64,000 nucleotides of DNA from an uncultured Legionella sp. (GTDB lineage: Bacteria; Pseudomonadota; Gammaproteobacteria; UBA6186; Azoamicaceae): assembly GCA_964522825.1 (NCBI GenBank), contig CAZFXA010000002.1, positions 23,626 through 87,625 of the forward strand. Reading direction: 5' to 3'. Below are positions 1-64,000 of this stretch, in pieces. The notes under the pieces were generated by a model. It had not been told where the DNA came from and did not search any database. It saw nothing but the letters and a program-made list of their open reading frames with translations. Both the position numbers and the translations under genes were made by a program. Each line of letters begins with the position of its first letter. Position 1 is the stretch's first letter.

Positions 1-293
1 TAAAGGGCGCGCTCATCCATATAAGCAGCGGTTGCAACCGAATCGACACTGCCTGCTTTTGCACGGTTTAAACAGGAAGACCAGGTGGTGGGCTCGTAAA
101 TCGGTTCTATGCCTAAACTTTTTAGGGCTGCATCAATAATATCAATATGCAAACCCACGGGGTGTTGATTTTTCATAAAGCTAAAAGGAAATTGAAAGTT
201 AGTATCGGTACAAATGGTAAAGGTTTTAGGCATTGTGACTTCAGGAGATGCTGCGTGCGCAAGACCCGCGAAAAAAATCGCACTGAACAACAT
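1..293 (-). CDS. Periplasmic solute-binding protein (ABC-type family-3-like), 5' part only; continues beyond window start
   Basis: Own minus-strand translation from ATG (complement of 291-293): MLFSAIFFAGLAHAASPEVTMPKTFTICTDTNFQFPFSFMKNQHPVGLHIDIIDAALKSLGIEPIYEPTTWSSCLNRAKAGSVDSVATAAYMDERAL... It has a signal-like N-terminus followed by an SBP-like pattern. It is open at the window edge, so it is absent from the ORF track. Confidence 0.5.
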   Translation of the reverse strand, partial: MLFSAIFFAGLAHAASPEVTMPKTFTICTDTNFQFPFSFMKNQHPVGLHIDIIDAALKSLGIEPIYEPTTWSSCLNRAKAGSVDSVATAAYMDERAL

Positions 294-344
294 GAACCCT
301 TTTTTTATGATGGCATGCCGCACCCTAACCTCCTGTTGATGGCT

Positions 345-380
345 AAAAAAAAACGCAAGCCCTGCGTACAGGGAAATGCG
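345..380 (-). terminator. Rho-independent terminator downstream of tsaD
   Basis: On the minus strand: CGCA-TTT-CCCTG-TACG-CAGGG-CT-TGCG followed by a run of 9 T (plus-strand A345-A353). It lies 13 nt after the tsaD stop. Confidence 0.55.
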
Positions 381-392
381 TTTCGTAGTGTG

Positions 393-1409
393 TCATTCCT
401 GCCCTAGCTTGTCCAGAGGCCAGCGAGGTTGTATGCGCATGGAAAGTGAAGGATCCGGCTTGCCGTGTTGTAAGCGTTTATACCCTGCAAAAGCAATCAT
501 CGCACCATTGTCGGTGCAAAATGCAATCCGTGGATAATAGACTTGCGCTTCCATGCGGTGGCACAGGGCATCCATCGCCTGTCTTAAAGCCAGATTAGCA
601 CTTACCCCGCCTGCAACGACTAAACGTTTGCGCCCTGTATGTTCTAGTGCTTTCTTCGTTTTAATGATTAAGCTCTGTACCACCGCTTCTTGAAAGGCAT
701 GGGCAATATCAGCCTTATCTTGTTCTGATTGGGTGCTGGCTTTCCATGTTTGAAGGGTATGGGTCTTAAGGCCACTAAAACTAAAATCCATACCGGGTTT
801 ATCGCTTAAGGGTCTTGGAAACACAAAGCGCTTGGCCAAGCCTTGCTCTGCGAGTGCGGCTAAAGCGGGTCCACCTGGAAAGGGTAGTCCGAGTAATTTG
901 GCGATTTTATCAAAGGCCTCGCCCGCCGCATCGTCTAAAGATTCGCCTAAGATTTGATACTGCCCCAGATCTTGAACATCCACAAGTAGGGTATGTCCTC
1001 CCGAGACCAGCAAGGCCACAAAGGGAAAATCGGGGGCGGGATCCTCCAGCAAAGGTGCTAGTAGATGTCCTTCCAGGTGATGGATCCCAAGGGTTGGGAC
1101 ATCCAAGGCATAGCCTAAGGCCTTCGCAAAGCAGGCCCCCACCAGGAGGGAGCCCATAAGCCCAGGTCCTGCGGTATAAGCAATGGCTGTGATGGTTGTT
1201 CTATCCACCTGGGCCTGTCTCAAAACGCTTTGTAGCAGGGGAACCATATGGCGTACATGATCGCGAGAGGCGAGCTCAGGCACAACGCCCCCATAACGTT
1301 GATGGGTCGCGGTTTGGCTGTGTAAAGCATGTGCCAGAAGTCCTTTGGCGCTGTCAAACAGGGCAATACCGGTGTCGTCACACGAGCTTTCAATGCCAAG
1401 AACGCGCAT
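393..1409 (-). CDS. tsaD: tRNA N6-adenosine threonylcarbamoyltransferase TsaD (Gcp/YgjD)
   Basis: 338 aa starting [50 protein letters not shown]. These are canonical Kae1/TsaD motifs, and the gene is divergent from rpsU as in many gammaproteobacteria. Confidence 0.95.
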
Positions 1410-1468
1410 AGTACTCCAAAAAACGTTTATAGTTAGAACACAAAGGGCTGTATTGTATCAGATAGGTC

Positions 1469-1498
1469 TTGATGCCTGGCAGACTTTTGCTTTACTAT
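1469..1498 (+). promoter_or_regulatory. Candidate sigma-70 promoter of the rpsU operon
   Basis: TTGATG (1469-1474), 18-nt spacer, TACTAT (1493-1498), about 60 nt upstream of rpsU. Motif match only. Confidence 0.3.
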
Positions 1499-1558
1499 GA
1501 GCCCTCTCAAGGGTTGTGATTAATGTAAACCAACTAACATTAAAGGAAGTGTTGTTTA

Positions 1559-1792
1559 ATGCCAAGTGTTCGTTTAAGAGAAGGGGAGTCTTTGGATTCC
1601 GCGATGCGTCGTTTCAAACGGGCGGTCGAAAAAGCAGGGATCCCCAAAGAATTGCGTCGACGTGAGTTTTATCAAAAAGGCTCTGCTGTGCGTAAACGCA
1701 AAGCAGCGGCTGCCAGAAAACGCCATTTAAAGCGTTTGGTGCGCGAGCAGACGGGTGGGCCTGTTAATCGCAGTGCGGATGCACGTGCTTAA
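1559..1792 (+). CDS. rpsU: 30S ribosomal protein S21
   Basis: 77 aa: [55 protein letters not shown]. This is the classic S21 sequence. A GGAAG Shine-Dalgarno lies upstream. Confidence 0.93.
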
Positions 1793-2252
1793 ACAGCGTC
1801 TGCAGGCTGAAACGGTCGCGGCCATGCGTGCGCAAGATAAAAATCGCTTGAGCATTTTGCGGTTGATTCAATCAGCGATCAAACAGCAGGAAATTGATCG
1901 TCGTCCTACCCTTGCAGAAGGCGCGGATGCCGCTTTAGATGATCCGCAGATTCTCGAATTGTTAGATAAAATGATCCGGCAACGGCGAGATTCGATTGCG
2001 CAATTCACCCAAGCTAAGCGCGATGATTTGGTACAAAAAGAATCTTTTGAAGTGGGTGTTATCCAAGAATTTTTACCATTGCCTTTAGATGAGGCGGCCA
2101 TCCAAGCGTTAGTGCAGGAAAGCATTCAAGCCACAGGCGCAGTGTCGATCCGCGATATGGGCAAAGTGATGGCCCTCCTAAAACCACAGGTTCAGGGACG
2201 TGCGGACATGGTGGTTGTGGGTGCACGGGTGAAGAATCAACTATCTTCTTAA
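1779..2252 (+). CDS. yqeY: GatB/YqeY domain protein
   Basis: [42 protein letters not shown]...[27 protein letters not shown] is typical of the YqeY family. The start was moved to the internal ATG at 1779 (track ORF starts 1755). It overlaps the rpsU end by 14 nt. Confidence 0.85.
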
Positions 2253-2267
2253 TGTTCTGGAATCACT

Positions 2268-4043
2268 ATGGGGCAAATTCCCCAGACTTTTATAGATGAT
2301 TTACTGGCGCGTCTCGATATAGCCGAAGTCATTGGTGAACGACTACGGTTGCGTCGGGCCGGGGCTAATTTAGTGGCCTGCTGTCCCTTTCATGCCGAAA
2401 AAACCCCCTCTTTTAGTGTGAGTCCTGCGAAACAGTTTTACCATTGTTTTGGCTGTGGGGCCTCAGGCGATGTGATTCGTTTTGTGATGGAACACGAAGG
2501 GTTACATTTTGTGGAGGCTGTAGAAAGTTTGGCACAGCGTCTGGGTTTAGTGGTGCCGAGTCAGGCTCCAGTGGATAGTCGCCATGCCAATGATCCGCTG
2601 CTGTATGCACTTTTAAGTGAAGCGAAAGTTTTTTATGAAAGCCAATTGCGCAAACATGCTTTGGCACCCAAGGTACATAGCTATTTAAAAGGCCGTGGAT
2701 TATCGGGTAAAACCGTGAAACAATTTTGTGTGGGATTTGCGCCACCGGCTTGGGATGCTTTGTATACGGCACTTGGTACGAGTCCCGAACGGATCCAAGC
2801 CTTATGCAGTGCGGGGCTGATTATCGAACGATCTTCGGGTGCGGAGGGTTTTTACGATCGCTTTAGAGATCGTATTGTTTTTCCCATTCATGATAAAAGA
2901 GGACGTGTGCTCGGCTTTGGGGGTAGAACCTTAGAAGCAGGGGTAGAGCCTAAATATCTTAATTCGCCTGAAACCCCGGTATTTACCAAGGGTAAATCTT
3001 TGTATGGCCTTTATGAAGCGCGTTTGATGCATCAACAAGGGCACAATGGTTTGTTGGTGGTTGAGGGCTATATGGATGTGCTAAGCCTGGTACAAGCCGG
3101 TATTTACCCGGTGGTCGCAAGTTTAGGGACTGCTTTAACCGATAAGCAAATCGATAGTTTATTCGCACAAAGTGCAGAACTTGTTTTTTGTTTTGATGGG
3201 GATGCCCCCGGACAAACGGCTGCCAAACGTGCCTTGCCGCTTATTTTAAGTCATATGAAAGAAGGTCGACGTGCACGCTTTATGTGCTTACCCGATGCTG
3301 AAGATCCCGATGCTTTTGTACAACGTCATGGTGCGCAAGCCTTTTTGGATCGAATTGATCAAGCCCTTTCGCTTTCAGACTTTTTATTTGATAGCCTGAT
3401 TAACCAAAGGGATCTCCATCGTTTAGAGAATCGAGCACAGTTGGTGACAGAGGCTAGACCTTTGATTCAAAAAGTACCGGAAGGCATTTTGCAGCAAATG
3501 TTGTATCGGCGTTTAGCAGAATTGGCGCAAATTGAACCTGATACTTTTATGCCACAGAAACAGCGGGATGTCCGAAAATACCCAGCCTTTAAGCCCAAAA
3601 CGGTATCTGTATCCATGGGTCGTTTGCCGAGTCCAGCCCTGCGCGCCATGGCCATGTTACTAAGCGATCGGTCGCTTATCCGTTGTGTAGAGGATCCCCA
3701 TCAGCTCGCGATCGTCGATGTTCCAGGTATTGCTTTATTGTGTGCTACCATAGTCATCCTGCGCGCCAATCCAGAGGCGTCCTTGGAGATGGTGGCTCAG
3801 GCACTGCCGGATGAATTAAAGAGTCAGTTTTCTGGTGTAAAATGGCAGTCGCTGGTAGACTTCATCCCAGAGCAGGGTGTAGAGGCAGAATTCTTAGGGG
3901 CCTTACAGCGCTTGAAAGAACGCGCTGAAGAACAGATTATGGAAGATGTATTGGTGAAGGCGAAGCTTGGTAGTCTTTCTTTGGAAGAAAAGCAGTATTT
4001 AAACCATTTGCTGATCCATCGCGATAAAAATCGCGCCGATTAG
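2268..4043 (+). CDS. dnaG: DNA primase
   Basis: 591 aa. It has the zinc-ribbon CCPFHAEKTPSFSVSPAKQFYHCFGCGASGD, the Toprim motif LLVVEGYMDVL, and a DnaB-binding C-terminus. The rpsU-dnaG-rpoD order is conserved. Confidence 0.96.
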   Translation: MGQIPQTFIDDLLARLDIAEVIGERLRLRRAGANLVACCPFHAEKTPSFSVSPAKQFYHCFGCGASGDVIRFVMEHEGLHFVEAVESLAQRLGLVVPSQAPVDSRHANDPLLYALLSEAKVFYESQLRKHALAPKVHSYLKGRGLSGKTVKQFCVGFAPPAWDALYTALGTSPERIQALCSAGLIIERSSGAEGFYDRFRDRIVFPIHDKRGRVLGFGGRTLEAGVEPKYLNSPETPVFTKGKSLYGLYEARLMHQQGHNGLLVVEGYMDVLSLVQAGIYPVVASLGTALTDKQIDSLFAQSAELVFCFDGDAPGQTAAKRALPLILSHMKEGRRARFMCLPDAEDPDAFVQRHGAQAFLDRIDQALSLSDFLFDSLINQRDLHRLENRAQLVTEARPLIQKVPEGILQQMLYRRLAELAQIEPDTFMPQKQRDVRKYPAFKPKTVSVSMGRLPSPALRAMAMLLSDRSLIRCVEDPHQLAIVDVPGIALLCATIVILRANPEASLEMVAQALPDELKSQFSGVKWQSLVDFIPEQGVEAEFLGALQRLKERAEEQIMEDVLVKAKLGSLSLEEKQYLNHLLIHRDKNRAD

Positions 4044-4061
4044 GGGAGATAAAAAAACGGT

Positions 4062-5957
4062 ATGGCTAGTTATTCAGATCGCGATCGACAAGCTGCACAG
4101 ATCAAACTATTAATCGCTTTGGGGCAAGAAAAAGGCTATTTAACCTATGATGATGTAAACGAGTATCTAGGTGATGAGCTGACAGAGCCCGAGCAGACCC
4201 TTGAAGATGTGGTACAGATGCTCGATGAGATGGGTATTACCGTCTATGAAATGACGGCCGATGCCAATGGTTTATTACCCTCGGGTGAAGAATCTGAAGC
4301 GGTTGTGACCGAGGAAGTTGTGGAAGAGGCAGCCCAAGCCGTTGTGGCCATTGAAGGCGATCTAGGACACACCAATGATCCAGTGCGTGTATATATGCGT
4401 GAAATGGGGCGGGTCGGACTCTTAACCCGTCAGGGCGAGCGTGCCATTGCTATGCGCATTGAAGAAGGCGCTCGCGATGTATTATTAACCATCGCGCATT
4501 ATCCACCGCTTTTAGATCTCTTGTTTGATGCCTTTGAACAAGCCGAGCGTAATGAAGTAAAAATTAATGATGTGGTCAGTGGTTTCTTAGATGCGCAGTC
4601 TGCGATTGTCGAAGAACCCTTAGCCGCGGTGGTTTTTGATGAAGCCGCGCCTGTTGATGTTATCAATGATGAAGTTGATGAAGAAGAAGAGACAGAAGCC
4701 ACCGAATTTGATGCGGCCCCCGATTTTGTAGAGGCCAAAAGACGTTTTGAAGAATTAAAGAGCCTTAGTCTGGAGGCCAAAGCTTTATTGAAAAAACGAG
4801 GTCGTACCCATGTACAGACCCAAGCTGCTTTTGATTGTTTAGGTGAAGCACTGGCCTCTTTTAAACTAGCACCTCATTTGTTTGATGCTTTAACGATTGC
4901 CATGCGTGCCATGTTAGAGCAAGTGCGAGCTGTTGAACGGGACATTATGGATCTCTGTATACAACAAGCCAAAATGCCCAGGCCCTGGTTTATTAAACAT
5001 TTTCCGGGTCATGAAACCGATCTGGCATGGACGGAAAATCAGATGGCTTCTAAGCAAGCCTTTGCAAAGCATTTAGGCGATTATCAGGATCAAATACAGG
5101 CCCTGCAGCAATGCTTGAGCGAGTTAGAAAAAAACTTGAATCTGAGTATTCCCGAAATCAAAGAGCTTAATCGCCGTATGTCGATTGGGGAAGGTAGAAC
5201 CCGACGCGCCAAAAAAGAAATGGTCGAAGCCAATTTGCGTTTGGTCATTTCTATTGCCAAAAAATATACCAACCGAGGCTTGCAGTTTTTGGATCTGATC
5301 CAAGAAGGCAATATTGGTTTAATGAAAGCGGTCGATAAATTTGAATACCGTCGCGGTTATAAATTTTCCACGTATGCAACGTGGTGGATCCGTCAGGCCA
5401 TTACACGGTCTATTGCCGATCAAGCGCGTACCATTCGCATTCCAGTGCATATGATTGAAACAATTAACAAGCTGAATCGTATTCAACGTCAAATGTTGCA
5501 GGAAATGGGTCGAGAGCCTACACCCGAAGAATTGGGTAAGCGCATGCAGATGCCCGAAGATAAGATTCGTAAAGTGCTTAAAATTTCTAAAGAACCTATT
5601 TCTACGGAAACACCGATTGGGGACGATGAAGACTCGCATTTGGGAGACTTTATTGAAGATCCGAATGTGCAGTCGCCCATAGAAGCCGCTACGATGGAAG
5701 GCTTACGTGAGGCGACACGACGCATTCTCTCAGGACTTACACCGCGTGAGGCGAAAGTCTTAAAAATGCGCTTTGGGATTGATATGAATACCGATCATAC
5801 CTTGGAAGAAGTGGGCAAGCAGTTTGATGTTACCCGCGAACGCATTCGGCAGATCGAAGCTAAGGCTTTACGTAAGCTGCGACAACCCAGTCGGGCCGAG
5901 CAGCTGAAAAGCTTCCTGGAAGAAGACTCGAAGTCCGGTGGCAGGGCTGAGGGGTAG
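4062..5957 (+). CDS. rpoD: RNA polymerase primary sigma factor RpoD
   Basis: 631 aa. It has an acidic region 1.1, [11 protein letters not shown] (1.2), [32 protein letters not shown] (2.3-2.4/3.0) and [27 protein letters not shown] (4.2). Confidence 0.97.
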
Positions 5958-5968
5958 TATCGCCTAGC

Positions 5969-5992
5969 GCATTCCCGTGAAAGCGGGAATGC
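5969..5992 (+). terminator. Hairpin downstream of rpoD (terminator-like, no clear T-tract)
   Basis: Perfect 9-bp stem GCATTCCCG / CGGGAATGC with a 6-nt loop TGAAAG, 12 nt after the rpoD stop. Confidence 0.35.
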
Positions 5993-6068
5993 TAGCCATA
6001 GTTGTTTGATGCGTGAATACGCGCTACTATTTGCTTGAGGGCTTTTAAGCACTCTGCATCCTTACATG

Positions 6069-6142
6069 GGGCCCATAGCTCAGTTGGTTAGAGCAGAAGA
6101 CTCATAATCTTTTGGTCCTAGGTTCAAGTCCTAGTGGGCCCA
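6069..6142 (+). tRNA. ileX: tRNA with CAU anticodon, most likely tRNA-Ile2 (lysidine-modified), alternatively elongator tRNA-Met
   Basis: Hand-folded cloverleaf. Acceptor GGGCCCA/TGGGCCC, D arm GCTC-AGTTGGTTA-GAGC, anticodon stem GAAGA/TCTTT with loop CTCATAA (CAT at 6103-6105), variable TGGTC, T arm CTAGG-TTCAAGT-CCTAG, discriminator A. CCA is not encoded. C4-G69 and C5-G68, and the position after rpoD, resemble E. coli ileX. Confidence 0.85.
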
Positions 6143-6172
6143 CCCTAAAACCCCTTAAAAAACAGTACTTTT

Positions 6173-7357
6173 TCAATTTACCCCATTCCCAACCAAAACG
6201 CACTGTGTGGGTTTTGTGTGGGTTATGGGTCCTTGATCTGCTTCAACATTGGGCAATGGCTCCATTGGACGCACATTGCTGCTGTTTGGACGACGAAGCA
6301 ATGTGAGCATAACTACATTGTTTGCGTTCCTTTCACAGGCTTTGTTCGCTGCGCGATGTAAATTTTGCAACTCAGCTGAGGAGTAATGGGTAGTGATCCG
6401 ACTAGAGCGATGCCCTAGCAGATCCTGCCGATCCTCAAAACTCACCCCGGCAGCGCGTAAACGCTGACCAAAGGTATGTTTTAGATCATGCACACGCACT
6501 GGAATGCCCACTTTGACCCTAGCTCGTTTCCAAGCCGACGTTAACATCTTCGCTAAAGGTCGTTTCCTATAGTGGAATACATGTGTCGGATGCTTAGCTC
6601 GTTGGGCTTCCACCACCGCGCTAGCAATATCATTGCAGACAACCAGCCTATCCTCACCGTTTTTAACAAAGTCAGCTGGAATAATAAACACCTTGGCGGT
6701 GCCTAAAGCTGGAACCTGGATTTCCCATTCCCAGCGCAGATTACAGATTTCTTGATCTCGGCATCCCGCGTTTACGGCAAACGAAGCCATTTGCAGTAAA
6801 TGGGGGGGTAGCTTATCAAAAAGCCTGTCTTGTTCCTCCCAGCTTAAGGGATAGGGCTTGCGCAGATCAGGCTCTGGCAAAAGCTTGATCTTAGGTGCAG
6901 TGAGCAACCAACTGAGACCATATTCATCAAGCCATTCTGTTGATGCTAGGTTTAGGATCCGACGTACGACCTTTAATCCATGATTAATGGTACGCATCGA
7001 TACCTCCTTGCGCCGCGCTTCAATAAATGACTGTAATGATCCCATGTGAATCGCCCCTAGCCACAAGTTCCCAATATAGGGGTTCAACATTCTAAGCTGA
7101 CTTGCGTCTGAACACAGGCTACGCTTATGTTGATTCTCCATCAAAAACTTGGTGGCTGCCTCTTCAAAGGTTCGTTTAGGCCGAACGCCATAAACGTCAG
7201 CCTGCCTTATTTCTTCGCATCGCCTCGCGAGGTAGCGTTCCGCTTCTGAGAGTAACTCAGTGCCAGTGCTTTCTCGAAGGCAATGCCCGAAGATTTGCTT
7301 TTGTACGTGCCAGATCTTGCCCCTTTTGTACAAGCCTGGCGTTTGTTTACGTCCCAT
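6173..7357 (-). CDS. int: Tyrosine recombinase / phage-type integrase
   Basis: 394 aa. N-terminus GLYKRGKIWHVQK. Catalytic region AGCRDQEICNLRW (Arg I), VHDLKHTFGQRLRAAGV (His-x-x-Lys where Arg II is expected), LLGHRSSRITTHYS (His, Tyr). It lies adjacent to the tRNA. Confidence 0.9.
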   Translation of the reverse strand: MGRKQTPGLYKRGKIWHVQKQIFGHCLRESTGTELLSEAERYLARRCEEIRQADVYGVRPKRTFEEAATKFLMENQHKRSLCSDASQLRMLNPYIGNLWLGAIHMGSLQSFIEARRKEVSMRTINHGLKVVRRILNLASTEWLDEYGLSWLLTAPKIKLLPEPDLRKPYPLSWEEQDRLFDKLPPHLLQMASFAVNAGCRDQEICNLRWEWEIQVPALGTAKVFIIPADFVKNGEDRLVVCNDIASAVVEAQRAKHPTHVFHYRKRPLAKMLTSAWKRARVKVGIPVRVHDLKHTFGQRLRAAGVSFEDRQDLLGHRSSRITTHYSSAELQNLHRAANKACERNANNVVMLTLLRRPNSSNVRPMEPLPNVEADQGPITHTKPTQCVLVGNGVN

Positions 7358-7584
7358 AGTTCTATACTCCTAGAGTTAGTGACTGTTGGACGCCCACTAC
7401 GTTGCTTATAATCGTTTATCCAGGCGTCTAAATCAAGTCTGTCAAAGGCCACTCCTTGGATCCCGATGGGGATCAGGGTCACGCTGGGCCGCACCTCTTT
7501 ATTAAAACGGTGTCGGTCCATCCCTAAGTAGGTGGGTGCATCCCTTAAACGGATCAGTCTTGGTAAAATATCCTTATTTTTCAT
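7207..7584 (-). CDS. AlpA/excisionase-family DNA-binding protein
   Basis: LIRLRDAPTYLGMDRHRFNKEVRPSVTLIPIGIQGVAFDRLDLDAWINDY matches the AlpA/Xis-type wHTH pattern. The ORF has no stop until 7207, so its tail overlaps the integrase start (7357) by 151 nt. Confidence 0.6.
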   Translation of the reverse strand: MKNKDILPRLIRLRDAPTYLGMDRHRFNKEVRPSVTLIPIGIQGVAFDRLDLDAWINDYKQRSGRPTVTNSRSIELWDVNKRQACTKGARSGTYKSKSSGIAFEKALALSYSQKRNATSRGDAKK

Positions 7585-7604
7585 GTTATGGGCTCCAATA
7601 ACAT

Positions 7605-8588
7605 TTAATCGTCAAACAAACCCCGGTCCGTTAAAGCTTTGCGTACATGCGTTATACCGATATGTCTAGAATGGTTCAGGGCAAGATTGCTGTACTGCAT
7701 CCAGTTGGTATTGCGTAACACATTCAGCACTTTGGCCTTATCGCGTTTAATCACAATGCCTAAACAGCCCTGATGTTTTATTTTGTCTAAACGAAGGACT
7801 AGCTTAGGGACGCGTGTAAAAAAAGTACATTCTAGAAAACAATGGGCCTCCTGTAAGCGTTTCTGACCACAAAGTTTGCCGGGCTGCCTATTGATGCTAA
7901 ACAAATCGATGTATTGATCGCAGGTTCTAAGCGGTTCTTTGGGAATAGAGGTTTTTCTTGACCATATTTGCCAAAGTGTATTAATCTTTGAACGCTTGCC
8001 ATCCGCTTTTATAAAGGATCCAGGTGGCAATACCGAAGAATGCACGAGATTTAAACCCCGCACTCTATGGGCTAAACCGCCTTGCCCACTATTCTGGAAC
8101 CCCATGGGTAAAATAAAACCCACGTAATCGCAGAATTGGGCTGCATGATTCAGAAACAGTAAGGCCAGCCATGCGCGAGCGCCAAAGGGCGGATTGCCTA
8201 CACAAATATGCTGATAACCCTTATTTTGGGGCTTCCAGCACAAAAATTCACTTTGAATGTACTCAGTACGAAAGGGCACCACATCAATACCAATGCGTTG
8301 ATGTGGGGGTAATAAATCATAAAAGGCTCCTAAACCTGCGGAAGGTTCTATAAAGGTATAATTTGAAGGTTCTACGCCCTCTGCGCGCATAAAATCATAG
8401 AGTCTTTGCCAACACTGTTCTGCCACGACTGGGCAAGTAAAGAATTGATCTAAGCCTACGCTATCCCTATCAACCCATGGGGGTATTGCCGCATTTGTTT
8501 TCCAGGCTTGATTACGAATCTTAATGGCCCAAGCATTTTTTTCGCTCAAATCGTAGGGAATCACAGTCTTTATAGAATATTTATCCAA
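7605..8588 (-). CDS. N6-adenine DNA methyltransferase, gamma class, no adjacent restriction partner
   Basis: 327 aa. SAM motif I is FIEPSAGLGAFYDLL, followed about 50 aa later by catalytic motif IV VGNPPFG. The I-then-IV order indicates gamma class. No nuclease-like ORF is adjacent. Confidence 0.75.
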   Translation of the reverse strand: MDKYSIKTVIPYDLSEKNAWAIKIRNQAWKTNAAIPPWVDRDSVGLDQFFTCPVVAEQCWQRLYDFMRAEGVEPSNYTFIEPSAGLGAFYDLLPPHQRIGIDVVPFRTEYIQSEFLCWKPQNKGYQHICVGNPPFGARAWLALLFLNHAAQFCDYVGFILPMGFQNSGQGGLAHRVRGLNLVHSSVLPPGSFIKADGKRSKINTLWQIWSRKTSIPKEPLRTCDQYIDLFSINRQPGKLCGQKRLQEAHCFLECTFFTRVPKLVLRLDKIKHQGCLGIVIKRDKAKVLNVLRNTNWMQYSNLALNHSRHIGITHVRKALTDRGLFDD

Positions 8589-8954
8589 AATATGCCCCTA
8601 GATTAGGGCTTGCTATTCCTAAAACCATTCCCCAAACATTTTTGAATGCAAACATTATTTCCCCTCAAATTGGCTTCTTGTATTTTAAATAAACTTAAAA
8701 TACTTCCTGGCTAATCTTAACTAAAAAGAAACGGAAAAATTTCCAGTTTTTATGGAAGAAATAAAGCTTGTTTACTGGAGGGTTTGTATGCAGGCAAATG
8801 ATTTTTTGAATGGTTTCAGAAATAACAGTGTAGGTTTTTAGAAAATATTAACCAGTTAGCTTAAGATTTTCTAAATAAATCATAAAAATTATAAGTGAAA
8901 ATAAGTCAGTATGTTCTTTAATAGATCCCCATCTGGGGAGAAGAAGGTGTAAAA

Positions 8955-11900
8955 TTACTGTGTCTCAGCTGAATATGATGTTTGTAATAATTTTTTGTGG
9001 TTTGCATCCCCTAGTGCACCATAACCGGTGGCAAAATTCAATGAAATGTCGCCTATGTTATAAGCTTGTTTAATTTCTTTAGCTCGTATAAATAACATTT
9101 GTGATTGATTGATATTGTGAATGGTCTGATACAAATTATTTAAGATAATGGCAGCTGCCAAATGATCTTTACCATAATGTTGCTCGCTAATTTTTAAAGC
9201 TTTTTCTAAACAAAGACGAGCCTTTCTTGAATCTCCTAGATCTTTATGAATATTCCCTAAATTATTTAAACTAATGCCTATAGCGATATGCTCTGCATGA
9301 TAATATTGAGCCTTAATTTTTAGAGATCTTTCAAGTTGTGCTTTTGCTTGATTTAGATTTCCTAAAACCCAATTCGCGTGTCCTAGACTAGTTAAAACAG
9401 TACTGGTTAAAAAATAATCTGGGCCATATTCTTTTTCATAAATATCCAAAGAACGTTCCAACATGGACTGTCCTTTTATTAGTTCTCCTGAGGCTATATA
9501 AGCGGTTCCAAGATTATGTAAGCTTGCAGCAATATTATGAGGAATTACATCAGGAGATTGCTCATCCATTTTTAGAACTCTTTCTAACAGTTGACACTGT
9601 TCTTTTACTCTACCGAAGATTCCGTAGACAATTCCAAGGTTATTTAAAGTGCTGGTTATTTCATTGGAATAGATTTTTTCATCGATTCTCAAGGCTCTTT
9701 CCAAAAGCGCTTGTGATTTTTTGATATCACCTAGCAGACAATAGATGCTTCCTAGATATCGCAAGGTTCTGGAGACGTTCAGATGGTTTGAACCATGTTT
9801 TTGTTTAAAGATAGCTAAAGATTGTTCAAGATAGTCCTTGGACAAAGCAGGTTCCTTATAGCATAAGGAAACACCTATATCAAAGGAAATCAGAGCTAAC
9901 AGAGCACTGTTAGGGTTTAAGTGTAAGGCTGTGTAGTGGCTCATTAACGATTGAAGATGTGGCAACAAGGCTTGCTGCCTTTGATCGTCTTCGCCAGCTA
10001 AAGTTTTGCGTGTAAATTCTTCATGAGCAAGATTTAAAATATTTTCATACCAAGATTGGCTAAGAGAAGGATTATAAGGATCAAGTTCTTTTAATATTTG
10101 CTTATGTTGATGTCGCAGTACCGCTTGCACTAAACGGTGAATTTCGAGAGTCTGCTTATTTGGATCTAGGGTGATAAGTGAATAACGATTCAGAAGCCCC
10201 AAAAGTTGGTCGAGAATCCATTCGGGATTTTCTTGGTTAGGAACGGTTTTTTTTAGCCAACTTAAAAGCAATGCTCTTGGGATTTGATTGGGTTCTAAAT
10301 AAGCACAAACAGTCATGAGTTGCACAGAAAGCGAAGGTATATTCTGCTGCATGGCTTCTTTTTTAATGGCATCGAAGTTCGTATGCCAAGTAACGGATAC
10401 AGGTACATGCTCAGTTCCTTCGGGTATGGCATGATCTGCTAACATTTTTTGTTCTGCTTGATAATAGCGGTCTAAATAGTCCTTAAAACCGATGCCATTA
10501 TTTCTAATGTAAGCACTAGCTTGGGCTAAGGCCAGTGGCAAATAACCCAACTTTTCTATTAGTTTTTGCACCACTTCCTGATCTTCTGTGCGTATTTTAC
10601 GTAAAGTGATGGATTCTATGAGTTGTAATGCTTCTTCTGGAGTCATGACATTTACCTCTAGTAGATTAAATTTATTCGGCCAATGGCGTTGTCGAGTAGT
10701 CAAAATGATATCGCCACCGGTTTCTGGTAAGAAATCTTTAATATCTTTATAAGTGGTGACATTATCATATACTAAAAGCCAACCAGGGTTTTTTGAAAGC
10801 CAATCTTTAATATAAGGCAATACTGAATCGAAAGAAGGTTTTTCTTCTTGATACCCAAGCACTTTGGCAAGCTCAATATATTGTTGTTTTAACTGAGCAA
10901 TATTTTCCGCATAAAACCAGCCTTTGAAGATATAAGGATGTTGAGAATGACGGATATAATAAAGTGCTAATTGAGTTTTGCCAACCCCGCCCAATCCAGA
11001 ACAGGCACTAATAGCCAAAGTATTGCTATTTGAATTTGGATTAAAATGACGGACATCAAATGATTCTTGATTATGTAATTTAGTATGCAAATTTTCAAGC
11101 AATTTCTGTCTGCCAACAAAAATATAATCTTGTCTAGGTATGTTCCAAGTTTTAATCTCTTTGTTAGAAGGTGTGGATATTTCCGATTTAATCTGCCAGA
11201 ATTCCGCCGCAACATTTTTATAGAGCCAACCTATACAGAAAAGAAGAACCACAAGATTCATGAATGAGGTAAATTTTCTTTGCTTCAAGATAGAGTCTGA
11301 AAAAACAGCCTGTTTTCCACTATTTTTTAGTAAAGTTTTTTCTTCTTCAAGGTGATTAAAAGAACCATCAGAGAGAGTTATACATTGTTTTTTAAAATTT
11401 AAAATATTTTCCTCAAAAGAAAGGTTGGGCAACAATATTTTTAACACCTCAAATACCATAAGATAGTAGTTTTTTTGCTTTGTTAAATCAAAGCGCTGAA
11501 TATCATTTGGCAATGCTGTGGGGGCGTCCGTCTCAACTGCTGTGTTCAAAGAAATAAAAATTATCGATTCGACAGAATGATTATTTTTAAAAAAGTCAAA
11601 AAGTTCTCGATTGTTTTCTATCAATGATACGGACAAACAACAAATAACATGGCTAGCAGATGGTTCGTTTTTCTTGTGAGGTTGTGCGAGCGTGTAATAA
11701 TTTTCCTTGCGTTCCCATAGTGTCAGACCAGCCAACTTCAAATGCTTTTTTAATTCGCGAAGCATAAAAAGGTTATCTTTTTGTTCCCCATCATAAACTA
11801 GGTAAGAAACAGGATGCTGCGTGACTGACCTGAATAGCTTACTTAATTCTCGTTCGAAGGCAATTTCAATTAGCAAACTCGTATAGTATTGATTCATAAA

Positions 11901-12197
11901 AACGAGCTTCCCGGATTTTTCGATAAAATCGATAATCCCTTCCTGTGAACCACATCCTAATTTTAGTTTGATACCTGCAATGCGATTTTCAACATTTCTA
12001 ACTGCAATCGATAATAGAGAAGCTATTTTACTCGATCGTCTACCTCTCAAAAGACAGGCAATAATATCTATTTCTCTAGAAGTAAAGGCAATGCCCTGAA
12101 TTTTTTTTAAATGTGAGGCATAAATATTCTTGGGAGGAATAAGGTTGTTAATAATCTCATGATTAATTTGGTTGGCTTCCGTTTTCGTATCTTCCAC
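8955..12197 (-). CDS. STAND NTPase: N-terminal LuxR/GerE HTH, hydrophobic segment, NB-ARC NTPase, C-terminal TPR array
   Basis: 1080 aa. HTH: TSREIDIIACLLRGRRSSKIASLLSIAVRNVENRIAGIKLKLG. Hydrophobic segment: FTSFMNLVVLLFCIGWLY. NB-ARC motifs: GLGGVGKTQLA (Walker A), LLVYDNV (Walker B), ILTTR, GYLPLAL (GLPL). The final ~300 aa are TPR-like repeats (NLGxxYxxxGxxxKAxxxxERSLKI). The gene is visibly AT-rich. Confidence 0.8.
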   Translation of the reverse strand: MEDTKTEANQINHEIINNLIPPKNIYASHLKKIQGIAFTSREIDIIACLLRGRRSSKIASLLSIAVRNVENRIAGIKLKLGCGSQEGIIDFIEKSGKLVFMNQYYTSLLIEIAFERELSKLFRSVTQHPVSYLVYDGEQKDNLFMLRELKKHLKLAGLTLWERKENYYTLAQPHKKNEPSASHVICCLSVSLIENNRELFDFFKNNHSVESIIFISLNTAVETDAPTALPNDIQRFDLTKQKNYYLMVFEVLKILLPNLSFEENILNFKKQCITLSDGSFNHLEEEKTLLKNSGKQAVFSDSILKQRKFTSFMNLVVLLFCIGWLYKNVAAEFWQIKSEISTPSNKEIKTWNIPRQDYIFVGRQKLLENLHTKLHNQESFDVRHFNPNSNSNTLAISACSGLGGVGKTQLALYYIRHSQHPYIFKGWFYAENIAQLKQQYIELAKVLGYQEEKPSFDSVLPYIKDWLSKNPGWLLVYDNVTTYKDIKDFLPETGGDIILTTRQRHWPNKFNLLEVNVMTPEEALQLIESITLRKIRTEDQEVVQKLIEKLGYLPLALAQASAYIRNNGIGFKDYLDRYYQAEQKMLADHAIPEGTEHVPVSVTWHTNFDAIKKEAMQQNIPSLSVQLMTVCAYLEPNQIPRALLLSWLKKTVPNQENPEWILDQLLGLLNRYSLITLDPNKQTLEIHRLVQAVLRHQHKQILKELDPYNPSLSQSWYENILNLAHEEFTRKTLAGEDDQRQQALLPHLQSLMSHYTALHLNPNSALLALISFDIGVSLCYKEPALSKDYLEQSLAIFKQKHGSNHLNVSRTLRYLGSIYCLLGDIKKSQALLERALRIDEKIYSNEITSTLNNLGIVYGIFGRVKEQCQLLERVLKMDEQSPDVIPHNIAASLHNLGTAYIASGELIKGQSMLERSLDIYEKEYGPDYFLTSTVLTSLGHANWVLGNLNQAKAQLERSLKIKAQYYHAEHIAIGISLNNLGNIHKDLGDSRKARLCLEKALKISEQHYGKDHLAAAIILNNLYQTIHNINQSQMLFIRAKEIKQAYNIGDISLNFATGYGALGDANHKKLLQTSYSAETQ

Positions 12198-12266
12198 TAA
12201 TACTATTTCAAAAAAACTTGTTGATTCATCTATGAAATCGACAGCTTACCAAGCCTATCAAATTCC

Positions 12267-12296
12267 TTGAGATAGATCATTAAAAAATTATCTCAA
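12267..12296. promoter_or_regulatory. Inverted repeat upstream of the STAND gene
   Basis: TTGAGATA (12267-12274), 14-nt AT-rich spacer, TATCTCAA (12289-12296). It lies 70-100 nt upstream of the STAND start codon at 12197. Confidence 0.3.
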
Positions 12297-12515
12297 ACTA
12301 GAAAACACGATTCTATAATTTAATGATAGGTCTTTATTATGGTTCATAAAACTCCATCACTTCAATGCTTTTTCTAAAAAAGACCTGTGTTTTCTTACCA
12401 AGAGCATCGCCTGAGTATATTTCACACATCGTCAAAGGTTTAAAACCCATGGAAAATATGATTTCAAAAAAACTTCTTACTGATTTTCAGGAAGGCTTAT
12501 ATAGTGAAAGGAATC

Positions 12516-12662
12516 TCAACCCCCTCTAAAACGATCACGTTCGTCATCTTCATCTTCATTGGCGTAGGCTTTAAATCTTCTAGTCTTTTGAAGGTCATAT
12601 TCAAGGCGACAGCTTTGAACGGCTTTAATATTGGCAAAAACGGCTATCGACTCAAAAATCAT
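12516..12662 (-). CDS. Small acidic hypothetical protein (48 aa)
   Basis: Own translation: MIFESIAVFANIKAVQSCRLEYDLQKTRRFKAYANEDEDDERDRFRGG. It is preceded by AAGGAGGTG with about 7-nt spacing. It is too short for the ORF track and is divergent from the 12836 gene. Confidence 0.35.
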   Translation of the reverse strand: MIFESIAVFANIKAVQSCRLEYDLQKTRRFKAYANEDEDDERDRFRGG

Positions 12663-12727
12663 CCGTCCACCTCCTTTTTGATGCACCTGAAGGCTGGTTT
12701 ACAGGGGTTCAATATAAACCATCAAAA

Positions 12728-12743
12728 CCGGAAATATTTCCGG
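12728..12743. promoter_or_regulatory. Perfect 16-bp palindrome in divergent intergenic region
   Basis: CCGGAAATATTTCCGG, between the small minus-strand ORF (start 12662) and the HTH/ParB-like gene (start 12836). Confidence 0.35.
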
Positions 12744-12835
12744 CTCTTTGTGGTTAGGATTGTCCACAGGTTTCATTGAAATGCTGAGAAAACTTTCTTG
12801 TAAGTCTTGAAAGAATCAGCGATGGGGGCAATAGG

Positions 12836-13684
12836 ATGTTTTTTGAAGGGCAAGATAAAAATGTGATGAGCAATCGCAGTTTATCTCAAGCTATTGCCAT
12901 GTATAAGACGGCTGCCAATCTGGCTAGAACCTTAGGGGTTGACCCAGACTTGATCTACAAGTGGCACAACCAAGATATAAGAATACCTCTACCGATGGCT
13001 CTGCGTATAGAAGATGTCACAAACATCGATTTTGAAAGATTATCACCCCATACACCAGAAGCCAATTTTTTAATTAAAAACCGAAGCCATAGAAAAAGTC
13101 TGATCAAAATAGAAATCGACGCTATTTTGCTTGATGTGAGCCAAAGTCTGCGAAATCTGCCTTCAGATCGACCCCTTATGATCGGAGAGGATCGCGTATT
13201 AATTTCAGGCTGGCATCCATTAGAGGCAGAAAAGCTAAAGGGTTCTAAACACCTTAAAGTCCTGGTGATAGATTTGGAATCCCTGTTTTTAGGCATGAAA
13301 GCGATTCATGAATTCCCTTATCTTTTTATCAGTGAAAAAATTGAAATAGGGCTGCGCTTGGAGGGATTAATGGGACATCCTCCAAGCGCAGGACATGACT
13401 TGAAGTCCAATGCTGCACTCATAAATAAAAATACTTCTGAACCCATCCCCATTTGGGGAGCGTTTACAGGTAGAAAAGACATTTTTATTGCAAAAACATT
13501 GGGTTACTCGACTAATACTTATTACCGTGCCAAGCAAGTTTATCTGCATGGCATTCCAGAACTGATTCAGGCCATGAATCTGAAAAAAGTACGCATTAAC
13601 AAAGCCTACACACTTTCAAAACTGAACGAAATCGAACAAACCGATTGGATCCAATCACATCTCAAGGAGGCCCCTGTGTTATGA
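12836..13684 (+). CDS. Cro/YdaS-like HTH fused to a degenerate ParB-like N-terminal domain and a C-terminal HTH
   Basis: N-terminus: LSQAIAMYKTAANLARTLGVDPDLIYKWHN (YdaS/Cro-like). Middle: IEIDAILLD..RPLMIGEDRVLISGWHPLEAEKLKGSKHLKVLVIDL (ParB/Srx-like, GxHR degenerate). C-terminus: IAKTLGYSTNTYYRAKQVYLHGIPELIQAM. The start could instead be M11 (12866). Confidence 0.5.
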   Translation: MFFEGQDKNVMSNRSLSQAIAMYKTAANLARTLGVDPDLIYKWHNQDIRIPLPMALRIEDVTNIDFERLSPHTPEANFLIKNRSHRKSLIKIEIDAILLDVSQSLRNLPSDRPLMIGEDRVLISGWHPLEAEKLKGSKHLKVLVIDLESLFLGMKAIHEFPYLFISEKIEIGLRLEGLMGHPPSAGHDLKSNAALINKNTSEPIPIWGAFTGRKDIFIAKTLGYSTNTYYRAKQVYLHGIPELIQAMNLKKVRINKAYTLSKLNEIEQTDWIQSHLKEAPVL

Positions 13685-14643
13685 AAAAAAGACGACCCAA
13701 ACCCTATGTGGAACAGCCGCGTATTCGGACGGTAAAACCCCAGTTATTCAAGCATGAATGGCTTTACCAAACTGAAAAAGAAACACAATTGCCGATTCGT
13801 CTTGGGTTTATTGGTTTGTTTGGTTTATGTGATGGCGAAGGTTATTTTAAGTGGCAGCCTGGGCGCATGCGGGCCGAGGTGTTTCCCTACGAATCGGTGG
13901 ATTGTGAGGCACTTTTAGAAGCGCTCAGAAAGGCTCAATTTATCGAAAAATTTGTTTTTGAAGGGGAATCCTTTGGCCGTATCCCCAGTTGGTTAAAGCA
14001 TCAGGTGATGGGAGACCAGGAACCCGAAACCTGGCTCCCTCGTTTACTGCCTTCGGGTGAAGTGGTGCCTGGATTTATTGAGTTAGAAGACCTTAAAAAT
14101 AACGATAAGCTTTGCGATGGCTTGAGCATCAAAGCGCATTTTTTTGGAAGGGAGGGGAAGGGTAAGGGAAGGGGAGGGAAGGGCAGAGAAGGGAAAGGAA
14201 GGAAAGTGAAAGAGAGGGGAAGGGAAAGGCAGGCATTGGTGTTGTCGGATGCCTCTGAAACCACTTCCACCGAATCTCCGGTTGGGCAAGTTTTTGCACA
14301 CTGGCAGACCGTGATGAATCGTTCACGTGCCCAATTAGATCCAAAACGCCGGGCCTTGATTCAAAAAGCGCTGAAGCTCGGTTACACCGTGCAAGATTTA
14401 TGTGAAGCCATTAGTGGCTGTAGTCTCACACCGCACAACCAAGGCCACAACGATCGGGGTGAACGCTATGATGGTTTGGAACTCATTTTACGCACGGCCG
14501 ATCAAATCGATCGCTTTATGCATAACTACCAACATCCCCCTCGGCTTTTAAACCCTATTGAGGCACAACAGGCAGATAATATCCGTGAGCTACAAGCTTG
14601 GGTGAGAGCAAAACAACAGGAACGAAGCCATGAAAGCTACTGA
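13681..14643 (+). CDS. Phage-type replication-associated protein (conserved phage C-terminus, Phg_2220_C-like) with internal G/K/R/E low-complexity linker
   Basis: ATGA overlap with the upstream gene (start at MKKRRPKPY). C-terminus: VFAHWQTVMNRSRAQLDPKRRALIQKALKLGYTVQDLCEAISGCSLTPHNQGHNDRGERYDGLELILR matches the phage replication C-terminal pattern. Linker: GREGKGKGRGGKGREGKGRKVKERGRER. Confidence 0.5.
   Translation: MKKRRPKPYVEQPRIRTVKPQLFKHEWLYQTEKETQLPIRLGFIGLFGLCDGEGYFKWQPGRMRAEVFPYESVDCEALLEALRKAQFIEKFVFEGESFGRIPSWLKHQVMGDQEPETWLPRLLPSGEVVPGFIELEDLKNNDKLCDGLSIKAHFFGREGKGKGRGGKGREGKGRKVKERGRERQALVLSDASETTSTESPVGQVFAHWQTVMNRSRAQLDPKRRALIQKALKLGYTVQDLCEAISGCSLTPHNQGHNDRGERYDGLELILRTADQIDRFMHNYQHPPRLLNPIEAQQADNIRELQAWVRAKQQERSHESY
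14146..14229 (+). repeat. 84-nt polypurine / G-tract run (G-quadruplex-type motif) inside CDS
   Basis: ggaagggaggggaagggtaagggaaggggagggaagggcagagaaggg... It has only 3 pyrimidines in 84 nt. Eight consecutive G3-4 tracts are separated by 1-7 nt loops. Confidence 0.9.
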
Positions 14644-15289
14644 TGCAGAAGCTTTTGCAGCGATCTTAGCTTCCATCGCTCAGCTCTACGGGAAAAGCTT
14701 TTCTAAACATTTGAGTGATATTTACTGGAATCTTTTAGAGCCTTATAGTTTGTCGGAACTTGAAATCGCTCTGAAGGCTCACCTACGTAATCCCAATGGG
14801 GGTCAGTTTTTTCCAAAGCCTGCGGATCTGATCCGTCATCTGGAAGGTGGCAGCGGCACCAAAGCTTTACAAGCTTGGACCCTGGTCGAACGTGCCATTC
14901 GGCAGATTGGAACCTACCAAAGCTTGGCTTTCGAAGATCCCTTGATTCATGCGGTCATCGAAGACATGGGTGGTTGGGTAAAGCTTTGTGCTATCAGCCT
15001 CAAAGAACTGCCCTTTTGCAGCTTAGAGTTTCAAAAACGCTATGAAGGTTTAGTCCATAAAGCACCGCATCGTTATCCCTCCTATTTGCCGGGTGTGATC
15101 GAATGTCAGAACAGCTCCAAAGGCTATGCAGTGTCTGAACCCTTGCTTATAGGTGATCTGCCCAAGACCCAAGCGGTCATTCAGGGTGGAAGCCCTCTAC
15201 CGCCTTTATGTCAGAGCCGTGCTTCGCTTGAGCAATGGATTGCTGACATTCATAAGATCCAACAGAGCAAGGATCCTAAAGATGCATAA
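14630..15289 (+). CDS. Hypothetical protein, possibly replication-associated
   Basis: 219 aa, translationally overlapping both neighbours. It contains GGQFFPKPADLIRHLEG. No motif can be assigned firmly. The call rests on context in the replication-like module. Confidence 0.45.
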   Translation: MKATDAEAFAAILASIAQLYGKSFSKHLSDIYWNLLEPYSLSELEIALKAHLRNPNGGQFFPKPADLIRHLEGGSGTKALQAWTLVERAIRQIGTYQSLAFEDPLIHAVIEDMGGWVKLCAISLKELPFCSLEFQKRYEGLVHKAPHRYPSYLPGVIECQNSSKGYAVSEPLLIGDLPKTQAVIQGGSPLPPLCQSRASLEQWIADIHKIQQSKDPKDA

Positions 15290-15611
15290 GGATTTTTATG
15301 TTCAACCGCCCTTAGCCCATCTGAAAGGCGTACGTCTGGCAGTAGCGCAGTTGGTGATCCAAGGCTACACCGAATCACAAATCGCAGGCAAACTCTGTTT
15401 GTCTTTGAGCTCCATTAAAAAATATGTGGTGGGGCTTAAAGAGCAAATGAACTGTGCAACCTTGCATGGACTCAGTGCAAAGCTCATGCGCCTAAGTTTA
15501 GAACACAAAACAAACCCTTCTTTTTTCAAAAAAGGCCAGCAGATGGTACTAAAGATCAATGCTTTTTTGAGAAAAAAGGAGAAAACTAAGCTTTTAGGAG
15601 GTGCCCCATGA
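15282..15611 (+). CDS. LuxR/GerE-family HTH regulator (109 aa)
   Basis: From internal ATG 15282, which overlaps the upstream stop. RLAVAQLVIQGYTESQIAGKLCLSLSSIKKYVVGLKEQMN is a GerE-type HTH. It lies immediately upstream of the pilin gene. Confidence 0.7.
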   Translation: MHKDFYVQPPLAHLKGVRLAVAQLVIQGYTESQIAGKLCLSLSSIKKYVVGLKEQMNCATLHGLSAKLMRLSLEHKTNPSFFKKGQQMVLKINAFLRKKEKTKLLGGAP

Positions 15612-15937
15612 ATCAAGCAAAAACAAAAAGTTGGACCGAAGATCCTGCCCTGCGAGCCTTCATGTTCTCGGTGCTGGTACTCATTCTTTACGTCTTAAGT
15701 TTTCAATGTCAGGCCGCCTTAGCCGATACCGACAGGGTCGCAGAGCTTAAAACCCTGACCACTGAGACACAAAAAATTGTAAAAAATGGCTGCTATATCG
15801 CAGGTTCTGCCAGCGCTCTGGTAGGAACTATCTGGGCAGTGGCTTCGCAAAATCTAAAAGTGGCTGCAAGTTCAGCGGCCATTACGGTGGTTGCCCTCAA
15901 AGCAGCGAGTTTTTTTAGTGGAACCTTGCTCATTTAG
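15608..15937 (+). CDS. traA: F-type propilin TraA
   Basis: 109 aa. A long leader ends in ..FQCQAALA. The ~70-aa mature part has two hydrophobic segments (GCYIAGSASALVGTIWAV; AASSAAITVVALKAASFF). It is the first gene of a traA-L-E-K-B series, with an ATGA overlap to the upstream gene. Confidence 0.6.
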   Translation: MNQAKTKSWTEDPALRAFMFSVLVLILYVLSFQCQAALADTDRVAELKTLTTETQKIVKNGCYIAGSASALVGTIWAVASQNLKVAASSAAITVVALKAASFFSGTLLI

Positions 15938-15947
15938 GGAGGCAAAT

Positions 15948-16226
15948 ATGTGCGATCCGATCCCTGTCTTTTTAAATAGGCCCGATAAAGTGGTGTTCTG
16001 GACTTGGAAAGAAATCGGTACTTTTTTAAGTACGGTCTTTTTTGTTTGGTGTACGTCTTCTTTTGTACTGGGTCTCTTTCTAGGTACTTTGATGGTCAAA
16101 GCTTTAAGAGCCTTACAATCCCATCCGCTGGGCGATTTAACACAGCTAGGTGTTTATGCCTTTCTGCCCTCTCAGCGACATTTTAAATCGCTGATTCCTT
16201 CGGATATTCGGGAGCTTTTAGGATGA
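15948..16226 (+). CDS. traL: Type-F conjugative transfer protein TraL
   Basis: 92 aa from ATG 15948, with an AGGGAGG SD. PVFLNRPDKVVFWTWKEIGTFLSTVFFVW contains a single TM. Size and position match TraL. Confidence 0.75.
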   Translation: MCDPIPVFLNRPDKVVFWTWKEIGTFLSTVFFVWCTSSFVLGLFLGTLMVKALRALQSHPLGDLTQLGVYAFLPSQRHFKSLIPSDIRELLG

Positions 16227-16786
16227 GCCTACAACTCGCAGAACATTACAACAGTGTCGTCATGCAACGTAATCGCTTGATGATGGCCTGTGCCGCCCTT
16301 TGTATGATTTCAGTCCTTTTGGGTGCTTCGAACTTTGTACTAATCGGTAAAGAACGTGTCATCGTATTACCCGCAGAAGTGCACCGATCTTTTTGGGTAG
16401 CCTCGGATTCCGTATCGGACAGCTATCTAGAACAGATGTCTCAATTTTTGGTGCATCTATTACTCAATGTCAGTCCTAATACCGTCGCCCTGCATAGTGA
16501 ACAATTTTTAGCCCAAGTCTCTTCTCAACATTTTGCAGCGCTTAAAACACAATTGGTGGCCCAGCAATTAGAAGTCGAACGTTTGGGCATCAGTACGACC
16601 TTTGATACCAAGAACTTTAAAATCAATGGCAAAAAATTGATAGCAGAAGTTGAGGGAGAGCTTAAAACAACCCTGGGTAATAGCCCTATGCCTACACAGA
16701 AAAAAATCTACCGCTTACAGTTTGTGCGCGAGCAAGGCCGCTTATGGATCCGTTCCTTTGAGGAGTTCAAAGATGCATCACCTTAA
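16223..16786 (+). CDS. traE: Type-F conjugative transfer protein TraE
   Basis: 187 aa with an N-terminal TM (NRLMMACAALCMISVLLGASNFVL). It has an ATGA overlap with traL. Order and size match TraE. Confidence 0.85.
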   Translation: MSLQLAEHYNSVVMQRNRLMMACAALCMISVLLGASNFVLIGKERVIVLPAEVHRSFWVASDSVSDSYLEQMSQFLVHLLLNVSPNTVALHSEQFLAQVSSQHFAALKTQLVAQQLEVERLGISTTFDTKNFKINGKKLIAEVEGELKTTLGNSPMPTQKKIYRLQFVREQGRLWIRSFEEFKDASP

Positions 16787-25780: not shown

Positions 25781-26781
25781 ACAAAATCTTTGGTTTAACA
25801 GCCTGCCTATGTGTCTTAGTCGGTCTTTCCTTTAAGGCAAGCGCCACCTGCTCAGGCAAATTTCTAAATCCGATCACCGATGTGTGTTGGCAATGTCTAT
25901 TCCCCTTAGCCATTGCGGGTCAAACGGTGGCGAATCCCCATCACGATAGGACAACGCCCAAGGAAGATAGGAGCCCTGTGTGTTTTTGTGGACAACCGGA
26001 ACCACGTATGGGGATCCCCATTGGTTTTTGGGAGCCTTTTAGAGTGGCCGATGTCACCACCAATCCTTTTTGTATGGTGAACTTAGGCGGTATCAAATTA
26101 AGCAGTGGTTCTAAAACACCCCATGGCACCGTGCATTTAAAACAGGGTGGTAAATATGCCAAGAAAACGGCTTTTTATCATGTGCATTGGTATGTCTACC
26201 CCTTGCTTTATTGGATGAACTTTATTACGAATCTGGCCTGTATGACGCCAGAATCGTTTGATATTGCTTACCTAACAGAATTGGATCCACTCTGGAATGA
26301 TGACGAACTCTCGCTTTGGCTCAATCCCGAAGTTGTTTTGTTTGCCAACCCTTTGGCCCAATTAGCCTGTGCTGCGGATTGCATCAGTACAATCACAGGC
26401 ACCCCGCACAGCAGCCTTTTTTGGTGTGCAGGGTGCCAAGGAGGGGTTTACCCACTGACAGGCACACTACCTTTCCATCAGGGCGGTGTGGATGCCAGCA
26501 CATTGATACTCGAGAAGATGATTTTTAAATTACACCGAGAGCTACTGCTCTTTGGCTCCATGGGCAAAAAAGCAGCCTGTGGTCTTTATCCCATGCCTTG
26601 GTGGCGCAAAGATCAATACAAGCTCCAAATGACCTACCCAAAAGTCTCTAAAAAGCCTGGCATGGGTTGTAATCCCATTGGGCGCAGCACTTTCGTCTGG
26701 GGTAGTAACAAAGAATACCCCATTAAAGGCGAGGATTTTTCTTATCTCATTTTTCGAAGGAGAAATTGCTGTGTCTTATAA
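25777..26781 (+). CDS. traU: Type-F conjugative transfer protein TraU
   Basis: 334 aa. It has a signal peptide and the hallmark CSGKFLNPITDVCWQCLFPLAIAG. ATGA overlap with traW. Confidence 0.9.
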   Translation: MNKIFGLTACLCVLVGLSFKASATCSGKFLNPITDVCWQCLFPLAIAGQTVANPHHDRTTPKEDRSPVCFCGQPEPRMGIPIGFWEPFRVADVTTNPFCMVNLGGIKLSSGSKTPHGTVHLKQGGKYAKKTAFYHVHWYVYPLLYWMNFITNLACMTPESFDIAYLTELDPLWNDDELSLWLNPEVVLFANPLAQLACAADCISTITGTPHSSLFWCAGCQGGVYPLTGTLPFHQGGVDASTLILEKMIFKLHRELLLFGSMGKKAACGLYPMPWWRKDQYKLQMTYPKVSKKPGMGCNPIGRSTFVWGSNKEYPIKGEDFSYLIFRRRNCCVL

Positions 26782-27331
26782 AATTTTTACCTTGCTATTA
26801 ACGCTTTGCCTGGTTCATCCAGTCTTCGCCAAGGATTTAGCGTGTGATACCAAATGTTTGGATACAGAAGCTTCTAAGGATTTAGAGACCTTCAAGACCA
26901 TCCCTTCCTCTAAAAAACCTTATGAGTTAATGATCTTTGTATCCCTGAGCATGCCCGAGCAAAGTCTACGCTTATGGGCCGAACAGGCTGCACACTTGAA
27001 TATTCCATTACGGATCCGAGGTTTCTATAAAGACTCTTTAGAAAAGACCACCCAAAAATCCTTTGCCTTATTTGGCAAAGATAATCTTGCAGGACTCCTT
27101 ATCGATCCGGAATCTTTTGAAAACTACCATATCCAAGCGGTGCCTGCGGTGGTATTAGTCTTAGCGCCTCGGGAAATTCCTGAAAAAATGTCACCCTTGT
27201 TTGAAGTCGTTTATGGTGACACTTCCCTCGATGCAGCCCTCACACTCATCACACGCAAAGGTTGCCTCAAAGCTAAAGCCCTTGCCACAAGGCTATTAAA
27301 TCAATACCGCGCCAAGGTTCATCATGACTAA
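26771..27331 (+). CDS. trbC: Type-F pilus assembly protein TrbC
   Basis: GTG start at 26771 after a GAAGGAG SD. Signal peptide: VSYKIFTLLLTLCLVHPVFA. MIFVSLSMPEQSLRLWAEQAAHLNIPLRIRGF..IDPESFENYHIQAVPAVVL is typical of F-type TrbC. Confidence 0.75.
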   Translation: MSYKIFTLLLTLCLVHPVFAKDLACDTKCLDTEASKDLETFKTIPSSKKPYELMIFVSLSMPEQSLRLWAEQAAHLNIPLRIRGFYKDSLEKTTQKSFALFGKDNLAGLLIDPESFENYHIQAVPAVVLVLAPREIPEKMSPLFEVVYGDTSLDAALTLITRKGCLKAKALATRLLNQYRAKVHHD

Positions 27332-29342
27332 GCGATATCAGCGTTTAGTCATGATGCTAGGGGTTTTTTGTATCTATCCGGTATTAGCAGGCCCCAAGGA
27401 AGAAGGTGAAGCAACCGCCGGGATGCTGCATCAAAAAGGTTATAGGGATGAAAGTGCCAGCTTAAGACAGATCGAAGCGGACTTTAAAAAACAACCGGAG
27501 AATACGGCCTTTGAAGGGAAAAATAATGCACTCTCGAACACCTTTAAGCAGAAATATGATGGGAGTAAAAAAGGCGAAGATCCCTTCAAAGCGTATTTAT
27601 CCCAAAAAACGGTCGAGCGTGCCAGCGATCTAAAAGCCCATCAACCAAGCCTCCAAGAGGCTCAAAACTTTGTGGGTCAAAAACACCATTTTAAAATCGC
27701 AGATACCGATCCTGTTTTAGATAAAGACACCCTCATTAAAAAAGTGCTCATCGAACATCCCCTCGATTCAGAGGGAAAAATACTTAAAACGGATGCAAAA
27801 CCCCAAACGCCTGCTCAACCTAAGATCATCAAGTGTCGACAATCCGCACCCCAATCGGCCACAGCTTGTACCAAGCGCTTGGTGGTGCGAGCCATCCCAC
27901 AAGCGCCTCTTGTTAAAACGGTGACAGCCCATTTTACCGCACGATGTTTTAACCTCGTGACCTTTGGTATTAACTTAAAAACAGGCCATATTGGTGTCTC
28001 TCAGTGTGATAACCAGGGTCCCGTCGATCTTCGGGTGACTCCTGCCTTGGGTGATGATCCGAATTTAAGTAAAGCAACCATTCAGTTCATGGGCTCTCAA
28101 CACCATGGTGAAGGCGGTGTTGATTTTAGAGCGGGTGGCATGACACCCAGTGTGGCCAATGGATTTACGGCTTCTTTTACGGCCTTTCAACCTAAAACAG
28201 GCAAAAAATATCAAGAGAATAGAGACCGTGTTCGGGGTGGCACCTACACCTGGCAGTTCACGATTCCCCAAGATCCCATCCTTGAAGAACATTGGGAAGG
28301 TTGCGAAGCACAAGAAGCTCAAACGGCCACCAACGCTTGCGCGCTCTTGGAATCAGAACAAACCGACCTCAAGCAAAGCAGAACCATTGAAGGTTATCCA
28401 CATCCTGTAGAGCGTCCTCATTGGACCGAACATCGGCGCTATATTTGTGGGCCGGATGAAACCATTGATACCTGTGAGGTTTTACTGAAACAAGGTTGCA
28501 CCCAAATCCATTCTAAGTGCAGTCTTGAAAAAAACGGCATCTGCCTAGAGTACGAGAATACCTTCAACTGTACTCCACCCAACTATAGCAAGGAAACAGG
28601 TCTTGGCTTTGATCAAGGCAAACTTCATTTTTTAAGCACCTCAGAGGCCGAGTCCTCGGGTTTTGAGGCGGGTGATTTTGGACAATCGGCCGCTCATTTA
28701 AGCGCGCTTTTGGAAATGGCTAAAACGGGGGAAGACGGCTTAGGGGGTGTTCAGGGTAGCCGCGATAATCCTTCGGTATTTCAGGGGGTTTGTAAAGAAT
28801 GTCGGGTGAATTTTGGCTCCCTGATACGAGATTGCTGCAAACTCAAAGGACTGTTACAAGGCTTACTGGGTGGTTGTGACAAAGATGAAAAGCAATTAGC
28901 CATTGCAGCGCTGCGCACCAAACGCTGCGTAAAAGTCCCAGGCCGTTATTGTTCTAATGAAATCAAGGAGCTTGGTGTCAAGATTTGTCTTGAAAAAAGG
29001 GATGCTTACTGCTGTTATGGTTCCCAGCTAGCGCGCATTATGCAAGAAATTGCCCACCAACAACTCCATCTGCCCTGGGGCGATGCAGAACATCCCCAAT
29101 GCCAGAGTTTGACCGCCGAACAATTAAGTCGTTTAAATTTCGATACCTCTTATGCACGCTCTAAGCTCTCAGAAATTATCGCTGAGGTTCAAAGTACAGC
29201 GCCTAAAACTTTCGAGGCTGTACAAAAGGGAATGTCTCAATATGACATTGATCAAAAAGTCAAAGCCTTAGAACAAAACGCTAAAGCCATTGCCCTTAAA
29301 CACCAAGCGCCTGCTCTCAAGCCAAGCACGGAGGCGCCATGA
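27324..29342 (+). CDS. traN: Type-F mating-pair stabilization protein TraN
   Basis: 672 aa with a signal peptide. It is very Cys-rich, including the C-terminal cluster CKECRVNFGSLIRDCCKLKG..RCVKVPGRYCS..CCYGSQLARI. Confidence 0.85.
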   Translation: MTKRYQRLVMMLGVFCIYPVLAGPKEEGEATAGMLHQKGYRDESASLRQIEADFKKQPENTAFEGKNNALSNTFKQKYDGSKKGEDPFKAYLSQKTVERASDLKAHQPSLQEAQNFVGQKHHFKIADTDPVLDKDTLIKKVLIEHPLDSEGKILKTDAKPQTPAQPKIIKCRQSAPQSATACTKRLVVRAIPQAPLVKTVTAHFTARCFNLVTFGINLKTGHIGVSQCDNQGPVDLRVTPALGDDPNLSKATIQFMGSQHHGEGGVDFRAGGMTPSVANGFTASFTAFQPKTGKKYQENRDRVRGGTYTWQFTIPQDPILEEHWEGCEAQEAQTATNACALLESEQTDLKQSRTIEGYPHPVERPHWTEHRRYICGPDETIDTCEVLLKQGCTQIHSKCSLEKNGICLEYENTFNCTPPNYSKETGLGFDQGKLHFLSTSEAESSGFEAGDFGQSAAHLSALLEMAKTGEDGLGGVQGSRDNPSVFQGVCKECRVNFGSLIRDCCKLKGLLQGLLGGCDKDEKQLAIAALRTKRCVKVPGRYCSNEIKELGVKICLEKRDAYCCYGSQLARIMQEIAHQQLHLPWGDAEHPQCQSLTAEQLSRLNFDTSYARSKLSEIIAEVQSTAPKTFEAVQKGMSQYDIDQKVKALEQNAKAIALKHQAPALKPSTEAP

Positions 29343-30103
29343 ACAAACACCTTTTTTTAAAATGCATGGTTAGTGGTTGGCTACTGTTGATGTCTCAGAA
29401 CACGCTTGCACAAACTTTTTTTGAGCAACACCAAAAAGGCTGGTTTTGGTATGAACGCCTCAACCCGCACCAAAAAAGTCCCAAGCAATCGCTCAATCCT
29501 ACCCAGCGCATGCAAGTCTTGCAGCAAGCGGTCGAACAAAGCTTAAACCTGGCGATTTTAGAGCCCACAGAAGTCCATCTTAAAGCTTTTGCCGAGCACT
29601 ATTTTCAGGCCATCCATCAAGCACAAAGCTTTACCGATCGCTACCAGCTCATGCTCCTTCATAACCCCACCCTTGATTATGGCCTTCGTTTCCCCACAGC
29701 GCCCCAGGCTCAAGCCCTTTATGTCAAAGAACAACAAGCCAGCACTCGCCTTGCGTTGCAACGCTTTGCAAGTACCCAAGGCCTCTTCTTTTTCTTTAAA
29801 GGCGAATGTCCCTACTGCAAAATCTTTGCATCCGTCGTTCAAGCCTTTGCCAAAGATTATGGCATCACAGTAGTACCGATTTCTTTAGATGGTACAGGAC
29901 TACCCGGTTTTACAAACAGCCATAATAATCAAGGTATTGCTGCTTTATTAAAAGTACAACAAGTCCCTTTCTTAGCAGCCGTTGATCCCCGCACCCAAGT
30001 GATCACACCCCTTGCCCAGGGTGCCATTGCTTATTCTCAACTCGAAGATAATGTCAAACGCGTCCTTCATCAACAAGAGGAGAACTTGCATGCGTCTCGC
30101 TAG
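29339..30103 (+). CDS. traF: Type-F pilus assembly protein TraF (thioredoxin fold, with intact CPYC)
   Basis: 254 aa with a signal peptide. It contains GWFWYE and the thioredoxin-like FFFKGECPYCKIFASVVQAFAKDYGI. Confidence 0.85.
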   Translation: MNKHLFLKCMVSGWLLLMSQNTLAQTFFEQHQKGWFWYERLNPHQKSPKQSLNPTQRMQVLQQAVEQSLNLAILEPTEVHLKAFAEHYFQAIHQAQSFTDRYQLMLLHNPTLDYGLRFPTAPQAQALYVKEQQASTRLALQRFASTQGLFFFFKGECPYCKIFASVVQAFAKDYGITVVPISLDGTGLPGFTNSHNNQGIAALLKVQQVPFLAAVDPRTQVITPLAQGAIAYSQLEDNVKRVLHQQEENLHASR

Positions 30104-31466
30104 CATTCGTTTACCCATTTTGTTAATGATGTTCACAGGACTTTTTTCTGGTTCTTTACACGCAGGCTTAGAGTCGGATTTACAAACCTTTTTCAATGAC
30201 TTAAATAAAGGCTCGGTGAGTAATGTCACCAAAGGTGGGGCTTATAAAGGTCAGGAAGGCGGTTTTTATACGGGCGGAAGCCTCTTTATGCGTAGCCCCT
30301 CGCGCAATGTGCAAATCATGAACTTACAAATGCCCAAGATAGAAGCAGGTTGTGCAGGCATTGATTTGCACATGGGGGGGCTGGGCTACATTAACAGCGC
30401 CAAACTCATTGAAACCCTTAAAGTGATTGGAGGCAGCTCCCCAGGCTATGCTTTTTCACTGGCCTTAAAACAAATCTCACCCCAAATCATGAACCAGATT
30501 GAAGAATTGCAATCTTGGGTCAATGAGGCCAATTGGAACAATATCAATTCTTGTGAGGCCACTGCCAAATTGGTGAACAATACGGCCGCGGTCTTTCATG
30601 GCGAGAGTGTTCGAAGCTGCATAACGCAGGTTCTTAAAAACAAAAATGAAGACTATTTTAGTGCCCGCAAGCAGTGTCAGACCCAAGCCGCCGTTAATGC
30701 CAAAAATAAAGAAGCTGCCGCCCAAGGTGAGCCTGTGATGGATGATATCAATATTGTCTGGGACACCATTCAAAAAAATACTACCCTCAAAGATCTTGAT
30801 CCAGAACTGCAATGGCTGTTCATGTCCTTAACAGGCACCATTGTGGTGCGCACAATCGGTGATGCCCCTCCCACCTATACCATTTATGCATCTAAATTAG
30901 AAGGTAATGCCCTCATTGAAAGCCTCCTCATGGGTAAGAATGTCGAGGTCTATGGTTGCAGCGATGAAAAGTGTCTAAGTCCCTCCACCCAAACCATTAC
31001 CTTAACGGAGACTCAAGGCTTTGTGGCCAAAGTCACCACTCTGATTTCGAATATGGAAATCAAAGTCCTTCAAGATAAGGAAGCACTGAGTACCCAAGAA
31101 AAAGGTTTTTTAGAAGCAACCTCTTTGCCCCTTTATAAAATGCTGAATGTTTACGGGGCTTTTACCCAAGGCACGGCTTTATTGTTCCCTACGCAGTATG
31201 CCGAAATCATTGCCTTGGATATGGTCTATCGCTATATCGAAGCGGGTATCGAAGCGTTAGTGCAGACCGCACAAAATCCTAATTTCCCCAAAAAGGACAC
31301 CAAGCAATTTTTAAGCATGTTACACAGAGCCCAAGAAAGAGCGATGGCGGTTCGCGCTTTGCAAATGCAACGCACAGGCACGCTGGATGACATGATCGCA
31401 AAGGTTCAAATGATGGAAAAACAAATTACGGCGCGGGTGAGCGCTCAGATTTTCTCACATTTATAA
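30090..31466 (+). CDS. traH: Type-F conjugative transfer protein TraH
   Basis: From ATG 30090, after an AAGAGGAG SD. Signal peptide: MRLASIRLPILLMMFTGLFSGSLHA, then GLESDLQTFFNDL..GGAYKGQEGGFYTGGS, which is typical of TraH. Confidence 0.9.
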   Translation: MRLASIRLPILLMMFTGLFSGSLHAGLESDLQTFFNDLNKGSVSNVTKGGAYKGQEGGFYTGGSLFMRSPSRNVQIMNLQMPKIEAGCAGIDLHMGGLGYINSAKLIETLKVIGGSSPGYAFSLALKQISPQIMNQIEELQSWVNEANWNNINSCEATAKLVNNTAAVFHGESVRSCITQVLKNKNEDYFSARKQCQTQAAVNAKNKEAAAQGEPVMDDINIVWDTIQKNTTLKDLDPELQWLFMSLTGTIVVRTIGDAPPTYTIYASKLEGNALIESLLMGKNVEVYGCSDEKCLSPSTQTITLTETQGFVAKVTTLISNMEIKVLQDKEALSTQEKGFLEATSLPLYKMLNVYGAFTQGTALLFPTQYAEIIALDMVYRYIEAGIEALVQTAQNPNFPKKDTKQFLSMLHRAQERAMAVRALQMQRTGTLDDMIAKVQMMEKQITARVSAQIFSHL

Positions 31467-31478
31467 GGAGTCTTTTTT

Positions 31479-34211
31479 ATGGCCATGGATGTGATAACAC
31501 ATGGGGGTGGTGAAGGTTTAAGCCATACCTTTAATGCCATTGCAGCCTTGTTTAATGGCAAAGGCTCGGTGGGTTGCACCCTGATTTACATCAGTGGCTC
31601 TTTTGCCATGGCTATGGCGGTGATGACGCTGGTCATTAAACAAGAGTTTCTGCCCTCGGTGCGATGGTTTGTGGCTTCGCTTCTTTTAATGAATGCGCTG
31701 ATGCTGCCCAAAATCGATATCATCATTCGAGATCGGATGACAAATTTGGTTAGACCCGTGGCCAATGTGCCCTTTGTACTTGGAGCCTTTGCAGGGATTG
31801 CTTCTCAAATGGGCGATATCTTAGCACAGCACTTGGACAACATCTTTGCGCCTGCAGGCGATGTGATGAAATACCGATCGCATGGGGTGGCCATGGCTTC
31901 CGGTTTGCTAAGCAAGACCGCCGATTTTAGCATCAGCGATCCAGATGCTGCTGCTAATCTTAAAGCCTTTGTGCAAAACTGTATGGTCTTTGATATTGCC
32001 AAAGGTAAATACACCCTCAAAGCCTTATTAGAAACCCCCGATGTCTGGGCTTTTCTGAAAAAAAATGCCTCTCCCATTCGAGGATTCCCCTATCGGGTAG
32101 GACCTAATCAAAACCAGATTATGACTTGTGCTAAGTCCATGGAAAACGATGATAAACAGTTGGAAAAGCTCGAGAAAGATGCTAAGCATTTCTACGGTCC
32201 AGCCTTATACCCAGGCCAATCTAAAGAAGAGGCGATGAGCAGCCTAATGTCCAATGTAGGCTTGTCCTATCACTATCTCACAGGGCTCTCAACCGAAGCC
32301 TCTCTGATCCTAAGACAAAATATGATGCGTAATATTATCAAAGATGCGCTCTTAGAAAATAATCAAATTCATAATGCGAGTGCGGCCGTGACAGCCTATG
32401 CCACCACCCGTGCCCAAGCCCAACAGCGCACCGCCTATCAGCTCCAAGGCAATATGGCTTCCTTAGCCCTTTCAACCCTCAAGGTGGTGGTGGAAGTTTT
32501 ATTTTATGGGCTCTTTCCCATCATGGTGGCGGTGAGTTTATTTCCCGGTGGGCTTGCCATTATTAAAAAATACATCATCGCGCTTTTTTGGATCCAATCC
32601 TGGGCTCCGCTTTATTCTATTCTGAACATGGTCGTCAATCTTTATGGCAAATCCAAAAGTATGGCGGCAATGCATGGAGGCACTTTAGGAATTTCGAGTA
32701 TCAGACCCTTAAGCGAAGCCAATGAATGGGTCTCGGCGGTGGCAGGCTATACCATGATGTCGGTGCCTTTTTTATCCTACGGTATGATCCATTATGGGGC
32801 AGGCGCGCTTTCCCAACTCTCCACCCACTTTGGTAGCATCGGCCAATCAGCTGCTTCGCATGCAGCAGAAGAAGCGACCACCGGCAATTACAGTTTAGCC
32901 AATACGCACTTTGATAATCATAATCTCAGCAATACAACGGCTTTTAAATATGACACCAACTCGGTGGTTGCAGCAGGCAAACACAGCGCTCAAAACCTCG
33001 ATGGTTCCCTAGTCCAAAGCATGCCGAACAATAAGCCACTTTTAGACATGACAGGCGCAGTACCGAAGCTTAACAGCAACCTCAAACTCTCCAATCATGT
33101 TTCCAATGCTTTGAACCAGAACGCGAATGAAAGCTGGCAGATGGGTACCCAAGAACTAGAGGGGGCCTCTACAAACTTAAACGCTGTCTTTAATCGGGTT
33201 GATGAATGGAAGGAGAGTCGTTCCAAGGATACCAGCGATAGTACTGCTTATAACCAGCACGCTCAATCCTTTCAAGAGACTGCCTTTTCGCGTTATTACG
33301 ATTTGGTCAAGGATTTCTCAAAAAATCACTATATTGATGACAGTATAGGGTTGGAGCTTTTTGCACAAGTTGGCATGGGAGTTCCCTTGACCAAAAACGA
33401 AGTTGGATTGAGGGGTTCCGCTAAAACCACCCAAGGCCAGCACCTCAAAGAAGCACAGCAGTATTCCGATAAACATGGCATGAGCCAACTCTTGCGTCAG
33501 TCCTTGTCTGAGGGCAAGGAAGGCCGCTTGAATTTCTTAGACGCTGAACATCAGGGCCAAACCGAATCGATGAGCGCTTTATTGGGACAGACTGACGCTC
33601 AATTAACCTCTGCACAAACCCACTTTGCCTATGCCAAAGGCTATCAGACACAGGCAAGCCTTGTGGAACAAAATGCCTTGCAAATGGATCAAGATTTAAG
33701 TCCGCAGTATTGGTCGCATTTGGTGTCCTCGGAAGGTCTTGAGGCGGCTTCTAAGATTGTGAACGATCCACACAGCAATCTTTTGCACATGCAAGGTTTT
33801 GCACAGGCAGAAGTTGATCATCTCAAACAAGGCTTTAGAAGCCAAGCCACCACCCCTGAAGAAGTTGAAGCCTTGTTTTTAAAGCAACAAGGCACATTGC
33901 GTGAGAGCCACCCTGTAGAAGGGATCCACGCCCAGCATCAAGCTCGCATTCAAGAACGAGTACAGGAGGCAGGTCTAGATGAACCCATAAGCCTTGAACG
34001 CAAACAAAACTTCGATATCGAATCGAAGAGGACCCAAGAGCAACTGGAAATCCGAGCCAACCTTTTGGATGTAGAAAAGCGAGCACTGGCCAGCAGTGTG
34101 GCCTGGCGATCCCTGGGTAGCATGGTACCCAAGGAATTAACCTTTCCATCGCCTTCAGCATCGGAGTTATCACCCAAAAATGGTGTTGAATCTTCCAAGG
34201 AGGATCCATGA
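31479..34211 (+). CDS. traG: Type-F mating-pair stabilization / assembly protein TraG
   Basis: 910 aa. It has a polytopic N-terminal TraG_N-like membrane region and a large hydrophilic C-terminal part. Confidence 0.88.
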   Translation: MAMDVITHGGGEGLSHTFNAIAALFNGKGSVGCTLIYISGSFAMAMAVMTLVIKQEFLPSVRWFVASLLLMNALMLPKIDIIIRDRMTNLVRPVANVPFVLGAFAGIASQMGDILAQHLDNIFAPAGDVMKYRSHGVAMASGLLSKTADFSISDPDAAANLKAFVQNCMVFDIAKGKYTLKALLETPDVWAFLKKNASPIRGFPYRVGPNQNQIMTCAKSMENDDKQLEKLEKDAKHFYGPALYPGQSKEEAMSSLMSNVGLSYHYLTGLSTEASLILRQNMMRNIIKDALLENNQIHNASAAVTAYATTRAQAQQRTAYQLQGNMASLALSTLKVVVEVLFYGLFPIMVAVSLFPGGLAIIKKYIIALFWIQSWAPLYSILNMVVNLYGKSKSMAAMHGGTLGISSIRPLSEANEWVSAVAGYTMMSVPFLSYGMIHYGAGALSQLSTHFGSIGQSAASHAAEEATTGNYSLANTHFDNHNLSNTTAFKYDTNSVVAAGKHSAQNLDGSLVQSMPNNKPLLDMTGAVPKLNSNLKLSNHVSNALNQNANESWQMGTQELEGASTNLNAVFNRVDEWKESRSKDTSDSTAYNQHAQSFQETAFSRYYDLVKDFSKNHYIDDSIGLELFAQVGMGVPLTKNEVGLRGSAKTTQGQHLKEAQQYSDKHGMSQLLRQSLSEGKEGRLNFLDAEHQGQTESMSALLGQTDAQLTSAQTHFAYAKGYQTQASLVEQNALQMDQDLSPQYWSHLVSSEGLEAASKIVNDPHSNLLHMQGFAQAEVDHLKQGFRSQATTPEEVEALFLKQQGTLRESHPVEGIHAQHQARIQERVQEAGLDEPISLERKQNFDIESKRTQEQLEIRANLLDVEKRALASSVAWRSLGSMVPKELTFPSPSASELSPKNGVESSKEDP

Positions 34212-36091
34212 ACCCTACACACTCTACCTTTCGTGATCTAACCCGTGGGGGACAAATAACCTTGCATGCCTTGCGCATGTTGGGTCAGGTGATACGCGAC
34301 ACCTTAGTCTTTGCCCTTTGCTTGTTCGTCTTAAGCTTTATGATCCTTGGCTGCCTCAAAGTCAAGAATGTCGATCTCTATATGATCTCTCAATCTATCG
34401 AAGCAAGCCTCAAAATCCAGATCATGGGTGAAGGGGTTAAACACACCTTCACAGCACCCAATGGTCGTAGGGTTACTTTGAAGGCCATCGATTTTATGAA
34501 AAGCCCCGATCGGCAGTTTTATACCCAACGTGGCATAGATTGTGCCATTCGGTCCCTCTGGCAGGTTTTCTTCCTCGCAGGTGGCGTATTTGCCGGTGGC
34601 CTCATTTACTTAAAGCGCAAAGGCAATGATAGCGCACAGAGCACTGATCTCTTGGGTCAGGTGCGCTTAAGTCCCAAGGCCCTTAAAAAATACTTAAAGG
34701 ATCTGGATAGAGCCTCTCCCTTTGAAATCGCGGGCGTACCGCTGGTCTCAGGTTCCGAGTTTCAGCATCTGTTACTGGCGGGCACCACGGGCACAGGTAA
34801 ATCGCTATGCATGCAAGAACTCATGGATCAAGTGCGCGCCAAAGGGGAACGTGCCATTGTCTACGACATTGATGGGGCTTTTATACCGCATTATTATCGA
34901 CCGGATAAGGATAGCTTGCTCAACCCCTTGGATGCGCGTTCGGTCAGCTGGAACATCTGGCAGGAGTGTTCGGATAAGGCTGACTTTGAAAGTGCTGCCC
35001 ACGCCCTGATTCCTACTTCTTTGCAACACGATCCTTTTTGGATTGATGCCGCACGCGCCGTTTTTGCGGATGCGGCCATGACTTTGAAGACCAAAAACCA
35101 ATGTCGCAATCAATCCTTACTCGGCCCTTTGTTTGCCAAAGATTTAAAAAGCCTTGGTGCTTTGTTGGTGGGCACGCCCGCTGAAGCTTTAATGTCAGAG
35201 CAAAACGAAAAAACCGCTTTGTCGATTAAAGCGACCCTAGCCACCACCTGTAAATCCTTAAGCTATCTTACCGATGAAGATTCTTTGTTTTCGATTCGAC
35301 GCTGGATAGAACAAGATCGAAAAGATGCTTGGCTTTTTATCGCCTCCAATAGTCAAAAAATCGATGCGCTCAAACCTTTGATTTCGCTGTGGTTAGAGGT
35401 AGCTTCTAAAGCGCTGCTTAGTTTAGATCCCACACAGCCCCGACGCCTGTGGCTGTTCCTGGATGAACTCGCCAGTCTGCATCGGGTTCCAAGCCTGAAC
35501 CAAGCTTTATCCAGAGGTCGTAAATATGGGGCTGCGATGGTGGCTTCCCTACAAGATATCCACCAACTCTACACCCTCTACGGTAAAAATGAAGCGGAGG
35601 TTTTAAGCAGCCTTTTTAACACCAAAGTTTTTTTTCGTTCCCAAGAACCGGCTTCCGCCGCTTGGATGTCTAGGGTGATGGGCACCATCGAGCGCTTAGA
35701 GCAAAAAGAAGGTTTCTCTTATGGGGCACATGCCATGCGTGATGGGGTGTCCATGCATCAAGAGCGTCTCAAAGAACCCCTGATAAAAGAGACGGAATTT
35801 CTAATGCTGCCCGATTGTGAGGCTTTCCTTAAATTAGCGGGCAATTATCCCCTCACAAAATTAACGTTTAAAATTAAAAAACGACCCCGCTTAGAACTCA
35901 CCTTTGTACCCCTCGTCCAGCATCCAACAACAGACCCCCTTTCATCGCACAAGGAAGCGCTACCACAAGACCAGAGTTCTAAGGCTGAAACCAAGCATGC
36001 CTCTAATACATCAACCCCAGCATTAAAATGGCGATTAAAGGCAGAGTATCCCCTTAAAAGCCAAGTTGTGTCCCGAGAACGCGTATGCTGA
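34208..36091 (+). CDS. traD: Type IV coupling protein TraD
   Basis: 627 aa with two N-terminal TMs. Walker A is LLLAGTTGTGKS and Walker B is RLWLFLDELASL. ATGA overlap with traG. Confidence 0.9.
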   Translation: MNPTHSTFRDLTRGGQITLHALRMLGQVIRDTLVFALCLFVLSFMILGCLKVKNVDLYMISQSIEASLKIQIMGEGVKHTFTAPNGRRVTLKAIDFMKSPDRQFYTQRGIDCAIRSLWQVFFLAGGVFAGGLIYLKRKGNDSAQSTDLLGQVRLSPKALKKYLKDLDRASPFEIAGVPLVSGSEFQHLLLAGTTGTGKSLCMQELMDQVRAKGERAIVYDIDGAFIPHYYRPDKDSLLNPLDARSVSWNIWQECSDKADFESAAHALIPTSLQHDPFWIDAARAVFADAAMTLKTKNQCRNQSLLGPLFAKDLKSLGALLVGTPAEALMSEQNEKTALSIKATLATTCKSLSYLTDEDSLFSIRRWIEQDRKDAWLFIASNSQKIDALKPLISLWLEVASKALLSLDPTQPRRLWLFLDELASLHRVPSLNQALSRGRKYGAAMVASLQDIHQLYTLYGKNEAEVLSSLFNTKVFFRSQEPASAAWMSRVMGTIERLEQKEGFSYGAHAMRDGVSMHQERLKEPLIKETEFLMLPDCEAFLKLAGNYPLTKLTFKIKKRPRLELTFVPLVQHPTTDPLSSHKEALPQDQSSKAETKHASNTSTPALKWRLKAEYPLKSQVVSRERVC

Positions 36092-39000
36092 GTATCTATA
36101 CCCTTAAATCCGCCTCAGAAGCTTCTAGCTATTATCAGCAAGGCGATTACAGCACCGCCTTAGGCGCGACGGAGCGTTCAGAATGGTTCGGCACAGGGGC
36201 TGAACTTTTAGGTCTCAAAGGTCCTGTCGATCACGCGGTGTTTAAGAAACTCTTAGAAGGTGAGTTGCCCAACGGAAAAATGATGAACCAAACCAAGAAT
36301 GGCAATCATCATCGACCCGGTTATGACCTAACTTTCTCGGCCCCCAAATCGGTTTCTATTCTAGGTCTGGTGGCAGGCAATGAGGCTGTTTTAGAGGCCT
36401 TTCGAGAGGCAGTTCGTGAGACCCTTCGAGCCATGGAGAAAAAATATGCAGCCACGCGTAAGAAAGATCAAGGCGTAGAGTCTTTGCAGAAAACTAAAAA
36501 TTGGACCTTTGCTTTGTTTGAACATGTAGACTCGCGTGCAGGCGATCCCGAGTTCCATATTCATGCCGTGCTTATGAATGCGACTTTAACGGAGCAACAG
36601 GAATGGCGTACCATTTTTGGGGATTATCTCTATCGAGACAAGCTCTTAAACGGTCTACAATCTCGCGCCTTTTTAGCCCCTATACTTTTAAAGATGGGCT
36701 ATGGACTCGACTTTAAATCTCATGGCCTTTTTGAAATCAAGGGCCTTGAGACCTTGATTGAGCTTTTCTCTAAACGCTCGCAAGCCATTCGTGAGGACCT
36801 TCAAAAAAGGGGTGAATCGGGTGGAAAAGCGGCCAGTCGCGCTAATTTACGCACCCGCACCGCCAAAAAAAAGCATGATCCTACCAAACGTCACGCAACT
36901 TGGCTCAAAGCAGCAGCCGAGAAGGACTTTTCTTTGAGCCGATTACAGAACTTTGAAAAAGAGGCTAAGGCTCATGGCCCTATGCCTCTACCCGATCCTG
37001 AGGTGGGTGCACGCATGGCTTTGGAGGCGGCTATAGAGCATCTGTCTGAATTTCTGCCCTCCTTTTCTATGCCAGAACTTATGAAAACGGCAGGTCAAAT
37101 CAGCCTCTATTCACACAATCCGGCTGATTTTCTTAGAATCATTGAAGCAAAAATTCAAGACAAAAGTCTTTTATACCGAGGAGAGCACTTGGTCAGCCCC
37201 CAACGCCTTCAATTAGAAGAAACGGTGAAGGAGCACCTCCAAAAGGCCAAGCCTGTGTTGGCTTTAGTATCTTCTTGGTTTCGAGAGTGGACAGCCAAAC
37301 GCGTTTGCGATGGTTCTTTTGAAGTGCAAGGCTTGGTTGCCTTATTGGGGAATACTCATCCACAACTGCTGCTTAAAGCCCAGAACCATCAAGGATTAAA
37401 AAACCTCATCAAAGGTTATTGTCAAATTGCTCAATCCCAACGCGCCTATCCCCGAATCCTCTGCCAACGCATCCAGGATGTGGAATCCCTTAAAAGCCAA
37501 ATACCTGATCAACCTGTGCATAGTATCGAAGGCTTTTTACACAGTTGTGCGCATAGAATGGCAGCACAAAAACCGATCCATCCCTTCTTAAAGTGCATGC
37601 AATACGATCGTGCACAGGCGGCTCTCGATATTTGGATTATTTTAGGCGATATGACCCTAGGCCAGGTTCAACGTCTGCAAGAAGCCTCCCTTATCTTGGG
37701 TGCGCGCTTAATCTTTGCAACAACCCATCCCAAACAAACCCATGCTTTTTTAGAAGAAGAGAAGATGCCCTTGATCAACATCGCCTGCAAAGAGAATACG
37801 CCTCTACCCGAAGCCTTGATCAAGGCCCTTCATCAATGTGAGTCCCAATCTAAAATCACTGAGATAGCCGATCCCAGTGATCGTTTAAAAGAAGCCATCC
37901 ACTGTGTGGCTACTCAAGAAATTCTTGCACCCTTGGTGGTGTTAAATGCTTTTGAGGCCACCAAAACCAATCAAGGCATTCGCACCGCCCTCGTGGAACA
38001 ACAAAGGATCACAGGACCTGTATTGGAAACTGCTATTTTAAAAGCCCTGCCTTTAAGTGCCGTTCAAAAGTCCCAAGCACATGCTTATCAGATAGGCGAT
38101 TGCTTGTATTTTGAGCGAGATCTGGAAAAAAATACGCCCACCTATTGGCGTGTGGAGGCAACTTGTCTAGAGACGGGCCTTTTAGAACTAAGCTCCAAAC
38201 ACAATCCCTTATGGGATTTTAAGCCTGCTGATCATCCCAAAGCGTTTTCTGTGTTCAGAGCAGAAACCCGAGCCCTGCAAGCAGGGGATGAAATCCAATG
38301 GACGCGTAGCCTTAAACATTTTGAGAGCAAAAAGTCCTTGGGATATCGATCCAAAAATCATAAAAGCCTGGATAGGATCAAAGGTCAAACAGCCCGTGTT
38401 TTAGCCGTGGATAGTGTTAGCCAAACGGCCACCGTAATCTTAAAAAATGGGGTTGAGATCCATCTTGATTTTAAATCCGAGGCTGATCAACACTGGGACT
38501 ATGGCTATGCCGTGCTGCTCCATCAAGCCCCCAGCGACCTTGGGCAATCGGTGCTTCTACTGGATCATCAAAAACTAGATGAACGAGCCATCACCCATCT
38601 TCATCAAGCTCTCAATGAAGGTGAACTCCCTTGTGCAAAGATTTTTTGCAGCCATGTTGCTGCCCTCAAAGATCGGATTCTACAAGGTCTCAAAGCCCCT
38701 AGTTTTGCACAAACCCCTTATGATAGAGCCGAGGCTCTAGCCAAAGATCAAACCATCAATACACATCTCTTATTTCCCGGCTTAGAGAAAGCTTATTTAC
38801 AGGCTAAAGGATCGAATCCAGCGCTAAATAAACCTTCAAAAGATGCCCCTATTGATTTAGAACTACGCTTGAGTGCTGAGGCTGTGGATCGGGCTTGTGT
38901 AGGGACTTTTGAACGAGAAGCCGTCTTAAGCAGAGAACTCCTGAAAGCCAAGGCAGCCTTTCTAGCAGGTCCTCGTGTGTCTTTTGACAACCTCGATCGT

Positions 39001-41577
39001 GCTTTTGACAGAGCCCTTAAAGAAGGTTGGTTGCGGTGTGTGGGCAAAAATGCTGAGGGTGAGGATGTATTAAGCGCCCGACATATTTTATTGATTGAAA
39101 AGCGTTGTAGGCGTGAGATTGTGGAATCCCAACATCAAGTCAAACCCCTCTTAGCCAAGGACTCGGTACTCATTGATGCTATTAGGAAAGATCCCACTTT
39201 AACCCAAGGACAAAAGGAAGCCGTTACATTAATCTTAACCACCCCACATCGCTTGATAGCCGTTCAAGGCATTGCAGGTAGCGGTAAAACGACCGCCTTA
39301 AAATGTATTCGTGAGAACGCTGAAGCCATTGGTTTTCAACCCCTGGTCTTAGCCAATTTAAGTGCGGTCAAAGAAAAGGCCAAGGATAGCTCGGGTGGTA
39401 TGCAAGCCATGACCACTGCACAGTTTCTATCCCAAAGCACCCGTGCCTTGCGTGCCAATCCCCTAAAGGCCAGACTTGATTATAGTCGTCGATTGCTGAT
39501 TTTAGATGAAGCCTCGCTTATTTCAACGGATGCTTTTTTTGAACTCATGAAGGTGGTGCAGGAGCTTGGAACCCGTTTAACCGTGATTGGGGATTTTAAG
39601 CAACAAGGCTCAATTCGATGGGGGATCTTATTTCATGATTTGATAGCCTATGGTCTTAAAACGGTGGTCATGCGTGAGAATGTACGCCTTCAAAATAGGG
39701 ATGCCTTTAAAACTATGCAACGAAGCTATGCAGGCGATATTGCAGGAGCCTTGAAGAGTCTAGGATCACGGCTCAAGGAAATCCCCGACAAAGAAGAAGC
39801 CTTGCAATTCATCATAGAAAGTTGCCAGGCCTCTGCCTTATCTCAACATAAGACTTGGGCTATTGTGCCTGGCAATGAAGATAGGCTTAAAGTCAATACA
39901 GGTATTCGTAACTATTTGATCACTCAAGGCCAATTACAAGGTGCTGCCCTTCAAACCAAAATTTTAATCCCTGTGGATCGACTAGAGGTTGAAAAACAAC
40001 AGCAGAGCTCTTACACGACCTCAGATATTTTATTATTTAATCGTTCTCCCCATCGTGCCATTCAAGTGGGTGAATATTTTCGTGTTGATCGCATAGAAAA
40101 TCATCGCTTGGTGTTACAATCGGAAAAGGGCCACATCGCCTATTGGTCTCCCAAAGATTTACAAGAACCGCAGGATGTTGAAATCTATCGATCTGAGACA
40201 CGCGAATTTTGTGTGGCTGAGCGCGTCGTGTTCACACGTAATCAAGAAAATCTGGGTCTTATTAACGGAGAGTTTGGCACCATTCTAGGCATAGAAGACT
40301 CTAAGCTGCGCCTGGAGCTCAAAGATCGCTGTGTCACCCTTGATGTGAAGGAACCATCAGCCCAACACTTTGATTATGGTTATGCCCTCACTACCTACAA
40401 AGTGCAGGGTCAAGAAGAACCTATTATCTGTTATGGAGAAAGCCCAAGGCCTTATGAGCGCTTCACCAAAAACCTAAGAATAGGGGATGAAGTCAGTTTG
40501 TCTAAAGATCATAGTCATGAGGCTTTGTCTAAACTTGCAACCGTGCAAGAAAGTGTTCAAGGATCGAAACTTCACCTGGTATCCGAAAAATCCAGAACCA
40601 CCTGGGGCTCTGAAAATACGCCTGCTCTTTTTGAGGTTCAAAAAGGTAGCTTTGAGCTGATTTTTTTCGACGCTCAAAAAGGATTTTCTCGGGTGCTCCT
40701 TCAAAACCACCCCAGAAACTTTAAGCTACAAGCCTTCTTTGAGCGCAATCTTGAAAAAGGTGAAGTCTTTTGTCGATCACAAGAAGAACATGCACTCATC
40801 GATTGGTTGTGTAAAAATGGTTGCATCCTGAAACCTGAAATCAAACTTGCCCTGATGGATCAAAACCAGAAGGTATCAACGGTATTTACACAACCCGATG
40901 CTAAGTGGTCTTATTACCCACCCTTCACTCAGCGTAAAGCTTATGAAATTCCTGCCTCCAGTACCCAACAAGCCCTGAATGTTCTCACCAGTCGTAGTGA
41001 TAAGGTCACCGTGGTTACGGCACATGCCCGAGATTTTCAAAAATGCGTCGAATGTCAAGCTTTTCCTAAACGATCGGCGGCAAGTTTCCATGATTCACGC
41101 TGGGAAGCTCTACACAAAAAAGTTGATCTGTTAGTCGCTAACATTGAGTCCCAATCCCTAAAACAAGCCGCCTTAAAAGTCGAATTAGAAGCCCTTTCAG
41201 CTATACAGCAACGAGATGCAGCCTGGCGGGTGGATGCGCAAAGACCCGACTACGATAAACAGGCATGGGCCAAGTGTGATGTCATCCTAGATACACTTTT
41301 GAAGCCCAAAGATCCTAGTGCGTCTACTGCACCCTCTTCCCCTAGCACCGCCGAGGGTATTTCCAGCTTAATTGCAGCCATGCGAGAGGCTCTCAAAGAA
41401 AGCCAAATACATAGGAATGAAGAAACACGTACACGATTGCAAACCCTTAACCAAAATATCCCCAGTGTTAACTCTAATAACCATCCTAAAACCCTTGAGG
41501 CAAGTCCTAGCAAAGAAAGTTCAGCAAGCACAAATCTTGTACCTATTAAAAAACAGGATCTTGAACGGGAACTATAG
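36085..41577 (+). CDS. traI: Relaxase/helicase TraI (MOBF, TrwC-type)
   Basis: 1830 aa. The N-terminal relaxase has SYYQQGDY and the His triad HVDSRAGDPEFHIHAV. The helicase Walker A is QGIAGSGKTT and the DE box is LLILDEASLI. The C-terminal tail is long and P/S-rich. Confidence 0.93.
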   Translation: MLSIYTLKSASEASSYYQQGDYSTALGATERSEWFGTGAELLGLKGPVDHAVFKKLLEGELPNGKMMNQTKNGNHHRPGYDLTFSAPKSVSILGLVAGNEAVLEAFREAVRETLRAMEKKYAATRKKDQGVESLQKTKNWTFALFEHVDSRAGDPEFHIHAVLMNATLTEQQEWRTIFGDYLYRDKLLNGLQSRAFLAPILLKMGYGLDFKSHGLFEIKGLETLIELFSKRSQAIREDLQKRGESGGKAASRANLRTRTAKKKHDPTKRHATWLKAAAEKDFSLSRLQNFEKEAKAHGPMPLPDPEVGARMALEAAIEHLSEFLPSFSMPELMKTAGQISLYSHNPADFLRIIEAKIQDKSLLYRGEHLVSPQRLQLEETVKEHLQKAKPVLALVSSWFREWTAKRVCDGSFEVQGLVALLGNTHPQLLLKAQNHQGLKNLIKGYCQIAQSQRAYPRILCQRIQDVESLKSQIPDQPVHSIEGFLHSCAHRMAAQKPIHPFLKCMQYDRAQAALDIWIILGDMTLGQVQRLQEASLILGARLIFATTHPKQTHAFLEEEKMPLINIACKENTPLPEALIKALHQCESQSKITEIADPSDRLKEAIHCVATQEILAPLVVLNAFEATKTNQGIRTALVEQQRITGPVLETAILKALPLSAVQKSQAHAYQIGDCLYFERDLEKNTPTYWRVEATCLETGLLELSSKHNPLWDFKPADHPKAFSVFRAETRALQAGDEIQWTRSLKHFESKKSLGYRSKNHKSLDRIKGQTARVLAVDSVSQTATVILKNGVEIHLDFKSEADQHWDYGYAVLLHQAPSDLGQSVLLLDHQKLDERAITHLHQALNEGELPCAKIFCSHVAALKDRILQGLKAPSFAQTPYDRAEALAKDQTINTHLLFPGLEKAYLQAKGSNPALNKPSKDAPIDLELRLSAEAVDRACVGTFEREAVLSRELLKAKAAFLAGPRVSFDNLDRAFDRALKEGWLRCVGKNAEGEDVLSARHILLIEKRCRREIVESQHQVKPLLAKDSVLIDAIRKDPTLTQGQKEAVTLILTTPHRLIAVQGIAGSGKTTALKCIRENAEAIGFQPLVLANLSAVKEKAKDSSGGMQAMTTAQFLSQSTRALRANPLKARLDYSRRLLILDEASLISTDAFFELMKVVQELGTRLTVIGDFKQQGSIRWGILFHDLIAYGLKTVVMRENVRLQNRDAFKTMQRSYAGDIAGALKSLGSRLKEIPDKEEALQFIIESCQASALSQHKTWAIVPGNEDRLKVNTGIRNYLITQGQLQGAALQTKILIPVDRLEVEKQQQSSYTTSDILLFNRSPHRAIQVGEYFRVDRIENHRLVLQSEKGHIAYWSPKDLQEPQDVEIYRSETREFCVAERVVFTRNQENLGLINGEFGTILGIEDSKLRLELKDRCVTLDVKEPSAQHFDYGYALTTYKVQGQEEPIICYGESPRPYERFTKNLRIGDEVSLSKDHSHEALSKLATVQESVQGSKLHLVSEKSRTTWGSENTPALFEVQKGSFELIFFDAQKGFSRVLLQNHPRNFKLQAFFERNLEKGEVFCRSQEEHALIDWLCKNGCILKPEIKLALMDQNQKVSTVFTQPDAKWSYYPPFTQRKAYEIPASSTQQALNVLTSRSDKVTVVTAHARDFQKCVECQAFPKRSAASFHDSRWEALHKKVDLLVANIESQSLKQAALKVELEALSAIQQRDAAWRVDAQRPDYDKQAWAKCDVILDTLLKPKDPSASTAPSSPSTAEGISSLIAAMREALKESQIHRNEETRTRLQTLNQNIPSVNSNNHPKTLEASPSKESSASTNLVPIKKQDLEREL

Positions 41578-41590
41578 AGTTTCTTTTTTT

Positions 41591-41908
41591 TCAGTCCTCA
41601 ACGGTATCCTGGACAGGTTCTTGAAGAGACTCTGATTTTTGCAACGCCTGATCAATTAAGCCTTGTCCATTTTCTACAAAGTTGTGGATAGTCTCTTGTA
41701 ACAAAACATAGGTCAACAACCCATAATCAGGTTGTGCTTGTGTGAGTGGCTGCTTTTGACTCTGATCGAATAAATAGCCCACCGTCTTGGGTAGGCTTAG
41801 TCCGATTTCACGGGATTTTTTCATCAAAGCCTGATGCAAGGCTTTAGGCATGCGCATCGAAGTCGACATCATTTCCTCAGAATCATCAGACACATCAATG
41901 ATTGGCAT
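41591..41908 (-). CDS. Hypothetical protein, possibly ribbon-helix-helix DNA-binding
   Basis: 105 aa. SMRMPKALHQALMKKSREIGLSLPKTVGYLF resembles an RHH (CopG/Arc) beta-strand plus two helices. It is convergent with traI, 13 nt apart. Confidence 0.4.
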   Translation of the reverse strand: MPIIDVSDDSEEMMSTSMRMPKALHQALMKKSREIGLSLPKTVGYLFDQSQKQPLTQAQPDYGLLTYVLLQETIHNFVENGQGLIDQALQKSESLQEPVQDTVED

Positions 41909-41967
41909 TTGGCTTCACTCCTTATCGTGAATCATGAAGCCAGCGTAGCTCAAGGCCATAGCCTTTA

Positions 41968-41987
41968 AAATGTCCTTTAGTACAATA
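41968..41987. promoter_or_regulatory. Imperfect second copy of the 24597 palindrome
   Basis: AAATGTCC-TTTA-GTACAATA. It shares the 12-nt string CTTTAGTACAAT with 24604-24615. It lies 60-80 nt upstream of the RHH-like gene start (41908). Confidence 0.35.
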
Positions 41988-42058
41988 TTAAGGGTAGATT
42001 GGTATCAATAGAGATAAAAATATTAAAAACAGGCGTGAGAGGATAACGACATGCAAGT

Positions 42059-42367
42059 TCATGTGGGTCGTGAACTTCTGTGTGATGTGGATTCTGGTGT
42101 ATCAGTATCGCCTGATGATGGTGGTATTGGACTGCTTGATAGTGCTGCCTGTTGTGAATCAACCTGCGATACTTGATCAGACTTTTTAGGCATTATTTTA
42201 GACAGGAAGCTGTGTAACAGTGCTGGGAGTCCTTTGGTTTCTTCCACTGTATTTGTGTCGGCAAGCGCTGTAGGGGGTGTTTTTGGATCGGTACTGCGTC
42301 TATTTCTTAATTGCTGATCAGGAACTGGTATCAAGGGTGGTGCCAGATCGCCACCATTCTGTGCCAT
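42059..42367 (-). CDS. P/S/T-rich ORF overlapping the end of the 187-aa gene; possibly its frameshifted continuation
   Basis: 102 aa: MAQNGGDLAPPLIPVPDQQLRNRRSTDPKTPPTAL... Its composition matches the neighbouring effector-like proteins. It overlaps 42318..42881 by 50 nt in another frame. Confidence 0.3.
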   Translation of the reverse strand: MAQNGGDLAPPLIPVPDQQLRNRRSTDPKTPPTALADTNTVEETKGLPALLHSFLSKIMPKKSDQVSQVDSQQAALSSSPIPPSSGDTDTPESTSHRSSRPT

Positions 42368-42881
42368 GTCTCCAAAAACGTCTATTAAGTTCAGCTAATT
42401 GAGCTCCAGGAGAAAAAGGTGGGGAGGCTGCCGTTGGTATAGAAGGAGATGATTGCTGGTCAGAAGCTTGTATCATCATCTGTTGGCGTTCTTGAATAAA
42501 TCTTGCGAGTGCGAAAGCATGGTCTGGATATTGATTATCGGGTATGGATGAAAAAGGCTGCTCTTGAATCTCCAAAGCGTTCAATATTTTTTTCACCCAT
42601 GCTTTGTGTTCTGTAGGTGTCCTCTTTTGGAAATGAAGACTAAAAAAGTCGTGTAATAGTCCTGCAATCTCGGTCGTTTTTTCAGAAAAATGGGGGCCTG
42701 TTGTAAAGCCCATCAGGTTGGCTGTTATAGAACCTGTCAATGATGGATCTAAGGTTGGGAGACCTTGTGCGGCAGTGTGGTTGGCTGGTCTTAGCTCTGC
42801 GCTAGGGTTGAAACCATCATCGGCGTGAACATCTCGCCCATCATCAGAGGAGTCATGACTATTTCCTTTGTTTGTCGGCAT
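42318..42881 (-). CDS. Effector-like hypothetical protein (paralogous N-terminal module with the 624-aa neighbour)
   Basis: 187 aa. It shares SSDDGRDVHADDGF and TGPHFSEKTTEIAGL..HKAWVKKILNAL with the 624-aa protein (SDENDSVGDRSDVHDDDGF; TGPDFNSIDDYAGW..HQAFMQRLVQGL). Confidence 0.6.
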   Translation of the reverse strand: MPTNKGNSHDSSDDGRDVHADDGFNPSAELRPANHTAAQGLPTLDPSLTGSITANLMGFTTGPHFSEKTTEIAGLLHDFFSLHFQKRTPTEHKAWVKKILNALEIQEQPFSSIPDNQYPDHAFALARFIQERQQMMIQASDQQSSPSIPTAASPPFSPGAQLAELNRRFWRHGTEWWRSGTTLDTSS

Positions 42882-42906
42882 AGGTATCCCCTAAATCCTA
42901 GCTTCT

Positions 42907-44781
42907 CTATGGTCTTCGTTTGGCTGGTTTGCTTTTAGCCGTTAGCTCGTTTACCAAGTCCGGGTACTTTGCTTTAAATTCTGCTAATACAGCTGGTGCA
43001 AGTTCCAGTGTCATGTCACTATATTTCTTGGATGCCTCCAATAGCCCTTTGGTATGGTCGGCACTCTCCGAGCTTTTAACGACAGCATGACGCTGGCCCG
43101 TTTCGTAAAAAGAGCGTATTAATAGCTCTGGCTGGGCTGGTTTTAAATTGGACACTATACGCAGCAGCTTGCTCTGCTCGTCTCGTGTCATGCTCAACGT
43201 TCCTTCAGGGGGAGGCGTTTTGCTAGAAAAACTCGCATGCCCACCCGTCCCACCGGTGAATTCCAGATCGACCTTATACCCCTGAGCTTCCATGTGTGCT
43301 GACACACGCTTGACCATCTTGTTCCACTCATCGTTATCAATAGGCTCTGTTCCTGCTACCCCGTTAGCAGGCTTAGGTGTAGAATTCTGGGATGCAGACT
43401 CTTCTTGGGCTGTTTTTTGTGGTATCAAAGGCAGCACAGCTGTTTCGTCAGAAGGATCTCGTGTGGGTGTTTTTGCTCCACTGGATTCCAGGCCCTCTAA
43501 AGTACCACGCGCCTTTTTAAGCCTATCTTGCATGGCATCACTTGTAGCCTGTGGTGTAGGAACTGCGGATGTAAAGGCGAGATCATCATTTTCAGACATT
43601 GAATCATCAGATACATCAGAAGCTTTACTTTTAGATGTATCTGAAACCGATGGTTTAGAACTAGGTACATGCGTTGTGACAGGTCTGATTGGTGTTGGTG
43701 GAACAGCAGATGCGGTTGGTTTAGTAACCGCTCGAGCAGAACCTTTAGGAACATACCTAGGGATACCTCGTGAAATACGACGAGCGTTATCAATATAGCC
43801 TGTTAATACCACAGCAAAGAATTGCTGGACTTCTATAAGGGACGTCGCTGTAAGCGCCTTTGGTGCTGGCAGCCCCAATATTTCAGACATAGCTTGAACC
43901 CATTTTCCAGGATTAGTTTCTTTTAACGTTTCATTCAATAAAAGTCTTTTGTACTGGTCATGTTGTGTTTTTGTAAGCCCCGCTTGGAATGAAGCGACAA
44001 TCCGCATTTCCATTAAGTCCTCATAGGTCGACTTTTTCCTAGTATGAGGTTCAAAACCACCACCATCAGGCGATGATGCTGTGGTAGAATTTTTTGCAAT
44101 TGCCGTTTCAGCTGCTCTTAAGCTCCCTAAATTTTTATATATGGCTTCATGCAAATTATGACAAAGCTCGAGTTTTTCAGCATCATTGCCACATTGCTCA
44201 TAAGCCTTTAAAACCCCAGCAATAAGACGTTTTTCCGATGCTGTGTCTATTAGGCCTTGTACTAGCCGCTGCATAAATGCTTGGTGTTTGGCTGGTTTTT
44301 CAAGCATCAGTTTTGTGGTCGGTACAAACCATCCTGCATAGTCGTCTATAGAATTAAAATCAGGGCCGGTTTTTTCTAAAAATGTTATAACTTCCTCCAA
44401 AGAAGCGGCAGATGTCGGTTCAGAAACTAGCGGTGTTGTTAATGCCGGTGTTGCAGCAGGTACTACAGATGCAGAAGCGTCATCATCTGACAACTTATCT
44501 GTGTGCCCACCTGGCGCAGAGTGGTAAGCACCAAAACCATCATCGTCGTGAACGTCTGAACGATCTCCTACGCTATCATTCTCATCGCTGCTTACTGAGT
44601 CTTCCCGATTCGTCTTGGCAACACGCTTTTTTGCTAATTTTTCTGCGGTGGGGGTTATGGCATCTGTTCGGGCTTCACCGGGAGTAACAGGTTTTACAGG
44701 TGCTGTAACCCTTTTGCCAGCAGTAGAGCTGGGTTGTGGCTGGTTTGGGTCCCTGTTCTCATCTTCAGGTGGTTGTTCCAT
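42907..44781 (-). CDS. Effector-like hypothetical protein, long P/S/T/A-rich disordered regions
   Basis: 624 aa with no signal peptide. Low-complexity segments flank two globular-looking regions. It shares a module with the 187-aa neighbour. Confidence 0.65.
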   Translation of the reverse strand: MEQPPEDENRDPNQPQPSSTAGKRVTAPVKPVTPGEARTDAITPTAEKLAKKRVAKTNREDSVSSDENDSVGDRSDVHDDDGFGAYHSAPGGHTDKLSDDDASASVVPAATPALTTPLVSEPTSAASLEEVITFLEKTGPDFNSIDDYAGWFVPTTKLMLEKPAKHQAFMQRLVQGLIDTASEKRLIAGVLKAYEQCGNDAEKLELCHNLHEAIYKNLGSLRAAETAIAKNSTTASSPDGGGFEPHTRKKSTYEDLMEMRIVASFQAGLTKTQHDQYKRLLLNETLKETNPGKWVQAMSEILGLPAPKALTATSLIEVQQFFAVVLTGYIDNARRISRGIPRYVPKGSARAVTKPTASAVPPTPIRPVTTHVPSSKPSVSDTSKSKASDVSDDSMSENDDLAFTSAVPTPQATSDAMQDRLKKARGTLEGLESSGAKTPTRDPSDETAVLPLIPQKTAQEESASQNSTPKPANGVAGTEPIDNDEWNKMVKRVSAHMEAQGYKVDLEFTGGTGGHASFSSKTPPPEGTLSMTRDEQSKLLRIVSNLKPAQPELLIRSFYETGQRHAVVKSSESADHTKGLLEASKKYSDMTLELAPAVLAEFKAKYPDLVNELTAKSKPAKRRP

Positions 44782-44983
44782 AAGGGTATCCTTTGTGTCT
44801 TAAAGCTATTTCTTAAGATTAAGCATAGCCCCACCTAAGAATTTTGCAAGAAAGCTATCCAATGTTGTATATGCAAACCTTGGATAGCATGCCTGAAGGC
44901 CAGATTTTGATTAGAATCAAGTACAGAAGTGTGTGCAGAAACGGCTACGGAGAGTTGACCCCTAAAAAGAGGCCTTTTTTATA

Positions 44984-46735
44984 TTACATGAGGATACATT
45001 TTTTCTCAGGGCTTGGGTGTTTACGTTTACCCTTAGCAGGCATGGAATTCACTTCAGTTTGTCCATTACGGGGGGGGTGGTATCCACCGGCATTGCCATT
45101 ATGAGAATGACCATGGCCATTGGTACCATTACCATTCGCAGCTAAGCTAAAAATAAGCACATTTTTGGGGGGGCATTGTGTTTGAATAATCAGAGCATTT
45201 AAAAAGTCTGCATGATCTACATCAACAGTGTGCAATACGAGGGTCATGAGTTCATCAGCCTTTTTGGATGCGCTGGCAGTCTTGTCAATATCCGTATCCT
45301 TAAGATTGTGTATCACATTAATGGCAAGCACAAAAGCACGCTTTGCAAGCGCATCTACTTGTGAAGGCGTTAAGGTATCCAAACTGCCAGGTTTGGGTAG
45401 ACTCGCTAATTTGGCTTCTACCATACAGGTCATTTTATAGGCCAATTCCTGGGCGACCGGGTGGCTTTCGGCAGGTAGTGCCTCAGCGATACGCAGATAA
45501 CGCTGTTTTTCTCGTCTATCTGCCGCGATTGAAAGCCCCACGCTCACAATGCCAAAAGGCGCACCCCAAGGAGAAGGAGCCTGCCCTGCAATAAAGCTTA
45601 GGATAGTTGAAGCTTTATCCATTTTGGTATTTTGATTACGCTGTGCAAGACCAGAACTCATGGTCTGGTAACCTCCCAGCATAATGCTAAGATGTTTGGC
45701 AAGGGCATCAAAAAGCCGTCCTTGAGAGGGGCTGAGATTTTCAATTTCTTGAAAAAAAGGATGATTACGCGCCACTTGTCGATGTACCAATTGTACATTT
45801 TGATGCAGTACCTCAACCCTATCGGCCAATTCACGGCTGGGAGCTATGTCCTTTATAATAGGCCGCCATTCTTCGATTAAATCACTAAAGTCGCAGCACA
45901 CCTTTACCCACGGAGGGGTTGGATCAGTGGGTCTTCTTTTAGCCTGGGGTCTAAACTGTACTGCAAAACGCACTACCTTAGGATCAGGATCACCCGGCTC
46001 CGTAAGGCAACGCACGGTATCACGGGGATTCATGCCAGGGTCTAAAAAATCTTGGATGTAATTTCTGGGATTTTGAATAAGCTCCCAAGGGGTAGTGTCT
46101 CCATTTTCCATGGTGGTTTCTGCGAGGAGCAATCGGCGGGCGGTGGGGTGTTTAAGCAGCACTCTGAGTACGTCCAGATTACCACCGTAATTCAATTCCA
46201 TGGTTTCAATACCAGGCACTGTGGTGGCTGTGCCATTATAATAAGCCAGCAGCGCATTGCGTTTGGCCTCTGTAAGCATGGAATGCTTGATCAAAGCCGG
46301 AGCAGAAAAACTAAGAAGCGCTTCCATAATAAGGTTATTGCCATTGGAATCGATAACACCGGGATTAGCTTGTAATACGGTTTCAACCATATCGTAACGG
46401 CCCAACTGAATGGCCAGGCTAATAGCCGACATATTATCTTCGGCTGGTAGTGTTACATCAGCCCCCTTAGCAATCAAGGTTGTTACAAACTCAATTTCTC
46501 CGGTAAACATGGCAGAAAGAAGGGCAGGATTAGTAGTAGGTTTGCCTCTGGGGGATAGTACAACACCAATAGCATTTGGATCGGCACCCTCTGCTAGAGC
46601 CTGGTGAAAAGCAGGTTTATCACGTTTGAGCATGGCTTTGATGAGGCGTGCATTAACTGCATTTTGCTCCTCTGGACTACGTACCTCCGAACTACGCAGA
46701 ACATTTTGCATTTGCTGCCTTGATGTAGCCATCAT
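44984..46735 (-). CDS. Ankyrin-repeat protein with C-terminal polybasic stretch and CaaX box (CILM)
   Basis: 583 aa. ANK-like repeats: ALAEGADPNA..; TTLIAKGADVTLPAEDNMSAISLAIQLGRYDMVETVLQ. G/N/H-rich linker: NGNGTNGHGHSHNGNAGG. The C-terminus is AKGKRKHPSPEKKCILM-stop (Cys codon at 44996-44998, stop at 44984-44986), verified on the DNA. Confidence 0.8.
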   Translation of the reverse strand: MMATSRQQMQNVLRSSEVRSPEEQNAVNARLIKAMLKRDKPAFHQALAEGADPNAIGVVLSPRGKPTTNPALLSAMFTGEIEFVTTLIAKGADVTLPAEDNMSAISLAIQLGRYDMVETVLQANPGVIDSNGNNLIMEALLSFSAPALIKHSMLTEAKRNALLAYYNGTATTVPGIETMELNYGGNLDVLRVLLKHPTARRLLLAETTMENGDTTPWELIQNPRNYIQDFLDPGMNPRDTVRCLTEPGDPDPKVVRFAVQFRPQAKRRPTDPTPPWVKVCCDFSDLIEEWRPIIKDIAPSRELADRVEVLHQNVQLVHRQVARNHPFFQEIENLSPSQGRLFDALAKHLSIMLGGYQTMSSGLAQRNQNTKMDKASTILSFIAGQAPSPWGAPFGIVSVGLSIAADRREKQRYLRIAEALPAESHPVAQELAYKMTCMVEAKLASLPKPGSLDTLTPSQVDALAKRAFVLAINVIHNLKDTDIDKTASASKKADELMTLVLHTVDVDHADFLNALIIQTQCPPKNVLIFSLAANGNGTNGHGHSHNGNAGGYHPPRNGQTEVNSMPAKGKRKHPSPEKKCILM

Positions 46736-47080
46736 CTACCCCCCCAGTAAGCCATCGGCTTCTAATCTTGTACTTCTTAAGCATGATTCTCCGAGCTTCT
46801 GAGGGCAAAGTCAATCAGAGGGAGAGGTTGAAAGCCATTTATATTTAGCTTGCTAAACAAATAAGCCTCTTAGGGCATAGAGCCAAAGCAAATTTTGAGA
46901 AGGTTTTTTTAGCGTTTTGTCATTCCTTAAACCAGATTTTTAAAGACAGAGATATCAATCAAAATGGCATCCGTACAATCAATCGTTTTAGCTGTTTTTT
47001 GACTTATATTCTTATTCTGCTAATACTTCTAAAGTATATGTATGGGTGGCCAGCTTTAATTTGAGAGCATTGTTTCAGTT

Positions 47081-47854
47081 ATGAGAGTAAAAGACATCGT
47101 CAAGAAACAAAAGATGCGATTAGGGTATTTCGAAATACGCGATCGCGAAGATACAGCTCTTTTTCCCGGAGGAGACGAAGGCCGGTATTTCATACCTTTG
47201 CATATTAAATCAGAAACCGACAAAGAACCTGTTTATAATTATCAGTTTGTTAGAGAGTTGTTGTTAGGTTTTTGTGAAATATATTATTTTGAAGTGGTTC
47301 AGCTTGAATGTGACGATATTGAAATGACACGATTTTTTCTTGATCAATTTTATCCTTACATGAAAACTTATTTATCCAAATTGGTCTTATCAAAAGAAAA
47401 TATTAAATTTTTCAACAAGGACATGCACCCATGCATGTTATTAAATAAAGAAAGGGTTGTAAGCAAAGAAACATGGCTTCTTGAAAAAGAAAAGCTTGAA
47501 AAAAGTGATGGACAAATACTCAATCGTTTAATTGCAATAGCCCAGTCAGACAACTTTAGTTTAATTGAGAGAAAAGTTCATTTGTATTTGCTGGGCATGC
47601 AGGCAAGCCGAAGCACCCGTTTTATACCCGATTTCTTTGTTTTGGATTACGATAAAATCGCGAGTGTTTTTCAAAAATCTTTCGATGTAAAGAAAGCGGT
47701 GATTTTTAAGGCCATTGATCGCTTACGAAAAAAAATGGCTATTACTTTAGAGAAGGAAGGAGACTATTTAATTTTCAATGTTACAGACAGTGGGCCGATG
47801 GATTTAATTTCCAAAGACAAAAAAATAGCACGGTGGGTGAGAGATGGTTTATAA
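47081..47854 (+). CDS. Hypothetical protein (257 aa), AT-rich
   Basis: An ORF with coding-like periodicity. The C-terminus FDVKKAVIFKAIDRLRKKMAITLEKEGDYLIF could be a winged helix. No firm motif. Confidence 0.5.
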   Translation: MRVKDIVKKQKMRLGYFEIRDREDTALFPGGDEGRYFIPLHIKSETDKEPVYNYQFVRELLLGFCEIYYFEVVQLECDDIEMTRFFLDQFYPYMKTYLSKLVLSKENIKFFNKDMHPCMLLNKERVVSKETWLLEKEKLEKSDGQILNRLIAIAQSDNFSLIERKVHLYLLGMQASRSTRFIPDFFVLDYDKIASVFQKSFDVKKAVIFKAIDRLRKKMAITLEKEGDYLIFNVTDSGPMDLISKDKKIARWVRDGL

Positions 47855-48122
47855 AGATATGGGTGAGCTCACAAGGGCTTTTGCTAAAGACCCAAGTTTT
47901 GGTGAGATGGCCTGCAAGGTGTTTTTGTATTACATCAGCCAAATCGCCAACCCTAAGGTCATGGGAACCGTCATGGAATGGGACCTTCGCGAAGTATTAA
48001 CAACGCTTGAAATTTCTAGGGAAACCTATGACAAGGTCATGCAAGCCATTTCAGCCAAGGGTTTTATTACTATTGAAGAATCTGATGAATATCAACAAAT
48101 TATTGAAGCCGGCATTAGTTAA
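47844..48122 (+). CDS. Hypothetical protein (92 aa), possible winged-helix
   Basis: It overlaps the upstream ORF by 11 nt. LEISRETYDKVMQAISAKGFITIEE is wHTH-like. Confidence 0.4.
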   Translation: MVYKDMGELTRAFAKDPSFGEMACKVFLYYISQIANPKVMGTVMEWDLREVLTTLEISRETYDKVMQAISAKGFITIEESDEYQQIIEAGIS

Positions 48123-48157
48123 CTAGAAAACCAACATATAAGCTTTGCAAAAGATAG

Positions 48158-49138
48158 ATGTCTTCCTACACCTTAGGCAAAACCCACTATAATTTTCAGA
48201 TGCAGAGCGATTTTTCATCACAATATCCCCACCAAACAGAAGCCGTAAGGGCAGTATTAGCTGCACTTCAAAATCATGATAGAACCCATCTAGTGATGGC
48301 CTGTGGTACGGGCAAAACACGGGTCGCACTCTGGGTGGCCGAGGCACTCAGCTCCAAACGTGTGGTGGTCTTTGTCCCCTCCCTAGCCCTTATCAGCCAG
48401 TTTATTAAAGAATGGCGCAGCGTGACCGTTTGGCAGGATATAGCCTATTTGGCTATTTGTTCAGATGAGACGGTGCGGCATGCAATGGATGATCACGTAG
48501 TGCTCGATCCCAGGGCCTGCGATTTTCCCGTAACCACTGATCCAGTTGTTGTGAGACAGTTTTTAGAACGATCCAGCACGGGTGTGCAGCTAGTTTTTTG
48601 CACCTACCATTCCTCAGGAGTGCTAGCAGAGGGGATGCAAGGCACTGAACATTTTGATATTGGTATTTTTGATGAAGCTCACAAAACAGTCGGCAACCAG
48701 ACCTTCGGTCTAGCTTTGGTAGATGCAGAAGTCCCTATTAAAAAAAGATGTTTGATGACAGCAACTCCCAAGCATTATGATGTGCAGGATAAAGACACTA
48801 CAGGTGAGGCCCGATTGGTCTACTCCATGGATAATGAGGCCGTGTATGGACCTCGAGCCTATACGCTGTCCTTTCGTAAAGCCATTGATTTGGGGTTGAT
48901 TAGCGATTACAAAATCATTATTTCGGTCGTTCATGCCAAGCCCACGGTTGCAGAAGCAAACCCTCTTGAAGCCATGGTGGTGGCCTTAAAAAAGGCCATA
49001 GCCAAAGCGCCCTCTGTCTCAAAAATTATTAGTTTTCACCGAACGATCAAGGAAGCCGAGAATCTCCATCAATATATAGAGACCCATCAAAATCTCAATA
49101 ATTTTAAGCCCTTACATGTGAATGGATTTCTAAAATAA
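48158..49138 (+). CDS. SF2 helicase copy 1, N-terminal lobe fragment (ends at an in-frame TAA)
   Basis: Motif I is VMACGTGKTRVAL, motif II is IFDEAHKTV, motif III is LMTATPK. The TAA at 49136-49138 corresponds to a sense codon (TCT) in copy 2, and the reading frame continues in phase into 49157. Confidence 0.7.
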   Translation: MSSYTLGKTHYNFQMQSDFSSQYPHQTEAVRAVLAALQNHDRTHLVMACGTGKTRVALWVAEALSSKRVVVFVPSLALISQFIKEWRSVTVWQDIAYLAICSDETVRHAMDDHVVLDPRACDFPVTTDPVVVRQFLERSSTGVQLVFCTYHSSGVLAEGMQGTEHFDIGIFDEAHKTVGNQTFGLALVDAEVPIKKRCLMTATPKHYDVQDKDTTGEARLVYSMDNEAVYGPRAYTLSFRKAIDLGLISDYKIIISVVHAKPTVAEANPLEAMVVALKKAIAKAPSVSKIISFHRTIKEAENLHQYIETHQNLNNFKPLHVNGFLK

Positions 49139-49156
49139 ACCCTCAGAAAAAAAATC

Positions 49157-51367
49157 ATGGAAACCTTTAGATCTCATCCAAAAGCGCTGATTACCAATGC
49201 CCGCTGCTTAACCGAGGGGATTGATGTGCCAGCAGTCGATATGGTCGCGTTTTTAAATAAGAAACGCAGTAAAATTGATATTATTCAAGCCATTGGCCGA
49301 TCTTTAAGAAAGGTTCCTGGTAAAGTTTATGGGCATGTGTTTTTACCCTTGTTCGTGGCCGACAATAAAGGTGAAACCTTAGAGCAAGCTGTTGAGCGAG
49401 CCGATTATCGAGAAATATGGGAAGTGATACAGGCGCTTAGTGAACAAGATGAAGCCCTAGAAGCTACCATTCAACAGTTAAAATGCAACAAAGCCAAGAC
49501 GGGAATGCTTGAGGCAGGCTTAGAGAAATATATTGATATTACCAGCCAGACTATCGATGAAGCCTTACACAAGCGCTTACAAAAAATCATTTCGGTTAAG
49601 GTTGTTGACAGGGCTGGTTCATTTTGGAAGGTAATGTATGATCAATTATCTAATTTCAGAAAAGAAAATGGTCATTGTAATGTTCCTCCTGGTGTTTCCG
49701 CTTCCCTATCCACATGGATTTCCAATCAAAGAACAGCCTATAAAGATGCAAAGCTTAATGCTTCGAAAATAGAGCAGCTTAACGCTTTAGGATTTAATTG
49801 GTACGTTCATGATAACCAATGGAAAAAATATTTTGATAAGCTTAAAAATCACAGAGAAAGACATGGTGATTGTTCTAAAATATCTGACAGCCAACTAAAG
49901 TCTTGGGTAAACAATCAAAAAACAGCTTATAAAAAAAACAACCTTGAATCTTGGAAAATTGAAAAGCTTAATAGCTTGGATTTTAATTGGCATCTTTTTC
50001 GCAATCAATGGCAAAAGCGCTTTCAAGAACTGCAAACCTATCAACAAAAATATGGAATTTCTCATATTCCCAGAAAACATCCATTGTCTTTTTGGATGAC
50101 GACTCAAAGGCGCGCCTTAAAAAAAGGCATTCTTGAATCTTGGAAGATAGAAAAACTGAATGCTTTAGGATTGGACTGGGATCCTTTTATTAGTGCATGG
50201 CAAAAAAACCTTAAGCAACTAAAAGATTATAACAAAAGGCATGGGCATTGTAATATTCCTTATGGCATTCATAATTCACTATATGCTTGGATCTTAAATC
50301 AAAAAAAATCTTATAAAAAAGGTAAGCTTGATACTTGGAAGATAGAAAAACTGAATGCTTTAGGGTTTGATTGGAATCCCGTTCCAAATCAATGGCATGA
50401 ATGGTTTAAAAAACTTCAAAATCACAAAAAAGAATTTAAACATTTTGAAATATCCAATGATTCGTCGTTGCGATCTTGGTTAAATAAACAAAGAGTGGCC
50501 CACAGGAAAAATAGGCTTGAACCCTGGAAGATAGAATGCCTGAATGCTTTAGGACTTGATTGGAGCCCAAAACTCAATCAATGGCAAAAGCGTCTTGAAG
50601 AATTACAAGCCTATAAACAAAAATATGGGCATTGTAATGTTTCTTCTGCTATTGCTTGTGCCTTGAATGTTTGGATCTCAGCTCAAAGGACAGCCTATAA
50701 AAAAGTCCAGCTTGATGCTTGGAAAGTAGAGCGTCTTAATGCTTTAGGGTTTGATTGGGATCCTTTACTCAATCAATGGCAAGTGAACTTTGAACAATTA
50801 CAAGCCTATAAACAAAAGCATGGGCATTGTAATGCTTCTTCAGGTGCTTCTTGTTCATTGCGTAAGTGGGTTTTGATGCAAAGAAGAATTTATAAAGAAG
50901 GTCGTTTAAATAATAATAAAATAGTACTGCTCAACAGTTTAGGTTTTGATTGGGATCCCTATGTTAATCAATGGAACCAGCAGTTTGAAAAATTACAATA
51001 TTATAAGAAACAACATGGCCACTGTAATGTTTTTATGGGCATATCTTCTTCATTATGTAGCTGGGTTTGGGATCAAAGAAAATCTTATAAAAAAGGGGAG
51101 CTTGATGCCTGGAAAATAGAGAAACTCAACACTTTAGAATTTGATTGGGACCCAAGGTTAAAGCAATGGCAGACAAACTTTGAACAGCTACAAGCCCACA
51201 AGGAGAAACATGGAGATTGTGAGGTCCCGGATACGACTTCTTCATTGTATAACTGGATTAAAAAGCAAAAAATGGCCTATAAAAAAGGGCTGCTGGAAAA
51301 TCCCAGAGTTGCACTGCTCAATAGTTTGGATTTTGATTGGGGTCCTGGAAATCTTTTAAAAAATTGA
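49157..51367 (+). CDS. SF2 helicase copy 1, C-terminal lobe plus nine HA (helicase-associated) domain repeats
   Basis: Motifs V-VI are ITNARCLTEGIDVPAVDMVAFL and IIQAIGRSLR. These are followed by nine ~64-aa repeats with the pattern W..xF..L..Yk.khGHCNVp....L..Wv..QR..YKkg.L..wKIEkLNaLGFDWdP. Confidence 0.75.
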   Translation: METFRSHPKALITNARCLTEGIDVPAVDMVAFLNKKRSKIDIIQAIGRSLRKVPGKVYGHVFLPLFVADNKGETLEQAVERADYREIWEVIQALSEQDEALEATIQQLKCNKAKTGMLEAGLEKYIDITSQTIDEALHKRLQKIISVKVVDRAGSFWKVMYDQLSNFRKENGHCNVPPGVSASLSTWISNQRTAYKDAKLNASKIEQLNALGFNWYVHDNQWKKYFDKLKNHRERHGDCSKISDSQLKSWVNNQKTAYKKNNLESWKIEKLNSLDFNWHLFRNQWQKRFQELQTYQQKYGISHIPRKHPLSFWMTTQRRALKKGILESWKIEKLNALGLDWDPFISAWQKNLKQLKDYNKRHGHCNIPYGIHNSLYAWILNQKKSYKKGKLDTWKIEKLNALGFDWNPVPNQWHEWFKKLQNHKKEFKHFEISNDSSLRSWLNKQRVAHRKNRLEPWKIECLNALGLDWSPKLNQWQKRLEELQAYKQKYGHCNVSSAIACALNVWISAQRTAYKKVQLDAWKVERLNALGFDWDPLLNQWQVNFEQLQAYKQKHGHCNASSGASCSLRKWVLMQRRIYKEGRLNNNKIVLLNSLGFDWDPYVNQWNQQFEKLQYYKKQHGHCNVFMGISSSLCSWVWDQRKSYKKGELDAWKIEKLNTLEFDWDPRLKQWQTNFEQLQAHKEKHGDCEVPDTTSSLYNWIKKQKMAYKKGLLENPRVALLNSLDFDWGPGNLLKN
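49619..51346 (+). repeat. In-frame array of nine HA-domain repeats (~190-195 nt period)
   Basis: Repeats were delimited by hand from SFWKVMYDQL.. to ..LNSLDFDWGPG. They are divergent at the DNA level and conserved in W/GHC/QR/YK/LN.LGFDW positions. Confidence 0.85.
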
Positions 51368-51380
51368 GATGATAAACTAA

Positions 51381-52151
51381 ATGAATATCCGTACGCTATC
51401 ATTACCTTATACACACCAAATAGAAGCCGTAGAGGCGATACTCACTGCACTTCAAAATCACGATAGAGCCCATCTGGTCATGGCCTGTGGTACCGGTAAA
51501 ACGCGGGTTGCACTCTGGGCAGCCGAGGCACTCAGCCCAAAACGTGTGGTGGTCTTTGTCCCTTCCCTAGCGTTGATTAGCCAATTTATTAAAGAATGGC
51601 GCAGCGTAACCGTATGGCAGGAAATAGCCTACTTGGCTATTTGCTCCGATGAAACGGTGAGGCATGCTATGGATGATCATCTGGTACTCGATCCCACGGC
51701 CTGCGACTTCCCCGTGACCACCGATCCAGTTGTTGTGCGACGGTTTTTAGAAAAACCCAGCACAGGTGTGCAGCTAGTTTTTTGTACCTACCATTCCTCG
51801 GTGGTACTGGCAGAAGGTATGCAAGGCTGCGAACCCTTTGACGTGGGTATTTTTGATGAGGCACATAAAACTGTGGGTAACCAGACTTTCGGGCTAGCCT
51901 TAGAAGATGCCCAACTGCCCATTAAAAAAAGATGTTTAATGACGGCTACCCCAAAGCATTACGATGTTCAAAATACAAGCACTACGGGTGAGTCCCGCTT
52001 GGTGTATTCCATGGATAATGAAGCACTATACGGACCAAGGGCCTATACGCTTTCCTTTCGTAAAGCCATTGATCTAGGGTTGATTTCTGATTACAAAATT
52101 ATTATTTCAGTCGTACATGCCAAACCGACCCCCTCGAAGCCATTGTGGTAG
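51381..52151 (+). pseudogene. SF2 helicase copy 2, N-terminal fragment (frameshifted by a ~16-nt deletion near 52128-52133)
   Basis: Collinear with 48158..48950. I estimate roughly 85-90 percent nt identity by eye over the stretch I aligned. Copy 1 reads AKPTVAEANPLEAMVVAL. Copy 2 reads AKPT then PSKPLW-stop, with LEAIVVAL in another frame. Confidence 0.7.
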
Positions 52152-52921
52152 CTTTAAAGAAAGCGATTGTCAAAGCACCCGCCGTATCAAAAATAATTAG
52201 TTTTCATCGAACGATTAAGGAAGCGGAAAATCTCCATCACTATATTGAGACCCATAAAAATCTCAATGATTTTAAGCCCTTACATGTGAATGGGTTTCTA
52301 AAATCTAGCTTAAGAAAAAAAACCATGGAGACTTTTAGATCTCATCCCAAGGCACTTATTACCAATCCCCGTTGTTTAACCGAAGGGATTGATGTGCCAG
52401 CGGTCGACATGGTGGCTTTTTTAAATAAGAAACGCAGTAAGATTGATATTATTCAGGCCATTGGTCGCCCCCTAAGAAAAGTGCCTGGTAAAGTATATGG
52501 GCATGTGTTTTTACCTTTGTTCGTGGCTGATAACAAAGGAGAAACCTTAGAAGAAGCGGTGGAGCGTGCTGATTACAGAGAAGTATGGGAAGTGATACAG
52601 GCGCTTAGCGAACAAGATACAGCCTTAGAAGCTACTATCCAAGAGTTAAAATGCCACAAAAATAAAATGGGTGTTCTTGATGCCGGTTTAGAAAAGTATA
52701 TTGATATCATAAGTAATCAGGCTATTGATGAGGCCTTGCATAAACGCCTAAAAAAAAATATTTCAGTGAAGGTGATGGATAGAATTGGCTCTTCTTGGGA
52801 TGCGACGTATAACCAATTATTTGCTTTTCAGACAGAACGGGGTCATTGTCGTGTATCTTCTAAACAGCCATTATTTCATTGGATAGATGCTCAAAGAATG
52901 GCCTATAAAAATAGAAGCTGA
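52145..52921 (+). pseudogene. SF2 helicase copy 2, C-terminal lobe with a single truncated HA repeat
   Basis: It is continuous across the position where copy 1 has TAA (..VNGFLKSSLRKKTMETFRSHPKALITNPRCLTEGIDVPAVD..IIQAIGRPLR). It ends after one HA repeat (SSWDATYNQLFAFQTERGHCRVSS..WIDAQRMAYKNRS-stop). Confidence 0.7.
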
Positions 52922-54089
52922 GAAAATTAATTATTTTACCTTATCAAATTACAAAAGCCCTCTGCTGTGATTTGTAATCATGCTGCTCGAAATGTGGCAC
53001 GCTCCCGCATTGAAGAAGATTCCGAAAAACACAAGAAATACCTATAATTAAAGGTAAAAAAGAACATTTCACCCGGAGTGAGTCAGGTGTGCGGGTGATT
53101 AAGGGGGTTGTAGCTTCAGTTTTCTAGAGCGCAGATTTAATAAAGATCATCGGGGGCACGGGGAATTTCAAACCCAAAAATGGGCGGAAACGACTATAAA
53201 TATAGGGATCTCCGTGCAAGCAACACATCCGGTTAGGATGCCTATTTATGACCTGAGATCTGCTTAAAAAATGAGCATATTAAAATGCTTTATTGGCCCG
53301 CTGTTTTTTGCATCAAGCCATTTTTTTCTGCCTTTTTTAGGGCTTTGGACACTTTTTCTTGCGATGTCTGCTGTTCCTTACAATATCTGATGTTGCATAC
53401 AGTGTGCTTGTGGCTTGGTAGAATCAACCGTCGCGAGCGCATGTTAATGCGCAGACGCGACGCAAAGGCTGCCCTTCCGAGGTTCAAAATTTTAAAAAAG
53501 AAAAGCTGTTCTTATTTTCTCACCCTTGGTACACAGTTCAATAAGGTGGCCTGAACTGGAATTTTAAGCCCTTGTACTTTTGCACCATCACCTCAAAAGC
53601 CTGCTTTAACTCCTAAGCTTTAAAGGTCAGTATCGATGATACAACCCAATCTTGCAGAGCTTCTAACACTCGGATCCAATGGTGTTGATGACAAAAATTT
53701 TAGACTTGGATGCTGGACTAAGGCACGGTGCACAGGATCTCGATCGTTCATCCGACACACAATCCATCACTGGCTACTCTGCTCCATGGTTCAAAATGAT
53801 AAAAAAAAGCAGTGGTTATTTTTCCATCCTTGGTGAATAGCTTAGTACGAAGGATTGAACTTGGATTAGATGCCTTCGCTATTTTTAGGATTGATCCTAA
53901 AACACCAACCCACAAACCTATGACAAAAGTTTATCATCCTGATCGGAACTCACCGTGTTGTGTACAGGGATAATCCAAGGGATTCATTTGGCACGGTATA
54001 TTAGCAACTGTGCAGCACAACTCAATCCAGCTTTTAATACCCTATCCAAATAGCAATTTAAAACGAGGCTTTTTTGTTCTGGGAAATCT

Positions 54090-54398
54090 TTAGCCCTGAA
54101 GCTGTGTTTTTGTCTGGTATCGACTTTGATAGGTTTCGGTATCGTGCCCTGGATCTAAAGCATAAGCAATCGATACCCAATTATAAAATACTGGCCTAAC
54201 AGGGATTTTATTGGCTTCCACCACAGGGATTAAGGCCAAAGCCAGGTTTGAATGGATTGTCTCTAAACGAGCCACTTGCCGTTCTATCCTAAAAACATGG
54301 CACTCATATCGCAAGGTTGCAAAGCAAAACAAGAGCACCCATCCTTTTAGAATGTCCATCATGATAGTCAATAGCCTCAAATGCCTTAGCTGTTTCAT
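54090..54398 (-). CDS. Hypothetical small membrane protein
   Basis: 102 aa with an N-terminal hydrophobic segment (ILKGWVLLFCFATL). It is co-directional with 54471..54746. Weak support. Confidence 0.3.
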   Translation of the reverse strand: MKQLRHLRLLTIMMDILKGWVLLFCFATLRYECHVFRIERQVARLETIHSNLALALIPVVEANKIPVRPVFYNWVSIAYALDPGHDTETYQSRYQTKTQLQG

Positions 54399-54470
54399 TG
54401 TTTAAAAGGTATCCTCTTGGGTGACTTCAGCTTTACCATTCTCTAACAATCTTAGGTAAGTATCCAGTAT

Positions 54471-54746
54471 TTAAGAATCAGGATGATTGCATACTAAGTG
54501 TTCTATGGCTTTTCCGATTTTTTGCATCTCAGCCGACGGCCCCTCTGTTGGGGGCAGGTTATTCAAATAAGCTACTGCACCAAAGGCAGTCACGCCTACT
54601 AATAAGAACACAGCTTGTTGTAAAAATAGTTTGGTTAATATTTTTTTTCGTATCATGAACCTGAACAGCTCTACAACCAATATGGCCAACGATATCAGCA
54701 AGACCGTTGATAGTCCCTCTATTATTTTCTCAAAAAAAAATGACAT
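54471..54746 (-). CDS. Hypothetical small membrane protein (two TM)
   Basis: From the internal ATG at 54746, after an AAGGA SD. MSFFFEKIIEGLSTVLLISLAILVVELF...AVFLLVGVTAFGAVAYL. Confidence 0.35.
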   Translation of the reverse strand: MSFFFEKIIEGLSTVLLISLAILVVELFRFMIRKKILTKLFLQQAVFLLVGVTAFGAVAYLNNLPPTEGPSAEMQKIGKAIEHLVCNHPDS

Positions 54747-54977
54747 CCCATTTTCCTTTGGTAGCTGAAAGGATGATCCTAGCACAAACCCTTATTCAAT
54801 AAAATGTTGCCATTTGCCCCTAGCCATTCCATGGATTTTTAATGAAAACAGTCCCCTGGCGACGTGCGATTATAGGCATCTTTTGATCATTGTAACATCA
54901 TCGATCCTGTGTGGCTATTATTGCTTAATTTAGAGGGAAATTGCAGGGTTTTTTGCATAAAAAGGTTCAGAAATTCC

Positions 54978-55006
54978 TTGACGGATCATTCAAATTACCC
55001 TATATT
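54978..55006 (+). promoter_or_regulatory. Near-consensus sigma-70 promoter
   Basis: TTGACG (54978-54983), exactly 17-nt spacer, TATATT (55001-55006). It lies about 235 nt upstream of the 55243 start codon. Confidence 0.45.
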
Positions 55007-55242
55007 TATAGAGTTAATTCAACGGGCGCGGAGCGTGAGATCGTCTAAATCCCACACTCCGACATAACCTAATCGGATAAGGATTAAGCCATGCTTGCCA
55101 CGCGTACTATCGTATCAAAGATCATTCTTTCCTGCTATTTTTTCTACTGGGCCTGTCAGGGCTTTAGCCCTCCTTTGCGTTCTTAAATCCCAATTTTTTG
55201 TTTTTTTACGGAATAAGGTTTGAACGCTTAAGGAGTCCTATC

Positions 55243-55728
55243 ATGTCCAAATTATCCATAGATAATGCCCTCAATGTTTTAGGTGTCTCTAAGATGCCTG
55301 CCAACCCACAAGCCCTCGATGCGGCTTATCAATCAGCTTTAGCAGCCTACCAATCTACCCAGGGTCCTGCCTCAGAGCCTGTTCATCAGCTCTTAAAGGC
55401 AGCACACCTCAGCCTTCAACATGCCGGAGATGCTGCCCAAAAGGCTTGTGCTTCCGATCCGGGCTATGCCGCTCGTTTTGATCAGGCTTTAAGCTGGATC
55501 ACCACTACCCCTTTGTCCTTTGAAATCGTAGGTGCTTGGTTGTGGGTAAATGGTACACGAGGTGCCAGCCTGCCTCTTGAATCCGAGCTACGAGTCCATG
55601 GTTTTGAATGGGCCTCTAAAAAAGCCTGCTGGTTTTTAAAACCCCAAGCCGCTACCCATTCCGATCCCCAACGTGAGTCCTGGGATTTAGAGCGCATCCG
55701 ATCGGCTTATGCCCATCGTCCTGTCTAA
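55243..55728 (+). CDS. Hypothetical MGE-type protein with J-domain-like N-terminus lacking HPD
   Basis: 161 aa from ATG 55243, after an AAGGAG SD. N-terminus: IDNALNVLGVSKMPANPQALDAAYQSALAAY (J-like helices, no HPD). C-terminus: FEIVGAWLWVNGTRGASLPLESELRVHGFEWASKKACWFLKP. Confidence 0.55.
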   Translation: MSKLSIDNALNVLGVSKMPANPQALDAAYQSALAAYQSTQGPASEPVHQLLKAAHLSLQHAGDAAQKACASDPGYAARFDQALSWITTTPLSFEIVGAWLWVNGTRGASLPLESELRVHGFEWASKKACWFLKPQAATHSDPQRESWDLERIRSAYAHRPV

Positions 55729-55761
55729 ACAACCTCATTAGTCATTAAAAGGAGATTAACC

Positions 55762-56715
55762 ATGCACAGAGTAATCGATCACACACACTGTTCCCTGCAG
55801 CGCTATCAGCAAGAGATGGGCAATATTCCCTTGCTCAGCGAACAGCAAGCAATAACGATCGCCCAAGCTATTGAGGAAAATAGCCTGTCGCTGAATGCCC
55901 TAGAAGCTTCCCTAGCCGTCCCATCGAGCGTCTTAGCTATGGATGCGCTTAAACGTCAGATTTGTGTGGCTAAGTACAAAGTCCAGAAGGCCAAACAACA
56001 GATGATTGAAGCGAACCTTCGATGGGTCATCAGTATTGCCAAACGATACAAGGGTCGGGGAGTACCCTTAGCCGATTTAATCCAAGAAGGTAATCTGGGT
56101 TTAATGAAAGCTGTCGATAAATTCGATTATCGACTGGGTTATAAATTCTCCACCTATGCGATCTGGTGGATCCGTGAAGCAATGGTGCAGGCAATTGATG
56201 AGGCATCTACGATCCGCATTCCCTCTCATATGAGGAAGTCTATGAGGCGGTTCGCGAAGCATCAGCAACTACTGGCACAAGAACTCGGCAAAGAACCCAG
56301 TACCCAGGAGATGGTTCAACATTTGGGATTGCCTGAGGATCACATCTGCGAAATGCTTCAACTCAAAGAACAACCCCTTAGGTCAAAGCCTCAGGCTGAG
56401 TGTTTAGATCTACACATCCATGCTACAGAGCCATCGCCCTTCAATAGGGTATTGCTAGATGCCTTAAAAACAATCATGCCGCAGATCTTAGGCACACTCA
56501 AGCCGCGTGATGCGCAGATTTTAAGCATGCGTTTTGGATTGGATAACGCAGAGGAGCACACGCTGGAAGCCATTGGCGATGTCTTGGGACTGACCCGAGA
56601 ACGAGTGCGCCAAATTGAAAGTGCGGCCCTTAAAAAACTCAAGCTTTCAGCCTATGCCAAGACCTTAGAAGGCTTCGTAGATAAGGTTCAAAAACAGGCG
56701 CATCGTGCGGCCTAA
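55762..56715 (+). CDS. Sigma-70 family factor, group-2/RpoS-sized paralog (317 aa)
   Basis: Regions 2-4 are present: [99 protein letters not shown]. Confidence 0.85.
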
Positions 56716-56743
56716 AAAGCATTGTAGGGATAGGAGGTACATC

Positions 56744-58114
56744 ATGCGCAGTCAGGATGATCACGAAAACGCGAATGTTGAAAGATCTTTAGAACAGCCT
56801 TTGCAAGCATCTGTGGATCCGGTCAACGCCTATATGCAAGCCATGAGTCGTTTTAAATTGCTGAACCGCCAGGATGAAAGGGTCCTTGGAGAACGTATTG
56901 AAAAGGGTCTTCAAGCAGTCTTAGCGACCCTGGCACACTATCCACCCACGCTTGATCCGCTATTGGAGGCTTTCCAAAAAGTGCAGCGTTCTGAAATGGC
57001 CTTCAACGAGGTGATCCATGGCTTTATAGAGCCGTCTCCTCTTGCAGCCACGAGCCCTACAAAAACCAATGCGGTCGTAACAACGACCCTAAAGCATTCT
57101 GACTGGGTAGAAGCTAACAATCGATTTGAAAATCTGGCTATTTTAAAAATACAGGTTGAACAATGTCTAGCCAAATGGGGTCGGGTACATGCTAGAACCC
57201 AGGGAGCATTTTTAGTATTAGCCAACGCCTTAAGTTGTTTTAGAGTATGCAGCCCCTTATTAAAGACCATGATCCTTATTTTGCGTAAGGCATTGTCTTC
57301 GGAACAGTCCCTTGAGAAACAGGCATTGCGTCATCAGCTCTGGTGTGCAGAATCTGAAGTAGTTCGTGCTAAAGATGAATTGATTAACGCTAATCTTCGT
57401 TTGGTCATTTCTATTGCGAAGAAATACCAGAATCAAGGTCTAGCCTTCTTAGATTTAATCCAAGAGGGCAACTTAGGTTTGATGAAGGCGGTTGATAAAT
57501 TTGATTATCAAAGAGGCTATAAATTCTCGACCTATGCAACCTGGTGGATCCGCCAGGCGATCACCCGTGCCCTTGCCGATCAAGGTCGAGAAATCCGTGT
57601 GCCGGTACATGTGATTGAAGTGATGCAAAAATTAAGGAAAGTCCACAATAAAATCGTACAGGAAACGGGCTTCGAGCCCACAGTCGAAGCCTTAGCCAAG
57701 CACAGCCATACACCCCTGCAAAAGGTCCATAAAGTACTGGGGATTTTTGATCCTATTTCTATGGAAACGCCGATAAGACATGAGGAATCCGCTTTGTTGT
57801 TAGAAGATGTGATAGTCGATTCGACGCTGCAATCGCCCCTGGCGTTGGTAAGCCAAACGGAATTACAAAAAACCCTGCATAAAGTTTTAGCAGAACTGCC
57901 TGCCCGTGAAGCCATGGTGCTCAGAATGCGTTTTGGTATTGATACAGACACAGAACAGACCCTAGAGGAAATCGGTCGCACCCTGGGTCTGACCCGAGAA
58001 CGGGTGAGGCAAATTGAAGGGCAGGCCTTAGCCAAGCTCAGACTACCTCGTCGGGCTAAGGTATTGAAAGCGTTCTTAGAAGATAAGTCCTCAGAGGTTC
58101 AAAAGAAAACATAA
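56744..58114 (+). CDS. RpoD-like sigma-70 paralog lacking region 1.1 (456 aa)
   Basis: From ATG 56744, after a [40 protein letters not shown] (1.2), [18 protein letters not shown] (as in host Rpo[13 protein letters not shown]), [59 protein letters not shown]. Confidence 0.88.
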
Positions 58115-58150
58115 GGCTTTAGACAACCATTGCCAAGTGGCAATGAATCA

Positions 58151-58175
58151 GGTGTGGCGGCGCACTCGCCATGGG
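58151..58175 (+). promoter_or_regulatory. Conserved 5' leader hairpin, copy A (upstream of 58206 gene)
   Basis: GGTGTGGCGGCGCACTCGCCATGGG, with stem TGGCG/CGCCA and a 7-nt loop. It shares GTGTGGCG..CGCCA(C/T)G(T)GG with 59359-59397. Confidence 0.4.
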
Positions 58176-58205
58176 ATATCAGTGAAAAATCTGAAGGAGT
58201 CATGT

Positions 58206-58916
58206 ATGCAAAAGATTAGGACCTCAGAATACAAATGGTTTTTGAAATGTTATGCCTACGATCATAGCTGTTTAGCCGAAGACTATGCAGGGATGCAAAA
58301 AGTGATAACCTTATTTGACTCCTTCATCAATCCTGGTGAGACACCGTTATTTTATCAGCTTAAAACCATCAGAAAAATGATTGAGAAAAGTCAGCATGTC
58401 AACCATGGTGCACAAACCAGCATCCATCATCGCTTAGAAGGTTTAAAGATGAAACAAAAAGGAACTATTTTTAAGCGTTTGAGGACATTTATGTTCTCTT
58501 CCGAGGTTGAGCTGGGTCTTTGTTATTTGATTTTACAGGAGGAAGAACAGGTTCATACTTTTTTGAAGGCGCAACACACCAAGCTTAAAGACCTTTTAAA
58601 GCAGATGTATGAGCCTGCCTTATTAAAACATTTATCCAGAGTGGATGTAGGCCGTGTTCAAAGCCTAGAAATTTTTCTTAGACGAGCACGTGCCGTGAAC
58701 AAAGAGGTTATAAGAGACTGCCATAATATGCGTAAAGTGTTGAAAGAATATGCACCCCATGACATACCGACCACAAGCTTTCAGAGCTTAATCCAGCATT
58801 GTAATAGCTGGGGTTCTCAAGTCAATACGATCCCCTTGCGATCTAAAAGTGTGTTCAGGCGGGTATCCGAACAATGCTCTGCTCTGTGGGATGTTTGTAT
58901 TTTTTTATGGGATTAA
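58206..58916 (+). CDS. Hypothetical protein, unknown family copy 1 (236 aa)
   Basis: From ATG 58206, after a GAAGGAG SD. MQKIRTSEYKWFLKCYAYDHSCLAEDYAGMQ...VHTFLKAQHTKLKDLLKQM. It is paralogous to 59430..60104. Confidence 0.65.
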   Translation: MQKIRTSEYKWFLKCYAYDHSCLAEDYAGMQKVITLFDSFINPGETPLFYQLKTIRKMIEKSQHVNHGAQTSIHHRLEGLKMKQKGTIFKRLRTFMFSSEVELGLCYLILQEEEQVHTFLKAQHTKLKDLLKQMYEPALLKHLSRVDVGRVQSLEIFLRRARAVNKEVIRDCHNMRKVLKEYAPHDIPTTSFQSLIQHCNSWGSQVNTIPLRSKSVFRRVSEQCSALWDVCIFLWD

Positions 58917-58939
58917 GCGAGCGCCAGGAGAATAGCAAT

Positions 58940-59308
58940 GTTCCTTTTAAGTCTCTTGGATCATTATTTATTTTTAAGAACACATATGAATATCCAGATT
59001 TTACTGGCAGTGATCCATGTCAAAATGCAAGCCTTGCTGAAGATTATGGGAGCTCAGCCTTGGACTAAGGCAGCACTGTTATGGCTGTGCGCTTTAAGAA
59101 GCTTGGCACACCCTGAACGAATGAAGCAGTATTTTTACGACTTTGAATCATCAACAGTATCATTCTATAACGAAAGGAGAAATCCATGTCAACAATGATA
59201 GTCGATGCTCAATTGCTTTTAAATAACTCTCGCACTTGCCATGGTCTTATGGAGCACTATTACGGTGCTGTGAAAAACGTGCTGCACACACTAGGTAAAC
59301 GATCTTAA
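58940..59308 (+). pseudogene. Decayed copies of the same unknown family (two fragments)
   Basis: Fragment 1: YEYPDFTGSDPCQNASLAEDYGSSALD-stop aligns to copy 1 SEYKWFLKCYAYDHSCLAEDYAGMQ. Fragment 2 (59186..59308, after a GGAG SD): MSTMIVDAQLLLNNSRTCHGLMEHYYGAVKNVLHTLGKRS aligns to the copy-4 N-terminus MSTIKISDYIFFLKTCYFGHQLLEKCY. Confidence 0.5.
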
Positions 59309-59358
59309 GTTTTTATAAGGATGCCTACAGCGCATGGATTAAAGAGTCACAACGATCA

Positions 59359-59397
59359 AGTGTGGCGACGGGTGCGATCAACACCCCCGCCACGTGG
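59359..59397 (+). promoter_or_regulatory. Conserved 5' leader hairpin, copy B (upstream of 59430 gene)
   Basis: GTGGCG(62-67)/CGCCAC(88-93) plus the inner stem GGGTG/CACCC, with loop CGATCAA. The position is equivalent to copy A, about 30-50 nt before the AAGGAG SD. Confidence 0.4.
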
Positions 59398-59429
59398 ACA
59401 TTAGCAACAAGTCTTAAGGAGAGTTACTC

Positions 59430-60104
59430 ATGTCAACGATTAAGATATCAGATTACATCTTTTTTTTAAAGACCTGTTATTTTGGACATCAGCTTTTAGA
59501 AAAATGTTATAAAATGCAGCAGAATTATCTTGCCCTACTATTGGAAGATAAGCCGCCAGCTAGTCTTTTAGATTCTTTGCAAGTCTTCAATGCTTTAATA
59601 GACCAAGCGCTATCATCGATGAATCCATGCTATCTCAGCTTCTTAGTGGATCAGATGGTTGAGCAGCAGGCTAGTGCTCCGAGAACCTTTATCCCGCTCT
59701 GGGATTACACCTTGGTCTTGAACGATCAGCATAACCTGCATACTTTTTTAAGTCAGAAAAATATTGAAATCAAAAAATGTCTTCAAAGAATAGAAATCTT
59801 TTATCAATACAATCCTCTTGCAGCAGGTGTTGTTTTTGCGGGGCAACTCAAGAAATTGCAAGGGATTGCACAATTTATTCATCAAAAAATGCTGATGGTC
59901 TTAGGGAACATCCAAGCGTTTTTAGACAAAACACCGCTCAAAAGTGACGCGGGGAGTGTTGTGGCTTTCGAAGCTTTGATGGGCCATTTAAAGGGCCCTA
60001 ACGCTTTCAATCAGGCACAGGGTTCAAAGAATGATGGAGCCTTGAAAAGGACCTTTAAAGGCTATGGTAATCGTCCACCCTTATCGAAGAGGAATGATGA
60101 CTAA
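59430..60104 (+). CDS. Hypothetical protein, unknown family copy 4 (224 aa)
   Basis: MSTIKISDYIFFLKTCYFGHQLLEKCYKMQQ...LHTFLSQKNIEIKKCLQRI. It is paralogous to 58206..58916. A TAATG overlap couples it to the LysR gene. Confidence 0.65.
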   Translation: MSTIKISDYIFFLKTCYFGHQLLEKCYKMQQNYLALLLEDKPPASLLDSLQVFNALIDQALSSMNPCYLSFLVDQMVEQQASAPRTFIPLWDYTLVLNDQHNLHTFLSQKNIEIKKCLQRIEIFYQYNPLAAGVVFAGQLKKLQGIAQFIHQKMLMVLGNIQAFLDKTPLKSDAGSVVAFEALMGHLKGPNAFNQAQGSKNDGALKRTFKGYGNRPPLSKRNDD

Positions 60105-61045
60105 TGCCTGTCTCGGTTTTTATTCCACAATTGAAGCCGTGTTTTTGGCATAAAATTTATTGTTTTTATTACGTAGCTTATTTTAAAAGTTACTCTAAGG
60201 CTGCAATAGCACTCAATACCACCCGACCTTCGCTTAGCCGGGCTGTGAAAGCCTTGGAGCATCGCCTTAATACCACACTATTAGTACGAAGTACCCGCCA
60301 CGTGGCCTTAACCGAAGAGGGTCTACGTATTTTAGGGGAGGCTAAGTATTTGTTAGGCACGCTCAAGAGAATAGAGAGTTTTCATCAGAGAAAGGATCTT
60401 GTCAGTCACGAATCCATCTGCCTTTTTGTGCCCGAACCTCTTTTAACGGATTATCTGATGGCTCCATTGCTAGGTTTTCAGCATACGTACCCTGAGCTCA
60501 CTGTGAAAATCCATCTGACGAATAGCTTAGAACAAGAACCACCTTCCACACACTTGGTTCATATTCGTTTCGGGTTTGAGCAAGGGTCCGAATGGGTTCA
60601 AAAACCCCTATTGCATTTTGAAGGGGGTTTATATGCCAGTGCAGGCTATTTGCAAAAATGGGGACCACTACGGATGCTTGAAGATTTATCCGAACATCGA
60701 TTGTTGCTCTTAAACGCAACAATCCCAAGCATTTTTGAAGACATGAATTGGCATGGCTCGCTTTTGAAACAGCATTTAGGTCAAGAGGCTGCGCGCTGTG
60801 TCATCCATACCCCTGAGCATTTGATCAAAATGGCTGAAGCAGATTTTGGGATTATCGCTTGGATTAAGGATCATCCCTATTTGAATAACCATGGTTTAAC
60901 GGAAATTTTAGAGGATGTTACGGCACTATACGGTCCTCAGAGGCAAGCTTATTTTGCCTGTGAAGCCTCGAGCTTTGAATCAGAAGGTGTACAAGCCCTC
61001 TATTTACATTTAAGTCGGCATGCCCGGGGTTCTTCAGGGGAATAA
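60104..61045 (+). CDS. LysR-family transcriptional regulator
   Basis: 313 aa. N-terminal wHTH: YFKSYSKAAIALNTTRPSLSRAVKALEHRLNTTLLVRSTRHVALTEEG. It has a C-terminal substrate-binding-like domain. Confidence 0.85.
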   Translation: MPVSVFIPQLKPCFWHKIYCFYYVAYFKSYSKAAIALNTTRPSLSRAVKALEHRLNTTLLVRSTRHVALTEEGLRILGEAKYLLGTLKRIESFHQRKDLVSHESICLFVPEPLLTDYLMAPLLGFQHTYPELTVKIHLTNSLEQEPPSTHLVHIRFGFEQGSEWVQKPLLHFEGGLYASAGYLQKWGPLRMLEDLSEHRLLLLNATIPSIFEDMNWHGSLLKQHLGQEAARCVIHTPEHLIKMAEADFGIIAWIKDHPYLNNHGLTEILEDVTALYGPQRQAYFACEASSFESEGVQALYLHLSRHARGSSGE

Positions 61046-61130
61046 AAGGATTGGTGTCCAAAAAGGTAACAATGAAATTTTCAGTTTGGCTTATAGTGGG
61101 AATACTTTAGATCAATCAGGAGGATCAAAT

Positions 61131-61508
61131 ATGGATCAACAGGATAAGAAGAAACAAGAGGCTTTGTGGACACGCAAAGTCATGGATTTACACCAGGTAA
61201 TAGAACGCGCACTTTCTAGGCAATGGACTCTGATCGATGATCGGGATTGCCGTGATAAATCTCCTGTTAACAGAGCTTTAAAGAAGGTGAAGCAATTAAA
61301 TACTTTGGTGAATGATGGATTGATTGGCTCTCAACACTACCAAAAAAATCTTAAAATATTAATGAAATATATCGAAGAACTAGCATTGTATGATTTTGTT
61401 TCAGAAGAGGTGCTTCAAACATTTGGATCTGAAGCAGGTGTTTTTTCTGGTGAGGATACTATGGCTTCAACCTTTGCATGGATACAGAGTCAAGGCATTA
61501 ATCTTTAA
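61131..61508 (+). CDS. Hypothetical protein (125 aa)
   Basis: From ATG 61131, after an AGGAGG SD. MDQQDKKKQEALWTRKVMDLHQVIERALSRQWTLIDD... Helical. Weakly similar in layout to the next ORF. Confidence 0.5.
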   Translation: MDQQDKKKQEALWTRKVMDLHQVIERALSRQWTLIDDRDCRDKSPVNRALKKVKQLNTLVNDGLIGSQHYQKNLKILMKYIEELALYDFVSEEVLQTFGSEAGVFSGEDTMASTFAWIQSQGINL

Positions 61509-61535
61509 AAACAATGGGTAACATGAGGATCAAAG

Positions 61536-61886
61536 ATGCGTGATCAGGATGAACAGTGGATCTATGAAATCATTGAAGCCCATGGCTGCCTATCTAAGGA
61601 GATTTCTCGGCAATTAAGCTTAATACCCAGGGCCTTTAAGCAACGTAGAGCTTTGCTAAGAATTTTACTGAATGAACTAGATAGGATGGATAGCATGGTA
61701 GATTGTATTGGACCTTCTTTAGAAGATTATCAATGGGTTTGTGCAGAATTTTTTGCATGGTTAGACCATGAGCATTTGCGGTTAGGGCCTTTGATGATAG
61801 AAAAAATTCAGAAGAATTTTGGTGCAGATCATTTTTTTGTCAAGGAAATCCTGCCAAAAATCAAAAAAGGGGGGTATTCATGTTAA
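61536..61886 (+). CDS. Hypothetical protein (116 aa)
   Basis: MRDQDEQWIYEIIEAHGCLSKEISRQLSLIPRAF... An SD-like GAGGA lies upstream. No motif recognised. Confidence 0.5.
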   Translation: MRDQDEQWIYEIIEAHGCLSKEISRQLSLIPRAFKQRRALLRILLNELDRMDSMVDCIGPSLEDYQWVCAEFFAWLDHEHLRLGPLMIEKIQKNFGADHFFVKEILPKIKKGGYSC

Positions 61887-62019
61887 GATGAGCCAGGACC
61901 CGGTCATCCGATATGGTAGGTGGGGACTTTGATCGGGGTCCTGGAAGACTATAGACTATAAGGAAGGGTTCTATTTTGAAAGGACTGGGGATTTACACGT
62001 AAATTGGGGAGAACAGAGC

Positions 62020-63123
62020 ATGCGACCACCTTTTCATCCTTTTCACCAGCCCACGGTTGATCCGCTGTTTAAGCACCTGATGGGGCATGAGATCGTTCGC
62101 AATAGTTTGTTAACTGCTATTTTAAAAGAGCCCGTGAGCTATTCCCAGCTCATCGATGGAGCACTAAACCCTTTTCCTGCCTTTAAGGACTTACGTTCTT
62201 TGATTAACCGTGAGGAACTCTCTGAGCTCATGGATCAAATAGGCTCTCTTTCACTCAAAGACCTGGCCGATCGGAAGAATGGTCCTTTGGTGAACAAGGC
62301 CTTAGCTTTTATGCACGAACTTGCCCCGCTCTATACAGAGCTTAGCTCAGCCTTGCCAAGCGCTGAGCGGCAGACCCAGTTAGATATCGTTTGTGAGACC
62401 AGCTATGGACTGGTGACTGTCGAGATGCAAGTATCACCACAAAATTATTGGGATGTTCGGATTTTAGATCATGTTTGTGGGCTCTTTCATCGACAATTCT
62501 CCAGGGGTTTTAAATGGAGTTCACTGGAAACCGATCCGGATATTGCTAACAAGGTTAGTCGTGTGGTGGGTATTAGTCTTTTTGCCAAAGCCCCTATGTA
62601 TCCTGAAAAAGTTCAGGCTTTGTTGCCCTGGTATACGGCTGAAGGCTGGGACGTGGATGAACTGAGTCGTCATTACCGTTTATTAGAGGAGAAGCATCCT
62701 CGAAAAGTGAGACCTGGCATCGAGTTTTTTGATTTTAACCTCGAAGCATTCATTTTTTTACATGCCAATGGGGGTCTTGAAGACTATCCCAAAGACTTAT
62801 GTGCTTGGTTAGATTTTTTTGCCAGAGCTCATACGAAAACCCTTGCAGATATTGAACAGGGGGATTATTCAGAGCCTATTAAGAAGGCCTATGACATTAT
62901 TAAAGATCTGCCCCCCAACATCGAAGAAATGTATGCTGAGAGTCTCATCAGACAGGCGGATATCTCTCATTTTGTACAAGGGACTAAAGAACACGCTATG
63001 GCAGAGGGAGAAACCAAAAGTAAAATGATTATTGCCAAAAATCTTATGAACAAGGGGATGGCACCCGATGAAATAGCAGCGATGACGGGTCTGTCTGTTA
63101 CTGAGATTGAGCGCTTAAAATAG
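62020..63123 (+). CDS. Rpn/YhgA-like PD-(D/E)xK nuclease family putative transposase
   Basis: 367 aa. N-terminus: VDPLFKHLMGHEIVRNSLLTAILKE. Core: QLDIVCETSYGLVTVEMQV (D..E.Q). Typical C-terminal tail: AEGETKSKMIIAKNLMNKGMAPDEIAAMTGLSVTEIERLK. Confidence 0.7.
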   Translation: MRPPFHPFHQPTVDPLFKHLMGHEIVRNSLLTAILKEPVSYSQLIDGALNPFPAFKDLRSLINREELSELMDQIGSLSLKDLADRKNGPLVNKALAFMHELAPLYTELSSALPSAERQTQLDIVCETSYGLVTVEMQVSPQNYWDVRILDHVCGLFHRQFSRGFKWSSLETDPDIANKVSRVVGISLFAKAPMYPEKVQALLPWYTAEGWDVDELSRHYRLLEEKHPRKVRPGIEFFDFNLEAFIFLHANGGLEDYPKDLCAWLDFFARAHTKTLADIEQGDYSEPIKKAYDIIKDLPPNIEEMYAESLIRQADISHFVQGTKEHAMAEGETKSKMIIAKNLMNKGMAPDEIAAMTGLSVTEIERLK

Positions 63124-63204
63124 TAAGATTTGGTGTCTTTTCGAGAGATGAAAATTTCAAAGGAGATAATAGAGTTTATCTAAATAATGCGGTTAGGAGC
63201 AGGG

Positions 63205-64000
63205 ATGAGTATTACATACCTAGAAAAAGAAGTGAATGATAAAAGTAAGGCATTAGAACTTGCTAACCAGGAACGAATTTTTGCGCAGATTATAAAACCA
63301 TTCGTGTTTGAAACATGCCGTATTCACTTGTTTCTAGAAGCTGAACTGCCAGACACATTGGAAGTCCATGACACACCTGCTATCGTTTGGACTCTCAAGG
63401 GAAGCTTTGATCTGATTGTGCACGGTAAAAAAGGGATTCAAAGAAGGCCAGCTCCTCGGGGTATTTCATGCACTGTTTTGGAAGTCTTGTTCGAATATCA
63501 TTTGGAAGAAGGGGACCTCTGCTTGCCAAACAACCACGAAGTGGTCCAATGGCTATTCTCACAAGGGGGTCATCTCAGCACAGATCACGCCAAGGTGGTG
63601 AGCTCTTTTCCTCATGCGGCCCAAGAGGGAGATGCGAAGGCCCAATACTATCTGGGTACGATGTATTGGTATGGGATTGGGATAGCCAAGGATGAGGCGA
63701 AGGCGGCGCTTTGGTTTCGCAAGGCAGCTGAGCAATCTCATGCGAGGGCAGAATACGCGCTGGGTGCTATGTGTCTCTATGGCATAGGGGGGATAGCTTT
63801 GAATCACGTTGAGGCTGCGATCTGGTTCCATAGATCAGCAGAACAGGGCTATAGGGATGCGCAATACGAACTTAGCGAAATGTATCTGGATGGCATAGGG
63901 GTATTCTCTGATAGAGACCAGATGGTATTTTGGACTCGTAAGGCAGCGGAACGAGATCACACTGAGGCACAATTCAATCTAGGCTATATGTATTACTGCG
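63205..64000 (+). CDS. Sel1-repeat (SLR) protein, 3' end beyond window
   Basis: Own translation from ATG 63205 (alternative start 63187): MSITYLEKEVNDKSKALELANQ... then SLR units AQEGDAKAQYYLGTMYWYGIGIAKDEAKAALWFRKAAEQSHARAEYALGAMCLYGIGG..AAIWFHRSAEQGYRDAQYELSEMYLDGIG..WTRKAAERDHTEAQFNLGYMYY. It is open to the window edge. Confidence 0.8.
   Translation, partial: MSITYLEKEVNDKSKALELANQERIFAQIIKPFVFETCRIHLFLEAELPDTLEVHDTPAIVWTLKGSFDLIVHGKKGIQRRPAPRGISCTVLEVLFEYHLEEGDLCLPNNHEVVQWLFSQGGHLSTDHAKVVSSFPHAAQEGDAKAQYYLGTMYWYGIGIAKDEAKAALWFRKAAEQSHARAEYALGAMCLYGIGGIALNHVEAAIWFHRSAEQGYRDAQYELSEMYLDGIGVFSDRDQMVFWTRKAAERDHTEAQFNLGYMYYC

Follow-up and report, generated by a model that had tools for sequence, protein, structure and literature searches.

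The gene under study lies on the reverse strand of the window, by which we mean the whole stretch of 64,000 nucleotides from an uncultured Legionella sp. that was analyzed, and it is cargo of an F-type integrative conjugative element (ICE) at tRNA-Met. The tRNA-Met gene at the insertion site (6069-6144) is followed by a tyrosine integrase (6173-7357) and a type II DNA methyltransferase (7605-8588; PADLOC E value of 1.9e-54), which is an orphan with no nuclease partner beside it, then by the STAND gene, and then by the F-type tra genes. With a GC content of 0.356, compared to 0.46 to 0.49 in the flanks and the ICE backbone, the gene is the AT-rich, integrase-proximal cargo beside an orphan methyltransferase that an earlier reading of the sequence (the original prediction) had described. 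A second contig encodes an identical 1,080-aa product, and the N-terminus of the window protein can be aligned with that of its closest homologue (P0002). The features of the gene, from its upstream region to the C-terminal end of its product, are as follows:

8955..12197, reverse strand: whole gene for a LuxR-HTH / alpha-beta / TM / NB-ARC / WH / TPR protein, 1,080 aa, GTG start, stop included (ORF list)
12198..12835, no strand: divergent intergenic region, flanked by the STAND gene and by a YdaS/Cro-like ICE gene (12836-13684, forward strand), candidate promoter/operator (ORF map)
11907..12125, reverse strand: GerE/LuxR-type helix-turn-helix (HTH) domain, residues ~25-97 (Pfam GerE, family profile, AF2)
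11826..11906, reverse strand: long connecting helix, residues 98-124 (AF2 helix H98-124)
11427..11825, reverse strand: five-stranded alpha/beta (flavodoxin-like) domain, residues ~125-257 (AF2 models)
11307..11426, reverse strand: pair of helices that follows the alpha/beta domain, residues 258-297 (AF2 helices H262-276 and H282-296; F268 nearly invariant)
11205..11285, reverse strand: K/R cluster (KQRK, 305-308) and predicted single transmembrane helix (309-331; core FTSFMNLVVLLFCIGWLY, 309-326) (Kyte-Doolittle, family position, AF2)
10398..11150, reverse strand: NB-ARC nucleotide-binding domain, residues ~350-600, including the WNIPRQDYIFVGR lead-in (Pfam NB-ARC, NCBIfam FxSxx_TPR)
10974-10997, reverse strand: Walker A GLGGVGKT (401-408), within the NB-ARC domain
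10098..10397, reverse strand: winged-helix / DUF7779 part of the STAND core, residues ~601-700 (Pfam DUF7779)
9798..10097, reverse strand: helical arm from the STAND core to the TPR array, residues ~701-800 (mean identity 0.28)
9048..9797, reverse strand: kinesin-light-chain (KLC)-type TPR array, residues ~801-1050, presumed ligand sensor (Pfam TPR, KLC structures)

The intergenic region holds a single sigma-70-like site at 12365-12336 on the reverse strand, and promoter-like sites in it are not more numerous than in shuffled sequences. Across 59 upstream regions of the family, we found no shared palindrome that could serve as an operator motif, and palindromes were no more common than in shuffles.

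By its motifs and profile matches, the protein is a STAND NTPase of the NB-ARC (AP-ATPase) clade, with an NB-ARC/TPR part that resembles plant immune receptors. All the motifs quoted in the original prediction were found, with LLVYD478 as Walker B, ILTTR (T500, R502) as the RNBS-B TTR, and GYLPLAL (P554) as GLPL, and the NB-ARC homology is borne out by a Pfam match over residues 395-564 (32.5 bits, compared to a gathering threshold of 23.5). P354, R363, G401, G403, G404, G406, K407, T408, D478, T500, R502, and P554 are invariant in 78 sequences, and mean pairwise identity in the domain is 0.50. Among known structures, the family profile matches AfsR (8k60, E value of 3e-24; 8jke, 1e-22) and also NRC1 (6s2p). 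The winged-helix part that follows (mean identity of 0.47) matches Pfam DUF7779 at residues 620-697 (37.6 bits; threshold of 27) and carries an invariant MHD-like His687 (HRLVQ), with R688, L689, and Q691 nearly invariant. TPR-type Pfam and PADLOC matches start around residue 757; TPR_12 (2e-38) and TPR_10 (2.6e-26) span about residues 757-1047, and KLC1/2 structures are matched by the family profile at E values of 1e-36 to 1e-47. The TPR array is variable (mean identity of 0.29), and the module as a whole would be expected to sense a ligand and to oligomerize.

Conservation within the family is highest in the N-terminal HTH, with a mean pairwise identity of 0.54 and with R41 and L62 invariant. 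The HTH is modeled by AF2 at a pLDDT of 94 to 98, exceeds the Pfam GerE threshold (residues 38-90, 25.4 bits versus 23.5), matches the GerE structure 1fse through the family profile (E value of 1.2e-10), and is aligned by Foldseek to the LuxR HTH of VqmA; as a GerE/LuxR-type HTH, the type that the original prediction had named, it probably binds DNA. The connecting helix, with F114 invariant and Y105, L108, and L118 nearly so, leads to the alpha/beta domain, which is contained in AF2 models with a pLDDT of 84.5 to 86.6 and a pTM of 0.79 to 0.80. This domain has no Pfam match and, searched against the PDB with Foldseek, no hit at an E value of ≤1e-3; its weak matches are a mixture of TIR, receiver, HGPRT, and B12-binding folds. 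Its mean identity is 0.24, with conservation at hydrophobic positions only and no conserved polar residue within residues 125-257 of the family alignment. Of the alpha/beta fold suspected at residues ~120-230, the fold itself is thus present, from residue 130 onward, but as a generic flavodoxin-like sandwich and not as the TIR-like domain that had been suggested. A TIR domain there is not supported, both a Pfam TIR match and conserved polar residues being absent; the best TIR match (8g83_B, E value of 0.01, TM scores of 0.39/0.53) is not better than those to receiver, HGPRT, and B12-binding folds, and no TIR fold is among the top 50 Foldseek matches of the model of residues 1-345.

The original prediction had also pointed to a single hydrophobic helix between the HTH and the NTPase and to the topological problem that it poses, and both are real and family-wide. 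AF2 models residues 298-339 as one continuous helix (pLDDT of 94). The hydrophobic helix keeps its position in 164 full-length relatives. Of the first 120 matches, 103 have it 75 ± 12 aa before Walker A, it recurs in almost all of another 120 representatives, and even Paracaedimonas and Megaera homologues of only 25 to 27% identity possess it. To judge from the family alignment, it is not a chance feature. With a 19-mer Kyte-Doolittle peak of 1.61, the window helix is the least hydrophobic of a family in which the mean is 2.36, 83% of the members reach at least 2.0, and values range up to about 3.2. What is conserved is the position and the length (about 20 aa), with a sequence identity of only 0.17, and this combination argues for a helix of the lipid-facing type, unlike buried helices. 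Its N-terminal flank is rich in K/R (0.238 per residue, with 0.056 for D/E) compared to its C-terminal flank (0.152 and 0.103, respectively), and the K/R content is higher on the N-terminal side in 110 members and lower in 16 (Wilcoxon P = 4e-17). By these sequence rules (positive-inside), the NB-ARC/TPR part is predicted to lie outside the cytoplasm, membrane insertion and orientation both being derived from hydrophobicity and charge statistics. Neither an N-terminal signal peptide nor a second hydrophobic segment is present, and the N-termini of HTH-less relatives resemble signal peptides or signal anchors. Cysteine parity in the C-terminal part (∼50% even) gives no sign of disulfide selection or of a periplasmic location. 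A periplasmic NB-ARC/TPR module as predicted would be unprecedented: we know of no NB-ARC P-loop NTPase outside the cytoplasm, and the periplasm of free-living bacteria is without ATP.

The protein belongs to a large, previously undescribed family, whose N-terminal module is matched by 976 clusters (50% identity) at an E value of ≤1e-30. The named hosts are Rickettsia, Tisiphia, Megaera, and Paracaedimonas, all obligate intracellular bacteria. The Rickettsia orthologue adjoins TraD/TraA relaxase, SpoT, histidine kinase, and Dam genes, a cargo typical of RAGE (PMC10732058), and related ICEs hold a family gene at the same position, one of them at the same tsaD-dnaG-rpoD-tRNA site. In 80 metagenomic loci, each neighbor family is seen at 6 loci at most, so the relatives lack the conserved metabolic neighborhoods expected of ordinary chromosomal MalT/AfsR-type regulators; among 150 neighbor proteins, no Pfam family is seen more than four times. 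Tandem paralog arrays are common. The gene is thus a stand-alone unit, without a conserved partner gene, that is associated with mobile elements and paralog arrays.

Among the closest known systems is AfsR, an autoinhibited, ATP-activated activator composed of a DNA-binding domain, a NOD, an arm, and TPRs (PMC10936776). The window protein shares with AfsR (a large SARP) and GutR the succession of DNA-binding domain, NB-ARC-type NOD, arm, and TPR sensor, and the expected logic, in which NOD/TPR would hold the protein in an autoinhibited state until ATP or an inducer activates it (PMC10936776). In contrast to AfsR, with its OmpR-type SARP domain and BTAD, its DNA-binding domain is of the GerE/LuxR type, with no Pfam match to BTAD or Trans_reg_C; the AfsR model NF053617 of NCBIfam reaches 68 bits, compared to a cutoff of 1,430, and covers only residues 342-561; and a flavodoxin-like domain and a conserved TM helix precede the NOD. 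The hosts differ as well, with AfsR in Actinobacteria and the present family in host-associated Proteobacteria and their mobile elements. The N-terminal HTH, which the original prediction held to be unusual, is therefore only partly so: a LuxR-type HTH ahead of NB-ARC-TPR is new, but a DNA-binding domain in front of this module is known from AfsR (PMC10936776).

The closest model of the NB-ARC/WH/TPR part is that of FxsT, the TPR protein of FxSxx-COOH systems (NF040586, 275 bits, residues 354-697), and the C-terminal two-thirds match fxsT of Streptomyces, cyanobacteria, and Prosthecochloris at 24 to 29% identity. Yet the score stays below the 300-bit cutoff, FxsT proteins lack the HTH, alpha/beta, and TM N-terminus, and the window locus has integrase, methyltransferase, and ICE genes instead of FxsA/FxsB-type neighbors. 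With MalT and the LAL (large ATP-binding LuxR-family) proteins, the protein has in common a STAND NTPase, a LuxR-type HTH, and a helical-repeat sensor, but MalT has its HTH at the C-terminus and no transmembrane helix, and the NTPase of the window protein is of the NB-ARC/AP-ATPase type instead of the MalT type (TPR_MalT, 33.3 bits, below the cutoff of 45). As in transmembrane transcription regulators, a DNA-binding domain and a predicted TM region, here one hydrophobic 19- to 23-mer that is conserved in the family, are found in one polypeptide. Such single-pass regulators are widespread (PMC10269533), and ToxR, CadC, TcpP, and VtrA have an N-terminal cytoplasmic DNA-binding domain, one TM helix, and a large C-terminal sensor; the positive-inside statistics favor such an N-in/C-out topology for the window protein, too. 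There is no homology to ToxR or CadC, however, whose DNA-binding domains are OmpR-type winged helices, whereas the window HTH is of the LuxR type, with no OmpR-type match. Compared to the ToxR type, the window protein also carries ∼200 aa of additional, presumably cytoplasmic domain, and its C-terminal module combines a P-loop STAND NTPase and TPRs. The survey of transmembrane regulators (PMC10269533) does not use the terms LuxR, GerE, NB-ARC, or TPR in its main text.

We propose, with a probability of roughly 55%, that the protein is a membrane-tethered, single-pass transmembrane STAND transcription regulator, carried by the ICE as a stand-alone unit. The N-terminal ∼300 aa, with the LuxR/GerE HTH, the connecting helix, and the flavodoxin-like domain, would remain cytoplasmic, the hydrophobic helix after the K/R cluster would be the inner-membrane anchor, and the NB-ARC, winged-helix, and TPR parts would, by the positive-inside rule, lie on the far (periplasmic) side. 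Binding of a ligand, probably a protein or peptide, to the variable TPR array would relieve autoinhibition of the NB-ARC switch, and nucleotide-dependent oligomerization would then join the cytoplasmic HTHs across the membrane, so that DNA is bound and transcription altered. The switch would work as in AfsR, GutR, and MalT, and its arrangement in the membrane would be as in transmembrane transcription regulators such as ToxR and CadC, with the HTH as putative conserved output and the TPRs as putative variable input. Likely targets would be the element's own genes or host-interaction genes.

The original prediction saw the architecture of an Avs-like immune or signaling NTPase; the immune reading is one that we consider unlikely. 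A defense receptor of the Avs/bNACHT type would sense a phage or mobile-element protein with its TPRs, oligomerize through NB-ARC, and activate an effector, which here would be the hydrophobic helix (resistosome-like membrane disruption) or the alpha/beta domain, leaving the HTH for autoregulation only. The tripartite single-protein architecture, a STAND core with a variable repeat sensor, is indeed shared with Avs/bNACHT, as are paralog arrays (arrays of four adjoin AbiE and a type I R-M system, and 16 of the metagenomic loci holding the gene contain extra family copies) and occasional defense-gene neighbors. Further points in its favor are scattered neighbors with PADLOC matches (SoFic, PDC candidates, and methyltransferases), the orphan methyltransferase that the window gene adjoins on the ICE, the TIR/SEFIR domains that replace the HTH in close relatives, and the occurrence of TM segments as one type of domain in bacterial NACHT proteins, described there for the C-terminal region (bioRxiv 10.1101/2022.07.19.500537). 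Yet no Avs or bNACHT model of PADLOC is matched, only the generic TPR models PDLC01169 and PDLC01171, and the internal TM helix sets the protein apart from Avs/bNACHT. In place of a nuclease, protease, TIR, or SIR2 effector, the protein has a conserved DNA-binding HTH as its output, and the pattern of conservation, with the HTH at 0.54 but the helix at 0.17 and the alpha/beta domain at 0.24 and devoid of conserved polar residues, is the reverse of that expected for an effector. The K/R cluster and the positive-inside asymmetry point to a constitutive anchor and not to a latent inserting helix. Defense genes beside the relatives are sporadic, with no defense family recurring more than twice among the 150 neighbors, and a search of IMG/VR viral contigs did not find the motif of the family. 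The named hosts, moreover, live as obligate intracellular bacteria, for which low phage pressure is expected. The tandem arrays and some of the defense-gene neighbors would also suit an immune receptor and, to that extent, count against the regulator reading.

Two further explanations were considered. An ordinary cytoplasmic AfsR/GutR-like regulator, with the helix buried (e.g., for oligomerization) or at the inner face of the membrane, would use cytoplasmic ATP and thereby remove the paradox; known NB-ARC/STAND regulators are all cytoplasmic (PMC10936776), the window segment is marginally hydrophobic (1.61), cysteine parity shows no sign of the periplasm, and the AF2 model of the N-terminal part, helix included, has a pTM of 0.79. 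We nevertheless regard this as improbable, given a segment that reaches at least 2.0 in 83% of members and keeps its position and length but not its sequence. The helix is uniformly hydrophobic, nonamphipathic, and too short for a hairpin, and neither the strong N-side K/R cluster with its depletion of acidic residues, which would be unexplained without insertion, nor the signal-peptide-like N-termini of HTH-less relatives fits a cytoplasmic protein. The host cytosol would also supply ATP to a secreted or translocated effector that inserts into a host-cell membrane and acts there by means of eukaryote-like NB-ARC/TPR domains, like the TPR/ankyrin effectors of RAGE. The presence of the family in Rickettsia, Tisiphia, Megaera, and Paracaedimonas and the eukaryote-like neighbors at some loci (Ser/Thr kinase, ankyrin repeats, and YopJ-type acetyltransferases) would suit such a role, and TPR proteins of RAGE, some of which carry Sec signals, count as putative secreted effectors (PMC10732058). 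This is the case that we find hardest to credit, since conservation is highest in a GerE/LuxR HTH of bacterial type, with no obvious role in a host membrane, the N-terminal signal peptide is absent, and the NB-ARC is nearest to bacterial FxsT/AfsR-type modules instead of eukaryotic ones. The helix is, furthermore, very hydrophobic across the family; such helices favor targeting by SRP to the inner membrane of the bacterium, and TM effectors that undergo translocation tend to have a lower hydrophobicity.

Two observations on the element and its host bear on the proposed regulator. In favor of a mobile-element regulator, a small LuxR-type gene lies directly upstream of traL, both in the window ICE and in L005. 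On the other side, the RpoD of the window's host, as a guide to its lifestyle, has at most 73% identity to that of any other organism, and the named matches at that level come only from uncultured Gammaproteobacteria MAGs.

The domain set and motifs of the 1,080-residue STAND protein, the hydrophobic helix that its family conserves, the charge asymmetry around this helix, and the family's genomic context and distribution are best explained by a signalling device that is held in the membrane and made of a single polypeptide. In such a device, the variable TPR array would sense a ligand, the NB-ARC switch would exchange nucleotide and oligomerise in the manner of AfsR, GutR and MalT, whose switches do both (PMC10936776), and oligomerisation would cluster the conserved LuxR HTH domains and so lead to action on DNA. 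Single-pass transmembrane transcription regulators are widespread (PMC10269533), and the protein would sit in the inner membrane as they do.

The STAND gene corresponds to exactly one entry in the ORF list, 8955..12197 on the minus strand, with a GTG start; a second public contig encodes an identical 1080-aa product, and every motif quoted in the original prediction is present in it. Its Pfam domains all exceed their gathering scores, and an AlphaFold2 model of residues 1-345, for which an alignment of 78 family sequences served as input, is confident (pLDDT 86.6, pTM 0.79).

Domains and modelled elements of the window protein
Residues 22-95, helical HTH region (AlphaFold2)
Residues 38-90, GerE/LuxR HTH (Pfam, 25.4 bits, threshold 23.5)
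Residues 98-124, long helix (AlphaFold2)
Residues 130-255, five-stranded alpha/beta domain (AlphaFold2)
Residues 262-296, two helices (AlphaFold2)
Residues 298-339, continuous 42-residue helix that includes the hydrophobic stretch (AlphaFold2)
Residues 395-564, NB-ARC (Pfam, 32.5 bits, threshold 23.5)
Residues 620-697, DUF7779 (Pfam, 37.6 bits, threshold 27)
Residues ~757-1047, TPR_12/TPR_10 (Pfam, E 2e-38 and 2.6e-26)

By sequence, the HTH matches the GerE structure 1fse (E 1.2e-10), and the C-terminal two-thirds are closest to the nucleotide-binding switch part (NOD) of AfsR (8k60, E 3e-24), the NB-ARC of plant NRC1 and kinesin-light-chain TPRs (E down to 1e-47). The best NCBIfam model is FxSxx_TPR, with 275 bits over residues 354-697 against a cutoff of 300 bits. 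Membership of the AfsR (SARP), MalT or FxsT groups was rejected since scores stayed below the Pfam and NCBIfam model cutoffs, and Avs membership was rejected on PADLOC cutoffs or architecture. A separate model of residues 96-300 is consistent with the first (pLDDT 84.5, pTM 0.80), and Foldseek found no significant PDB neighbour for the alpha/beta domain in either model: the best matches had E values >1e-3 and TM-scores of at most 0.53, and were a mixture of acylglycerol kinase, an Acinetobacter TIR, a receiver domain, HGPRT and B12-binding Rossmann domains. Nor does the 78-sequence alignment contain a conserved polar residue in this domain. The domain is a generic flavodoxin-like sandwich; the TIR likeness that had been suggested for residues ~120-230 finds no support beyond the fold class, and neither a TIR nor a receiver or B12-binding reading was retained, each being unsupported.

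The gene lies in an integrative element whose left end is marked by the following features.

Left end of the element in the window
6069-6144, tRNA-Met, preceded by tsaD, dnaG and rpoD
6173-7357, tyrosine integrase
7605-8588, minus strand, type II DNA methyltransferase (PADLOC PDLC03280, E 1.9e-54)

Beyond the STAND gene follow a YdaS/Cro-like gene, DUF6475, TraL/E/K/B/V/C...TraN, TraG, TraD and a TrwC-type relaxase. Given this order of tRNA-Met, integrase and tra genes and a GC content of 0.356, compared to 0.46-0.49 in the flanking chromosome and ICE backbone, the STAND gene is AT-rich cargo of an F-type ICE integrated at tRNA-Met, in agreement with the earlier placement at the integrase end beside an orphan methyltransferase. 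Searches of Pfam, NCBIfam and PDB sequences gave no match for the methyltransferase, which has no restriction enzyme gene next to it. The right boundary of the ICE (attR) was not located, because the 3' end of tRNA-Met (window 6040-6200) has no direct repeat longer than 12 nt elsewhere in the window. The STAND gene and the YdaS/Cro-like gene, present here as a single copy, diverge across a 638-bp intergenic region. A small LuxR/GerE-type HTH ORF of ~109 aa (window ~15285-15611, plus strand) lies immediately upstream of traL, and a related ICE, L005, has an equivalent 91-aa GerE gene (22529-22804); the small ORF may be the transfer regulator of the ICE itself, and could act as a partner of the STAND protein's HTH or compete with it. 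A plausible target of the STAND protein here is the regulatory or transfer region of the ICE itself. Palindromes upstream of 59 family genes were no commoner than in shuffled sequences, so that no operator motif emerged; counts of promoter and terminator sites were likewise not above shuffles, and the intergenic regions on either side contained no notable local repeats.

The family is large. A word-indexed search returned 451 relatives, most of them sharing GerE, NB-ARC, DUF7779 and TPR, and a profile of the N-terminal module (HTH, alpha/beta domain and helix; 345 positions) matched 976 clusters at E<=1e-30 among 1.84 billion cluster representatives. Nearly all of the best 150 of these clusters are 1000-1300 aa long with Walker A at about residue 340-450, the remainder being obvious fragments, and thus the N-terminal module occurs almost only alongside the NB-ARC module. 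Invariant in the 78-sequence alignment are R41 and L62 in the HTH, P354 and R363 in the WNLPRQDxxFVGR lead-in, G401, G403, G404, G406, K407 and T408 in Walker A, D478 (Walker B), T500 and R502 (TTR motif), P554 (GLPL) and H687 (MHD-like). Mean pairwise identity is 0.54 for the HTH, 0.50 for NB-ARC and 0.47 for the winged helix, and falls to 0.29 for the TPRs, 0.24 for the alpha/beta domain and 0.17 for the hydrophobic helix. A conserved output and a conserved switch joined to a variable sensor are what one expects to see when a signalling protein acts on a single kind of DNA target but responds to many ligands.

Although its sequence is the least conserved of these parts, the helix itself is retained: 103 of the first 120 relatives have one uncharged segment of 19-23 residues located 75 +/- 12 residues before Walker A, as do almost all further representatives, and it persists even at 25-27% identity, in plasmid homologues of Candidatus Paracaedimonas acanthamoebae and Candidatus Megaera polyxenophila. 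In the 164 full-length members analysed, peak Kyte-Doolittle values have a mean of 2.36 and are >=2.0 in 83%; the helix of the window protein, at 1.61, is the weakest of them all. Position, length and hydrophobicity kept without sequence are the signature of what is probably a lipid-facing transmembrane helix. In these members, the 15-residue N flank contains 0.238 K/R and 0.056 D/E per residue, compared to 0.152 and 0.103 on the C side and a background of ~0.13 and ~0.14, and K/R is higher on the N flank in 110 members and lower in 16 (Wilcoxon p=4e-17). Since the family sequences also show neither an N-terminal signal peptide nor a second hydrophobic segment, the positive-inside rule predicts an N-in/C-out orientation, with the HTH in the cytoplasm and NB-ARC/TPR outside. 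Close relatives in which TIR/SEFIR or other domains replace the HTH module point in the same direction: four begin with Sec-signal-peptide-like sequences (P0038, P0046, P0057, P0120) and another, P0066, with an N-terminal signal anchor, and TPR paralogs beside family members in metagenomic loci have signal-peptide starts. Cysteine counts, compared in search of a sign of periplasmic location, gave densities per 100 aa of 0.67 for the C-terminal and 1.50 for the N-terminal part; parity is even in ~50%, which shows no trace of selection for disulfides.

A helix that crosses the membrane would put an ATP-binding domain, the NB-ARC with its invariant P-loop residues, outside the cytoplasm, for which we know of no precedent. 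The alternative that the helix does not cross the membrane removes the ATP problem, yet it leaves both the hydrophobicity and the K/R cluster without explanation. A periplasmic P-loop switch would be possible only because the hosts live inside eukaryotic cells, with host ATP entering the periplasm. Host ATP diffuses into the periplasm of intracellular bacteria, where the same pool feeds Tlc-type ATP/ADP translocases, through which bacteria in the host cytosol import it. The idea fits the lifestyle of the named hosts, which are all obligate intracellular (many Rickettsia species, Candidatus Tisiphia, Rickettsia endosymbionts, Megaera and Paracaedimonas; the other members are metagenomic). We entertain, tentatively and at odds somewhat worse than even, a transmembrane NLR-like receptor whose periplasmic switch would use host ATP and read host or envelope ligands to control a cytoplasmic LuxR HTH, with the TIR/SEFIR-NB-ARC-TPR relatives that carry signal peptides as exported versions.

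The genomic settings of the family are varied and mobile. In two related genomes, the family gene sits in the same ICE family (L004 and L005), between int/CsrA/YdaS-like genes and the tra operon, and one of these ICEs occupies the same tsaD-dnaG-rpoD site as that in the window. Both carry the 270-286-aa YdaS/Cro-like gene in duplicate (54-61% identity within each element), one copy being directly upstream of the STAND gene.

Duplicated YdaS/Cro-like genes of the two related ICEs
L004, 8970-9812 and 15251-16111
L005, 9023-9832 and 17611-18456

The Rickettsia orthologue is accompanied by TraD, a TraA relaxase, SpoT synthetase and hydrolase, a histidine kinase and a Dam methyltransferase, which matches the cargo set described for RAGE, the Rickettsia conjugative element (PMC10732058); the Dam-type gene is ~2.5 kb from the orthologue. 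Members in Megaera and Paracaedimonas are plasmid-borne, with five places on one Paracaedimonas plasmid. On the Candidatus Megaera polyxenophila plasmid (CP113872.1; L016 4199-17508), the neighbours encode Pal, a porin, a ferritin-like protein, DUF883, two BON-domain proteins and ChaB, and an envelope-sensing regulator would fit well into this envelope and stress company. Among 80 metagenomic loci, collected with a narrow HTH alignment, 63 hold 86 family genes and 16 have extra copies; no family of neighbours is shared by more than 6 loci, which indicates a stand-alone gene of variable, mobile regions. The commonest types among 150 neighbour proteins are GNAT acetyltransferases, MFS transporters, integrases, transposases and HTH proteins, and no Pfam family appears more than 4 times. 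A scan of IMG/VR viral contigs did not find the family motif.

These settings bear on two other functions. An Avs-like defence receptor has been suggested, and is consistent with paralog arrays and occasional defence neighbours, as in one locus where AbiEi/AbiEii and a type I R-M system are followed immediately downstream by four tandem paralogs (1162, 1133, 974 and 1090 aa; L009 10001-23489). However, the protein has no PADLOC match beyond generic TPR models, its HTH is the most conserved part while the would-be effector parts are not conserved, and no PADLOC family was found more than 2 times among the 150 neighbours. A translocated effector fits in part, given the company of ankyrin, YopJ-type and kinase genes (one member, a chromosomal singleton, has genes for a eukaryote-like kinase and an ankyrin protein close by), but a conserved bacterial HTH and a very hydrophobic anchor do not suit such a role. 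A further locus, L011 (9102-17476), holds a cluster of SEFIR/TIR and SEFIR/TIR-NB-ARC-TPR genes with a YopJ-type acetyltransferase nearby; the product of the one examined, P0038, comes from a host-associated bacterium and has the Sec-signal-peptide-like start.

The membrane-held regulator that we favour resembles two known designs. With AfsR and GutR it shares a DNA-binding domain, a NOD and TPRs, and with ToxR and CadC a DNA-binding domain, a transmembrane helix (here predicted) and a sensor, although its DNA-binding domain comes from another fold family than that of ToxR; it is a member of neither kind. The usual view is that STAND/NLR-type switches act as receptors only inside the cell, and that transmembrane transcription regulators are simple sensors that lack an ATPase. 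The present family, at ~1000 clusters (50% identity), unites the two designs, and we found no paper on it. A literature search yielded no description of LuxR/NB-ARC proteins in Rickettsia, of LuxR in RAGE or of DUF7779; the main text of a STAND phylogeny contains neither "LuxR" nor "HTH" (PMC13581612), and that of a survey of transmembrane transcription regulators none of LuxR, GerE, TPR and NB-ARC (PMC10269533). Confirmation of the topology would move the family towards a new kind of receptor; if true, the predicted orientation would make it the first extracytoplasmic NLR-like NTPase and a direct example of bacterial signalling that depends on ATP supplied by the host. Read conservatively, it is a widespread regulator that Rickettsia and other endosymbionts carry on plasmids and conjugative elements (RAGE, F-type ICEs). 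Gene regulation in these bacteria is poorly understood.

The RpoD of the window's host, an uncultured gammaproteobacterium, is 70-73% identical to that of uncultured organisms, those named being Gammaproteobacteria MAGs, and 61% identical to that of a Francisellaceae MAG. Within the tra operon, a second AT-rich insertion (window 22314-24366, minus strand; GC 0.35-0.38) has ORFs of 215 and 439 aa, which gave no Pfam or NCBIfam match and only a marginal PADLOC match to CARF_HEPN (E 0.004); it is possibly another cargo module. Beyond the relaxase, the last ICE gene identified, the window encodes a 736-aa protein with nine helicase-associated (HA) repeats (49157-51367, plus strand), a second sigma-70-family paralog of 469 aa (56705-58114, plus strand) and an ankyrin-repeat protein (44984-46735, minus strand), the last of which hints at a host-associated lifestyle.

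Follow-up and report, generated by a model that had tools for sequence, protein, structure and literature searches.

In a 64,000-nucleotide stretch of DNA from an uncultured Legionella sp. (the window), two adjacent and intact sigma-70-family genes, sigA1 and sigA2, are found in a conserved cassette with its own promoter, leader and small open reading frame (ORF). The pair is accessory, occurs on mobile DNA and is under purifying selection. The carriers of the cassette-bearing mobile elements are uncultured small-genome gammaproteobacteria, and the mobile element seems to supply the host RNA polymerase with promoter-reading subunits of its own. On balance, sigA1 and sigA2 are probably functional element-borne sigma factors of a regulatory cassette that would act as a positive-feedback switch for element genes.

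Gene structure and domain composition

The gene sigA1 (55762-56715, + strand) encodes a sigma-70-family protein of 317 aa and sigA2 (56744-58114, + strand) an RpoD-like protein of 456 aa counted from the ATG. The TAA stop codon of sigA1 and the ATG of sigA2 are separated by exactly 28 nt (56716-56743), and both genes are preceded by strong Shine-Dalgarno (SD) sequences, AAGGAG for sigA1 and AGGAGG for sigA2. Both proteins exceed the Pfam gathering scores for sigma-70 regions 2, 3 and 4 and thus belong to the sigma-70 family. For sigA1, matches to Sigma70_r2 (2e-21, 76 bits), r4 (3.6e-17, 62.1 bits) and r3 (3.1e-7, 30.8 bits) were found, and region 1.2 is weak, with 20.8 bits against a Pfam cutoff of 22 bits. 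For sigA2, the corresponding matches are r2 (9e-24, 83.5 bits), r3 (3e-10, 40.4 bits) and r4 (9e-18, 64 bits), together with r1_2 (2.9e-8) and Sigma70_ner (1.9e-7). Regions 2, 3 and 4 lie together in each protein, which sets the pair apart from split sigma factors, with regions 2 and 4 on separate polypeptides.

Region 1.1 is missing from both proteins. No match to Sigma70_r1_1 (PF03979) was obtained in sigA1, sigA2 or any member of their families, whereas every RpoD hit has this domain. In sigA2, just 24 aa precede region 1.2, and the reading frame can be extended upstream by no more than 13 codons, an extension that overlaps sigA1, so there is no room for region 1.1. The non-conserved region is also absent from sigA1; in sigA2 roughly half of it is kept and the acidic loop is gone. 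Both proteins have a pI of 9.1.

The housekeeping rpoD (4062-5957, + strand; 631 aa), which has region 1.1, served as the comparison reference; its end lies 49.8 kb from the start of sigA1. The identity between sigA2 and host RpoD is 56% across regions 2-4 and 34% across region 1.2 and the non-conserved region. A 17-aa segment of region 2 is identical between the two, and an AHYPP..LL.AF segment is common to both. The preliminary description of this DNA had reported two complete, SD-preceded genes 28 nt apart and about 50 kb from rpoD, the second strikingly RpoD-like with a region 2 segment identical to the host copy, lacking region 1.1 and with a shorter non-conserved region, and these points are all borne out by the data above.

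Ancestry, classification and selection

Neither protein reaches the 555-bit cutoff of the RpoD equivalog model NF004208, on which sigA2 scores 447.4 and sigA1 295.7 bits and the host copy 802.4 bits. The cutoffs of the RpoS models TIGR02394 and NF004207 (378.7 and 394 bits) are not reached either, with 251 and 243 bits for sigA2 and 217 and 211 bits for sigA1. Among PDB entries, sigA1 matches RpoD best (231 bits), ahead of RpoS (160 bits). A phylogeny against RpoD and RpoS, which the preliminary description had proposed, placed both families on the RpoD side (support 98/95) and apart from the host RpoS. The sigA1 and sigA2 families are each monophyletic (100/100), and sigA2 nests within gammaproteobacterial RpoD, where it forms part of a basal polytomy together with the RpoD of the host lineage. 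Judging by these sequence comparisons, sigA1 and sigA2 are RpoD-derived and not RpoS.

All congeners have a distinct full-length rpoD, so the pair does not fit group 1, the universal single-copy housekeeping genes. The presence of regions 1.2-4.2, the lack of region 1.1 and the primary-type contacts correspond to group 2, fully for sigA2 and with qualification for sigA1, in which region 1.2 is under the cutoff and positions 437, 440, 441 and 458 are changed. The host encodes its own RpoD, RpoS, a second RpoS-like sigma factor and RpoH. Extra RpoD-like sigma factors are recurrent in its bacterial family, and this pair is found in one of the 13 other genomes of the same genus. The expectation that the genes are accessory and not a conserved core RpoS thus holds.

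Every copy of both genes is intact, and dN/dS values range from 0.21 to 0.37 (10 ortholog pairs per gene), with sigA1 showing the same values as sigA2. Both genes are therefore selectively maintained under purifying selection. A dN/dS of around 0.25 is relaxed compared with the expectation for a housekeeping sigma factor, which counts against the explanation preferred here.

DNA-contact residues

The 17-aa core-binding segment and the TRERVRQIE motif of region 4.2 are retained in the sigA1 and sigA2 families alike. In sigA2, every classic sigma-70 DNA-contact residue is kept, including Y425-R441, H455 and E458 (E. coli numbering). In sigA1, the alignment gives E, V and Q at the positions of E. 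coli Q437, T440 and R441, and K at position 458. From Q437E and T440V, the preliminary description had predicted an altered -12 reading. The two residues are indeed present, but the changes are confined to this copy and its nearest relatives: E437 occurs in four of nine sigA1 family members, with Q or R in the remainder. Changes common to the whole family are limited to three, none of which had been mentioned before: R441Q, E458K and a region 3.2 finger that is shortened and non-acidic. E458 is the counterpart of RpoS K173, and E458K is an RpoS-type lysine. The residues Y425, Y430, W433 and W434, associated with DNA melting, and region 4.2 are retained in most members of the sigA1 family.

Organization of the cassette

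The cassette spans approximately 10 kb and contains U1, sigA1, sigA2, further genes with no assigned function, a LysR-type regulator gene, genes for small helical proteins and an Rpn nuclease gene. The two sigma genes had been described as a tandem; they are adjacent, but rather than standing isolated they occupy the second and third place in this conserved multi-gene cassette, which has a promoter and a leader of its own besides the genes for the LysR regulator and the Rpn nuclease.

The first operon gene, U1 (55243-55728, + strand), encodes a protein of 161 aa without an assigned function. No Pfam or NCBIfam match was found for it, and its AF2 model is of low confidence (pLDDT 59.7) and gave no PDB match. 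A role as a J-domain protein or sigma partner was considered and rejected, as the J-domain hits (E around 2) are not significant. In other cassette copies, the N-terminal peptide of U1 (MSKLSIDN.LNVLG) is fused directly onto sigma genes. Downstream of sigA2, U2 (58137-58916, + strand) and U4 (59430-60104, + strand) are paralogues with no assigned function. Between them lies decayed material, and a GC-rich hairpin is present upstream of the U4 SD sequence. In one other copy (L009), the U2-U4 interval holds a gene of 216 aa that the window lacks.

The LysR-type transcription regulator gene (60104-61045, + strand) is followed by the paralogues U5 (61131-61508, + strand) and U6 (61536-61886, + strand), which encode small helical-bundle proteins. 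Three components are found in every cassette variant: an A2-type sigma factor, the LysR regulator and a U6-like protein. The U6 family has 39 representatives, all without annotation. U6 was dismissed as an anti-sigma factor; its AF2 model has a pLDDT of 88, but it resembles generic helical bundles only, with no significant PDB match. The last conserved gene encodes an Rpn-family PD-(D/E)XK nuclease or putative transposase (62020-63123, + strand) and has its own conserved sigma-70-like promoter (61976-62005). A STAND NTPase is encoded close by in the same element.

The left arm of the cassette (52930-54977, no strand assigned) is gene-poor. It includes a very highly conserved non-coding block at approximately 53070-53300, in which a tRNA-like string occurs. 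At 53193-53206, the 14-mer at the -10 element of the operon promoter is found again in inverted orientation. Duplex energies for pairing of the 53.07-53.30 kb block with the leader were no better than those of shuffled sequences.

Promoter P1 and the leader

The operon promoter P1 (54978-55006, + strand) has the structure TTGACG - 17 nt - TATATT and is conserved in all seven cassette copies compared. The -35 element and -13C, -12T, -11A, -10T and -7T are invariant at these loci, with an A/T-rich tract upstream. Beyond P1, no recurring intergenic TTGAC site was observed, and the number of promoters equals that expected by chance. An intergenic TTGAC listing and a consensus scan revealed no non-canonical promoter motif common to the regions preceding tra or cargo genes.

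P1 is followed by a conserved 5' leader of approximately 230 nt (55013-55242, + strand) with a hairpin, a small ORF and an anti-Shine-Dalgarno sequence. The hairpin (approximately 55030-55060) shows compensatory changes in 7 of 10 pairs; none of 500 shuffles matched its score, and slid controls were low. The small ORF (55091-55186, 31 codons) is open at all seven loci, with every indel in frame. Within it lies an invariant anti-SD sequence, CCTCCTT (55169-55175), which is predicted to pair with AAGGAG at 55230-55235, and this pairing is likewise invariant among the compared loci. The 3' end of the ORF (..SPPLRS) is the anti-SD sequence itself. No Rfam family matched in the 52-64 kb interval, and a CsrA-type regulator, considered because of GGA motifs in the leader, was not found by regular-expression search over six frames.

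Association with mobile elements

The window carries an F-type ICE, recognized by a tRNA-Met, a tyrosine integrase, TraE/K/B/C/U/N/F/H/G, TraD and a TrwC-type TraI. The tRNA-Met(CAU) gene (6069-6144, + strand) and the integrase gene (6173-7357, - strand) mark its left end, and the tra genes occupy 16223-41577. Within the window, the 3' end of the tRNA-Met gene (GTTCAAGTCCTAGTGGGCCCACC) was not found a second time. The tRNA-like string at 53103-53175 was discarded as attR, as it resembles the 5' half of a tRNA and shows no match to the 3' end of tRNA-Met.

Synteny of the cassette extends to at least six other contigs (L009-L019), in which the flanks differ and include P-type ATPases, SNF2/SWIM and ankyrin genes, IS3 and group II introns. 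In L015/L016, a 3' tRNA fragment (att site) comes after the cassette, along with an integrase that is a homologue of the one in the window's ICE. L015/L016 suggest that the window cassette belongs to the ICE, whose right end (attR) lies beyond the window. Three cassette copies occur in one MAG, and the genome of the window has a reduced third copy with a truncated LysR gene; MAGs with the cassette come from groundwater and wastewater. In L018, the cassette adjoins metal-resistance cargo, and the 10 kb around it are free of tra genes. More than one type of element may make use of the cassette, or it may be cargo itself. The differing flanks and the att site with integrase agree with the earlier proposal that the sigma pair belongs to mobile DNA.

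Proposed mechanism and alternatives

From these observations, we infer the core binding, promoter preferences, feedback and targets of the pair as follows. Both genes go back to a gammaproteobacterial rpoD; region 1.1 has been lost from each, as has the non-conserved region, in part from sigA2 and entirely from sigA1. The cassette would occupy the integrase-distal end of integrating elements, here the F-type ICE at tRNA-Met. P1, a near-consensus promoter with -13C, could be read by host RpoD or RpoS, and sigA1 and sigA2 would be co-transcribed as operon genes 2 and 3. The structured leader is predicted to gate the operon post-transcriptionally, with the 3' end of the translated 31-codon ORF masking the U1 ribosome-binding site as an anti-SD sequence. 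Both sigma proteins probably bind the host core RNA polymerase. As a surrogate of the primary sigma factor, sigA2 would read ordinary -35/-10 promoters, its own included; without region 1.1 and the acidic loop, it should escape controls acting through those parts. Reading of the -35 element is presumably retained in sigA1, which, with K458 (RpoS-like), Q441 and the truncated finger, should favour a modified -10 or -13C context such as that of P1. Together with the LysR regulator, the sigma factors would form the positive-feedback switch for element genes.

A further-reaching and rather unlikely reading sees in the cassette a self-contained bistable switch, built on two sigma factors, that activates the mobile element, with a leader-peptide attenuator sensing the translational state of the intracellular host. 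This attenuator, with a Pro-Pro stall site on the anti-SD sequence, would release translation of the operon, and sigA1 (with the RpoS-like K458) and the region-1.1-free RpoD surrogate sigA2 would re-read its -13C promoter. Such re-reading by its own products would make the element independent of host sigma-factor control.

It is possible, though doubtful, that the pair are cargo regulators that mainly reprogram transcription of the host chromosome, such as that of a stage- or stress-related programme or of Ank/Sel1 effectors, and do not act on excision or transfer. The unchanged sigma-70 promoter specificity of sigA2 would enable it to read host promoters; ankyrin/CaaX, Sel1 and metal-resistance genes flank various cassette copies, no tra-specific motif was found, and the recurrence of extra RpoD-like sigma factors in the family fits as well. 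However, the cassette has a fixed position beside att and int in L015/L016, its promoter, leader and LysR architecture is self-contained and better conserved than the flanks, and multiple copies per genome follow the elements and not the host lineage. A defensive or decoy role, with sigA2 as a back-up primary sigma factor without inhibitor-targeted parts or the cassette as an MZA-like anti-phage system, is improbable. The NCBIfam and PADLOC MzaA models do match sigA1 and sigA2, a genuine MzaA-type sigma factor adjoins an AIPR gene on a conjugative Burkholderia plasmid, and the element has the Rpn nuclease and the nearby STAND NTPase. The matches are restricted to the generic sigma part, however, with scores of 362 and 274 bits where 800 are required; even the housekeeping RpoD reaches 440. 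Among ten cassette proteins, PADLOC found no MutL, Z1 or AIPR partners, and otherwise only a marginal match to a ZorC tail. Membership of an MZA system is therefore rejected, as the scores are far under the cutoff and the partner genes are absent.

That sigA1 is a competitive poor initiator that damps transcription, through sequestration of core or toxicity, and sigA2 the sole productive sigma factor is highly improbable. Alternative sigma factors with short fingers initiate normally, the melting residues and region 4.2 are retained in most sigA1 members, and sigA1 has the same dN/dS as sigA2; these points stand against the truncated region 3.2, R441Q and E458K, and against the precedents of toxic element-borne sigma factors, SigN (PMC10601692) and Sig7-8 (bioRxiv 10.64898/2026.10.01.756105). 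Barely credible is the view that the genes are decaying, functionless rpoD duplicates or ordinary core RpoS-type genes. Decay and deletions in the cassette interior and the reduced copy with its truncated LysR gene could be read in this way, but selection and distribution already contradict it: no copy has a broken frame, dN/dS is 0.21-0.37, and the pair is missing from 12 of 13 congeners. In addition, the SD sequences and promoter are conserved, and the host already has RpoS and a second RpoS-like gene.

Comparison with known systems and significance

Element-encoded sigma factors are a direct route for mobile DNA to seize host transcription, with phage sigma factors, SigN and Sig7-8 as well-studied examples. 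Group 2 sigma factors, which are primary-like and non-essential, include RpoS in Gammaproteobacteria, SigB in mycobacteria and SigB-E in cyanobacteria. Like these, sigA1 and sigA2 have regions 1.2-4.2 without a full region 1.1, near-primary recognition determinants and a dispensable nature. Unlike them, they are basic (pI around 9), arranged in tandem and located on mobile DNA, and half of the proteobacterial non-conserved region, a hallmark of group 1, is still present in sigA2. The lysine of sigA1 at the E458/K173 position is shared with RpoS, but both proteins fall on the RpoD side of the tree.

As a natural primary-type sigma factor without region 1.1 and with a partial non-conserved region, sigA2 would be useful for probing the roles of those parts. 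The cassette would be a candidate for autoregulatory control of conjugative elements in intracellular bacteria that are uncultured and have small host sigma repertoires, and its compact promoter, leader-peptide and anti-SD device is directly testable with reporters. If the bistable switch were real, the family would represent a previously undescribed capture of a primary sigma gene by an ICE lineage.

The MzaA proteins (NF041931; PDLC02203) share with the pair an RpoD-like C-terminal part with region 1.2, a stretch resembling the non-conserved region and regions 2-4, and also occur on mobile DNA, but they have approximately 300 extra N-terminal residues and MutL/Z1/AIPR partners. In Tn916, Sig7-8 is an autoactivating element-encoded sigma factor that is needed for excision (bioRxiv 10.64898/2026.10.01.756105). 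As with Sig7 and Sig8, two adjacent element-encoded sigma genes are found here in an ICE regulatory region, and an autoactivating role is proposed. However, Sig7-8 is a split, two-subunit, small ECF-like sigma factor of Firmicutes, whereas sigA1 and sigA2 each encode a complete RpoD-derived sigma factor of Gammaproteobacteria. SigN (ZpdN) of the Bacillus subtilis plasmid pBS32 has an autoregulated promoter and competes for the host core polymerase (PMC6751061, PMC10601692). It is likewise an element-encoded sigma-70-family factor, and the operon described here also has its own promoter, but SigN acts in DNA-damage-induced death and belongs to an unrelated family and host. In ICEclc, control involves the distal LysR regulator TciR (mfsR-marR-tciR) and RpoS (PMC4063739, PMC7423338, PMC3395598). 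The likeness, one of architecture, lies in an integrase-distal LysR-type gene in a tRNA-integrated ICE and in gating of activation by the sigma level; ICEclc uses host RpoS with BisR/BisDC, whereas the sigma genes described here are encoded by the element.

Two adjacent sigma genes related to RpoD

Two complete sigma-70-family genes, sigA1 (55762-56715, plus strand, 317 aa) and sigA2 (56744-58114, plus strand, 456 aa), are separated by 28 nt and preceded by AAGGAG and AGGAGG, respectively, in agreement with the preliminary description. Using Pfam, regions 2, 3 and 4 were identified in both proteins, region 1.2 was found to be weak in sigA1 and present in sigA2 together with the non-essential (non-conserved) region, and no match to region 1.1 was obtained for either protein. 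Upstream of sigA2, the reading frame can be extended by no more than 13 codons, into sigA1; therefore, no hidden region 1.1 is possible there. The housekeeping rpoD (4062-5957) shows the usual dnaG-rpoD arrangement and scores 802 bits against the RpoD equivalog model (cutoff 555 bits), versus 447 for sigA2 and 296 for sigA1. Identity between sigA2 and the host RpoD is 56% over regions 2-4 and 34% over region 1.2 and the first half of the non-conserved region, and sigA1 and sigA2 are 46% identical. The earlier view of sigA2 as an RpoD-like factor lacking region 1.1 is supported by the Pfam result, the short upstream extension and the RpoD model score.

Distribution and selection

In a 5.8-billion-protein collection, the sigA2 family consists of approximately 10 clusters at 56-92% identity and three short derivatives, and the sigA1 family of eight clusters at 56-91% identity, after which matches drop to generic RpoD levels. 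All named members of both families are from 'Gammaproteobacteria bacterium' MAGs. The pair could have been conserved core genome with an ordinary RpoS function. However, it is present in only one of the 13 other genomes of the genus (G004, which has two further sigA2-type genes), and every genome of the genus examined has its own full-length rpoD as well as one or two RpoS-like genes. Therefore, sigA1 and sigA2 are accessory, as had been proposed, and do not represent the RpoS of this organism. The host genome also encodes a divergent second RpoS-like sigma of 293 aa next to rmuC (contig C21, locus L006, 1348-2229, minus strand), with YAGFWIQQSIEESIMRQ as region 2.4, and comparable second RpoS-like matches are observed in most genomes of the genus.

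Both sigma genes are intact in all copies compared (the window and loci L017, L014, L009 and L012), with pairwise dN/dS values of 0.21-0.30 for sigA1 and 0.22-0.37 for sigA2, and the cassette genes U1, LysR and U6 fall in the same range. These ratios indicate purifying selection on sigA1 and sigA2 that is looser than expected of a housekeeping sigma.

Ancestry of the two families

A phylogeny against RpoD and RpoS had been proposed in the preliminary description. In a maximum likelihood tree of 48 sigmas, a split with support 98/95 separates the host RpoS and the second RpoS-like sigma from the RpoDs, and both families group with the latter. Each of the two families is recovered as a monophyletic group (100/100) on a long stem, and their order among the RpoDs is not resolved in this tree. 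When the columns of the non-conserved region were included in a second tree, sigA2 was placed within the gammaproteobacterial RpoDs, where it and the host-lineage RpoD clade are part of one basal polytomy. Like the host-lineage RpoDs, sigA2 has the motif AHYPP, which is consistent with, and falls short of proving, the capture of an rpoD from the host lineage. Derivatives of 340 aa without the non-conserved region are nested in the sigA2 clade, one of which is in the host genome itself (contig C1).

Residues involved in promoter recognition

Residues were read from a MAFFT alignment in which Salmonella RpoD served as the numbering reference (E. coli number is the Salmonella number minus 2 here) and from a PDB alignment. 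The sigA2 family retains the core-binding segment of region 2.1/2.2, the melting and -10 residues Y425, Y430, W433, W434, Q437, T440 and R441, H455 and E458 in region 3.0, and R584, E585 and R588 in region 4.2. Because these contact residues are kept, the family should be able to read ordinary -35/-10 promoters, based on established sigma-70 structure-function knowledge. In addition to region 1.1, sigA2 lacks the acidic loop, and its non-conserved region is without the second half.

The sigA1 family retains region 4.2 and the aromatic melting residues. Family-wide, position 441 is Q (once E), position 458 is K, and the region 3.2 finger is 6-7 residues shorter and has lost its acidic character. 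Position 458 corresponds to RpoS K173, which is linked to a preference for -13C. The feature is real, and the preliminary description was right on its anatomy and accessory nature, but its specificity argument needs correction. An altered -10 specificity of sigA1 had been predicted from the residues at positions 437 and 440; Q437E is present in this copy but is no family trait, being found in only 4/9 members, and the family-wide changes are those at 441, 458 and region 3.2. Both families are basic, with median pI values of 9.3 and 8.9 versus 5.2 for RpoDs.

The cassette and its variants

The sigma genes are part of a cassette with the order U1 (161 aa), sigA1, sigA2, U2, small ORFs, U4, a LysR regulator, the small proteins U5/U6 and an Rpn-family PD-(D/E)XK nuclease. 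The same gene order is conserved in L009/L010/L011, L012/L013, L014 and L017-L019. A minimal form is found in L015/L016, and a degenerate version of it in the host genome; it is made up of a single sigA2-type sigma with the U1 N-terminal peptide, a LysR regulator, a U6-like protein and the Rpn nuclease. In the host genome, this third, reduced copy lies near the end of contig C1 (locus L002, 1324-3402) and comprises the 340-aa sigA2-type sigma, in which the non-conserved region is missing, a LysR gene of 207 aa that is apparently truncated, and a U5/U6-like ORF. The peptide MSKLSIDN.LNVLG opens the first operon gene, whether U1, sigA1-type or sigA2-type (window 55243-55290, L002 1324-1370, L015 3914-3960, L012 9022-9045); evidently, the same 5' end has been joined to different sigma genes through deletions.

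Homology to the window ends on the left at approximately 52,930-52,950 in L012 and L017, and on the right after the Rpn gene in L009. The flanks vary by copy and include P-type ATPases with a cation-efflux gene, SNF2 with SWIM, ankyrin proteins, IS3 and group II intron reverse transcriptases. Identity is uneven along the cassette, at 92% for LysR and approximately 73% for the sigmas when the window is compared with L009, which shows that the cassette is mosaic. Using NCBIfam and Pfam, an identity was obtained for just two of the other cassette proteins, the LysR regulator and the Rpn nuclease. The U6 model is a confident five-helix bundle without a significant PDB neighbour and the U1 model is poor, and the other cassette proteins contribute no mechanism.

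Several further elements were observed. A GC-rich hairpin (GTGGCGACGGGTG..CACCCCCGCCAC) at 59370-59429 directly precedes the U4 Shine-Dalgarno and is invariant among four copies of the cassette. The cassette begins right after the second of two tandem SF2 helicase genes with HA-domain repeats (48158-52921), each split in two ORFs and probably pseudogenes. A non-coding block at 53070-53300 has 89% mean column identity over five loci, including the distant L012, which is far above that of the neighbouring genes. It contains a string resembling a tRNA 5' half (53103-53175) and, on the minus strand (53193-53206), an exact copy of the 14-mer of the P1 -10 region, CCCTATATTTATAG. No Rfam match was found for this block, which could encode an unknown RNA or serve as a recombination site.

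Promoter and leader of the operon

The operon promoter P1 (TTGACG 54978-54983, a 17-nt spacer, TATATT 55001-55006) is common to all seven cassette copies, in which the -35 hexamer, -13C, -12T, -11A, -10T and -7T are invariant, and is preceded by an A/T-rich tract. As -13C is invariant and K458 is found throughout the sigA1 family, P1 may be read by sigA1 or the host RpoS. P1 could also be read by sigA2 as an ordinary consensus promoter, and reading by either sigA1 or sigA2 would result in positive feedback.

The leader of approximately 230 nt is better conserved than the synonymous sites of the genes (dS ~1, window vs L012). Its 5' hairpin has compensatory changes in 7/10 pairs, a covariation score reached by 0/500 shuffles, with low scores for slid controls. 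A small ORF of 31 codons (55091-55186; consensus M..SILSKFIL..CYFFYW.CQGFSPPLRS) is open in all seven loci, with all indels in frame. Within its S-P-P-L codons, the invariant CCTCCTT (55169-55175) is a predicted anti-Shine-Dalgarno pairing with the AAGGAG of U1. The leader may thus act in translational attenuation or coupling, with the ORF as a candidate attenuator with a Pro-Pro stall site.

Probable link to an integrative and conjugative element

The window contains a complete F-type ICE at tRNA-Met(CAU) (6069-6144), with a tyrosine integrase (6173-7357), TraE/K/B/C/U/TrbC/N/F/H/G, the coupling protein TraD and a TrwC-type relaxase-helicase of 1830 aa ending at 41577. The transfer genes are followed by cargo (an ankyrin protein and disrupted helicases) and then the cassette. 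No repeat of the tRNA-Met 3' end was found within the 64-kb window; therefore, the right boundary is beyond 64,000 or degenerate. In L015/L016, a tRNA 3' fragment (..GGGTTCGAGTCCCATCGTTCGCCCCA; L015 8650-8697, L016 9245-9292) lies within approximately 350 nt after the Rpn gene and is followed by the stop-proximal end of an integrase homologous to that of the window (66% nucleotide identity). As read from the sequence, this fragment marks the att junction of a related element using a different tRNA, and the order is that expected of joined element ends or tandem elements. The cassette is thereby located at the end of such elements that is distal to the integrase, and the window cassette would likewise be at that of its own. 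Control of the ICE or of neighbouring genes by sigA1/sigA2 is plausible.

Comparison with known element-borne sigma factors

sigA1 and sigA2 are sigma-70-family factors, probably element-encoded, that are group-2-like in structure yet RpoD-derived. In non-exhaustive literature text searches, no description was found of two complete RpoD-derived sigmas without region 1.1 that occur as a pair associated with an ICE. RpoD-like genes were detected (E <= 1e-30) on 254 of 72,556 plasmid records, many of these records being chromids or chromosomes filed as plasmids. One conjugative Burkholderia plasmid encodes a true MzaA-type sigma, with an AIPR gene next to it. At this locus (L020, Burkholderia sp. 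THE68 plasmid p2, 85694-87931), a 745-aa sigma-70-family gene adjoins AIPR, HNH, helicase and ATP-binding genes. In contrast to this MZA-type defence locus, the sigA1/sigA2 cassette has no MZA partners among its proteins according to PADLOC, which gave only partial MzaA matches on the generic sigma part. Among known systems, Sig7-8 of Tn916 is a split, autoactivating sigma needed for excision (bioRxiv 10.64898/2026.10.01.756105), SigN of pBS32 is a functional precedent for an element-borne sigma (PMC6751061, PMC10601692), and ICEclc is a known case of control by a distal LysR activator and of gating by the sigma level (PMC4063739, PMC7423338, PMC3395598).
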